A stretch of 64,000 nucleotides of DNA from Takakia lepidozioides (taxonomy: Eukaryota > Plantae > Bryophyta), in the NCBI GenBank assembly GCA_030704615.1, contig CM060733.1, positions 14,570,001-14,634,000 on the forward strand, read 5' to 3'. The notes under the pieces were generated by a model, which worked only from the letters and a program-made list of their open reading frames with translations, had not been told where the DNA came from and ran no database searches. Both the position numbers and the translations under genes were made by a program. Position 1 is the first letter of the stretch. Each line of letters begins with the position of its first letter. This document shows, piece after piece, positions 1 to 64,000 of this stretch.

Positions 1-240
1 ATTAAAAAAAGAAATAGCGACCGCTATCTTTGTAGTCGCTTAAATTTAAAAATATACAAAACAGAAGTTACCGCAATATTGCACAAAATGAAAGGAAATA
101 AAAACGACCGCAGTAGTGGCGGTCGCTTGTTTTTCATAAAAAATACAAATACGGACCGTAGTATTAGCGGTCGCTTAATTTCAAAATTACAACAAATATG
201 GTTGTACAACCTTTTTTGGGTGGGCGCTATTGGTTCGTCA
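1..240. repeat. Subterminal repeat array (GCGACCGC / GCGGTCGC inverted pairs) of a CACTA-type DNA transposon, running off the window start
   Basis: Repeated AGCGACCGC..GCGGTCGCTT pairs in AT-rich spacers; same motif as the array at 57808-58672, which ends in a CACTA terminus. Confidence 0.65.
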
Positions 241-603
241 TTTATTCATTTAACTTTCATTTCACTTTCATCTCTCTTGGATTATATATAAGGGAGGAGG
301 GTCACCAAGCTCCTCACTTCTTTTGGCGCAAATACTTGAGGTTGCTTTGGATGTTCTCTTCTATTGAACGAGAGTGTAGCCCTAGATGAGGGTGCGCACC
401 TTTTGCCGTTGTGGCTTCCACCAAAGCCACTTCAGCAGATTGTGTATAAGCTCAACACTACAACCCACATCGACCCACTTGGGTTGCTAACAGGTGTAGA
501 AGTGTTGGGCTATCGCATTGCACTCTACATTCACAACACGTTTATTTATAGGTGACTGTTTTTTGTTGTTTGCATCGCTAGGTCCCAGCGGAGTGGATAT
601 TGG

Positions 604-2653
604 GTGAAGATGAGGGAGGAATGGAGCCCTTGGTATACGACAATCCCGAACACTGTCAGTGCCACTGGTAGTGTTGAGTGCAACCTATGTGAATTAAAAC
701 TTTCTTATCGTAAGGATCGGTTGCTTGCTCACCTCGGCTATAAAGCTGTGAAGAGCGCTGGGGTGGGTTTATGCCCCAAAGCATCTAGCGGATAAAAAGC
801 CACTTTGCCTAGTGTGGAGGTAATATTCCAATGTCTTTGGATCTGGACATGACCTCTGAGCAGAACACTCCATCTTCCCGTTAGGATGCCCCGATTAGTA
901 CCCAGGTGGGCGACTATTGTGAGGCTTCGGGTGTCCTTGGACAAGTGGGTTGTGCCGGAGCAACACCTGCTTCAACATCTCTTTGTGCCCATACACTTCA
1001 ACGGAGTAGAGGATTACGACAGCAATCCATTCAAGAATGTCTTAACTTATCTGCAAAAAGACAGTTGGATAAAAAATGGGCGCAGTTTTTCTTCGAGACC
1101 AACATACCATTTAATGTGGCAAGGTTTCCGGCATTTGCCTCTGCTGTTAGAACAACCTCGGGGTCCAGATCTACGTACGTGCCTCCGACTTATCACAATC
1201 TCCGCACAGGATTGCTAGAAGACGCCATGACCGAGCTTACCCAAAAGGTCAACGATAGGACGGGCGAGTGTATCAAAAAATATGGAAGCACTATATGTGC
1301 CGATGGTTGGAGTTCTGTCACAAACAAACCGTTGTTCAATGTCATGCTCGTATGTCCAGCTGGGGAACAATTCTTGGGATCGGTCGACACTAGCGGCGAG
1401 AAGAAAGATAGACGTTATCAATGCCAACTATTGACGGACTTCATCGAACAGGTCGAAGTGATAGAATCGTGCAAATATGCACAGACAATGCCGCTAACAT
1501 GAGAAACACTGCAGACATGTTGTTGGCACGTTATCCCCATATGTACTATTAAGGTTGTGCTGCTCATATTCTTGACCTCCTTTTGGAAGATTGGGGAAAA
1601 GAACAGTGGGTGAAACAACTTGTCAAGCGAGCGAAGACTGTTGTGTCGTTCATCCACACACACCACATCCCTTTGGCAATATATAAGAGGCATGAACCCA
1701 AATACAGCCTCCGCAATCCAGACGAAACTCGTTTTCCCACTAACTTCTTGATGGTGGATCGGTTGGTGACGGTGAAGAACAGTCTGGAGCACACCATCAT
1801 CGATCCTCAATGAGATGCGTACACACGGACATTGCGAGACTCCAGAAAAACCAAGTCATTGGGCAAAAGTCGAAAAATTCGAAATAACATTCGCAGCGAT
1901 GATTTATGGAAGAAATGTAAAAACTTTGTTTATATGGTTGAGCCGGTGTTAATCGTCTTGCGGGAGTTTGATGGAAAGCAACCAGTAATGGACAAGGCAT
2001 AGTTACTAATGCAAAATCTTGAGAAACACGTCCAATCCTTGAGGCATCCTCTCTTCTCATTGGAACCTGAACTTGCGGACAGTGCTGAGGATGCATTTTA
2101 CGACCGTTGTTCGATGGTTCGAACGGACTTGCATTATGCGGGGGCTTTGCTCAATCAATTCTTGCTCGACAATACCATGCTCCGAGACGACGCTGATGCC
2201 AAGGGCGGCCTCGTGCGAGTGCTCATACGACTGGCTCCGCCGAATCATGCAGAGAGAGCTATATCCGAATACCAATGCTTCTCAGATCGTCGCGACCCTT
2301 TTGAGGACATGTCGGATCCAAAAGAGCTTAATATGCTGCCACATGAATGGTGGGTTCTGATTGGAGCTGGAGCAAGAACATTGGTTCTCATTGCGAAGCG
2401 TATCTTTGCTCAAGTGTGCTCTGCCTCATCTTGCGAACGCAATTGGAGCAGTTACTCATTTGTTCACAACAAGATTCGCAACAGGTTGAATCCCGCGAGG
2501 GCTGACAAATTGGTGTATGTGTATACCAATTGCCGACTGTTACGTGAGAGGGCAGCAGATGATGCTGCAGCATGGTATGAGAGGAATTTGCATTCCGAAG
2601 ACTCTGCTTCTGAGGCTGATTCGATGAGTGACGATACTGAGCCTAAGAAATAA
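604..2653 (+). pseudogene. hAT-family transposase (BED zinc finger, DUF659-like catalytic region, hAT dimerisation domain), disrupted
   Basis: VECNLC..RLLAHL BED finger; FFFETNIPFNVA, TICADGWS, ETRF, EWW, CSASSCERNWSSYSFVHNKIRNRL motifs spread over ORFs 604-795, 906-1502, 1583-1813 and 2009-2653, separated by stops and frameshifts. Confidence 0.9.
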
Positions 2654-3139
2654 TCATCTCAGAGGGAATCATCTGCCTCCGATAGTGAAGATGGATCCGA
2701 TGATGCTCCCGAAAATGTGTATGACCCGTTTATATTCACAAATGATGATGCTTATATCCAGCCAACCTTTGATGACCTTCTTGAAGAAGTGCGTATCGCA
2801 GATGAAGATGACGTATTGTCCCTCCATTCCACCAGCGAGTATAACCCTCTACCTCACGTGCATTCACAGCAAAATACGAGATAACACCCGGATGCTGGAA
2901 CTTCACTACCAAACACTCGTCGTTATGTTGTCTCAACGTCTTTTCTGGATTTTTGGACTTGGGTTTTTTTCCCGCTAGCTCCCAACGCTCCGGTATTCTA
3001 GAATCGCCAACAATCCTATAGTGACGGACCTTAACATACCCTCATTCTTTGTAAGGGCCAATCTCTACCACCTTCGCACTAGAGTTCAGGTAATAAAGAC
3101 CAGTTGTGCCTCCCCCGCCCGATGACCCCGCCTTCCTGG

Positions 3140-3725
3140 GGTCAGAAAAGTGTCTCATTCTCCCCTCCCTCCACACTCTGTTATCTGTTTGTAGATACTT
3201 TCCTGCTGTCACCTCGGCAATTATTTGCAAAGTCACTCAAAACCACCACTTATCCACCCAACGAGCTAACTTACATAATTCAGAATGCAAATTCAGGGCT
3301 GAATCTGATGAGAGGGCAAAACAGGCTGAAATAGGTCGAAGAAGAAGGTGCCCTCACCATAAATGTGTTGAAGAATGTACCTTCATCAGCAGTGCCGTGC
3401 TCTATCAATTGCGCTGCTGCCGCTACTGTTTCCAGTTTACCATCCACCCACATTGTCCCACCATTGACTGGGGTCAGAAAAGTGTCTCATTCCAAAGCTT
3501 CTCTTCATCTATGTTATCTGTTTTTGTGTACTTTCCTGCTGCCACCTCGGCAGTAACTTGCAAAGTCACTCCAAACCATCCCAATGAGCTAATGAGTCTG
3601 ATGAGAGGGCAAAACAGGCTGAAATAGGTCGAAGAAGAAGGTGCCCTCACCACAAATATGTTGAAGAAGGTACCTTCATCAGTAGTGCCTTGCTCTATCA
3701 ATTGCGTTGTTGTCGTTGCTGTTTC
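3140..3725. repeat. Two tandem copies of a ~300-bp unit that recurs at 23845-24460
   Basis: GGGTCAGAAAAGTGTCTCATTC...CTTTCCTGCTG.CACCTCGGCA...GATGAGAGGGCAAAACAGGCTGAAATAGGTCGAAGAAGAAGGTGCCCTCACCA occurs twice. Confidence 0.85.
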
Positions 3726-4171
3726 GCCTTGAAATTGGCAGGCTTGAGCAGAATGCACATGACGGTCCCACTGGGATGAACCTCCTATCGTGTGGGCAAC
3801 GCCACTATTCTCTCTAGCACTCACCAACTGGCTGCCCCCACCACCTGCTTCCATGAAAACACCCCAAGCTTGCAATCCTTATGCCAATGTATCTTTAAGC
3901 TGAAGGAGGTTGTGGGCGATAAGTGCACTCAAGCAAGCACATTAGAGTTAGTCGTATCTCAGCTTGAGCCTTGCACGTACTGTTGCCATTTTGTCACCGT
4001 GACGAAATTAATTTCTCACGCCAACAAGGAAGCTGATATGAAACTTGAAAACTCAACTCCAAGCATTACTAAAATCAAGCGAATGTTTATTAAAGCATGT
4101 ACCCCCCGTGTCAGATTCCAGTGATGGAAACATCATGTTCGCCATGGAGATCAATTAATTAAAGGGCATAC

Positions 4172-5598
4172 CTTGCCCCAGACAGAGAAGCTACCGTTCC
4201 ACTCAGGGTGGTCTTCTAGATTGACAAAGAACTCACTAGTCCCCTGCACACCACCGAGGTCATTTTTTTGTACTATAAAGAATTCAGAAGTCGCAATGCA
4301 GAACTTTGACATCAGGAAAAAAAATGCAATAACAGCCAGAAAATCAAACAATCTGGAAACTGCACAAACCTCTAAAACAGTCCAACTTCTCATGAGGACT
4401 CTCACCGTGATAAGTGAGACTGACCCTTTGCTATTATTCAACCTGGTCTCTAGAGGTAGCTCTTTGTTTTCTTGGCGACCACACGAGTAAAGTCCCCCCT
4501 GCAGCAATGCATACGTGCCACCTCCACCATTTTTTTCCTCCTCACAAAGGAGTAAGAGAACCTGATAGGGTAAACCATGTAACTATCTTAGAACCTGGAA
4601 CCTGGAAACCTTGCTCCAAAGGAGATAGGTACCCTTTCAAATGATCTCCAGAGGAGGGGATGTTGTCCCCACAGGGGCCACTAATCCGACACAGCCCTTT
4701 GTAGAGTCTAACTCTGTGGGGTGTGCAAATCAGCCTGAAAGTGCATCAGCACTCACTCTGGCAGAATTGTTGGTGTAGGCATCTATCTTGCATGTAATGC
4801 AAGTAGTTGTGGCTTGCCTGCCGGGATATCGTAGAGAGGGAAGGGCATAATTGAAACTAGTGAAAGAGTCTGGGAGAAAAACACGGGGCTTACAGAGAAA
4901 GGCTGTTGTTATCTTTTGCTTAACCAACAAAAGCAAAGAGCACGATCCAGATCAAGATAGTCAAGCGCTCATGACTGAGTATATATATACATCCACGCTT
5001 CCATCTTCTCTCTCAATCTCTCAAATCAGGGGTAGCAGGATATCATATGAAACAGGACAAAGGCACACCATCCACACTGGAGGCTGGCTCCAGCAGCAAA
5101 ATCCTTGCTTTGTGCCTGATATGTGCGAGTGCCGAGAGCCAAAGGAAAGGTCAAGCAGACTATGCTCTGTATGTTAATAATGAAAGGGTGGAAAAAGATT
5201 GCAAGCATACCCTTTCCGAGAACCGACACGACCATCATCGGCAGTTTCACCAGGTGGCTCAGCACGGTACAAGGCAGAACCATCAAACAGGCAACGGCTG
5301 GCAAGACTCTACATGCCACGCATAATATCACCCATCCATCCACATGTTTCCTTTCATATTACATCCATTTATCATTGTACCTGTTGAACTCCAAAACATT
5401 ATTGCAGATTATGCTACCATAAGGCCTGTAATCACTTGCTTCTGAACTATTTTCACAAGGATCAGAAAAGTGCAACAATGACTGGACACTACCAAGAAGT
5501 GAAGAACTATTTTCATTTCACTCTCAAGCTCAGAACCTTACCTTCACATATCTAACAGTCTTGGGTGCAGCATCCATTTGAAGCTCCACATGGATACC
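4172..5598 (-). pseudogene. Cyclophilin-like peptidyl-prolyl isomerase domain gene, partial exons (5542-5598, ~4406-4561, 4172-4243)
   Basis: GT-AG bounded exons translate to GIHVELQMDAAPKTVRYVK, GGGTYALLQGGL...KGSVSLIT and GTSEFFVNLEDHPEWNGSFSVWGK, matching cyclophilin-fold motifs; start and end exons could not be resolved. Confidence 0.6.
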
Positions 5599-6043
5599 CT
5601 ACAAAATTTTGTTTCAGTCTCAGATCTTCTCCTCTCCAACTCAGCATGATTGACAACATTCAGCCAAAGCTGTGAGAAGATGGGTTAAGACTTGAGTGAT
5701 AAAGCAATTTTGGGGTGAGGGGTAGGTTAAACAAAGTGTTAAATGTGCCTTTCTAGTACTGAATGACTCTTGCACACAGAGTACATAATCATTTTTTATT
5801 GCAGCCTTTGGTCAAACTGCATGAATAGGCGGGATAATCTGTCATATTGATAACTGATTCCACATTATTAGTTAGGCGTTCAACATGGTCCATTAATTTG
5901 AAACAGAGGTGGAGATACTGTCCCCCTCTTTCAGAAATCATCATGGACATTCAGAACCAGGTATTTTCTCTTGCACAAAGTGCCGAGAACATATTTTTAA
6001 CTCACTGACGTGACTAAGTTTACAAGCAAAATAATCCATTTCA

Positions 6044-6243
6044 TGTCACGGACATAGCCCAGAGGAACTTACCAAGAGTAAATACCAGAAATTACCAAGT
6101 TACCATGACTTACCGTGATTTACCATGATCTACCATGATTTAACATTACTTACCAAATTACCGGGGGTTTATCAAATTACCAAGAGTAACTTGGGAAACT
6201 GCTCAGGAAGCTTCCTTTGGAGGAAACTTCTCCATCAAGATAC
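6044..6243 (+). repeat. Element A 5' LTR, first part (U3)
   Basis: Near-identical to the start of 22736-23351 (TGTCACGGACATAGCCCAGAGG); stops at the nested insertion. Confidence 0.92.
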
Positions 6244-7151
6244 TGTCACACGGCTTTTACTCACCCATCCCTTCGCCATCCGAGGGGGAAACTCCAAGAT
6301 AGAAGAGTTGGATATCTCTAAGCATTCAGCCCGCGTGAAACAATCAGTCATGACCTGCAGCTAGTGAATCATTGTTGGGTTTCCAATTATATTTCTTATC
6401 AGTTTATATTCCCTGTTTATCATGACCAGGTATCTTTTTAAGCGTCAGATTGCTTCTTGGGCCCCCTGATTTCATTCATACACAGCTTCACTCAAGTCTC
6501 TCAACACAAGGTGTTTGTATCGGATGAGAATCAAATTAATCATAATCGGATATATGCTGATGTCCTAACTTCTCTAATCTATCCCTCTAAGTAATCCTAC
6601 ATCTCGTACTAACTCTGTCCTATAGTATCTCCTTCCTCCTCGCCAGCTTCCCTTCCTTCGATCTTAGTCCTCCCCCAGGAGTGATCTCCGTGGCAAAAGT
6701 CCCCCAGCAGTGATCTCCTCCCCAGTGTTCCCCAAAAAGTGATGCTCTCCCGTCTCCGCTGCCCGCTTTATCTCCTTCCCCCCTGTTCTAACCGTTTTCC
6801 TTCACTAACCGTCCTCCGTGAATTACATGTTCCCCGGCAGATGTTGTTCCCCACAATCGTTCCATGTCATGATAACCGTTCCCTACGACTGTGACAGCTG
6901 TGACTGACTGTGCGACTGTGTCAGACTGTGACGGCTGTTTCGGGCTGTGTCGGGCTGTGACTTGCTGTGACGGGCTGTGACTGTGTCGGGCTGTGTATGG
7001 CTGTGACGGTCTGTGACTGTGTCGGGCTGTGACTGGCTGTGACGGGCTATCTCAAAAATTTAAGGGTACCCCTCAGAACCCATAGAAGTGTCTAAGTCTC
7101 AGACTCCACAGAACCCATAAAAATGCCTAAGTCCCAGACTGCCTCCTAACA
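6244..7151 (-). repeat. Element B 3' LTR, containing a GGCTGTGAC-type tandem array (~6890-7050)
   Basis: Direct repeat of 18393-19295; adjacent minus-strand PPT GAGAGGGGAAGGGGTAA. Confidence 0.95.
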
Positions 7152-7189
7152 TTACCCCTTCCCCTCTCAAAAAGCCGTGTCCTCACGGT

Positions 7190-10100
7190 TTACTGCTTAG
7201 GATCAGTAAATCTTTGTGAACGTGGTCCTGTCTGTTTGTGAGAGTGCCGTGGAGGGCTCTCTGTACGTGCCCGAGTTCTATGACTGCTTGCTGGAGATGC
7301 TTGAGCTGTACTTGAACCTGATTTGTTGCCCTTTGACTGAACCGGCAGTAATGGCTCTGGTGTGGGAGATCCCCGTCGTTTCTTGTCGTGCAGTGCTTGA
7401 TCATATTCCTCCCATATGTCAAGAGTTTGTTCTGAAGTTTCAGCTGTTGTGTCCGAATCTGCTTCAGTCCTGCAATTTTTTGGTTTTCTTGCCTTTCTTG
7501 GTTTCTCTGGAATGAAAATTGGCATACAGTGTGGCCCCACCATGTCAGGAACCTTAAGCTTCACAACGTTGTGTAACCTGTTGAAAGCAAGTTGATTGAA
7601 CTTCAACAATTCCTTCTCAGTATAGGTGAGAGGTGTGCCAGTAACTTTGGAGCAATATAGGTATTGCCAAGCTGTCTGCTCCTTATTAAAAATGTCGTCA
7701 ATATGCCGTTTTTCGTTGCTCAAGTTGTTCCAGGCCATGTTAAACCATGAACGGAGTTGTGAATCCCTTTGTAACATGATTTTCACATCATATAAATACG
7801 TATGATGCGGCACCATAGGTAAGGTCCAATGATCTGTAGTGGAATAAGTCAGAAATCTGAACTGCATCTTCTGCTGCTCAATGTGGTAACGTGCAATGAA
7901 ACAAGCAATATAATAAATTCCACAGCCCATGACCAAACTCGCTACTTCCTTTGTTTTGGTGTGAATGTGCCCATGAACAACCTGGAAAGCTATTAACTCC
8001 TTCAACATGGTGCCTGCCTCAGACCAGTACCTTGAAAAATGATGATCCTCAATGAGCTGATTCATTGCCAGAATCTTAGTCCGAGTGGCCACTGGCAACC
8101 AAATGCGCATTATTTGGTAGTAGTGTGGAAAGGATTGTGGAGGACCAAATTGATTCCAAGCCAAATCCAAGCTATGTGGAATTTCATTGAAGGGCATGAT
8201 CATTGCTTGGTTGTATTCCCGTGCAGCATGAGTCTTGGGTGGTTTGAAAGCAGCATTTCCCATACCTCAGGCCGTGCAACTGCTGTCATAGGAGATTCAG
8301 TAACCTGTACAGTCATCTGCTGTGAAACTGGTTCTATTGGTGTTTCCACCATTGGCATCCCCTGTACTTCTTGCGAAGAAGACCCGAAAACTAGAGTTTT
8401 GGCCCTCAAATACGCCTCCATGAGATGTTCTTCAGGAATCATGAGCCTTTGGTCTATGTTTGAACTCAAGTCCTCCACTTGAGTCTGCAGTGTATCCACA
8501 TTCTCTTGGAGCTCTCCTATTCTACTATAGACATTGTCTATAGTAGTGGTGGCAATATTCTGCACTTGCAGCCTCAGGTCATTCATCTCCCCCTGGGTGA
8601 GCTTTCTCGGTGCTTTCCCTTCCACTGGCCCTTGTGCCAACCATAGTTTTTAAAGTTGGTCATCCACTCTGTCCTGTGTAACATCTCTGAGACTCTGCTC
8701 CTCCTTGAGTTTGTAGGCATCTAACTGCTGTTGCAATCCTTGCATGCGCTTCTCATGAGGTTCAACTAAATTGGCATAAGCTGCAGCCAGATTATTGGCT
8801 TCCCTCGCTGCCTTGTTAGCTACAGAGAGTTGATTCCTATTTGATATAAGGGTCTGTTGTAACTCCACAATGTACTTCTCCTGGTTAGCCTCAACCTGTT
8901 TGTATTGCTGTAAAGCACCCTCATTGTGACATATTGTATCTTTGAGGTCCACAATGAATTTGGCTTGCTCCACTACCTCCGTTTCTGCCCTTACACATCG
9001 CTCCCTCTGCTGGTTGGCTTCTGTTGTGGCTTGCTCTAGAACATTTGTGAGGGTGGCACATTGCACCGTCATTCTTTGATGTACTACCCCCAACTCTGCC
9101 TGTTGTTCCTTTAGTCCTTGCATTTCATCCTCATGCTTGCTCTGCAATTGGAATAATTGCTGCTTGTGTCCTGCAGATGGTCTTGCTCCAGACCCCCCTC
9201 AATCAGTTGCTGCTTAGCAAATTGCAGAGCATTCTTTGTTTCCCTTAACTCCTGTTGCAACTGCAGATGCACTTCCATCTCAACTTTGTTATACCCTCGG
9301 TTGCCAACCGATTTTCGAACTCTCTTCTGAGTTCCTCCTTCAGAACTTCCAACTGAGTCACTGGAACATGTGACTTCATGTAAGTTCCCAACAAATTGAG
9401 GGTTCGGCTTATGGAGTTCATCAGCATAGCCTGCTGAGGCCCATCATGGTTAACATGCTGCTGTTCACCCCCCTCATCCATAGGATGATGCCTCACAAAT
9501 CACTCAGGCCACTGCTCCACCAGATCCTCCTTCTCAATTTCCTCATTTCTCCCAGATGCTGCTGTGTCCTGATGTTCCTCTTCTGGAACTTGTGGCGCTG
9601 GTGGGGGTATTACCTGCACATCAGGAAGTTCACTGGACAGATTTTGGACCTCTGGCTCCACTCTCTCTCTGAGCAAACTAGAGTCTTCATAGAGAAGATC
9701 ACCTCTCTCAATCTCTGCCACCACTTGCTCTATAGTTGGAATATCTAACCCTTCTGTTTCCAAATCTATTATTTGTGGAGGAACCGCATGGACCACTTGT
9801 GGTAACTCTCTGGCAAGCCGTTCACCTGGCTGTGATGGCTGTGATACTGAATTGACTTCCTGTTCCCTCTCCACAGGTTGTGTTGTTTGTAACCCTTGAT
9901 CTCTGTGCTGCTGTACCCTCTCCTGCACAAGAGCTTGAGTAACTTCTTCCTCCGGCTGCCTTGTAGCCAATGGTTCGGCTTCCAACGTGATCCATTTCCT
10001 TTGTTTTTTGGGCTGTTGATGCTCTGCCAATCCCCTTCACCCTGTGAAGAACCTTGCTCTTCTATGGTAGTGGTTGTTATTTCAAACACTCCCATTTCCT

Positions 10101-10739
10101 TCCTTTCTCTCGCATCAAGTACGCATGAGTCTAGGATGATTTGTGCAATGACTGGCCCAGATACTATGATAGGAGATTTAGCGGCAGTTCCCTGCAATCT
10201 TTTCATCTCCTCTACCAGTCCGTTGTACATGATGTTCTCCCATGCTACCTCTTCTCCTCTCAGGCCTTTGAGTATTTCCTCTGTGAAGCATCTGCTCAAA
10301 TATTGCTGGTTCTGTTTCATGGCAAACAGAACGTTCAATATCTGGCCACCTCCCTGAGCCCTGGGTACACCGCTTTGGTACAAGCATAGCCTTGAGTTTT
10401 AAAGAAACTCGCTTCTTCAAACAAATCTTTCATCTGCAATCTAGCCTTGTGCTCGTCCACATGAACCTGACCTGCTGGCAATGAAAACAGTTGCTGTAGG
10501 TATAAGGGAGTAAGTTCTAATTCAACTCCCTTCACCATTGTGGCTCCTGTCTTTGGGTCAAAGTTCTGCAAGAATTCTAACATGTACTTCCGATGGTGCA
10601 ATGTCCAATCTTTGTTTTGCAATCCTTGTAATCGCAGTTCCGTCAGTAACTTCACCGCGTATGGCGTCGCAATCGTCTGTTTCTGCAGGATTGTGGTGCT
10701 TTTCACCTTGATGTCCTCCATCCCTCTTACTCTCTTCAT
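7190..10739 (-). CDS. Long extra ORF downstream of pol (about 1180 codons if frameshifts are repaired): plant-transposon-protein-like N-terminus, acidic linker, coiled coil, novel C-terminal domain
   Basis: Seven abutting or overlapping minus-strand ORFs tile 7190-10739; LEFLQNF..TMVKGVELELTP.YLQQLFSLP resembles Athila/Tat accessory-ORF motifs; Q/E/L-rich heptad region at 8500-9500. Confidence 0.7.
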
Positions 10740-11449
10740 TTTAGAGAAACCGTAAGGCTGTGGCTGTAACAACTGAAGTAATGCCTGCAGAGCACAAAGC
10801 ACAAACGGATGATTGGCACAAAATGCTATGGGTAGTGTCCTGTAAACCTGCGGGGCTTGCAAGCATTGATCAAGAGAAAAGTTACTCTCTGTTGTTCTAT
10901 TTCCTCGCCACTGCGTGAGTAGTATCGCGAGCATATAATCTGCTAGTTCCCTCATAGCTTCAAAACCATCGCATTGATTGTCTGTCTCGTCAAGACGCCC
11001 GTTACCTGGAACGACGCCGACTCTTGCGCTCAGAACCATTTCACTTTCTTGAAGTTGCTCCTGCTTCATGATTGGCTGTAACCACTGTGATTGGATTTTA
11101 GAATTAATTTTCTTTAGTGGATTTTCCCTGCTGGCCTGTCCACTAGGATAACACACGTGACAAGAAATTCGTTTTTCTGTACTCGCCGTATGTTCCGTTA
11201 CCCTTTTTCCGTATGCATTAATGGGCCCGCCATTCATCCTCTTTGACGTAGTAGTAGGTACTTTGACGACCACTCCTGTCCTTTTTCTTGATGACACTTG
11301 TTCTTGCAGCTCCTTCTCAGTTGTGCGTCACGGCCTGACTTCCACGCGTCCACTTTTAAACTGACTTCCGCCCTTTCTTCCGCCGGCCATTTCCCTGATG
11401 TTTTCTTTCGTCCACCTGTCACTAATCCTATGGACTGTGTAATTCTGAT

Positions 11450-11652
11450 TGGCTGTGTGAGGCTGTGACAGGCTGTGCCGCCCTGTGCTAGGCTGTGCGC
11501 GACTGTGTGACACTGTGTTGGGCTGTGATAGGCTGTGTGACCCTATGCTGGGCTGTGATGGGCTGTGTGACCCTGTGTTGGGCTGTGATGGGCTGTGTGA
11601 CCCTGTGTTGGGTTGTGATAGGCTGTGTGACCCTGTGTTGGGCTGTGATAGC
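11450..11652. repeat. Internal 30-bp tandem array (GGCTGTGATGGGCTGTGTGACCCTGTGTTG) related to the LTR array
   Basis: Six to seven visible units sharing the GGCTGTG core with 6890-7050 and 19040-19190. Confidence 0.9.
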
Positions 11653-14600
11653 TATTTAAACATCTGTGTTTTCCGCTCCTCACCGGTTTAACGACAAGTA
11701 TTCTATGCTCCGTTGGTGTTACTGGAACAGCCTGTATTTGCTCCTGTGGTTCTATATGCAAATCGTGCCTCAATGGCTTGTCATGTATACCACTGTATCC
11801 TTTCAACTTGTTGGCATTGACCCTGCCCAGCATTTCTTTGTTAATGGTTTGTAACATGGCCTTGTTGTTATCATACATCTTTTGTATGACATAAGGTCCC
11901 TTCCATGGCGATTTAAGCTTAGAAGCCTTAATCTTTCCCTTCTTCTGTAACCACAAAACCAAATCTCTTGTTTTGAAAGTCTTCAACTTCCCTTCATCAA
12001 ACTGATCCTTCCTTGTCATCTGTATTCTCGTCATGTTGTCAGCTGCATCAGCTCGTACTTCCTCCATATGGTATAATTCATGTTTCCTGACCTTAATTGA
12101 ATCTTCCAATTCCATTCTTCTTCCCCATTCAGTTCTCATAGTAGGTAATAAAAACTCCACTGGAAGTAAAGCTTCCATACCATAAACTAATTGGAATGGT
12201 GTATACTTAGTGGTGACTTTATATGAAGTCCTGTATGACCACAAAGCTGTCAGTAGCTTTGTATCCCAGTCTGTTCTGTTTGCATTGACTATTTTAGCCA
12301 AGATGGTACATAGTATTTTGTTGGTAGCCTCTACCTGTCCATTACCTTGTGGGTAATAGGTTGTACTTTTCCTATGCACAATCATGAACTCCTTAGTCAA
12401 GAGTTCTATGGTCTCATTGATGAAGTGACTTCCCTGATCACTGATAAATTCCAGGGGACAGCCAAACCGTGTAAGTATGTTCTCATACAAGAACCTGGCT
12501 GTGGACTTAGCTGTGTTGTCCCTTAGAGCTTTAGCTTCCACCCACTTCGTAGTATAATCAGTAGCTGTGATTATATACTTGTTCTGTGTATTCTTGGCTG
12601 GTGGGTTTATTGGTCCAACAAAGTCCAGTCCCCATTTCTGAAATGGTTCAGTAGGCATTGTAGGATGCAAAGTCATCTTCCCAGACCTCTGCAATGGTCC
12701 TAGCCTCTGACACTCATCACAAGTTTTACAATACTTGTGCACATCTTTGAACAAGGTAGGCCACCAGTAACCGGCAAGTAGTATCTTCCTACTGGTAGTC
12801 TCTTCTCCAAAATGGCCCCCTGCCACTCCTTTATGAACTTCTTCCAAAACTTTATCAACTTCAAGGTGGTATAAGCATCGCTTCAGCACTCCATCTGGTC
12901 CTAGCTTATACATTCTGCTTCCTACCATAGTGTAAGGTAAAGCCTTGATAGCAATTCTCTTTCTCTGCTCCTTCCCATAACTTGGTGGACATTGACCATG
13001 AGTAAGATAGTATCTGATTGGCCATTGCCAATCTAACCAATCATCTGCACTTCCCTGCACCTCCACGGCAAATAAGCTCGCATCTGGTAATTGATCATCT
13101 CCTCCTGTGGCTGGTTCACCTGTTGATAACCGTGACAAGTGGTCCGCCACAAGATGCAGCCTCCCAGGCTTGTAAATAACCTCAAACTCAAATTCGTGTA
13201 AGATTATCAACCATCTTGCTATTCTTCCGCTTATCAGAGGTTTGTTTACCAAGTATATCAAAGCTTGGTGATCCACATAGAACATAAACTTCTTACCCAA
13301 CAGGTAATGCCTGAATTTCTTCACTGCATAGATCATTGCCAATGCTTCTCTTTCTGTTGTGCTATAATTTCTTTCAGCATTGTTCATTAATCGGCTAGCA
13401 TAGTACACAGTGAATCTATCCTTCCTGTAACATTTTGGGCTAGCACCGCTCCCAATGCTTCTCCTGAAGCATCACAGTGAACATGGAACATTTCCTGCCA
13501 GTGAGGATTAATCAATACAGGTGTAGTTGTCATTGACAATGTCAGTTCCTCAAAAGCCTGTTGACATTCATCTGTCCATGCAAACACTGCGTCTTTTTTT
13601 AAAAGTTTGCTCAAAGGTGCTGCCATCTGTGCATACCGTCTGACAAATCTTCTGTAGTAGCTGGTTTGTCCCAGGAATCTCCTTAGACTCTTAGCATTTA
13701 CTGGAGGTGGGGAGGCTTTAATGGCCTCCGTCTTTCTGGGATCCACTAGAAGTCCCTTTTTACACACTATGTGTCCCAAAAGTACCCCTGAGTTCACACA
13801 GAAAGTACATTTCTCTGGATTCAGGCCCAGACCTCTCATCCTGCATCTGGCCAAGCACAACTCCAATTTATGCAAGTGCTCACTCTTAGAGCTATACACA
13901 CTGAAATCATCCAAGAACACCTGCATGAAATCATCAAGGTACTCCTGAAAAGATTCACTTATAACTCTCTGGAAAGTTGCTGGTGCATTACAAAGTCCAA
14001 AAGGCATGACTTTGTATGCATAAGCACCCCAGTCGTGATGAAAGCTGTTTTTCCTTGATCTTCCTCTGCCACCTGTACTTGATTATAACCACTGAAGCCA
14101 TCCATGAATGAATACATCTCATGGCCTGCCACAGTGTCCAATACTGCTTCTGTGAATGGTAGAGGAAAAGGATCCTTCCTCGTACAAGCATTCAGCTTCT
14201 TGTAGTTCACACAAACTCTTAGTTTGCCATTTTTCTTGGGAACTATCACAATGGGTGACAACCAAGTTGTGTACTCTATCGGGTATATAAATTTAGCTTC
14301 AGCCAACTTTTTGATCTCTTCTCCAACCTTCTCTGCATAGTTGGGATTCATCCTGTATCTCGCCTGTTTAACTGGTATTGATCCTGGTTCCAGTTCAATC
14401 TTATGTTGACAGATTCAGGTGGTATCCCCTTCAGATCCTCATAGCTCCAAGCAAATACATCTCTGTATTTAATGAACAGACTCTTTGCTTCCTCAAAGAA
14501 TTCTGGCTCTAGATCCGCCCCTACCTTCACCATCCTTGGTTCCTTCTCAGTTCCCACATTCACTTCCCTCACCTGCTCATCAGCTGTGATTGTCCAACCA

Positions 14601-17600
14601 GTTACTATTTCATCCTGTAGACTTACAGTGGCTGGTTCCTCTAGGATATCAATCTCTCCTTCCCTTTCCTCATAAAAATGTGGTGGGTAACTATTTATTT
14701 CCTCCTCAATTGGGGTTGTTGTCACTGCACCACAGTAGATACTTTTTAAACAACTCAGGCCTTCTAATTGCATCTCTGCAACCTGTTCCCACTCTGGGTG
14801 TGCAGCGAACAAAGTAGCTTCCTGTTCCTCATCCAGTCCTTCTTTCCAATCATACTCTCTGACCCCTCTTGGTCTTCTTGTAGCAGATAGTCTTTCAGAT
14901 TTCTTAGTGGTGATTTGTATCTTGTTCAACCCATCCTGCACAGTCAGTAACTGTGAATTCCAATCATGAGGACACTTTGGCCTGTTTCAGCCATGGTCTT
15001 CCCAACAATAAGGAATAAGCTTCCAGGACTTCATTCATCTTCAACACAGTTACTGTGATCTTAAAGATCATCTCTTGAATCTGGATTTTAACTCCTCTGA
15101 TCAATCCCAATGGCTGTACACTCCTTTGGTCTGCCATGGTTACTGTAAATGGGGCTGGTTTCATGTTGTTTAGACCTAGCTTCTGCCTCAATTGGTCTGT
15201 CATGATATTCACACCAGAGCCTCCATCTATCAGTACATCTGCCAGCTCTGTGCTTCCAATTCTCAACTGGATAACTGGCATAGAATCATCAAAATCCATG
15301 ATTGTTTCTTGCCCTTCTGGCCTCACATTATAACTGGTCACCTTGCTGTTCAGGTCTGTGTTCTCTGTCAAATGGGCAATCCTGTTGATTGCTTGATACA
15401 GCCTGTGTCTACAATAAGGTGCCACAGCTAATAGCTGTCCAATGGTAATTTCCACCTTGGACTGGCATATCACTTCAGCCAATGTCCCTTCCTTACCCTG
15501 CACTTCTGCAGCTTCCCTCTTTCCTTCTTCCTCACTGACTTCTTCTTCTCCTTCAGAGTCTGAGGAGTCTACCATGGGAATATCAGTACTCTTCTGCATT
15601 TCCCGTATGGTATCCGCCACTTCCTTGTGCAGTTCCTTCTCATCTCTCCAAGCCTCATCATCTTCAGGCACATCACTGCCATCTTCATTATCATCAACTT
15701 CATCTTCCACTGGAGGTACTAATTTGGTTCTGCTTCTTGTTACTATCATTGTACTCACTTCCGGTACAATACATGGCCTAACCATGTGGGCTGCCACTAC
15801 TGGCCCCTCATTCCCAGGAGCTCTCATCTCATTCTGGTGTCTGATCCAGAATGGACAAGCCGCCTTACGATGTCCTGCCTGATTACAATAGTAACACAGT
15901 TCTTCTCCATTGGGTCCTCGCCCTTGGTCTGCTCTGGGATTATTTCTGTAATCCTGATTCCCTGGCTGGTAATTCCCTCTTGGATTACCCTGATAGCCAC
16001 CCCTGGGATGTCCCTGGTAATTCCCTCTTGGATTACCTCTCCTTTCCATGCCATTGTTATAACCACCTGTCCTACCATAGTGGTCTTGATCATTGTTTCT
16101 TCTTGGCTGGGGTTGCACTTGATGCACCCTTATCTGCCTAGGCTCTCTTACTGCTGTTCTTCTGTTGTAGTAACAATTCTCAGTAGAATGGTTATCCATT
16201 TTACAGATAGTGCAGTGTTTCTCCTTCATGTGGCATTCAGTAGTGGTGTGGCCTTCATTCTGGCATTTTGCACACCAAACACCCTTCCTCCAATGTGTTG
16301 CAGCCTCTGTGGCATACTTTTTCAAGATTTCTTCTAATCTCTTCTCATAATTTTCCCTCTTCATTTTTTCCTTCTTTTTACTCTTCTTCTTATGCTCCAT
16401 CTCCTCTTCTTCTTCTTCTGACTCATCCTCAGAGTCCTCTTCATCTCTTTTCTCCTTCCTGAGCATTCCCAACTGCTCAATTCTGTTTGCTGTTTCAAAT
16501 GCCTCCTCCACTGTATTGTGGGGTAACATGTCTAGTTTCTTTTGCAACTCTGGCCTTAGTCCATTCACAAACCAAACCTTCTGCAATCCTGGTGCTGGTA
16601 TAGCAGCCAACTTTTTCATCATCAACTCCATTTTCTCCATATACTCTTCAACAGTTTCATGCTTCTTCTGCTTCAGCTGCTGTAAACTCCCATACACTTC
16701 ATCCTCAGTTTTACTGGTCCTGAACCTATTTCGGAAAGCTGTACTCAATCCATTCCAGGTTAGGAAATAATTATCAGGGAATCTTGCATACCATTCACTG
16801 GCTTTCTTTATAAGTGAACACGGAAACAGTCTCATCTTGGCATCATCGCCATTCTCATTGTTCACTATACACATGTGCTCAAATTGGCTAATGTGTACAT
16901 CAGGATCCCCTTTCCTTGAATATATCGGAAAAGGTGGTTTAGCCCGTGTTGGTTGTAACGCCATCTGCGACCCTACACCCTGCCCCCTGACAGTTGTTGG
17001 CCCTTTGGCTGATGCTGGTCCCTGTGGACCTGTAGTATTTGTGGTGGTTCTTCCACCAATTACTGGCCCCTGAGCCCTTCCTGCTCCTAGCCTTTCTATA
17101 TTCACAGTATTCCCAGCCTCAGTTGCACTACTTTCCACACTCCCTGTCCCCCCAGAGCCAGATCCAGGTCTTTCGCCTGATCCCTCTGAGCCGACACCTT
17201 CGTTGGTCTGTGATCCAAGTGCTCCACTTGATCCAGGTCCAACGGGTTGGGATGTCCTGGTTGTAGTCTCAACCTTAGCTGCTGGGTCTACTTCTTCATA
17301 TTCTTCCTCTTCCAATTTCTTCTCTCTATTTTCATCCTCCAAGTTCTGCCCTTGGTTTTCTTCTTCTTCACTCATGTAACTATTTTGTAATAATGTTGGA
17401 GAGTTTGAACTCTCCGCTGGTTCTGCATCCTCATCTTCTGCTCCCGAAACTGGAGTTCCTGCTCTTGGTGTTCCATGCCAACTCTTATCAAAGATTTCTG
17501 CCAAATCTTTTATCCAGGGATGTACCTCAGATCTTTCATCTCGTGGTTGATCTTCTTCCTCTGCCAAGTCCCTTAATCTTTCTTGCAAAGAAAAAGAAGG

Positions 17601-17783
17601 TGTGGTATCCAACTCTAGCTCCTCTAGTATAGGTGATGTACTCCCTGATCTCAATGGTGTGAGAGGTCCAGATGATTCCCCAATGTCTATTCCTCTCTCC
17701 CACAGGTATGGATAATGAGCTTTCAGATAACTTTCTCTTTTTGCTGAATATCTTTGGAGTCTAGCTTCTCTTTCATCACTCAT
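11543..17783 (-). CDS. Element B gag-pol polyprotein with several 1-bp frameshifts
   Basis: Capsid-like region, three CX2CX4HX4C knuckles, protease DGGSGVNI, RT (LRVCVNYKKLN, DGFSGYNQ, MPFGLCNAPATFQR, FLDD), RNase H (CDAS, NYSTTERE), integrase (HHCC, WGLDFVG, SDQG, GPY). Confidence 0.92.
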
Positions 17784-17804
17784 GTCCCATATCTTTCATT
17801 TCTT

Positions 17805-18500
17805 TTAGTGTGGCAACAACCAAAATTCTCTCCTGTAGTATCTCTCATATATGCCTGGGTTTCTTTCCAGCTTCAATGTACCTCTGGCTATACTGGAAGT
17901 CTCCATTACCATATAACCATACGGTAAACAAGTCTGAAAAGCTGTTCTTGGTGTAAGTTTGATCCACAAGATATCCTTTGGAATCCAATTCTTTACCAAT
18001 ACAAGCTCCTCATGCATATGAGTGTAAACATTCACTTTCCTTTCCTCCCAGCTTTCAAACTCTACCCGCTTAATAGATAGTAAGGCTATCACATAAACCA
18101 ATGTTGGTAACCACCGTGCTCTTCCTCTACAGGCTACCTGATAAATCTTTATCACTCCTTTCTCCAGACCCCATTCCGGATCAGCATCATGCACTCGCTT
18201 AAGAATATTTTCTTTACAACCGTCTGGCAATTTCAAGAACCTTTGAAAGAATTGTTTGGACAATCTTTCTTCCTTCGTTCCACAGGGAATTTGATTCACT
18301 TCAAATTCTTTAATCCTCCAACCACCATGATCCCACCAGATGCCTGTCACATCTGGTTGTTCATGACTCAGTTCCCCAGTATGATCGCCAAATGTCACAC
18401 GGCTTTTACTCACCCATCCCTTCGCTATCCGAGGGGGAAACTCCAAGATAGAAGAGTTGGATATCTCTAAGCATTCAGCCCGCGTGAAACAATCAGTCAT
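17805..18500 (-). CDS. Uncharacterised 231-aa extra ORF upstream of gag, starting inside the 5' LTR
   Basis: Uninterrupted ORF with ATG in U5, reads through the LTR end and PBS, stops 21 nt before the gag ATG; protein-like composition. Confidence 0.6.
   Translation of the reverse strand: MTDCFTRAECLEISNSSILEFPPRIAKGWVSKSRVTFGDHTGELSHEQPDVTGIWWDHGGWRIKEFEVNQIPCGTKEERLSKQFFQRFLKLPDGCKENILKRVHDADPEWGLEKGVIKIYQVACRGRARWLPTLVYVIALLSIKRVEFESWEERKVNVYTHMHEELVLVKNWIPKDILWIKLTPRTAFQTCLPYGYMVMETSSIARGTLKLERNPGIYERYYRREFWLLPH
18373..18390 (-). promoter_or_regulatory. tRNA primer-binding site of element B (probably tRNA-Arg)
   Basis: TGGCGATCATACTGGGGA begins 2 nt after the LTR end; resembles the TGGCGAC..CTGGGGA Arg-type PBS of Tat/Ogre elements. 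Confidence 0.7.
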
Positions 18501-19295
18501 GACCTGCAGCTAGTGAATCATTGTTGGGTTTCCAATTATATTCCTTATCAGTTTATATTCCCTGTTTATCATGACCAGGTATCTTTTTAAGCGTCAGATT
18601 GCTTCTTGGGCCCCCTGATTTCATTCATACATAGCTTCACTCAAGTCTCTCAACACAAGGTGTTTGTATCGGATGAGAATCAGATTAATCATAATCGGAT
18701 ACATGCTGATGTCCTAACTTCTCTAATCTATCCCTCTAAGTAATCCTACATCTCGTACTAACTCTGTCCTATAGTATCTCATTCCTCCTCGCCAGCTTCC
18801 CTTCCTTCGATCTTAGTCCTCCCCCAGGAGTGATCTCCGTGGCAAAAGTCCCCCAGCAGTGATCTCCATCCCCCAAAAGTGTTCCCCAAAAAGTGATGCT
18901 CTCCCGTCTCCGCTGCCCGCTTTATCTCCTTCCCCCCTGTTCTAACCGTTTTCCTTCACTAACCGTCCTCCGTGAATTACATGTTCCCCGGCAGATGTTG
19001 TTCCCCACAGTCGTTCCCTGTCATGATAACCGTTCCCTACGACTGTGATAGCTGTGACTGACTGTGCGACTGTGACGGCTGTTTCGGGCTGTGTATGGCT
19101 GTGACGGGCTGTGACTGTGACGGGCTCTGACGGGCTGTGTATGGCTGTGATGGTCTGTGACTGTGTCGGGCTGTGACTGGCTGTGACGGGCTATCTCAAA
19201 AATTTAAGGGTACCCCTCAGAACCCATAGAAGTGTCTAAGTCTCAGACTCCACAGAACCCATAAAAATGCCTAAGTCCCAGACTGCCTCCTAACA
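18393..19295 (-). repeat. Element B 5' LTR
   Basis: Direct repeat of 6244-7151; followed on the minus strand by the PBS. Confidence 0.95.
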
Positions 19296-19300
19296 GATAC

Positions 19301-19734
19301 CTCCTTTGTTTAAGGAAGCTTCTCCATAAAAAAACCTTTGTTTAATCTTGGAAACTTCTCCATCAAGAAACCTCCATAGGGGAAGCTTCTTAGGGAAGCT
19401 TCTTAGTAACCAGTATATATAGGAGGCGAGACTGGACACTCTTCAGTCTCGCCAACTCCAGTTCAAGCTACTCTTGTTTCCAGTTCCCAGTACTCCAGTC
19501 CAGTTCCCAGTTTTCTAGCCCAGTTTCCAGTATCTGGTACTCCAGTCCAGTTTCCAGCATTCCAGTATTCAAGTCGTGTTCCAATATCTTGTACTCTTGT
19601 TCATTGTTATAAAGATCGTCTTGATTCCTATTCACTCATCATGCATACGGCCACGCCGACCTTGACTTCTTGTCTAGTCTTGTATCTCTAGTTTGATCTT
19701 TTGTTTGTGTTCAGTCATGTTCTCGTCCTTGACA
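19301..19734 (+). repeat. Element A 5' LTR, second part (TATA box, R, U5)
   Basis: Resumes LTR homology after the duplicated GATAC; ends CTCGTCCTTGACA like the 3' LTR. Confidence 0.92.
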
Positions 19735-19736
19735 GT

Positions 19737-19747
19737 TTGGCGAGACT
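19737..19747 (+). promoter_or_regulatory. Self-priming primer-binding site of element A
   Basis: TTGGCGAGACT is the exact complement of AGTCTCGCCAA (19445-19455), which lies 31 nt after the start of the LTR TATATATA. Confidence 0.8.
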
Positions 19748-19772
19748 AAAGTTTTTTCCTTAGTTAGTTAAG

Positions 19773-22141
19773 ATGGAAGACACAATTGCGGAAATGGTTA
19801 TCACATTGCAGAGTCTTCAACTCTAGAAGCAAGAACTTCGTGCTTCTACTGCCCAACTACAAGCTGATTAGTCTCAAGATCTTGGCAACGCTTTCAACAA
19901 TTTGCAACAACAAATTTCAGAGTTGAAGGAGTCGAACAATGGATCTTCAACCCTACGACAACAAATCCTACTGCAACGGTTCCTCCAAATCATCAACAGA
20001 TTACAAGGGAACCAAAGGTCATCATGCCCAAAAATTTGATGGGATGAGATCAAGATTTCGCGGTTTTGTTCATTCATGAGAGCTACGAAGAAAGACGTGA
20101 CATTTACACTTTATGCGACTTCGATCAAAACCACAACAGACCAAGGTACTTCAACATTACCCACTCAATACCAAGATTTCAAGGATGTCTTTGAGAAGAA
20201 AAATGCAGACATGTTGCCAGAACATCGACCTTATGATTGTGCAATTGAGTTGCAAGAAGGAGCTCAACCACCCGGTACATGCAGACCCATCTAAGCCATT
20301 CTTTTTGGAAGCAGATGCATCGGACTTTGCACTTGGCGCGGTACTCTCTCAATATGGTACAGATGGCCGATTTCACCCTGTTGTTTTTGAGGAGTGGCGT
20401 CATCTATTGGAGGGAGCTAAACATCATGTCACTGTCTATACCGATCACAAAAACCTCGAGTATTTTATGAGTGCTCGTGTTTTGAATCGACGTCAAGCGA
20501 GATGGAGTATGTCACTAGCAAGGTTTTGATTTTGTCGTTACATACCGTCCCGGATATCTTCAAAGAAAACCAGATGCTCTTTCTCGATGTTCGTATCTTG
20601 CACCAAAAGAAGGGGTCGCAGCTTTTGACCAATATAAATCCATCATCTTGAAACCAGCAAATCTCCAATTGAATATGCTATCCATGTCCACCTATGACGA
20701 TGTAGAGATCATAAACGAGATTCAGGAAGCACTGAAGAGCGACCAATTTGCTACGACACTACGAAGTCAACTAAATCGACCTCGAGACAACCCACATGTT
20801 ACAAACGACTTTGAATTCAAAGATGGCTTACTTTATTTCAAGGGACTTCTCTATGTACCTCCAGGACCTACACGACTTCGAATTCTTCAAACATGTCATG
20901 ATCTTCCAGCTACAGGACATTTCGGCTTCAACAAAACAATGGAATTGATATCCAGGGACTATTGGTGGCCGCAGATGTGGAAATTCGTAAAAGAATTTAT
21001 AAAATCTTGCAACACATGTGCTAGAGCGAAGGGACCACGACATCGACCTTACGGCCTTCTTCAACCATTACCCATTCCCAAGGGCCCAAGGTCGTCCGTG
21101 TCTATGGACTTTATTACGGACCTTCCAATTTCCAAGACCACCGATTCAATCCTTGTTTTTGTAGATCGTTTCACGAAGATGACACATTTCATTCCATGTA
21201 ATAAGACGGTTACCGGCGAGGAAACTGCAAGACTCTTCCTCAATAATATCTACCGCATTCATGGACTCCCGAAGGACATCGTATCTGATCGAGGACCACA
21301 TGTCATATCACATTTCTGGAGGGGATTATTTCACATATTAGATACTAAGATCAACCTTTCTACAGCTAATCATCCACAGACTGATGGTCAAACCGAACGT
21401 GTAAACCATATTTTGGAGCAGTATCTTCGTTGTACGATAAATTATCACCAAGATAATTGGACGGACCTTCTATCATTGGCTGAGTTTGCCTACAACAACA
21501 CTATACATTCTTCGACCAAGCAAACTCCATTTTTCTCCAATTATGGTCATCATCCTCGAGCAAACCCTTTCCACATGAAGACTGTTGGAAGATTTGCTGC
21601 AGAAAACCTTGCTACTCATCTTGCTACGATTCACAAGGAGCTTACATTCCACCTCGCTAAAGCTCAAAAACAATACAAGGAGTATGCAGATTAACGTCGT
21701 CAACTCCAACCCCAATTCAAGGTCGGAGATCGTGTGTGGCTTCTTCGACGGGACATACAAACCTCGCGACCATCAAGGAAGTTGGATTATCAACGCCTGG
21801 GACCATTCAAAATTATTCGACAAATAAATCCGGTCAATTTTCGGCTTGAACTCCAACGAAGTATGTGCATCCATCCAGTCTTTCATGTTTCATTATTGGA
21901 GTTGTATCATCCATCAAATATTCCAGAGAGAGTCTCCGTACCACCTCCACCAATCGAAGTCAATCAGGAAATTGAGTATGAAGTCGACAAAGTCCTAGAC
22001 TCTCGCATCAAGTATAAACGTCTTGAATATTTCGTACATTGGAAAGGCCACGACATCAGCAAACGAACGTGGGAACTTTCATCCAACCTCGCCAATACAT
22101 CTGACAAAGTCCAAGAATTTCATCAACGACATCCAGTTTAG
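19773..22141 (+). pseudogene. Element A gag-pol remnant: gag N-terminus, RNase H part, integrase, chromodomain; protease and RT deleted
   Basis: [13 protein letters not shown] joined directly to [26 protein letters not shown]; [10 protein letters not shown]; HHCC finger, SMDFITDLP, VSDRG, HPQTDGQTER, GPF, EYEVDKVLDSR..EYFVHWKG..RTWE. Confidence 0.9.
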
Positions 22142-22735
22142 CCCCGAGCTACACGTCAATAAGACGTCACAACGATGATGTCAGCCAAGTTAGCTTCAAG
22201 ATAAAGACTCCACATTCAATGTACCTGATACACGCTCAGGAAGGAGGAGCACCACACATTAATATATATAGCTACACTTCCAGCACTCTTGTATCTTGTA
22301 TTGGCAGCATGGAGTCACAGGAACAAGATACATTGGAGCTGTCGCTTACCCAACTACCAGATCTACCGTTCCGACTCTCACAACCTTCAATATCACGCCG
22401 ACGCTCTCGAGACGATGGGCCACCAAGGCGACGCGTACTTCCTCGTCTGGACCCCGTACGACGGTAAGTAGAGCCTACTCGAAGTCTGATAATTCTGTTG
22501 GAGGTTGAGGCTTAGGACCCAGAGGGCTTCGAAAATTTCTAAATCACTGCGTGGTCCCAAGTTCAAGGTGTTGGACACTATCGATGGTTGCAGGGACCTG
22601 TAAATCATTTGAGTCAAGAATGAAGAGCCGAATACTTGGCAAGTACCATCCGTCGGATTTTGGATTTTCTCCAACTCTAAGCAAGTCCAAGATTTTACCG
22701 CTCCTCGAGGAACTCGGCGCTAGAGGGAGGGGTGA

Positions 22736-23351
22736 TGTCACGGACATAGCCCAGAGGAACTTACCAGGAGTAAATACCATAAGTTATCAAGTTACCATGT
22801 TACCGGAAATTACCATGATTTACCGTGATTTATCGTGATTTATCACGATTTACCATTACTTATCAAGTTACCGGGGGTTTATCAAATTACCAAGAGTAAC
22901 TTGGGAAACTGCTCAGGAAGCTTCCTTTGGAGGAAACTTCTCTATCAAGATACCTCATTTGTTTAAGGAAGCTTCTCCATCAAGAAACCTCCATAGGGGA
23001 AGCTTCTTAGGGAAGCTTCTTAGTAACCAGTATATATAGGAGGCGAGACTGGACACTCTTCAGTCTCGCCAACTCCAGTTCAAGCTACTCTTGTTTCCAG
23101 TTCCCAGTAATCCAGTCCAGTTCCCAGTTTTCTAGCCCAATTTCCAGTATCTGGTACTCCAGTTCAGTTTCCAGCATTCCAGTATTCAAGTTGTGTTCCA
23201 ATATCTTGTACTCTTGTTCATTATTATAAAGATCGTCTTGATTCCTATTTACTCATCGTGCATACGGCCACGCCGACCTTGACTTCTTGTCTAGTTTTGT
23301 ACCTCTAGTTTGATCTTTTGTTTGTGTTCAGTCATGTTCTCGTCCTTGACA
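22736..23351 (+). repeat. Element A 3' LTR (616 bp)
   Basis: Follows the PPT, TGTCA...TGACA ends, followed by TSD TTTCA. Confidence 0.95.
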
Positions 23352-23844
23352 TTTCACAGGAATTCTGCCTCATAGTTGTAGAAGACTCTGATGCAAAGAT
23401 GAGACTTACCAAGGGGGTGCCTCATTAGTCACATGTGGTTAGATAAAAACCAATGTCGATGATGGGATAGAGGGACCTACCCCATATTTTGTTGCAAACA
23501 CCAAAAGCTCATTTTGCCTCAGTGGCGCCCCATTAAATACACCCAACCCCCACCTCAGCAACGTCAAACCTTGAAGGGAGAGGGCATTACTGCATGCAAT
23601 TCTAGACCGTCAAAGTTATAAGCTGGAATAACTTATCGTCAGTGGGATGTGGAGCAACACCTTTGATACACAAATATAACAATAAGGTGTTACTGACATT
23701 TTCAGCAAAGCTATAAACCAGAATCTCTCATAGTTGTCAATGACACCTATGAGGACAGCGATTCTGCATAGGTGGGATAAGCTATGCCAAGTTCACAAAC
23801 ATGGCAACAACATAAGCTACTCAAGACAAGTTTCATCCCTAATC

Positions 23845-24460
23845 AATTTCAGGGTTGAGCCTGATGAGAGGGCAAAACACGCTGAAACATATAAAAGAAA
23901 ATGGTGCCCTCAGGCTGAAATGTGTTGAAGAAGGTGCCTTCATTAGCCGTGCCTTGTGGTGTCAATTGCGCTGATGCCGCTGCTGTTTCCAGTTGAGCAT
24001 CTACCCAGGCATATTTCTTGTAGCTATTGATCCACAGGGAATCAGACGTAATCTTGTGTGTGAAATCCGGCCCTCTTGGATGAATCTGGACCTCTATCCT
24101 TGGTCTTCAGCTATCCCTCCCTGTGTACAAATCATGAATACATCCTCAGCCTTGCTGCTAGCAGCTGACACTCACGGCGTGAAGTTTTTTCAGCAAACAC
24201 CCCAACCCTACTTATTATAGTAGTTCCAACTCTGAATTGCATGTCAGAAAAGTGTTCATTCCAAAGCTTATCTTCATCTCTGTTATCTATTTTTGGGTAC
24301 TTTCCTGCTGCCACATCGGCAATACCTGCAAAGTCACTCCAAACCACACAGATCCCCCCAACGAGCTAACTTACAAATTCAATATGCAATTTCAGGGTTG
24401 AGTCTGATGAGAGGGCAAAACAAGCTGAAATAGGTCGAATCAGAAGGTGCCTCACCACAT
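23845..24460. repeat. Further copies of the unit at 3140-3725
   Basis: GATGAGAGGGCAAAACA.GCTGAAA at ~23864 and ~24406; TCAGAAAAGTG..CATTCCAAAGCTT...CTTTCCTGCTGCCAC at ~24244. Confidence 0.85.
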
Positions 24461-24537
24461 TGTCCTTGACCTTCTGTCATGACCCACGGAGGACTTGACT
24501 GACCATCAACCCAAGAGGACCTCTTGTGTGTGCTTAC

Positions 24538-24900
24538 TTGTGTCTGTAGTCAGGTAATGACGGATTGGTCAGTGAGAACCACCATGGTGCAGCTGAGCGG
24601 ATAGAGATTGAAACACGGCCTGCTAAGACCAAGCTGACTCTCCCAAGAACCTTGTAAACATCAGGAAGAATACCATGCCCTGCGGTCGACCATCCACCCA
24701 CGAACGCGGGAGAGGAGGGAAAAGAGAAAGCCCGCGGAAGGGAAGGCGAACGCGAGAGAGGACTGGAGAGAATATGAGAGGAGGAGATGGAAAAGAGAAA
24801 GCCGCGGGAGGGAAGGGGAGAAAGATCGCGGGGAGAGGGAAAAAAAAAAAAAAAAAAAAAAACCAAACAAAAGGATGATCGCGCGACTTGATCCCGCGGT
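24538..24900 (-). promoter_or_regulatory. Putative 5' UTR / first exon of a minus-strand transcription unit
   Basis: CpG-rich and CT-rich leader at 24700-24860 followed by a GTAAG donor at 24537; no convincing long ORF. Confidence 0.35.
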
Positions 24901-26715
24901 GCATCGCGGCCTAATCGTCGTTCTTACCACTACACTACCCCTTAAAACTCAACAACTCCCTCTTGTAATATTATATTTAAGGTGTTTTAACCCTTAAGTT
25001 CCCAAACGACCTGAATCGGGTCACTTTGAATTTGCAGTTCGACCTAATTTTTGCAAATCTAATCTGATGGGCCCCACTCCTGATGCTTTAATGACAAGGG
25101 ATTTGTCTCGAGTATGATGCAAAAAACAAAATTAAAAAAAAAAAAAGCTACGACCTACAAAAAATATCTTAGATCTCTCATTTACGTTTTGGGGCCTGAA
25201 AAGGGCTTGTTGACCGCTGACGTGGCAGGTAAACAAGCCCAAAACAGATTGCACTCCAAAGGCCATTTTTGGCAGAAAATTAGCAATTTTGGAAAAAGCA
25301 CTTCACCTTGTGGTGTGTGAGCATTACATACACACACCCACCATTGGCTTTTAAAAAATTTGTAGAAAAAAAAGTACTTCATTTGGAGGCACATTTTCTC
25401 TTGTCAATTTTGAGATTTCAACCCCCATGTAAATGCATACATAGCAACCATAGGTGAAAAAATCAGTTGGACCTGCAATTTAGTGGGGTCATAGCCACTC
25501 CACTATTGATTTGGAAATGGTGGGTCTTGGGGCAAGCAAAATTGGATAAAGCTAGGTTTTGATTTGGTCAAACCAATTTCTTTCTCATTTTTTCTTTGGG
25601 ACCTGATATTTGAGGTCCGGGCCAACGCTATAATCTCACAATTTCCACGGTGGACTTGGCTCATTTTTTGGTTTGTCATGCATAAATGAGCTGGGCCCAT
25701 TGCTATAAGGTTGGAATCTCCGGATGATTCTTGGTAGGTTTCAAGGGGCAATTTACTGCAGCTGGGTACCCAAAATTGGTACAAAGTCAAAAAAGGGCTT
25801 GGGAACTTAAGGGTTAAACCCCCCTCTGTATGAATAATGGTGTACATGGGGGGGTTTAAAATACCCCCTCCTGTGCACGCACGTGGCTGGTACATTTAAT
25901 GAGGAGTGCACCCCCCAGGGGAAGATTCAAACTCTAAATTAGGAGGATTCTCGCCGCGGGTGCAAGCCAGATGCTTTCATTTCTCAAATCGTCAACGCAA
26001 GGTTGATTTGCATCACCCCCCATGGAGAAAAATAATAAAATAAATAAATAAATAATAAAATAAAATAATAAAATAAAATTGAAGTCGTATGTCTGTCGGT
26101 GTATGTCACGTCATCAATCGTGTTGTGCGTGCGTCTGCCATTTGTTGCATTCGTTCCTCAAACTCATTTATTCATTTGCGAACACATCAAGTCACATTCA
26201 AATGAACATTATCGGAAATCAACCTCGTGTTAACACAAGGTTCATTTCAGTTCTAGGAAATCAACCTCATGTTAACACAAGGTTGATCTCTGCGGACGCC
26301 CTAAACCCTTAACCCATCTCACCTTCAGATGGTGAAATCCCAGAGTTATAGGCTCCACGGTTATAGGCCCACCATCTTTGTGGTGACGTGGCACGACCTT
26401 GGGTGGGCTCACGAGGGGCTCATGTCACGTCAGCGCTGTGAGCGTAGGCTCACGCCACATCACCATTGTGTGAGCGTACGCTCATGCGGTAGCGTCGTTG
26501 TAGCTTGACGAGTGAGAGGGAGGACAACGGTTCTTTTTTAATTAAGATTGAACTAAGAGTGGAGGTTGCAGGCTCTGACGTGGTGGGTTCCAGCCAATTA
26601 GTTGTGGGCATTCTTGTATCTCCCAGTTTGCAGGTGGTGGATGGTCATCCAGTCTCGGAAGCACCTGCAGCTCCTGTCGTGCGTGTTCCATTGTTGATTC
26701 CATGAGTTTGACCTT

Positions 26716-28835
26716 GACATTGTGCACCATAAGGGAAATGAGAACTCCAATGCAGATGCTCTTACACGTGGTGAACCTCATGTAGGCAAGCCTATGGTGA
26801 CTTTGGAGGACTTGGCTGCTCTTGATATATCCTTTCCTAAAGGGGCAAGCCCTGTTCTTAATCTTTTATGTGCTAATCTGCAGCATTTTCTTCTTGACCC
26901 ATCTAGCTTAGAGATTGTGTGGGGCTGGTCTAGCCTTCTTGATGATCCAGGTTGAGTCCTTATATTGCTGGTGTGGGTAGTGGATCTCGTGTCTAAAGCC
27001 TTTGTAAGGGGCTGATTTATCCTTCCTTGTTCCTTGTCTTTCTCTTTCAGCCTTGGTTCGATTTTGGTGTATCTACTCCTATACTCCGGTGTAGGTTTTG
27101 GCAGTGCTTTAAGGCATGATTTGCCTTCCCATGAGCCGTTTCAAATGAGGCAAAGACCTAGTGACTGGAGATAACATGAGGCAGGCACTCCAGGTCACCC
27201 TTACTAAAGCCCATTGAACCTCGCTTATGTGTAGTGCAATCATGGATGATATGCTATATGCAGCGCTACTCCATCAATGTCTTCATGGACGTTCATCTGC
27301 AGGGCTCCGTGAGAAGTTGAGGAAACAAGTGCTTTACAATGTGGATGCTCATCGTTGTAGGGATGGCAAGTTGTACAAAGTGGGCACTAAGGATGGGAGT
27401 CCTTGCTACTTGGAGGTACCACCACGGAGCTAGTTAGATGCTTTGTTGGAATGCTTTCATGCTTCTTTGTATGTATGTCATCTTGGGGACAAGAAGACTA
27501 TAGCTTGCATATAAGAGGTGTACTACTGAAAGGGAATTCAAAGAGATGTGATTGCCTTCATTTCCAAGTATGAGGCATGTCGATCTAACCTTGCACTTCC
27601 TCGGGTGGGGGTCACTTATAAATTGCAATCCTTGCCTGTGACACATGCCTTTGCTCGAGTTGGTATTGACTTGGTAGGACCTCTCGCTCTCACGTTAAAG
27701 GGTCATAGCTATCTTTGGGTAGCTATAGATTACTTGACTGAGTGGGTAGAAGTCCATCCTATGGTTACCAAGGATTCTGACTTAGTAGCACAACATTTCC
27801 TTGAAGATATTGTGATGATGCATGGTTGTCCTCTTGAGATCCTTACCGATAACGACCGGGAGTTTTGCAATGACCTTTTGAACATCACATGTTTTAACTT
27901 TGGAATCAAGCATGTGACTACAGCCCCCTACCATCCTCAAACCAATGGTTTGACGGAGCGTTTCAGTCAGACTTTCTGCCGAATGTTGGAGATGAATGGT
28001 GAGCTTGCAAGGGAGTGGGACATCTTCATTCCTCCTCTGGTATTTGCTTATCGCATTGCTGTTCATGCTAGCATGAGGAATACTCCTTTTGAGTTGCTTT
28101 ATGGTAGACGTTGTGTCTCTCCTTTGCATCCTACTCCACTAATTTCCACTGATTTTCTGAGCCTGTGGACTTGACTGATTTTGTAGAGAGGGTGCATGCT
28201 AGGCACATGGTCTTGGTTAATTAGGCTAAAGCTAACATTGTTCTTGCTCAAGCAGTATAGGCTAGGAATTTTAACAAGCAGGTTAAGTACACAGATCACT
28301 TCCATGAGGGACAGACTGTGTGCCTATGTCTTCAGCATGGACCGCATGCATGTAAGTCTAAATGGAAGATCGACGATCCTTATTTGTTGTACAAGTTGCT
28401 TTGTGGGAGGCGTGCTTTGATTTTGCCGCAGGGACACAACACGGAAGCACATGAGGAGCCGTTGGCACTTACATTTTTGATTCATTCGGAGCTGGTTTTT
28501 GACTTGACATGCATCAATGTTGAGGGACGATCGGTGGTGCTCACTCCTTGTGGTGCAGGTGCTATGGAGGCTTCGGTTTCACAGCAGTCTTCTCTTAGCC
28601 TTAGACAGATTTTTATTTTCAGATTGTAGTATTCTTCCATAGTTGCTTTGTAGTTTAGTTTTTTTAAGATTTAGCATGAAGTTCCAACTTGTCTACACGC
28701 GTAAGGTTTTCCTTTGCATGGGTTTTGTCCCACTGGGTTTTCCCACAAAACGTTAGGGAACTTCATGGCGGGGTAAGATCCTTATATTTTACCTCGCGGA
28801 GCTCCTGCAAAGCTTGGATTCTTAAGGGGGGAGAA
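26716..28835 (+). pseudogene. Old degenerate Ty3/gypsy pol fragment (RNase H end and integrase) ending at a PPT
   Basis: HHKGNENSNADALTR; VGIDLVGPL, IDYLTEWVE, ILTDNDREF, APYHPQTNGLTERF, TPFELLYGR; purine tract AAGGGGGGAGAAG near 28824. Confidence 0.85.
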
Positions 28836-30232
28836 GCCTTCACATATGTGATGGCGCATGTTCTCCTGGCCTGACTTTCAGCTTATTCATTACTGTCTGA
28901 CAGGTTCATCCCATGCCATTAGTATTTATGGCGGGAGGTTGTTATACAGCCTGACCCATGCTTGTTTGAGATTATCCTAGAGCTTTGTGGCTACATCTAG
29001 ACCCTTCATTGATCTACGGGCCAGATCTGTTTGTAATCTGGGCACCCCGTGGCATACTGCCACGTGGGGGTATTCATGCCTCACCCTAGGTTTGGGGTAT
29101 AAGTTTGTTCCTGACCTTGAGTCAGGGCCCTTTTTCTCGTATGTACAACCTGGTGTACGGGCTTTTGGACGTGCTCTGTGAGCTTTGGATGTGTGTATGT
29201 TGGCTCTGCATATGTTGTACGTGGGATCCTCTACATGTTCATCTCTCTTCTCATGCTGTAAAGCCCGCTCCTTCCGAGCTCTTACACCCCTAGTTTAACG
29301 TGCCCTTGTGAGGACGGGAGAATATCATTCAAGCACAAAATAAGCCTTCACATGTCTAACAGATAGGTTGGATGCATGCAAATTGTTCCGAAGGTTTAGG
29401 GACGTTTAGAGATTGTTGATGGAGTTGACAATGAAACCAACGCAATACCTGTGTGGCTGCCCGACAAACACCACTAGTCCTGTACAAATGATCTTTATAT
29501 CACTATTTTCTTCATCATGTTGACATGAGTATTGCGTGGATGATATGAATATTGTTGTTGGCCTCTTCCCAATACACCAGATTGTAGATTGCTATGCCAA
29601 GTATCAAATCAAGTGCCTAAATGGTCAAACGTACAGCTACTAAAAATTGAAAAATTGAATGAGATTGTTATTGAAATAAGGCAATAACACTGAGATCCAC
29701 ATAACAAACCAATGTAGTACAAAGTGGGAGGCTCTCACTGCAAGCTAAGCGTGCATTCGCAAGATATAAGACTGGGGGTAAGCAATCTACACTATATTAC
29801 ACTTGTCAACATACTTGTTCAGAATGTATGCATAGAACTCTTCTGCCCATCCCGGTAGATAGAACAAGGATGGGAATCTAAGTGCGATAAGATAATTACA
29901 TGTAACGACTCGAAAGAGTGTTATTGAGAAATGGTGTTGCCTTTGATAATCTCAGCGAAGAGGCAACATGGAAAACAACTGCAGAGGTGTGCAAGGAGGG
30001 GCAAAGGCAGCGAGCTGCTAGGGGTGAGAGCCTCTTAATCAACTTAGATAAGGCATGACATGCTCAATATCTTACCCAAGTCACATGTATACATAATATG
30101 AAATAGTAATGGTTCAATCATACGAGTTTAGGCATGATGATCTATGTGCAAAAGGCTGGCTGGATTGGGCTTGAAAGGTTGTGGGGTGGTGGATGAAGAT
30201 ACAGAAAGAAGGGGGGCTGAAGGTAGCAGGTA

Positions 30233-33232
30233 TCATGTCTCACCCAAGAGACCTGCACAAAGTTGTGCACGCTCATTTCGGAGCATAGCAATCTCCATGC
30301 GGATGCCTTCATCTCCCTGTCCAGCACCCTCTGCTATGGTTTGCTCCAATGTTGCAATAATTCGCTCTATGCTCTTGATCTGTCCACAAGCACACTCACA
30401 TGAGATTCTTTGTAACTATTTTTCTAAATCTCCTCCAAACCCCACATTTTACAGCTATCAGACCACTCACATCTCTTATTCTCAATAAACGCAAGATTGA
30501 AAATGGCCAACATGTCACGCAATATTCCCAAAGGTGGCACTATCCGAGCCTCTTGATCTTTATGCTAACTTTGGTTGGGTCATATATATATTCCCTCCGT
30601 ATAGCACTTTAGCTTACTATGGTTGTTAGATGTGGTTTAACATTCCAAAATTGACGATCTTAACCTAGCCTCGAGTTTACTCTTGTTCAACCGTCTTGGT
30701 CACATAAATCTAATATCCATGGCTTGAATGCTTCTTTGATTTGCCCGGGCATAGCGGAAGCTTTTATACAGTTGCGTAATGTACCAACTACCATAGAGTG
30801 GAGCCTCTAGGCATGGAGCAGATTTGGAGCCTCCAGGCATATGCCTAGATCCATGTAGACGATTTTCATGTTTTAGAGAACTCATGTTTTATACTCAGTT
30901 ATAAACGCAGTATAAGAGCAGGAGAGGTATGATGACGATTTAATGGTTTAATTTGACCCCACATTTCAATATAGCCTTAGGGATATTCAACCTTGCGATG
31001 GGGCCATCGGCGCATGCCATTTCGACGACAAATCTTTTTAAGAACAGTGGGACAAATGCCAAGTTCTTTGGCGGCGGCATTGATTGGCAGATGGAAATGT
31101 TGTGCCAAATCCGTCATTTTTAGCTTTCCTGTTCTCTCCCTCTGCACTTCAATGAGTTCCGTTTTCAGCTCTTCCATCTACCTTCTTTCAACTTAGTACA
31201 TGATACATGTTAACTAGTTTATGACACCCATTTGCTTAAGGTAATTAGCATTTCTATTTTTATACTTTAAAGTAGTTTGAAACTTCAAAGAATTATGTAT
31301 GCAATGATAAGACCTGGACTTTCTTGAGCAATAAAGACCAGGAAAATGAATGGATCGCATATTTGTCATTCTGATTTTTACAATCCTAAAAATCATATTG
31401 AAGTTCCACGCATCTCTTGAAAGAGCAGCATGATGTATGTTTGGGGATACCATGTATGCAATGGACGCAAGCATGTGGCATGGGGAGGATGAAGGACATA
31501 AATTATCAATTGTTTTTAGCATTTGCATGATCAAGGGGCAATCCATGCCGCTATTTCATGCATATAGACAATATCTGATACGACCTGTTGGAAAAGAAAG
31601 AAAGATTGAAACAAAGAGAATTTGCACCTGAGCAGCAGCATTACTCTTAGGGGGCTTGGCAGGTGCCACAAAATTACCATCAGCATGATCAGTGCTGTCC
31701 ATGCTTCCACTACGGTGCATTTTGCTCTGCCCAGGTCCAGCCTTTCCATATGCACACCCGCTGTTTGAATAATCTGACCCTATAAATCCACGCATGTATC
31801 AATGGAATTTTTGAAACATCTTTTGGAAGGCCCAATTTAAGGTAGATTAAGGAAGGAAGTCTCTTGCTGAAGCAAATCATAACTTATGGTGTTACTTCAC
31901 CCCAAAGAGCTACGACATTACGTGAAAACCTTCTAGTATTATATAGGATTATGTGCACTAATTTGGCGAACACTGATTTTGTATAGCAGAACATATATTG
32001 CTTTATATTTATTTTGTTTGTATGGATGTATGTGGCTATGGATTCCTATTGCATGACAAAAATAACAGACTAAACAAATTCGAGAAAGGCAAGTGTATGC
32101 ATATTAGAACAGACATGGAAAAAAACAATTCGTGGCCAACAAGAACAGGAAGAGAATTACCAGAAGAGGTACACAGTAGGTCTGGAAGGGCAACGTGGCC
32201 CATTTGCTTAGGCATGCATGCGGCTGATGCGTTCATTAGGTGCTCTGATGCCATGCCCATGCAAGGGCTTCCGTCCGAGCCTGTTGACAAAGAGTCGTGT
32301 CGCAACACAAAACCTTCTTTTCTTCTTAACAAGCTATATTGGAGTAAAAATTGCTTCACATACTCTGCATTTCCTACTGGAAACCTGCAATAACAGACAC
32401 GATTCATGAGCATAGAGATGCCTAACGTCTACAATGTATTATAATACTCTTGAGTCATGATTTTGAATGCAATTTCACTCAAGGGTTCTAATGTAAAAAA
32501 ATGAATCATTAGTCCTTAGTCCATTCACTGTCTGAATGGAACAGTTTGTACCTACCTCCTAGAAAAAAAAATGTAGTGACAGCCCTGAGCCATACACTCC
32601 CAACTTATTGGAATCAAACCTATAGTACATTTGAGTTTCAGTTTCCCACTATTCTTGCATGTTTTGGCAAACTTCTGCATTCTACTAAGCTTTATCCAAT
32701 GTCGAGCATTTCATTGCAAGTACCAATGGAGTTGTTGAACTTCCAGGTGCAGCTAACGATAACTCATATCTCAACAATAGATCTTTACACAAGATATAAA
32801 TCTATTTAAGATTATGACATAGTGGTTCGATGTGGAACAATCCATATTGATAATTCACACACTATTTACTAGCTTATGCTTTGAATCCCAATATACCAAT
32901 GCCTATATGTCTTGAATGTGGACAATACTTTCTTTCTATTAGCTTTAATGGCTTACTAACCACCCCTCCAAAGAAAACCAACAACTTACTCAACCATTTG
33001 TTGTTCAAAAGATGCAGGAAACCCATCATCAATACAAAATCGAGTCTGCAATACAGCATGATAACTTTGGCCATCACACCCATGAATCTCAAGCTTTGTG
33101 TCTTGGACCCCTGAACCACATGTCATGTCCAATTTTTTATAAGATTTTATGTTGACAGTATTCATTGTAAAAGTGCAAATCCAAACATTGTTAGTTGAGG
33201 GGAGCACATATGCAATTCTAAAATAATACGTA

Positions 33233-33286
<54 letters not shown>

Positions 33287-35353
33287 AGACGCCGGCCATG
33301 GCCGGCGTAACTAAGAGCCACTTCGCCTTGCAGCTATTGCCCCCTTTCGGGGGTGGGCCCTATACAATACGTAGCGAATTTAAGTTTATACTACTTAAAC
33401 ATTGAATTTTTATACAACACATTGTCCATAGACCCCAATCCAACTCCACGATATGGTTCATGTATAATCAATATAAAACTGTCTACATGAGCCACATGCA
33501 TACATGGGGCTTTTTGAAGTTTTGCCGCATCAAATAGATCCTACAATGTCATCAAACCAACATATTGGTCTAGTCTATTATCAGTTGGTTGTGTTGGCAA
33601 TGCAACACAACTTGTATTGTTCTCGTGTTCATATTTTTTCCTTCTACTAAGAGATCTTAACCCAAATTTATCTAGGGATAACCTAGCATATGATATAGGA
33701 TTGAGTATAAATTCACACATAATTAAGTTTGCAGACGTAGCTTACCCTAAGTGAATAAATGGGGACCACAAAATCACAACAAGCAATAGAGAAATTGAGA
33801 ACTACGACATATATATAGACAAAATAACATCGTTTAAACAATGCTATACCCACTACCTTTGTCTAACCACTAACATTAACTCAAATCTTCTCCCTTTTCT
33901 AAAAACCATAATTGGCTTCATAATGGATGAAATCACTTTGGACGTCAAAGTTTATCATGCATCCATGAATGCTGGTTGATGAAGATTAGCTTTGCAAAAT
34001 CCATAATGCATCGATAATCAACTCCTACCATCATAGCAAGTTTGTAGGTTCTAATTCAACAATGGGAGGATTAATTGGTGATTTTAATCTTGGGAGACTA
34101 AATTAGGGTGATCTAGGGTACTAGGTAATCAAAAGGGGGTCAGGACAAGCATTGTTCTTGGTTTGAACTTCTCTTTGGTTACTGCATCTTGAATGTGCAA
34201 AAGTGACATACTTGTCACCAAGTTTCTTCCTATGTCGGATTATAAGGGAGTGGGTAAATGAGAACTTTGTGCATTGCATAAGTATTTTAATGACCTAAGA
34301 CTCATGAATGCACATATAGAGAATATAAGTATGGCAAAAATTATTCCCCCCCTAGACTGTATATAATCACTTGTTAGTCTAGACAGGTGTAATTTAATCA
34401 AGAGAAAATAAAATAAAATTGATGTATAAACATGTGGATCATGATACAACAACACAACATTATACACTGTCAAAACTCACGTGTTGATTGTGCCTCTGGG
34501 CTTGCATTGTATAATGTTAGGAAGGCGTTGAAGATCAATACATCTTATTTACTTTCTCAAAAGCTTTGACATCTCAACAAAACTAACAAACATTTGGTGG
34601 GGGTGAGAGAACACCATTAGAATGGATAATGCGACGCAGAATTTGGCAAGAGTCACATTGCAATTGTTGTTGATTATGTGGTTGGGTGGGATTAGGCTGA
34701 AGTGGCCCCTCATGTGACATGCCCCAGTCCGAGGGGGCACCAGAACACATCATGGGGTTTGCACCACCAGAGGTTGAGGCCCCGTGCTCCATACTCACTA
34801 ATGCTCGTTCTTCTACCTCCATAAGTCCACCTGGCTCCCCTCCCAAGTAACACCCTGGTGTGAACATGGTAGGAGGGAAGTTCATGGGAGAGAGTCTACT
34901 TCCTGGCGGAGGAGGATAGGATGACATGTTCATCCTCAAAGGGGAGATCGGCGGGTTAGGAATGAAGTTGTCATGTGAGCCACTAAAGAGAGCAAAAGAA
35001 TCTTTGGCAATATCGGCATCAATCTCATCAAATGCAATGAGCTCCCCATTAAGTGTATCCTCAACGCAAGTGCCTTCTGTATCAGTGCATTTGTTGTCAA
35101 ACAATAGCGTACTGAAATCTAGTTCCGACCCTCCTTCGCCCCTCCCGCTCCTTCGAGAATTGAAAGGAGGTAGCGGAGTGAGCATGTTGAAAGTGGACGT
35201 AGGAATATTGAAGCCAGTGAAATTGAAGAAAGGCTCATCGGGGTTGGCTTCTTTGGGAGTTTTCATAAACTCGTTAATATCAAAACGAGGGCTGTTGAAT
35301 GAGTTAAGGACCACACCATCACAATTGGGGGACCCTAATTGCCCTCCTGCCAT
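30233..35353 (-). CDS. RKD: RWP-RK domain transcription factor, RKD type, 510 aa; exons 34615-35353, 32990-33110, 32161-32384, 31628-31779, 30992-31141, 30233-30379
   Basis: All five introns are GT-AG with consistent phases (total 1533 bp); RWP-RK motif HFHLPINAAAKELGICPTVLKKICRRNGMRRWPHRKIKS; upstream CDSCQILRRIIHSNG-KLEIHG..YHAVL..VKQFL domain seen in RKD-type proteins; no PB1 domain, so not an NLP. Confidence 0.92.
33236..33365 (-). mobile_element. 130-bp structured SINE-like insertion with (TC)n tail in RKD intron 1
   Basis: Exact 11-bp TSD AATACGTAGCG (33225-33235 and 33366-33376); (GA)n tract at one end; second copy of the core at 40449-40527. Confidence 0.8.
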
Positions 35354-35899
35354 TTTCTTTGATATCTCAGATATGCAAGTTTGCAGTTGAGCTTCACAGT
35401 CTTTGAAATGGTAAAAGCATCAAGATTTTTGACATATGTTGTATCGGAAGCGTGCCATGCTTGTTTCTCCAGAAGTGACATTGATCAACGGGCTTAAATA
35501 ACATATAGAGCACATGGCCACGTAAGCATATATCTGACAACCGTGGCATATTATAAACAACGTATCCATCAGTCGCTCATAGATTGTTCATACACCAATT
35601 TCATTCTAGCTGGTTTCAATCTTTGTCCAATATCACAGGGCCTCAAAATGTGGATGTTGGATTTGTATGTGCATATTTGGAAGGACAGATAGTGAGAAAA
35701 CCTCAAAGCCACGTGATAAGACAAAAATGAATTGAGTGCTTATATTGCACAATTCAAGTAAAATGTTTTGTGAAAAATAGAGCTTTCTATACAAAATGAG
35801 ATATGATACAAAAAGAGGACAAAAGTGAAAGAAATGTGAATTTATACATAGAGGTCAAAGACATCATGGATTTAAATGCGATGACAACACATTTATTGG

Positions 35900-36390
35900 T
35901 TAGATTGCAAATGTTGAAAGAGAATGAAACTTGCGTGACAAGCAAAATGAAACAAAGATTGAAACCCGAGCATGGATCTCCAAAATGAAATTTTATGAAA
36001 TTTGAACAATAAATAAAATTTCCCAAAATTTCTAACATATGACTTTAGGATAGGAAATTGCAATTCCCAATCCGAATTGCAATGACATATGTTAGACAAA
36101 CTACAAGATTGAAACCATGAATAAATGACAAATCCTTGACATTAAAGAGATGCCAAAGTCTTCTAAGAATGAACGACGAAACCCTCACACACCCGAGCAT
36201 GGATCTCCGAAGTAAAATATAGATAGACAAAATTTCTCAGAGATTATAACGTCTAAGATTAGGATCGAGTAGTGCTTCTCAATCTGAATTGTAATGGTAA
36301 ACTACAAGAATAAATGACAAATCATTGACCATAAAAGAGAGGCTAAGGTCTTCTAAGAATGAACAATGAAACCCTCACAACATAGAACCC
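35900..36390. repeat. Imperfect ~200-bp tandem duplication upstream of RKD
   Basis: ACCCGAGCATGGATCTCC at ~35964 and ~36191; AATAAATGACAAATC..GTCTTCTAAGAATGAAC..GAAACCCTCACA at ~36120 and ~36308. Confidence 0.7.
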
Positions 36391-36896
36391 AATCATGGTC
36401 AAGGTATGCTCATCATGAAACAACAAATAGATGGTCCGAATTTGGAAAAATATGAACACTAAGGTACCGAAAAAGGACAAAGATTCAAACGTGTGAATTT
36501 TGTAATGCAACCGCACACGACAAATCCAAACCAGACCTGTAGAATGACAACCTTTAGGATAATGGATTGAGATAAGGTTGTGATGGAAGATGGGGAAGGA
36601 AGGAGCCTGGAGGGAAGGTAGAGGTGAGATGGAAAGGCATCAAAGGGGTGGGAAAGGAAAGTTGGCTGTGTTTATCCCCTTCTTGCATCTCCCAGTGGTT
36701 AGGGCACAGTCTACTGTGATCGTGGGTTCAAATCCGCACACCCTCTTGTTATTTGCGTTGTCAACGTCAATTGTAGCAAGAAATGATTATCATACTGTTA
36801 GAATTGACACGTCGTACCAGTTCTGTGATAAATTGGGCTCGACTGTGGTGATATTACTAGACCGTGGCTCTCGCAGGAACCCTAGGCCACAGGCTT

Positions 36897-36934
36897 CACG
36901 TGACTTTCCACGTGGCTGATTTTTATAACACGTG
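36897..36934. promoter_or_regulatory. Cluster of three G-box/ABRE motifs upstream of RKD
   Basis: CACGTG at 36897, 36909 (CACGTGGC) and 36929 (CACGTGTC). Confidence 0.4.
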
Positions 36935-38849
36935 TCAATTGCTCATAAAATGAGTAATTATCGATGAGGCCAAACTAAAATGCAATGTAGCATTCTCAAT
37001 TGTTGAAGAATTGAACACCTAAAAATGGCTTACAATCACGGAAGTTGAAAGGTGGATTTAGCTATTATCTTTGAGGAGGATGTCATAAGACAACATCAAG
37101 TTGGAAATATACAATCGTAATAGAGATTGGCTCGAATTTTTTTTTTATAAAAAGTATACCAAAATGTTCGGCCAAAAACGTTTTCGAGGATTTATCGGCC
37201 GGAAGCCTAACATAATAAACATTGCAAGATTGAGAGAACGAGTGCAAAAAATTGGTAGAAAACATAGGAAGAAAGATGTACAAACGAAGAGTATCAAAAC
37301 GACAAAGAGGTGTACTAAAACATAGAAGTTCAGATTGTATTTTCTACTGTTTTGCTGTATCCATCAATGACAACGCTGCAATCTTACAATAATATGTACA
37401 AACATATTTTTCTTTCTTATCAAATACAAACAATTTCACATTGGTAAGACTAGTATGCTCAATCTTAGAAGACCCATCGGTGCTCTCTTTTGCTGAGGAA
37501 TCTGCCTCGGCCTTTTCAACTAGATATGAAGATTCAGAATCGAAGAAACACTGATATTGTGGGCTGCATCATTTGCGTCCAAGACAGGAGCTAAGTGACC
37601 TTTAGTAGAATTGGCATCTAAATTTAGCACAACTCAAGTAAATAAATATTTTTTGTACATATTGAAAATTACAACTCTGCGTAATACATCAAATGAAGGT
37701 ACAATGACAATAGAAACTCAGCTAGATTCATTGAACTTTAGTATTCAGGTTTCTACCAGTTAATTGATCACATCTTCGACTTGCCTCTAAGCCATTTTTT
37801 ATAATTATGAAAATGATTTGAATAATATGAACCAAAGCTTTGGATACTACCGCACTTTGTTCCCTTCTTGAATCAATATATATTATTATTCCCTTAAAAA
37901 CTGGCAGAACATTTGCTACTCAAATATGACTTAACTGTATAACCTTCGGTAAATATTATCTTCCACTAAGGCTCACATTCCCTCCGATTAGTCATTTCTT
38001 CTCGCTATTCTCATGTTCAACGCTTCCAGTAGTATGTGCGTTGTTCTTCTTCCTGAAAAGTTGACATTGATTGATGAATTATCATGGTTGATCTTTCTCT
38101 TATAAGAGAAATTAATGGAGCTTGAAACTTGAAACATGCATGTATGGATAATGGTGCTCCGCCTTCATACCATATTCACAAGTCTGTCAACAACTATTCT
38201 TCCCTCTCCACTACCTTGTTTTTGGTATATGTTCCTCGATTGGACTCCGTACTAAGATGAACTATTTACTTTTCAGATATAAACAAAATCTCATCACGGT
38301 AACAAAAAATCATCAAAAGTTTAGTTTATGCTTGGTATGACCTTGAAGCGGCACCTTATAGAAAAAATCATGTTGCCAATTCGTTGATTAAGATGCAAGC
38401 AATAATGGATTTAGATTGAAGAATGCAAATGACACGCTCTTTTATAATATAAAGTCGTTCCATTTATATTTCATAGTTTTCCTCAAAGCAATACTTCATT
38501 AGAGTTAAGATCTAAGTCAATGCGGTGATTAAGGTACGAGCGTTAAATTGCAGACCTAATTTATCAAAGCTCCCTAAAGAGGAAAGGAAGAAATAAAATT
38601 CTAATGCACAAAGAGATGAATGTCCAGATCGATGAACAATATGTGAGATATAAGGAGGCTTTGCCATTTTTTTATTGCTGTGGAGTTTTATGAAATGTTG
38701 TTATGGTTAATAATAATGTATCTTGATTCTGAAGTGATTATGAAGTGATGTTCTATTTTAAAATGAAATTTTATGTGTTTAAATTTGATATAATTACTTA
38801 TAATGACCTATCATGGAACATAAAATGATTGACAATGTCAAGAAGTTTG

Positions 38850-41040
38850 AAAGGTAAATAACTTTGTTTGTGCTCTGTCCAATACATTTAAGTGGATCCA
38901 GATTTGCATGGAAAAATAATTGCATTTGTCCAAATATGATCTGATTAAGATTGATAATCAGTTGTGTGTTCTGAAAATATTCATTGAAATTTGTGATCAT
39001 GTAATTTTGGAGTTATATATTTTTTGGATTGTTTCCTAATAGGTCTATGTTGAAGTCTCCAATGAATGTTGTTAGACAATGACGTGGAACATTACGATGT
39101 AATTCATGTAGGTGTGGTAGAAAAGATTGTAAAGACATTTTATGGGGTTTATATATTGCAAGTATGTGAGTTATTATTTTTTGGTATAAATGTTAAATAT
39201 TGCTGATATGAATTCAGCGCCATTGTATGTATGAATTTTATGGTTTTCTAGTTTCATAGTTTGATCGTATAGAAGTATCGTGTCTTGATTGTTGTAATGT
39301 GGTCAATTTTGGATTTGAGACAAAATATGTGAGATCTTTGAAGGTTGGGATCAAAATTTGTTTTGGATGTGGTGATATGTTTGAATGTACCTATTAAGTA
39401 CAAGCATATAATTTGACTAACATATCACATTTTATTTGAATTTCTATTACTTGTATGTAACCAGTTGTTTTGTTTGAATAATTTGGCAGTTCTATTTGAT
39501 TTGGGCAAGTTTCATGTCTCTTATCAGTTGCTTTGAAAGTGTATATTTGGCATTTTGTTTGTTCAAATGTGTATTGGTTGTGAGCTTGAACAAATTCATT
39601 TTTTCTTAAAGTGCAGAAATGTTGGATCAAACGAGGATTTTCCATAACAAAGTTTATTTATTATGTCTATATGCAGTCATGATTGATTTGTTAAGTATTT
39701 CAATGAATTCTTGATCAGTTTGTCACATGATTTCTTGTAATTCATAATATTTTATTTTATCAAAAATTTGTTCATAATATGTCTAGTCCATCCAATTGGT
39801 TAAAAATTCACGAGTCTTGAAATGTTGGTGGTGCTTGCTAAAACAAATCCAATAATTATACCATCTAAATTACCAAAGAAACTATATATTATGAATATGT
39901 TTAATAGATTTTAAACGTTTGTCGATGAAACTTGAAAGTGAGCATTCGGTTTTCTACGAGTGAAATTTGTCTAAAACTACCCTAGAGGTCGCTCTATTCC
40001 GACATTAATTAACTTTAAGAGAGAACGAATATTTTAAAATTGCCCTGGTAGTAGACGCAATATGGGAATAATCTTCATTTAAAAAGATGAACTTTGAAAA
40101 CAAAAGGTGGCAATATGGTAGTGAAAAAGTCAAGTTTGAAAGGGAAAAAAAAAACAAAGTTTAAACATGTTTACCACTAACCATGACTATGGTTTGCCAG
40201 AGAGTTATGGCTAACCATAACTATGATCTGCGACAGAGAATGTGAACTGTACGTGAATCTTGACATGGCCCACCTAAAATGAGAAGTACCCATGAGTGCC
40301 GAATTCCTGAAAATTTGGATGAAGCTTGAACGAAAAAATTAATATTGTGAGTAAGCCTGCTGAACCTGGCGACCTGCATGTATTTAATGATTCCGGCAAG
40401 GGTCCGTCGAAATAGAGCAGCCTCTATGGTAATAATTTTACTTGAGAAAAGACTCCGGCCGAGACCGGCGTAACTAAGAGCCACTTCGCCTCACGGCTAG
40501 TGCCTCCTTTTGGGGGTGGGGCCTATAAATAAGAAGGTGTGGGACAATTGTACTTGATCATAACTGTTTCATTAAATTGTCTCGACGATCGTCACTTTTA
40601 AGTGAGTCCATTTAAAGCTTTATTTAATGGTACCGCTAAACCTCAATGTATCGTTGTTCCAACAATGTTAAACATGACTTTTCTTGTGTGTGCCATTTTA
40701 AGGGTTTTTTTTTTGTTTTTTTTTTTTCAAATGATCAATTTTTTGGTGTACCAACGAACAAGTGCTTGTATTATAACCATTAAAGTGAAAGTGTTCCTTT
40801 TCCGGCTACCCCTGTTAAATATTAAATGTAAAGATTTTTCAGAATTTCTTTGTTTTGTATACGTAACGTCATAAAATATTATACGTTGTTCATCATTTAA
40901 TGTATGAACCATTGGGACAAAATTGACGATGGCAAAATTTGATTTTTTGATAATATTGTATTTATTTGTAATTGATGATGGTAGAAAAAATCCGGATTAA
41001 TTTGGCATTCTAATGATATATTGTATTTTCGCCCACAAGC
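38850..41040 (-). pseudogene. Decayed Helitron-like PIF1 helicase plus AP-endonuclease remnant (copy 1)
   Basis: LNDEQRIIF..LHLIF..TFTL, YDQVQL..LD, FIDKRLKSIK, QAPP; then TTFIGDFNIDLL, DHIWTN and YWTEHK exonuclease/endonuclease/phosphatase motifs; many stops. Confidence 0.7.
39980..40545. mobile_element. ~565-bp insertion interrupting the helicase remnant; carries the second copy of the structured core (40449-40527)
   Basis: Helicase homology to 48300-48345 breaks between YDQVQL and VLD exactly around this segment. Confidence 0.6.
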
Positions 41041-41109
41041 ATATTAGTAAGGGAATTTCAACATAAGTTGTTGTTTGTATTTTGAAACATATCCACATGA
41101 GAGACGGTG

Positions 41110-41590
41110 TTCATAGACAGTCTCAAGACGCATTGTCCGATAATGAAGATATTGTGAAACCGTATTGTGGCCGAGATGTGACCGTCCGAAAATACCGTTA
41201 AATCCATTCAAAGATATTGAGAAGGGATTATTTGTCCTTGTTCGCCCAAATGATACGGAGACTTTTCCTATTTGGATGGGAATGACAATATCGGATGTTG
41301 TACGAGATAGAGAAGATCGCAATTACAAAAAACTTCTTGTGGAGTGGTGGCGACCAAAGAAATGGGGCAATCCTACGGATGCAGATAGATACAAAGATTG
41401 TTGGTCCAAAAATTGGGAGTTCAACCCAATGGATCTCGCTCAATGAATTCATGTTGACAATGTAGTGTGGATAATGTCGCCGAGAAAAAATACGACAAAA
41501 GCAAGCACAGAAAAGATAACTGCTCAAGAGGCGGACAATGCTAGAGCAAATTTGGAACCAGCAAATCGTCAAGATAATGAAAACTAAAAT
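41110..41590 (+). pseudogene. Fragment of an unidentified, probably transposon-encoded Trp-rich protein C-terminus
   Basis: FVLVRP..FPIWMG..LLVEWWRP..YKDCW..WEFNP; GC-richer coding-like island within AT-rich DNA. Confidence 0.4.
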
Positions 41591-41899
41591 GGTATGAATG
41601 CAGACAACTCTCCAACTTTCTTGTTTCCTTGTAATGTTTTAAACCTCAATGACTTTGAATGATGGATAAAAAATAGTTGTTCTACTCAATTGTAATGTTG
41701 TTCATTCTTCTAGCCAAATTTGGACCACTTTCAATAAATTTTGTTAGAGTGGTTGGGATTAAAAAAAAAAAACTTTTACTTAGTAATACTTGCAAGTTTT
41801 TATATAATCTCCTAAAAACTTTTCTATTTTTTTTTTTGGATTGGTTTGGATTTTTTAATGACATTTTAATAGGTACTTAATGTTATTATTTCATAATAT

Positions 41900-43950
41900 T
41901 TGTTTCTTATCTAACATACTTTAACTTAGCCTAAGCCGAATACCACAAAAATATCTTTGTAATGTTTGAAGCTTGACACTCGGAATTAATTGTTTTTCTA
42001 ACTTTGAACAATGGTTGGAATATTTAATTAAAAATTTGTATAGGTCCTAAATACTCTCCCATCACTCCTGTCATTCATCCTTTTGTAACCCTATAGCCTA
42101 AAATATAGTTGCTACATTTGAAGCTCAATTAATTACGTTTTTCAGCTTACATGTATGACAGAGTCATCGAGATATTTACTTGGAAATTCTTACTCTTCCA
42201 TATGTTTTTTTTTTAACTTGAAGTACTTTTGTTTATCCGAAACCCTATACCGCAAAACCTCATTCTAAAAGTTCATTCAAATCAATTTTTGAGGTTTGGG
42301 TATAATATAAATTACAATGGTTAGAATATTATATTGACTTGATTGTTGAATGTTTTAAAAATTATAGGTCCTAAATATTCATGCATACTTTTATGTGATT
42401 CATATTTTTATTTCTTATAAACTTTATGCCCCTAAAACCTTATATCCATGTTTGAAGCTTCTTAAGAAAGCAAATTCATACTTTGGAATACAATGCATTC
42501 AAGGTTGGGATATTTGATTGAAAGTTTTTATAGGTTCCATATATTGTTGTTGTTTTTTGAAAGTTTTATAGGACCTCGTACACAAACTGTCGCTTCCATA
42601 TTAGTTTCTCATTGATATTTTTGTCCACCTCATATCGATGTTTGAAGCCCAAGTCCCGTGTTTGTTTTTGTTTTTTTTTCCTCCCATTTCTAAAATTTTC
42701 AGCTTTGGGGTATAACAGAGGGGACAAATTTTAATCCCAACATGTATAAGATTGAATTAGCTCATTAAAATAATTGCTTAGTACTACTTGATAGCAATTT
42801 TGTATGGAACTTCCTTATAAGCACTTTTCAACCCTTTGTTTACATTGAATAGATATATTTGTTTTGGCTAATACTAAGCTTTGGGGAAGTTTATAGAATT
42901 TTACAATATCTAATTGAGAGATTTTATATGTCTTAATTACTCTTGTAAATTTGTTTGTCATTGAATAGTACCAAATTTGCTTACCCTAAATCCTAGTATG
43001 TCATCTTTTTTTATTGTTTGAGGCTCATTATTCTTTCCCCCCCATTGATTCACTTTATAATAAGATAAAGTGGTCTGGATTTTTAATTGATATTTTTGTA
43101 GATCCTAAGTTCCATTCTTTCATGTTTGTTCTTACCTATACTTTAGTTTAATAGCCTAAGCCCAGTACTCCAAAAAATATCTTTGTAATGTTTGAAGCTC
43201 ACTCAAAAATTTCTTTTCTAACTCTGGGGTTGCATACTACTAAGAGTTGTTGGAATATTGAATTGAAATTTTGTATTAGTCCTAAACAGTATCCCATTAT
43301 TTGTATCATTCACACTTTTGCTTGTTCTAAACCCTAGCATTCCCTAAAATGTAGTTTCCACATTTGAAGCTCATTGATTCATTTTATTCTAGCTTATATG
43401 TATGATAGAGTCCTCGGGATATTTACTTGGAAATTCTTATATGTTCTACACACTCTTCCAATTTTATTTTGTACTTGATAGTACTTTTACTTCTCCAACC
43501 CATTATATCATAAACCTCATTCAAATATTTGAAGTACATTCAAATCATTTTTCCAGCTTTGGGTATAATACAATTATGGTTAAAATATTACACGATTGAA
43601 CGCATACCTTTCTTGCATATTTTGTGTGATTCATACTTATAATTTTTCTAAAACTTTATGCTCCTAAAACTTTATATCCATGTTGGCTTAAAAAAACACA
43701 TTCTTACTTTGGGGTACAATGTATTCGAGGTTGAGATATTTGATTGAAAGTTCTTATAGGTTCGATGCACTGTTGTTTCTTTTTTCCCTCTTTTCATACT
43801 TTTTTCTTATCTTAAACCCTACAATACCTCAAAACCTCATATCCCGAAGCGAGTCATTGAAAAAATAAATGTACATAGTTTTGGAGTACATTGATATATT
43901 GGTTTGGAGAAATTATATCGATTAAAAATGTCTAGAAGTTCCATAGGTTC
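41900..43950. repeat. Degenerate AT-rich tandem array (roughly 170-bp subunits) with a ~1.2-kb higher-order duplication
   Basis: Recurring TTTGAAGCT, TTTGGGGTATAA, GGTTGGAATATTT and TTTATAGGTCCTAAATA motifs; 41925-42560 aligns with 43150-43780. Confidence 0.75.
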
Positions 43951-44619
43951 CATACATTTTTCCACATTTTATTAATGTTGATTCGGATTTCTCATGTGAG
44001 TAAGATTTTATTTTATTTCCGTGTACCGTTTTGATTTTGAATACCTTTTAGTTCGCCTTCGGGCCTTGTATTCATGTGTTAGTATTCATAAATTTATATC
44101 CGTGGTTATTCTTTTGCAGGAGTCAATTTGGATTCGAGACCGACATACTTTATTTTACAAAATAAAGTATTTTGTCTAAGTTCGAGTCTTCATTTTTACA
44201 AGCTTCTAGTTTCAGGGCTAGGGTGTTTGTGGACTATATATAGTGCATTTGTATTGGGGATAATAGACTTATTGACAACATGTACTGGGTAATGATGTCT
44301 AATGGATACTTGTGCTAATTAGTATATATCCTTTGCATTGACTAAATTTGTATATCATTCGACTTTGATGTCGACGTTTAATGAATTTGGAGTCATGCAA
44401 ATTGTGTTATTAATATGTATCATTTACATTGTCTAATGTATATCATTCGACTTTGATGTCGACGTTTAAAACATTTGGAGTCATGCACATTCACTTGAAA
44501 AATAAATCTTGATTCATTGCTTCATAATATTGTAATTATTCAATTTAATTTAAATGTAAAATTATATTAAGTTTTGTCCGGATTTAAGCCAAAAGTCCAG
44601 AATTAGTTAAAATTGAGTT

Positions 44620-45988
44620 AATTGCTAACAATCGTGTGTTTCATGCCCGAACCAAGCACATAGAAGTGCACTATCATTACATCCGTGAGCACCAGTGGGG
44701 AGGTCGATCTTGCTCACGTATCCTCAAACCGTCATCTAACAAATATTTTTACAAAACCACTAGGTAAACACAAGTTTGAGTTCTTCCGAGATGCTCTTGG
44801 CTTGGTAAGCCTAGAACAACTGATGAACGACAAGAAGCTTGTTTGATGGTTGAATGTGAGAGGGGGTGTTAGAATGCTTCAGCTTCTACCTTCTTACACG
44901 GAGGGTATGTGTCAGCATATGTGCTTTATATGTTGATCAGTATAAAACATTTCATAGCTGAATTCTGTTAATCTATTGGTCCTGCATCCGTGGATGTTGG
45001 ATGGCTCTACCCTGGAGTCCGCAGCTTCTCCATTCAGGAAGACCAAGGAAGAACACGAATTCCAAGAGGAATATAGAGCCAAAGAGAGGCAGACTTTCGG
45101 ATTATGTGAGAACAACTCGAGTTTCAACCTCGGGACAGTAATGGCAGCATGCTGCAACACTCTCCTGAGCTCGCAGCCATACCTTAAGCATTTTCTTCTC
45201 CTTGCGGTGAAGGAGCGGGAAGCCTCACAGTAGGCAACAGAATCCAGGGCCTGGCTGTGGAGCTTAAATAACCATCCAGCGTGGAAAATTCCGGCCCTGG
45301 CCTCTTGTAAGTGATGCCTCCCGAGCTTCGGATGTCGGAGAAAAGTATAGGTCTGCGTGTGAACTTTGTGAATTTTTGTGGGTCTCTACATTGTGCGCGT
45401 CAGAGCCATCAGGCTCTATAACGTGCTCCAGCAGAAACTGTGTCCATGTTGGCAGAAGTAGTCTTCTCTATGGTAAGTGTAACCGAGGGTTCAACATCTT
45501 TGCTGAAATTTTTTAAATACCTATCCTCACTGATTGCCTCACAAAGCATAGTTCATAGGTCTTGTGGGATACCCTCATTTTGGCGAAATAGCTACTCATT
45601 ATTCGTAGAAATCTGCAAGAGGTGCAAACATTTTGACTCTAGAGAGTGGAGCAGTGATTACCACCATGTGAAACACATTTCTATGGTCTCTCTGTAGGGT
45701 GCAGAGCAACAATTACCGGCCATACTGAGGGATGGACAAGGGAGGGATGTCAACGAGGGATGTCTATATAAATTGACCGTTTCTTGGCAACGTTAGTTAT
45801 CACATGGCATAGTCCTCCAGCGAGTTGTGGGGTTTCTACCCACTAGAGTATGGACCCTCAGCCCACAAACTTTATACAAATACCAATGGGAGGCAGAAGA
45901 ACAACACAGTAGAGAATGAACAATACCAGAAATAAACAATAGAAATAGACATTGTAACTTGCACCGAAAGCTCAGATAGTTCCTAACA
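44620..45988 (+). mobile_element. 3' end of a Ty1/copia element: RNase H tail, PPT and 1122-bp LTR (44867-45988)
   Basis: NRVFHARTKHIEVHYHYIRE..IFTKPLGKHKFEFFRDALGL; PPT GAGAGGGGG; LTR ends TGTTAG...CTAACA. Confidence 0.88.
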
Positions 45989-48470
45989 TGTCAATGTTGA
46001 AATCTCGAATGAATGTTGTGGGACAATGACGTGGTTCCTTACGATATAATTCATGCAAGTATAGTAGAAACGGTTGTAAAGGCATTTTAGGAAGTTTATA
46101 TATTACAATTATGTGAATTACTTTCTTAATATATGAATGTTAAATGTTGCTGATATGAATTCAACGCCATTGTATATATGTCATAGGTTTCTAGTCTCAT
46201 AGTTTGGTCGTACAAAATTGTCATACAGTGATTGTCGTTACAACAAATGAGCGATAATTTATAGCTATTGGTGAATGCGGACCAATTTGGATCTGAGTGA
46301 ATAACGTTTATTTTATTGAGACATAAGATGTGAAATGCTTGAAGGTTGGGGTCAAAATTTGTAATGTTGTTTTAAAGATCGAGTGTTTAATGATTGTATA
46401 ATTAAGAAAGAACGTCATAATTATTTTATAATGGGTATTGTTAAAATATATTTTGCAGTTGTTCGGAGGTTTTCCATTTCATGTGCAACTAATTTGTCCA
46501 CATGGAAGTTTTATGGTTCAAGTGGATTCAATAAAAATAAATGTTCTTTTTGACGTATTATAGACAAAGTTGTATATGTTAAGCTGTGTTTGTTACACCT
46601 TGGGATCAAAAGCCAATCTATCAAGTGTGAGTCTTTGTGCTCGATGTATTGTTCGAGCAAATTGAATGGGGAATTGTATACGAGTGATAATTATGTGTTG
46701 AGAATTATGACCTATTCGAATGTCTTTTGCTTTGGCTGTTATTGGAGTCTAACTTCATGCTACGTCATGGACTAAATCATATAAATTGGAATGGACAAAT
46801 CTAGTTTCCTGACAAATTTTTGCATCATGAAATTGTATCCAAATTAATTCGGAATGCGTTTGGATGTGTTGACATGTTTGAATGTACCTTCTGCTCTATT
46901 TACTAGTCCAACATGTGTATTATAATTACCGGCGCATAATTCAATTAACATATCACATTTTATTTGAAGATCTGTGTGTAAACAGCTGTTTTGTTTAAAT
47001 CATTTGGTAGTCTATGTGATATGGGCAAATTTTATGTGTTATATCAGTTGCTTTGAAAATGTATATTTGGCCTTTTGTTTGTTCAAATGCGTATTGGTTA
47101 TGAGCTCGAACTACTTTATTTCTAAAACATAAGTGTGGAAATGTTGGATCAAATGAAGGTTTTTGTACCATAATTTATTTATTATGTCAACTTGTGTTTA
47201 TGTTTGTTTGGTTGTTTAAAATTTGTTAAGTACTTCAATGAATTCTTGATCAGTTTATCGCATCACTTGATGGCGGGAGAGAAGAAAGAAGCTTGCTTAT
47301 TTACACCTTGTCTTATTATGTCCTCCAATATAATTCGTAACATTTGATCTTATCTTGCCAAAAATTTGTTCCGAACATATCCAGTCCATCAAAAATACTT
47401 AAATCAGCCAGACTTATTAGAACATATTTGTCTTGCAGAAGTTGCTCAATATGACCTTAACAACTTTAAACACAAACGTAAATCAACAATTATTCTTTGG
47501 GTCCATTACAATGTTCATCATGATGCTGGGAATTATTATAGAGAACAACTATAGCTATTCTTCTCATTTTGAGGGTCAGAACAATCTCAATAAAACAATC
47601 ACATAACTTAGCATGATCCATATACAAAGAAACAAACTACAATTCAACAAATTTATAATAAATACACATTCAAAATTTTAAATACTGAATCAACACAAAA
47701 TTGTGATTGACATTCTTTACAAAATATTGTTAACGACCTTGCAGAACAAAATAATGATAATGTATCGATGAATATGTTTCAAGATGCAAACGACAACACT
47801 CACGTTCAAATTCCCTTTACTAATACAATTGGAATTGAAAAATATGATGTACCGTTAGAATGCCAAATTAATCATGCATTTCTTCTACCATCACAAATTT
47901 AGAACAAATACAATGTCATCAAAAAATAAAATCTTACCATCGTCAGGTTTTTTTGCAATGGTCCATACATTAAATGATGAGCATCGTACAATATTTGATG
48001 ACGTTATGTACACAAAACGAACAAATTCTGAAAATCTTTACATCCGTTTTTAACAAGAGAAGCTAGTACAAGAAAAACTTTCACTTTTAATGGTTATAAT
48101 ACAAGCCCTCGTTCGTTGGTACATTAAACAAGATAAAAACTGTGATCCTTTGAAACAGAACCCTTAAAATGGCATATACCGGAAAAGCCACGTTTAACTT
48201 TGATGGAACAACAATCCATTTAGGTCAAGCGATACATTTAAATAAAGCTTTAAATGGACAAACATCTTTAAGTGACGATCATGGAGACAGTTTAATGAAA
48301 CAATATGACCAAGTACAATTATTAGTTTTAGATGAAATTTCGAAACAGAATTATGCTACTTTCATCAATAAGAGATTAAAATCTATTAAATAATTAAGAT
48401 GTTATAATTACCGGAGATTTTTATCAAGCACCACCAATTCAAGACTTATGGGTTTTTAAACCAAAAGTTT
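45989..48470. pseudogene. Decayed Helitron-like helicase plus AP-endonuclease remnant (copy 2), with 47391-48470 inverted
   Basis: 45989-47390 (minus) parallels 39050-39790; 47391-48470 (plus) has LEHICLAE, NYYREQL, MAYTGKATFNFDGTTIH, LVLDEIS, GDFYQAPPI. Confidence 0.8.
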
Positions 48471-48819
48471 TAAAATTGATTTACATTTAATATCAGTAGA
48501 ATCAGGTAGTAAATTTTAAACTTGTTGGGTTTAACACAAAGCTCATGTTCGGGTGATGTATTTATGAATTGAAAGGATCTAGAGACATGATGCAATGGAA
48601 GTGACAAAACAAATAAGCTGTCAATTGTGCAGACATGTATTGTGAGTTTAAAAATGTATTTTTCATTTTTTTTTAATTATTTGTGTTGCTCTAGTTTGTT
48701 CAATTTTACATTTTTGAAGTACAGTATTTTGGTTCACGCATAATTGATTTGTTTGCTTTTGTTAAATATGATGTGCAATATCCAGTGACATTAAGGCTTC
48801 ATGTTTGCATAGTATGGGT

Positions 48820-51800
48820 GGCCATTTGCCTTGAGGGCAGGGGGTCGGGACACAAGAGGGGCTGCCCCTGTGGTGGGGGCAGTGGCAGCGATAGGTATGG
48901 GGGGTTTTCCTTGAGTGCCCAAGGCACTCAAGGAGGCGGAGGCGCTCACTAGGTGGAGCCCCGCACACCGGGTCGCGGTGGGGGTGGCTCCACAAGGGGT
49001 GCTGGTAGCTTAGCGGGACTTAGTGGGGGTGACATAGGACTCACCCTGGGGCGGAGACCTCGTGGTGGGAGTCGTGGGGAGTCTTGGGACTCATCACGGT
49101 CCATAGGGGCCGTGGTGGGTGGGCCAAGACTCACTGCGACTCATCACCGGGAGTCGAGGGTGTTCGTGGTGGTTCGCCATAAAATGGCATGGTTGTTTGT
49201 GAAACCCCCGCGGACAGCTACAGAAGTATATATAGTGAGTAGTAACCCCGAGAACGGTGCAAGCCCGTTGGTGACCAAAAACTAGTGAGTACGCGAACGA
49301 GCCGGAAAGCGACCAAAGAGTGGGGAGCTGTTCCGGACTGCCAACTACCAAAGGGAATTCCGCTGGTTCCAAATCGTTGGAGGGTTCTTTGGGAGATCAA
49401 AGGGGGACCGTTATGCCCCGGTGAGCAGCCGGAGCTCCAAGTTGTGCCCGGCGGCCAGGTTGGGAGTTAGGCGCGCGCATCAAGCGAGTAACTATGACTT
49501 GAGGGGGGAGCTTACCGAAGTGAGGTGCGCGACACTTGGTATCAGAGCTTAGAGTTCAGTACGCGATCGTCCTTGGGATTGGCCTCATCATGGGGTCGGG
49601 CAAGCCAAAGCGAAAGCGGAACGGCCCAAAAGATGATGATCCTGGTGAGCCCGATGGGGGCGACATGTCACCGAGGCGGCCGTTTGAGGAAGCGGTGCAT
49701 GTTTCCGAAAACGAGGCCGCTCAAGAGCGGGAGGAATCTGAGGAGTCGGAGCCTGAGGAATCCCTGAGAGCTCCGACCGACCAACAGATGCCTCCCATGT
49801 CGGCAGCCTTTTGGGAAGGATTGTTGGCGCAATTTGGCGGGACGTTGAAAGACGTGTTGGAGGCGGCTAATGCCACTTCCACTAAGGCAAAGTTTAAGGT
49901 GAAGCCTAAGGAACCCGACACCTTCGAGGGCGTCTGAAATCGGAAGGCACTCAACACCTGGCTCTTGGAGCTAGAGCAGTACTTCCGGGCGGCCAAGTTG
50001 AGTGACGAGGATCGGGTGGAAGTGGCTCCCACCTATTTGAGGGGCTATGCTCAACAATGGTGGCAGAAACGCCTTCACGACCGAGGTCCAAGCCCGGAAA
50101 CCTTGAACTGGAGTGGGTTCAAGGAATTGATGAAGAGGCAGTTTGTGCCCCTCAACGCGTCCTGGCTCGCCCGAGACAAGATGAGGAATTTGAAGCAAAC
50201 AGATGACATTCGGGGATATGTCCAGGCTTTCAATGTGCTGTTGCTCGAAGTCGCGGACATGGCAGAACCAGAAATGGTCTTCAACTTTGTGGCGGGACTG
50301 GCCCCATGGGCCAGGCGGAAGTTGGAGGAGAAGCCACCTAAGACTTTGAACGAGGCAATTGAGAGGGCTGAATGTTTCTCGGATGTCCCTAAGGGTAAAA
50401 GACAAGGCCGTACGGAGCTGAACCACAAGAAGACCCGGCGGGAAGGTGACTCCTTCCGACCGGAAAAGAAGTGGGATAGGCCACGCGGCGACAATGGCAC
50501 GTGGAAATCGAAGGGAGGGCCTTCACAAGTCAAGGCGGCACCCGGTGCTTCGAAATGAAAAGCGGGTGGAGCGGCCTATGGCGGACAGAAGGCGACCTTT
50601 GATGGAGTGTGTTTCAATCGCGGGGAGCCCGGGCACATGGCCAAGAAGTGCACGAAGCCCCGGCAATTGAACATGACTCGGGCGACCACAGAGCTGTCAG
50701 AAGATACCATCAGTCGCTTGGTGGAAGCGGTGGTCGCCAGGACTTGCAAGGTAGGCAAATTTTCTTGTGAGTTGTATCACGAAACTGATGCCTTACGTAA
50801 AGGGAGTCAGTTATTGTTCGTGGATGGGATAATATCCGGAACTAACGTGTCGTTGTTGGTAGACACAGGAGCGTCGCACTCCTTCATGACACCGGCAACG
50901 ACACAAAAGCTGGGACTCCCGACAAGTGACGTGGGGGCCTCTATTGAGGTGCGTTCTGCCAAAGGAGAACCGCAATTGGCGACAAGGTTGGCGTTTGATG
51001 TTCCTCTTCAACTGGGGAGTTGGGAGGGACGTGAGAACTTCACCATCTGCGAGATCGATGGAGTGGATCTCATTTTGGGGATGACCTTTTTGAGCAAATC
51101 CGGAGCATAGATGGCCACAAGAGAGTAGTCACGCTGCTATGTGGGAATGGTGACGAGGTCTTACGAGTGTCGGAAACGCCCAAACCCGTGGGAGGGCGAA
51201 TAAACCTCCTGTCAGCAAGGGAGTGGGCCGTGGAGGAGGCACACGAGCCCTAGTTTTTGCTCTACATTAGAGAAGTGAAGGGAGAAGGCGCTGGGGAGCC
51301 GAGCCGAGATTGGATCAAGGGGATTTTGGAGAAATACCAGGATGTGATGCCGGAGGATTTACCAAGCGGCTTGCCACCGTGAAGAGGAGTTGACCACAAG
51401 ATTGAGGTGATACCAGGATCAGAACTGCCTGCCAAGGTGCCCTACCGGTTGAGCCACAGAGAGTTGGTCGAGCTGAAGACTCAGCTCAAAGATCTAATGT
51501 CAAAGGGGTACATCCGGCCGAATAAGTCACCTTACGGAGCCCCGGTGCTATTCGCAGACAAGAAGGAGGGGACGCTGCGGATGTGTGTCGATTACAGGGC
51601 TTTGAATAAGGTGACTATAAAAAACCGGTACCATTTGCCAAGGATCGACGACCTTTTCGATCGGTTGGCAAGAGCAAAGTATTTCAGCCGGATCGATCTG
51701 CGCTCCGGCTATCATCAAATTCGAGTGGCGGAAGGAGATGAGGAGAAGACCGCGTGCAGGACAAGGTATGGTTCATATGAGTTCTTGGTGATGCTTTTTG

Positions 51801-54800
51801 GACTCACCAACGCTCCCGCAACCTTTAGCACGCTGATGAACAACCTTTTCCAGGAGTGGTTGGATGACTTTGTGATCGTGTACATCGACGACATCTTGGT
51901 GTATTCGAAAACAAAGGAGGAGCACCTGGAGCACCTCAAAAGGGTGTTCCAGAAATTGCGGGAAGGAAAGCTGTATGCCAAAGCTTCAAAGTGCGAATTC
52001 GGGGTCACAAAAGTGGAGTTCCTGGGGTATGTGATTACACAAGATGGGATCAGAATGGATGACAGGAAGGTAAGGGCAATCTTGGACTGGGAGCCTCCGA
52101 CTTCGGTCCCGGGAGTGCGATCCTTCCTAGGACTCGCCTCCTATTACCGGAAGTATGTGAGAAATTTCGCCAAAATCGCGGGGCCGCTGTCAGACCTTCT
52201 GTATAAGTCCAAAGTCTAGGCATGGAATACCTTTTGTGGCCAAGCTTTTGCTGAATTGAAGCAGCGGATGGCGGAAGCTCCAGTCTTGAAAATCCCGGAG
52301 TTCGATCGTCCGTTCGAGATTCATACAGATGCGTCAGACTTCGCGATTGGGGGTGTACTGATGCAAGATGGACGTCTAGTGGCTTACGAAAGTAAGAAAC
52401 TGAATGAAGTGGAGCGACGGTGGCCGACGCACGAGAAAGAGATGAAGGCGGTGGTGCACTGTCTTGAGCTTTGGCGCCACTATGTTGGTTCCAACCCAAT
52501 GAAGGTGTTCACAAACAATGTCACGGTGAAGTATTTTGCCACGCAGCCCAAGTTGTCCCCAAAATAATTTAGGTGGCAAGATACTTTGGCGGTGTTCGAC
52601 GTGGATATCCAGTACAAACCGGGACGGGACAACGTGGTGGCCGATGCTTTAAGTAGAAAGCAGCAGCTCTTGTTGGTGTACAGGGGCGAGACGGCGCTCC
52701 AAAGGAAGATCCGGAAGGCTTGTTGGAAGGATGAGCTGGCGAAGTCCGTGATGCAAGACTTGAGGATGGGGGTTAAATCGTAGTTCCACTTGCAAAATGG
52801 ATTGCTCAGGTATAAGCAAAAGCGTCTCTACGTGCCGAAGGGAGGGATTAGAGATAGCCTCTTGAGAGAATGCCATGATAGCCCGCTTACGGGCCACGGC
52901 GGAGCCAAACGCACTACGGCACTCTTGAAGAAAGAGTATTTCTGGCCCAAACTGAGGGAGGAGGCAGAGGAGTATGTCAAGACATGCACCACATGCCAAC
53001 AAAACCGGAGCGAGTACAAAAAGCAAGCGAGGCTGTTACAACCCTTGCCGATTCTAGAGGGGACTTGGGAAAGCGTCTCGATGGATTTCATGACTGCTAT
53101 GCCGCTGTCAAAAGGATTCGATGCAATCATGGTGGTGGTGGATAGGTTCAGTAAAATGGGCCATTTCATCCCCACCAAGGAGACGGCAACGGTGCAGGAA
53201 ACAGGGCGACTTTACTTCGCCCACGTCTTAAAGCATCATGGAGTCCCGAAAGATATTGTCTCGGACCGCGATCCAAAGTTTACGAGTAAATTTTGGATGG
53301 CACTTTGGAAGAAGATGGGGACGAGGCTGAAGATGAGCACCGCCTTCCGACCGACGGCCAAACGGAAAGAGTGAATTCCGTAGTGAAGAAGATCTTGCGG
53401 AATTACGTGTCGGCAAACCAAACAGACTGGGTGGAACACTTAGACGCGACAGAGTTCTGTTATAATAACACAGAACACTCCGCAACGGGAGTTTCCCCTT
53501 TCGTATTGGTCTATGGAAAAGCACCTCTGGTGCCGACAAGTTGGGCCGCCCAGGACGTTGAGGAACCGGCAGTAGCGGCGGTACTGGAAGAACGCGAGCG
53601 TTTGTTGAAGCTCGCAAAGTACAACATTGCCAAAGCTAGGAAACGGTATTAAAGGCAGGCGAATCGGAAGCGGAGGGAAGTGAAGTTTGAGGCAGGCACG
53701 GAGGTCTGGTTGAACATCAAGAATTTTTGACTACCTCCGGAAGTGAGTCCAAAGTTCGTACCTTCGTATGTGGGACCCTTTCGCATCCGGAAGGTTACGA
53801 ATGAGGATGTGTATGAATTGGAGCTGCCGACAAACAGCAAGGTGCATCCAGTATTTGACGTCTCCCTTTTGAAACCTTACTTCAAAGATGAAGCGCGTCC
53901 GAATCGGCATCAAGTGTTGCGTCCGCCACCTGTGCTGTTGGATCATGAAAATGAACCTGAGTACGAGGTGGAGGCAGTACTTAAGTCGAGGAGGTTCAAG
54001 AACCGAGAAACGGAGTATCTCGTCAAATGGAAGGGCTATCATCATGTGGAGGCATCTTGGGTGCGTGCCTCAGAAATGAGAAACGCATCCGAGGCGGTTG
54101 CAGTTTTCGAAGGGCGACCTCAAAAGCGGAAGAAGCGTTGATGGGGACATCAACCTTGGAGCGTGGGGGAGGAAATGTATGCTTAGCCCGGTTTAGCTAG
54201 CTTAGGAATCCGATTGCAATACAAAAATTTGTTATAAAGGAAATGGGTTCCAAATGTTGTGCGTCCTATTTTGTTTGGAATGGTGATGCATGGTGTGTTG
54301 GCTAGTGTGTAGAATGCATGCTAGCTTACAAAAGTGGGAGAGGTAAATTGGGTTAATCGTGTGTTTGCGCAGTGCCAAAATCGGGTGACTCCCATCCAAG
54401 GGGCAAGGAAACTTGCGCCTTCTTTAGGAGTTCACGTGCTAGTGCGCACCGGCGCGTGCGCATACTATAACTGCGCTACCGAAGGGGTTGCTTTGTAGTG
54501 CGGGCTAACGCGGAAGCTACGTGCTTCCGTTCACGTACTATAATCGTATAGCCTAGGGACGAAGTCGTAGTGCGGCTTCGGCGTGTTCCCGTACCTCATG
54601 CCAGCATTCCAAGGCAGACCCAATTGTAGTGATTGGGGCGCGCGGTTGGTTCAAGGTTACCTTCCTAGTAAAAGAGGGTTCGAGGTGAACCCTTGCTCAA
54701 GGTGATGCCAAAAGCGGCATCATGAGCAGTCGCAAGCAAATGTTGTTGCAGTAAGGCGATTCGATCCTCGGGGAGGATCGTTCCTTGGCCTTGAAGTAGG

Positions 54801-55759
54801 CCAAGAAGAATGCACTGGGAGGAGCTTGAGAGGCTCCACCCTTGGCCGGGACTTAGAGGAAGTCGGACGAACTAGCTAGTGGAGAGTAGAGTCAAGTGTG
54901 GGGTTTGGTTCTTTGCCATGGGACGCCATGGTACGGAAACAAACTCCTTGATGTGGGACGCCACAACTTGGATGTTTGTTTCCACAAAATGGACAAGCCG
55001 ATGAGGACATCGACTCCTTGTTGGTAGGGGTGTGTGTCGCGGCCCTTTGCCTTGAGGGCAGGGGGTCGGGACACAAGAGGGGCTGACCCTGTGGTGGGGG
55101 CAGTGGCAGCGATAGGTATGGGGGGCTGAAGCACCCTTGAGTGCCCAAGGCACTCAAGGAGGCGGAGGCGCTCACTAGGTGGAGCCCCGCACACCGGGTT
55201 GCGGTGGGGGTGGCTCCACAAGGGGTGCTGGTAGCTTAGCGGGACTTAGTGGGGGTGGCATAGGACTCACCCTGGGGCAGAGACCTCGTGGTGGGAGTTG
55301 TAGGGAGTCTTGGGACTCATCACGGTCCATAGGGGCCGTGGTGGGTGGGCCAAGACTCACCGCGACTCATCACCGGGAGTCGAGGGTGTTCGTGGTGGTT
55401 CGCCATAAAATGGCATGGTTGTTTGTGAAACCCCCGCGGACAGCTACAGAAGTATATATAGGGAGTAGTAACCCCGAGAACGGTGCAAGCCCGTTGGTGA
55501 CCAAAAACTAGTGAGTACGCGAGCGAGCCGGAAAGCGACCAAAGAGTGGGGAGCTGTTCCGGACTGCCAACTACCAAAGGGAATTCCGCTGGTTCCAAAT
55601 CGTTGGAGGGTTCTTTGGGAGATCAAAGGGGGACCGTTATTCCCCGGTGAGCAGCCGGACCTCCAAGTTGGCCCGGCGGCCAGGTTGGGAGTTAGGCGCG
55701 CGCATCAAGCGAGTAACTATGACTTGAGGGGGGAGCTTACCGAAGTGAGGTGCGCGACA
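48820..55759 (+). mobile_element. Ty3/gypsy chromovirus, Galadriel-like (element C); LTRs 48820-49534 and 55035-55759
   Basis: ~720-bp direct repeats, PBS TGGTATCAGAGC (49537-49548, tRNA-iMet), gag-PR-RT-RH-IN-chromodomain; 5' LTR start is damaged and no TSD was found. Confidence 0.92.
49589..54141 (+). pseudogene. Element C gag-pol with multiple nonsense codons and a few frameshifts
   Basis: [86 protein letters not shown]. Confidence 0.92.
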
Positions 55760-56185
55760 CAATCTCTTATCAGTGTCTGCGGTCATCCATCGCCCACCTC
55801 ACCTAACTCTGCCCATCTGATCCAACTCTGCACTCTCAGCTTGCATCTAATTCGTATGTCTAAGCTTCCACTTGCGCGTCCTACCTTGCAGCCCATGAGC
55901 TTCCATAGTTTGTCTGAGCACCTTGTGACAAGTCTTAGTTTCCCCGCGTTTTCACTCTAGCCCACACGTTCATCTTCCAGCCAATCTCTTATCAATGTCT
56001 GCGGTCACCCATTGCCGGCCTAACCCAACTCTGCGCTCTGAGCTTGTATCCAACTCGTACGTCTCAGCTTCCACTTGTGCGTCCTACCTTGCAGCCCACG
56101 AGCTTCCACAGTGTGTTAGAGCACTTTGTGACGAGACTTAGTTTCCTCACGTTGCTACTGTAGCCCAACACGTTCATCTTCCATC
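55760..56185. repeat. Two ~220-bp tandem repeats
   Basis: CAATCTCTTATCA.TGTCTGCGGTCA...CACGTTCATCTTCCA at 55760 and 55982. Confidence 0.85.
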
Positions 56186-56379
56186 CATCGACATACCCGA
56201 TGAACGCGACCTCTAATCGACAGCTGCAGATTGATGTACAAAAAAATCAACGGCTGAAATTAATTCGTCTTTTTGCCCCGTCGTTCCCGCATGCTGCATA
56301 TTCAACTTCATATGGACGTTTTTTAGGAACTCCAAGTTTGCCACTTTTGGACCCACCGTAACATGCTTTGGCCCTGTTT

Positions 56380-56505
56380 GTTCATTAGCTTTTGGTTGCT
56401 TAACGGGCTTGCACCGTTCTTAGGGTCACTACTCTGTATATATACTTCTATGACTGTCAACGGAGGTTTCACAAACAACCCATGTCTTTTCTTGCGCACC
56501 GCCAT
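56380..56505 (-). repeat. Inverted, diverged fragment of an element-C-family LTR (TATA region)
   Basis: Reverse complement matches GGTTGTTTGTGAAACC..AGAAGTATATATA..GAGTAGT.ACCC.AGAACGGTGCAAGCCCGTT in both element C LTRs. Confidence 0.8.
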
Positions 56506-56855
56506 GGTGACGGAACAAATGTCAAAATTTGGTCATCATCGAATTGTCGCTTGCGACGCCACCTTTTCAACCAATGAGAAGAAGGTGAGATCTTTCTTTT
56601 TAGTGCATTGCCTTCGATGAAGCCAGATGCATTGTGTACTTGCCATAGTGGATCCTCACATCGTACAATTTTCCTCGTCACTGCTTTCTTCAAACAAATT
56701 TGTCTAAATTGTTGAACATTGATTGTTGTTTATGTAGTACCTGTTATACATCATGATGGTATTCGACGAGTGGTTGATTGGAATCCCAGTTGCATTCATC
56801 ATCACAGCAAGACCAAAGGCAACCGATTTGGAGCCATAGATGTCCACTCTCAACG
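56505..56855 (+). pseudogene. Mutator/MULE transposase fragment with one intron (~56584-56738)
   Basis: MSKFGHHRIVACDATFSTNEKK / YLLYIMMVFDEWLIGIPVAFII matches the first DDE aspartate region of MULE transposases. Confidence 0.75.
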
Positions 56856-57807
56856 GGAAGCTTCAGACTCATTAAGACGATGTGTCATCAACCCAGCTAA
56901 GCAAAGGAACAATGCACATTCACACCCAAAACGACAACCACACCCGCAACTCGCATTATGTGAACGAAGAGTAGGAGAGAGAAAAGAGAGGACAGGGAGC
57001 GGGAAGACGAAAGCTCCCGCCACCCCCCTTCCTATGCCACCATGTGTGGCATTCAACACGGGTGGACACCTAACCTGAGAGGCACACCATGCCATCCTAC
57101 ATGCAGGCCCATGTGGAATGACATTACGCCCCGAGGTACATCTCCCCCTAATGTAGAATTTTTTTGACGGCGCTGTACTTATTAGTTTTGTGGCCTGTCA
57201 ATTGAAGGGACAAAAAACTTCATGACGCACATTTTTTGTTCATGGATAAATGTCATCCGACTTCATGATCCAAGAAAGTTACGTCTTGGATGATTAAAAA
57301 ACGAATATACATGAAATGAGGTAAAATTCTAACAATTACAACAAAAAATGCATTTCAATTTCCAAAACATATCGAAATCATTCGTCTTATGAAAGCACTA
57401 AAACGTCACTAATGAATTGAAATTGAAGTAGAAATCAAGAAAATTTTGAAAATTGAAATGAGCAAATGAATATAATATTACAATATATTTGCATATGAAG
57501 TCAAAATGCAAATTAAAGTGAAACAAGATCGAGTTTATGTACACGTTCACGTGAAATGAAAATAAAGTATAGTAGAGAACTTATTATATATATATATATC
57601 TTAGTTATCATTCATGACGCGACGTGGCGCTGACACATTGGACATCACGTCCGACATGCATCACGTCACGTCGAGACCGGATGTTTACCCATGTAGTTAT
57701 TTTTATATTTGATTTTTACGATTAACTTCTACCCTCTCTAATGACATGGCAGCTACGGTATAAAACACACGTGGATACTTATTAATATTTATTAATTTAT
57801 TTTATAA

Positions 57808-58672
57808 AATACGACAGCCCATATTGGCGGTCGCTTGTAATTTTTTTAAATTTTTTGAAGCGACTGCCATTGGTGGTCGCTTATATATATATATATATAT
57901 ATATATTAATGAAGCGTCACTGGCGGTCTCTTGTAATTTGTTTAATTTTTTTAAAAAAATTTAAATTTAAATTTTTAATTTTTAATGTAGTGACCGCCAT
58001 CCAACGGTCGGTCATTTTTAATTTTTAGAAAATTCAGCGACCGCCGTGTGGCGGTCGCTGTTATTCCCTAATTGATTTTTAAGAAATCAAGCGATTGCCA
58101 CAAGTGCGGTCACTCTTTTTGTTTTTAAAAACTTTTATTCTTAATATTTAATAAAAAAATGCGACCGCCAAGACGGCGGTCACTTTTAATCTTTATATTT
58201 GGAAGTTTAAGCGACCGCCAATGTGGCAGTCACTTTTATTTTATACATTTTTTAAAATCTATGCGACCGCCCATTTGGCAGTCGCTTTTATTTTCATATG
58301 TCGTTTGTTTTTTATATATATATTTGAAATTAACCGACCACCATATGGCGGTCGCTTGTTTTTTATATATTTTTGAAATTAAGCGACCGCCATGGAGGTC
58401 GCTTGTTTTATATATATTTTTGAAATTAAGCGGCCGTCTGTTTTATATATATTTCTAAAATTATGCGACCGCCAACATAGCGGTTGCTTGTATTCTTTTT
58501 TAAATTAGGCGACCGCCAATACGATCAACAATCTTGTTTTTTTGGTTAAAAATAATTAAGGCAACCGCCAGAATTTGCCGTCGCTTTCATTTTGTTCATT
58601 TTCAAAATGTATTTGCCACCACCACCGTGTCGGCGACATGGCTGCTTAAGTGATAATTGTTTTTACCTAGTG
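57808..58672. mobile_element. Terminus of a CACTA transposon with subterminal repeat array
   Basis: More than a dozen AAGCGACCGCC..GGCGGTCGCTT inverted pairs ending in TTTTTACCTAGTG (reverse complement CACTAGGTAAAAA). Confidence 0.85.
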
Positions 58673-59822
58673 CTATTTTTACCAGAATATTCTCGGAACC
58701 TGACGTGACAGAGGTCCTGTCAGCGTCAGGTCCGACGTGACCTGACACTGATTGAAAGACGTGATGCTAATAACCGGGATATATATGTCACACTTCGAAA
58801 ACTAAGAGATAAAACTTAAGCTTTGATATAGAATATGTATCAGTCAGTTTTGAAAATTGAAAATAGCCAGAGTCTTACAATAGTAAGTAGGTTATGTGCT
58901 AGCTTTCAAAAGAGATTAACTTGCAAACTGAAATTTATTTTGGGAATTCTAGCTGGTGGAATCCGGTGATTTTGCCAGCATGAGTGAAAAATAACTTTCT
59001 AAATGGCCTAGGGTCTCTGAACAAACGAATGTAATATCTCTACACTGCAGTATCTATCACATGGATCAATACTCTCAAGTTGTTCTTATTTACTTTAATG
59101 AAGATACAATGGTATTGTCTTCCATACCTTCACTACCACCCAACCTCATGACAAGGGTTTTGGGTGCGTACATGGAGAGAAAGAAACACTTTCAAATGTA
59201 CCCTTATTTTCTTGAGGTGTGTCAAGGGAAGAGAAATTTTTGTGTACTCTGAAAAATGGGTGCTAAACTATATACAGAAGTATGATATACTGTTGAACAT
59301 GCGTTTACGACAAACAGAGTAATTTCCAACACTGGTGAACGTTACTAGTCGGGATTGAAGTAGGCCGGTTTTGTATTTGAAATTCAACTGGTGATAATAA
59401 CTGTCATTGTAAGGTTGCAATGGCTTTGTACATATTGACCCATGTCCAAGTGATCCAACGCCAAAGAAAACTGCAGTACTAAATCAGATTCTAAGAGGTA
59501 TAAAATGATTCTGCGAAGTCATAACTTTAAAGAAATTCTCACGTGTAGTCTCATGCGCGGACACATTCAACATTCTTTCACGTTGAAGTGCGACAATAAA
59601 GCAGACCATGATAAAGAGATGAGAGAGAGAAAGTTGCTTACTACAAGGCCCTCCTAACATTTACTATATGAAGAACCACACCGAGCATGTATGCATTTGA
59701 AAGAAAAATGTATCTGAGCATTAACTGTGTCTATGTCTCTCGACCCTATCCCTAGTCTATCTCTCTAATTACTTCACAGTTCGCATTTAACGATGTTGGT
59801 CCATCCTTCCTTTTGACGAGGG

Positions 59823-61530
59823 CACTACTACCGTGCAGATATATATGTGATTTTTTAAAAATAAATAAATAAATGTGAGGACTTATGTTGGTGTTGACGC
59901 CCACAAAATTCATGGATCTCTCACAAGCATTCCAATTACATAATAATAATAAAATAAAAAATTCAAATTATTTAAAAAAAACGTATCATAATATATCATA
60001 GTTTTGTGAGGTCTAGGAATTATATGATCGTCAACGCCCACATAAGTCCTCACACATGATTATAGGCACATAATAAATGCACCAATACAATTCCAAATTC
60101 CAAATGTCGCTGCTTGTATTTTCGCGGGAATAGGTCCCCTTTCAAATAACATACTACTCTGCGCTCTCATACAAGGCTACGACATGCAGACAACGTATCT
60201 CTCTCATTCTCTCCTATTCCGCGCTCAAACAAGGTTACGACAGACAGACATACAACTTCTCTCTCTCAAACTTATGGCCGTTCAAGAAAACTTCGGGATT
60301 TTCGGGCAGTTCGGGCAGGGTTCTAAGAAAATTGACGTTGATGACGTGGCTACGAAACGTAGCGACGATAATGTGGCAACAAAACGTGACGAATGTGTCA
60401 CTATGACACCATATTCCTGTTCTACGCTAAAACTAGTCTCCGACCTTCAGTCGTCGCTAGAATTGTTATATGTGCAACCAAACAGAATAATATGGAGGGT
60501 TTAAATGTAGTGAGTCTTGCAGTGAGGTCACTGCCGCATTTGCCCAGTGCAGCCGCCTTATTATTCATGGCTTCACGTGAATGGACAAATGACAGGGGGA
60601 GGACTTTAATTCATGGCGAAAAGCAAGCAGTGAATCTACGACTTATCATCCCGTGTATGGAGGCAAGAGCATACTCAACTTAGCATCGTGTGTGACCAGG
60701 CAAGAGCCGATGCAAGAATACTGGAGGACCGTAAAGCTACAATATCCTGCTTAGCATCGTGTGTATGGAGCCAAGAGTTGAGGCAGCTTACCATCTTGTG
60801 TAAAGAGGCAAGAGCGGAGGCAAGAGTGGAGGACCGTAAAGTTACAATTTCCTGCCTAGCATCGTGTGTAAGGAGGCAAGAACAGAGGCAAGAGTGAAGG
60901 AGTGTCATCTCTCGTAAAGCTCAGGTGATGTGTTTGCATCTTGATATTATGATTGCTTATATTGTTGCTCTAGTTTGATGTAAGACTCATCTAGTCTAAC
61001 AGTTCATAGTATGTCTTTCAAAACCTGCAGTAATATGAACAATGTTTAAAAAATAAAAAATAAAAAATAAAAATAAATCATTTTTTTCTTGGTGTCATTG
61101 GAGGACTTGCGGAAAGCCCACAAATTATGTGGGCGTCAACACCCACATAAGTCCTCACAATTTGTTTTTAAAAAAAATGACACCAACACGACACAACACA
61201 ACACAACATATGTTTTGTTTTTGTTTTTGTTTTTGTTTTTGTTTTGGTGTGTGTGTGTGTGTGTGTGATTGGAGGACTTGCGGGAGGTCCACGAATTATG
61301 TGGGCGTCAACATCCACATAAGTCCTTATATTATAAATCATTATTTTTTTTTAATTTTAATTTTTAGTCATTGGAGGACTTACGAGAGGTCCTTGAATGA
61401 TATGGGCGTCTACACCCACATAAGTCCTCACATTATTTATAAATAAATAAATAAATTCGTTTTTCATTGTTTCATTGGAGGACTTGTGGGAGGTCCATGA
61501 ATTATGTAGGCGTCAATACCCACCTAAGAA
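59823..61530. mobile_element. Non-autonomous DNA transposon-like element with inverted subterminal repeats and an internal tandem repeat (60650-60900)
   Basis: GAGGACTTATGT.GGTGTTGACGCCCACA near 59877, inverted four times at 61100-61530; CACTA at 59823; no matching right terminus seen. Confidence 0.6.
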
Positions 61531-62042
61531 GTAATGAAGACAATTTAGTAATAGGACATCCAAAATAAAATATTTAAATATTTAGAATACCATATAATAA
61601 AATAAAACAAGACACGGAAATTATACATGGAGAAGACATCAAATTTGAAATAAAATATCTTATGGGTTTCCATCATATTTCTACTCAATTGGAAAAGAAA
61701 ACAACATTGTGAGTATCCCACAAGTACATGAAATCGAAGTTCGTGATATATTCAAACCCCATATGCAGTATCTCGTTGTTCGATAGTGTAAACTCATCGT
61801 AGCTAAGAGTATCCAAAGTTGAACCGACGTGAACACAAACTTGAGTTTCGTCAGCAAAATTGGTGGTTTTTTTTTGTTTTTTTTTGTTTGGTTTATCCTT
61901 TTCAAGATGTTGTCCAAAATTGAACTTACGTGAACATAAATTTGGGTTTCATCAGCGAAATTGGTTTTTGTGATTACATTCATTTTTTGCTTGAACGACG
62001 TGGGCCACAATCTATATATGATAATAGGGGATATCACGGAAA

Positions 62043-62300
62043 GTGAACTCTGTAAATGTCATCAAAGTTAGGCCCGTCCCAAAAGGGACGCTCATGATAC
62101 CACTATGCAGAATGGTTTCCATGCCAATCGTGCGGCCTGTTCTCACCCACGATATCACTAAACTGCAGGGTGACTTTGTCCATGGATATCGTATGGGGTC
62201 ACAAGTGTTTTATGTTTCAGTCACGGACTCGGATGGAGAACAGGCTGTTGTGACCGATGCTGTCATTCAATCATGGGATAAGCATTGGCAAGAGATAAAT
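62043..62300 (+). pseudogene. Truncated N-terminal fragment of a TE-associated protein, possibly ParB/sulfiredoxin-like
   Basis: IPLCRMVSMPIVRPVL..DITKLQGDFVHGY..G..VFYVS..SWDKHW; breaks off before any diagnostic DGxHR motif. Confidence 0.4.
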
Positions 62301-63335
62301 GTACTGAAATGCACAAAAAAGGTGAAATATCTGCGGTTATGGGGTCCCCTTCCGAGGCTCACGTGAGCCTGGCCAAGCTCACAGGCTCACGTGAGCTCAT
62401 GAGCATGCTCACGAAGTAGCATTCCCGGCCCATTATGAAATAAAATCAGCTGGTTTGTTATCATTGAATGAAAAAAAAAAAATTGATTTGATATTTCCAT
62501 AGAGACAACTTTGCTTTTCAAAGATGATGCAATTATGAAGCAATATTTTGAGCTCTTGGTTGCTTAGCCTGTGATATTTCCATGGAGACAACTTTGCTTT
62601 ACAAAGAGGGTGCAAATTATGAAGCAATATTTTGAGGTCTTGGTTGCTTAGCCTGTGTGTATTGGGTTGTCTCTATTTTATTGTTGATATGTTGTAGGTA
62701 GTAGAGTTATCCGTTAAGTCGAGGGGATGGAGGGTGAATTGGGCTAGTTTGTCCAAAAGACAGCTGAAATGCAATAAATGTCAAAAGAGCATGCAAGCAA
62801 AATCCAAGCAAAAAAAAAGTGACCAAATTGAAAATGCCTCTGGCGGGCACTTTGCGCATATCCGTTAAAGTCGACCAAACACAGTACCAAAAGAGGAACT
62901 AGGGACGGGCGAGCCTGCAGTAGTGGGCCCATGTGAAGGTGCGGACGTATTAGCCTCATATCAGCATGGGCCCCACCCCAACCTCTCTGCCCGCTTCGTA
63001 CCACATCGCGCCACATACCCGGAGATGAATGCCAAAAATCAAATACATGATGAAACGCGTTTTACGCTCATTTCTGTGGACAAAGATAAAGAACAAGCAC
63101 CGAGAAAGCTGATGATACAAAGGGAGACTCGCAGCAGCGCGATTAAACCACTCCGCATACCAAACGACCATGATGAAACCTGTAAGACTTTATTTACAAC
63201 ATGTACAATGGGTGAACGTGCATATGATGTGAAGTTCCCAAAAAGCGGGGGGAGGAACAAAAAACAAGAGAAGAAAACAAAAAGCTATAGTAAGCTACTC
63301 AATCAGCGACGAAAACAGAAGCTATAGTAAACTAC

Positions 63336-64000
63336 TCAAGCAGAGCGACCCTCGCAGCCAACAGCCTGGAGGAGATCAGGCAAGGAGATAGGCAAAATGT
63401 CAGGCAGAGGCGGAAGTCGAGATGACGCGGAGCTAGCCACATCAACCCGATGCAAAATAGAGATGGCTTCTGCTCTCTGCAAAGCAACTGAAACACGTCG
63501 TCGATAGTAGGCGACAAGGACGGAGGCATGTGGGATGCCAGTGGACCCGCTCTTGGCTGCATGATGTGCACAGGTCCGCAGGAAATCGTCGAAGTGCCGG
63601 TGCAATAAGCCAAATATTTCGACCGCCAGTGGAAGAAATGTGTCGGTGGGGTGACGATCGTTGTAGTCGCGCTCCTTGGCCTGGGCTGCTACAGTGGCTG
63701 CCATGCCTGGTGTGGTAGCTGCGCGAGATAGCAGATCCGCTCGAGTGGGGTCGTTGAGAACGACATCTGCTAAGGTACGCAAACCATCTCTAGATAGGAT
63801 GATGTCAACACGGCGGTGTGTAGAGTGGGACGTGAGCGTGGGTCGTAGATGTGGTTGCTCACGCAGTACATGATATCCTGCCTCCCGAGCAATAGATGCC
63901 ACCGCATCGCGAACCATATCATGAGACGCAGTGCGCTCACCACTACATGGACAGCGGAGGAGATGGATGACAAAGTCATCGATGGGCTGAAGACAGGCGC
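63336..64000 (-). mobile_element. 3' part of a CRE/R2-group non-LTR retrotransposon ORF (zinc knuckle plus restriction-like endonuclease); runs off the window
   Basis: ACLQPIDD..HLLRC..RTASHDMVRD, RRVDI..LADV, AKERDY, FLPLAVEIFG, VSVALQR. Confidence 0.85.

Follow-up and report, generated by a model that had tools for sequence, protein, structure and literature searches.

Stringent LINE/SINE pairs and other comparable systems

The eel elements UnaL2 and UnaSINE1 form a stringent-type LINE/SINE pair with a common 3' tail. LINE reverse transcriptases of the stringent type recognize a stem-loop in the 3' UTR (PMC5135761), and the principle of LINE/SINE pairs with a common 3' tail is set out in PMC5135761 and PMC3747384. 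Green algae harbor SINEs that combine heads of unknown origin with LINE tails and microsatellite 3' repeats, among them Chlamydomonas SINEX-1/2/4_CR, whose tails are of the RandI/Dualen type (PMC3747384). For land plants, a review describes tRNA-derived SINEs, L1 elements with (A)n, and RTE elements with (GTT)n (PMC9033089). At the other end of the transcript, R2 and L1Tc/NARTc carry HDV-like ribozymes at their 5' ends (PMC3774820, PMC3185411, PMC3383444).

In the window, the whole 64-kb stretch of DNA that was analyzed, two loci carry a short element, and both are probably retrocopies, made by target-primed reverse transcription from the 3' end of a single RNA with a LINE-type tail. The element resembles the stringent LINE/SINE pairs in that a short simple repeat comes after its 3' stem-loop, in target-primed reverse transcription, and in target-site duplications (TSDs) of variable length; it differs from them in having no tRNA-type head and a (TC)n tail, and we infer its partner LINE. 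Compared by description only, Chlamydomonas SINEX-1/2/4_CR are likewise green-lineage, non-tRNA, LINE-tailed elements with a microsatellite tail, whereas they are longer and possess a head, and the element here is a tail module only. Variable 5' ends, a 4-nt microhomology (in copy 1), and an intact 3' end with its tail are also features of 5'-truncated LINE insertions joined via microhomology, but unlike ordinary 5'-truncated LINEs, the two copies represent no more than about 80-96 nt of template, which is extremely short, and both end just 5' of a structured module. The R2 and L1Tc/NARTc ribozymes are comparable as compact structured RNAs of about 77-80 nt at a retroposon 5' edge; in contrast to them, the element has no double pseudoknot common to both copies, no Rfam match, and an imprecise 5' end. 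As in the reviewed land-plant SINEs, non-autonomous, LINE-dependent copying is expected, but the absence of a tRNA head and the (TC)n tail make this a type missing from that review of SINEs and LINEs (PMC9033089). If a tail-only family were confirmed, a non-tRNA, (TC)n-tailed retroposon type would be added to land plants.

Two inserts, their duplications and their tails

Copy 1 is a 130-bp insert at 33236-33365 with the element on the minus strand, and the exact 11-bp TSD claimed for it in the earlier note is present on both sides (33225-33235 and 33366-33376; 11/11). A repeat like this one occurred in only 2/5000 shuffled flank pairs. The (TC)n 3' tail on the minus strand, also described previously, corresponds to a (GA)23 tract on the plus strand, for which TRF reported period 2 and 23 copies at 33241-33286. 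Given that this tail is enclosed by the TSD, it arrived together with the insert. The features of copy 1 are as follows:

33225..33235, no strand: left TSD of copy 1, 11 bp, exact repeat of 33366-33376 (shuffles 2/5000)
33236..33288, minus strand: (TC)n repeat interrupted once by an irregular TTTC, forming the 3' tail of copy 1 (sequence; TRF)
33289..33308, minus strand: terminal hairpin, a perfect 20-nt palindrome with 8 GC-rich pairs and a 4-nt loop (sequence and fold)
33314..33361, minus strand: proposed three-way junction, as in the minimum-energy fold of copy 1
33362..33365, minus strand: GTAT, the 4 nt with which the copy 1 insert begins, located 5' of the closing stem (sequence)
33366..33376, no strand: right TSD of copy 1, exact repeat, its 4 insert-side nt reading TATT on the minus strand

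At the target-side end of the copy 1 tail, about 5-6 nt of CG repeat adjoin the target. This short stretch between the TC repeat and the target has no explanation under the LINE-tail reading.

The second copy, with GCC-GTGA-GGC as its small hairpin, was found at 40446-40528, close to the position given in the earlier note (40449-40527). The insert measures 98 bp (40446-40543), has a 12/14 TSD, and is situated 2-4 bp in from the end of a 7.8-kb unit whose inverted arms measure 550 bp. At 48309-48324, a paralogous site has a single copy of the 14-mer and no insert, and the TA just before this 14-mer is shared with the left flank of copy 2. The TSD and this empty site together indicate that the copy 2 insert extends 16 nt further 5' than TATAGG. 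The features of copy 2 are:

40432..40445, no strand: left TSD of copy 2, 14 bp, 12/14 against the right copy (shuffles 21/5000)
40446..40527, minus strand: core of copy 2, with homology to copy 1 extending from TATAGG to the hairpin, and its 6-nt tail, CTTTTC (104.9 bits to covariance model R1)
40528..40543, minus strand: 16-nt 5' extension of copy 2, present neither in copy 1 nor at the paralogous empty site
40544..40557, no strand: right TSD of copy 2, 12/14 against the left copy (shuffles 21/5000)
48309..48324, no strand: unoccupied paralogous site in the other arm of the 550-bp inverted repeat

Near 48.4 kb, in the paralogous arm, a candidate decayed copy was rejected, since shuffled sequences reach local alignment scores like its 24 (shuffle mean 20.7, maximum 30).

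What was copied in both cases is a 3' end composed of an approximately 80-nt GC-rich module, with a strong GC hairpin as its last part, followed by a (UC)n tail. Both insertions are in AT-rich target DNA, and neither target is a TC repeat. Target-primed reverse transcription, proposed in the earlier note from copy 1, gains from the presence of two independent inserts, each with a TSD and a pyrimidine tail, the tails differing in length (about 50 nt in copy 1 vs. 6 nt in copy 2). The characteristics of retrocopies are thus found at these loci: TSDs (11/11 and 12/14), a simple-repeat 3' tail, a constant 3' end, and a variable 5' end. A DNA-level element, such as a MITE, a non-TIR Mutator-like element, or a Helitron fragment, could also be considered, since duplications of 9-11 bp are made by Mutator-like elements as well and copy 2 sits just 2-4 bp inside the end of the 7.8-kb inverted-arm unit. 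However, no terminal inverted repeats of the element were seen on reading the sequence, the duplications are unequal in length (11 vs. 14 bp), and a variable simple-repeat tail at one end combined with variability at the other is the signature of reverse transcription from a 3' end. We therefore regard a DNA-level origin as exceedingly improbable.

Fold of the module and ribozyme searches

The minimum-energy fold of copy 1 is a three-way junction plus a hairpin, and every motif listed in the earlier note was found again (stems, GAAA and GCAA loops, and, at 33289-33308, the perfect 20-nt palindrome). In the junction, a closing stem of 7 bp encloses two hairpins, one of 5 bp with a GAAA loop and one of 3 bp with a GCAA loop, together with an unpaired GAA. 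Nevertheless, the evidence for the three-way junction fold is weak. Compared with shuffled sequence, the junction is not unusually stable in either copy (z about -0.9 each), and for copy 2 the junction fold (-16.6 kcal/mol) is 11 kcal/mol worse than the best fold, a long hairpin (-28.0 kcal/mol). Over 23 pairs, the comparison of copy 1 with copy 2, which comprises two sequences only, gave 0 double changes, 2 one-sided changes, and 3 pairs broken in copy 2. The small hairpin, previously read as keeping both its pairing and a GNRA loop, differs by U.G to C-G, an alteration on one side, with 0 compensatory pairs between the two copies. With a junction that stands out little from shuffles, is not the favored fold in copy 2, and has no compensatory change, the earlier claim of a selected RNA structure gains little from these two sequences.

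The terminal hairpin is the sole part of the fold that exceeded the shuffles (z -4.0, 0/500), and it is a candidate RT-binding stem-loop. Recognition by a reverse transcriptase, one of the two functions suggested in the earlier note, is the most plausible function; the 80-base tail is most likely the handle gripped by the copying enzyme of a LINE.

The other suggestion was an undescribed self-processing motif. On this reading the module would be a new ribozyme that cleaves itself, or would be processed by a cellular enzyme such as RNase P, and a cut at the base of the closing stem would release it from longer transcripts. In line with this are the compact fold of several helices, with GNRA loops, found where the common sequence has its 5' edge, and the precedent of ribozymes that set retroposon 5' ends (PMC3774820, PMC3185411). 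Comparison with Rfam, a check proposed in the earlier note, matched no family: Rfam 15 yielded no match at gathering score across the whole window, matches at E<=10 around the element were at chance level (E of at least 1.2), and the hammerhead, HDV, CPEB3, twister, pistol, and hatchet models had no match at the element at E<=10. A hammerhead is defined by a three-way junction whose core strands are CUGANGA and GAAA and which is cleaved after NUH; CUGANGA is absent from either strand of either copy, as the earlier note had already observed. A type III hammerhead would, moreover, cut between the 5' strand of the closing stem and the first hairpin, and thus inside the element and not at its 5' end. 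For HDV-like ribozymes, defined by a nested double pseudoknot (P1, P1.1, P2, P3, P4) starting from the cleavage site, a permissive home-made descriptor returned 1782 and 169 loose solutions in the two copies, respectively, with none at homologous positions in both, a result qualified by the decay of copy 2. Copy 2 also retains 16 nt upstream of the supposed cleavage site. The ribozyme idea therefore receives no support from the tests made, and we consider it very unlikely.

Equally little credence is given to the broader proposal that the 80-nt module is a new 5'-end-defining RNA, either self-cleaving or a mimic recognized by a cellular endonuclease, that would free a promoter-less tail element from read-through transcripts. 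If this were true, that element would spread as the smallest known retroposon, and the 16 extra nucleotides of copy 2 would mark an uncleaved escapee. A Penelope-like element was rejected on the basis of the missing hammerhead motif, the clean duplication, and the position of the tail inside the duplication.

Template length, presumed partner LINE and further copies

The two copies share 85-89% identity over 82-89 nt, including a 27-nt invariant block that occurs exactly twice in the window vs. 0 expected. The earlier note had homology beginning at the same TATAGG in both, from which a defined 5' end was proposed. Homology does start near TATAGG in both copies, but the inserts begin 0 nt (copy 1) and 16 nt (copy 2) upstream of it, and a fixed start of the RNA is not supported. 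The last 4 of the 16 extra bases of copy 2 are TATT, identical to the target bases adjoining copy 1, and BLAST homology between the copies continues to 33369 and 40531, respectively. This match at the copy 1 target suggests that the template reached upstream of TATAGG; the 4-nt microhomology at the 5' junction of copy 1 implies a longer template.

The small size of both copies and the start of homology at about the same place could instead reflect a self-sustaining non-autonomous retroposon (a non-tRNA SINE or "headless" element), in which an internal promoter or RNA processing would set the 5' end at TATAGG and the junction would be under selection. The 7-bp closing stem and an A-box-like 11-mer (10/11 match) at +38 are consistent with such an element. 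However, that motif is too distant from the 5' end for initiation at TATAGG, and the earlier statement that tRNA A and B boxes are not evident is confirmed for the B box, the A-box-like motif being the part that is present: ARAGORN found no tRNA in the window, and the best B-box match in the element, with 3 mismatches, precedes the A-box-like motif. The 16 nt by which the copy 2 insert starts further upstream, the microhomology of the copy 1 junction to that stretch, and a fold that is disfavored in copy 2 and has no covariation support also argue against it, and we consider this explanation unlikely, although less so than a ribozyme or a DNA-level element.

The two stops are <=16 nt apart and both fall just 5' of the structured module, which fits a preferred stop or a short template better than random truncation. 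Plain random 5' truncation would be an odd source of two copies out of two shorter than 100 nt.

Under the preferred reading as retrocopies of a LINE-type tail, a LINE endonuclease would nick the target and a LINE reverse transcriptase of the stringent, tail-recognizing type would prime on the (UC)n tail beside the terminal hairpin. This hairpin, and perhaps also the upstream junction, may be the handle recognized by the enzyme. The template would run upstream of TATAGG, copy 1 being joined at its 5' end via the 4-nt microhomology (TATT), and it could be either a full-length LINE, with extreme 5' truncations, or a short tail-only RNA of a headless non-autonomous family. In the former case, the reading frame in copy 2 would permit the TAG within TATAGG to be the stop codon of that LINE. 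If such a tail-only family propagates genome-wide, a LINE reverse transcriptase would need little RNA, about 80 nt plus a TC repeat.

Within the window, short-word BLAST and covariance model R1 with filters off both recovered two copies only. The next matches, at 25275-25356 (E 0.1) and 37466-37517, were judged to be chance on inspection. No LINE carrying the same tail was found within the 64-kb window, and the partner LINE is accordingly a presumed one. Exact 20-22-mers had no match in metagenome, viral, and prokaryote genome collections, an 18-mer had 10 matches in metagenomes with no homology outside the 18-mer in any of them, and the motif as text had no match in the literature. On the evidence of the window, the element is an ordinary product of LINE activity. 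The host genome is transposon-rich.

Insert boundaries of the two copies

The insertion itself is real. An exact 11-bp direct repeat, reached in 2 of 5000 trials of a flank-shuffle test, surrounds copy 1, which is therefore a 130-bp insert (33236–33365), and both the target-site duplication and the minus-strand orientation called in the earlier note were confirmed.

Copy 1 and its flanks (33225–33376), minus-strand reading, parts in 5′ to 3′ order
11-bp repeat
4-nt leader
48-nt segment, foldable as a three-way junction (closing stem, GAAA hairpin and GCAA hairpin)
5-nt linker
perfect 20-nt palindrome (the terminal hairpin)
(TC)n tail, about 47 nt, closing with a CG repeat of 5–6 nt
second occurrence of the 11-bp repeat

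The CG repeat (33236–33241) sits between the tail and the target-site duplication; slippage of priming on the terminal GCG of the target, untemplated addition, or later microsatellite growth are possible origins.

The 64-kb window contains just two occurrences of a 27-nt core block of the element, with zero expected. The second of them lies in copy 2 (40446–40528), a copy also recognized earlier, which is 85–89% identical to copy 1 over 82–89 nt. Copy 2 is flanked by a 14-mer direct repeat (40432–40445 and 40544–40557; 12/14 identical; 21 of 5000 shuffles), the sole direct repeat of at least 8 nt around it. The left 14-mer directly adjoins a 6-nt CTTTTC tail, and the right one lies 16 nt past TATAGG, the motif where homology between the copies begins. 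To the right of copy 2, the sequence forms one of the arms of a 550-bp inverted repeat (40546–41095 versus 48320–47769, 78% identity); its second arm contains a single 14-mer, directly after the same TA that is present in the left flank of copy 2, and no insert. The flanking 14-mers and this empty arm thus make copy 2 an insert of 98 bp, and nothing in copy 1 corresponds to its initial 16 nt. The second arm serves as an empty-site control, with left-side homology of only ∼2 nt. Given that its duplication has diverged at 2 of 14 positions, copy 2 is probably old and decaying.

The common 5′ end at TATAGG proposed in the earlier note is not supported, since the duplication of copy 2 and the empty arm place the start of that insert 16 nt farther 5′. 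The last four of these extra nucleotides, TATT, are the same four target bases that adjoin the 5′ end of copy 1, and these were part of the target prior to insertion because they fall within the copy 1 duplication. Across these two copies, the pattern is most simply read as suggestive of both templates having run upstream of TATAGG, with copy 1 joined via 4-nt microhomology. Given the copy 2 extension and the TATT match, support for a defined 5′ end is gone.

RNA fold and known RNA classes

At minimum energy (−35.8 kcal/mol), copy 1 folds into the three-way-junction structure drawn in the earlier note. Relative to dinucleotide shuffles, the whole 82-mer of copy 1 had z = −1.55, while the junction alone had z ∼ −0.9 in both copies, with 19% of shuffles equally stable; the terminal hairpin of copy 1 was exceptional (z −4.0, 0/500 shuffles). 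In copy 2 the proposed fold is disfavoured (−16.6 kcal/mol versus −28.0 for a different fold), and an A-to-C change in the “linker” completes the alternative helix that this copy prefers. Among 23 pairs compared between the copies, none changed on both sides, two changed on one side (the small hairpin has U.G to C-G, the last hairpin C-G to U.G), and three were broken in copy 2. The small hairpin does keep its GNRA loop (GCAA to GUGA) as previously noted, but its pair change is one-sided only; the other tetraloop went from GAAA to AAAA. The claim of a conserved, selected RNA structure thus exceeds the evidence, and the window offers no positive evidence for the three-way junction. Given that copy 2 is probably decaying, its broken pairs do not disprove a functional fold of the source RNA.

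The suggestion of a new self-processing motif likewise went further than the data. Rfam 15 gave no match at gathering score in the whole window and only chance-level matches at the element (E ≥ 1.2). Neither strand of either copy contains the hammerhead core CUGANGA, a lack that the earlier note had stated for the element, and no HDV-like solution remained when one topology was required at homologous positions of copies 1 and 2; the ribozyme reading is very unlikely. Type III hammerheads cleave between the 5′ strand of stem III and stem I, a cut that falls inside the element and could therefore not give a 5′ terminus at the closing-stem base. No tRNA genes were found in the 64-kb window, and the reported lack of tRNA A and B boxes stands for the B box; an A-box-like motif (10/11) is present at +38 of the element, with no B box found after it.

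Proposed priming and nearest known elements

Copies 1 and 2 are two independent insertions with one common 3′-terminal sequence, duplications of 11 and 14 bp, AT-rich, non-TC targets, and differing tail lengths and 5′ ends. The target may have been nicked by the endonuclease of a LINE, after which reverse transcriptase would prime within the (UC)n tail beside the GC hairpin; stringent-type recognition of a 3′ stem-loop (PMC5135761) is a model for this priming. The enzyme would then copy ∼80–96 nt, and the 5′ end would be joined, in copy 1 via microhomology. The template may have been a whole LINE or a short tail-only RNA; that two of two copies end within 16 nt of each other, just 5′ of the structured block, argues for a short template or a preferred stop. 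In copy 2 (40522–40543), the 16-nt extension translates as P-T-P-S-Y-L-stop when the TAG of TATAGG is taken as the stop codon; speculatively, a parent LINE could have this module as its entire 3′ UTR.

The nearest known kinds are LINE/SINE pairs with common tails, ordinary 5′-truncated LINE copies, and Chlamydomonas SINEX elements (PMC3747384), in which unknown heads are combined with RandI/Dualen tails and microsatellite repeats. R2 and L1Tc/NARTc provide a ribozyme precedent (PMC3774820, PMC3185411), but only as a functional analogy, and their defining fold was tested here and not found. We file the element as a putative LINE-tail retrocopy. The SINEs and LINEs named in a recent review of land-plant transposable elements (PMC9033089) are tRNA-derived and A- or GTT-tailed, respectively, with no other type given; if the lineage assignment holds, a head-less retrocopy with a (TC)n tail would therefore add modestly to the land-plant types.

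Further copies and window surroundings

With filters off, covariance model R1 picked up no additional copies in the window; two weak matches looked like chance on inspection. Exact 20–22-mers of the element returned nothing from metagenome, viral and prokaryote genome collections, an 18-mer had ten metagenome matches in which homology always ended with the 18-mer, and a text search of the literature did not find the element motif. No LINE adjoins copy 1 or copy 2, and 35.4–49.5 kb holds no ORFs of at least 120 aa. The window is eukaryotic and rich in transposons.

Transposon-related features of the window
2.0–2.6 kb: hAT dimerisation domain
11.5–17.8 kb, minus: Ty3/gypsy, RNase H and integrase (11543–13408), gag and protease (939-aa ORF, 14964–17783)
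20.6 and 27.5 kb: integrase fragments
50–52 kb, plus: second Ty3/gypsy, gag (49965–50558) and RT (51407–52219), ORFs broken into several pieces

The 550-bp inverted repeats enclose a 7.8-kb AT-rich unit, with copy 2 lying 2–4 bp inside its left end. This unit contains a direct repeat (41842–42558 and 43071–43784, 71% identical) and 88-bp tandem repeats (44310–44508), and is possibly a DNA transposon with long TIRs or a foldback; no clear target-site duplication was seen for it. The 12-kb minus-strand Ty3/gypsy element is flanked by two blocks (6885–7140 and 19040–19284) that have in common 10-bp tandem repeats of the CTGTGACGGG type as well as a doubled 35-bp unit, identical in both, and large ORFs without a family match lie downstream of its pol (7190–8263 and 10335–11297). 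The second Ty3/gypsy element occupies a GC-rich stretch (49536–56000; 0.51–0.54). Several tandem arrays cluster in the final 6 kb of the window, at 58161–58471, 60653–60891, 61268–61528 and 62489–62657, with periods of 47–52, 105, 102 and 84 bp, respectively.
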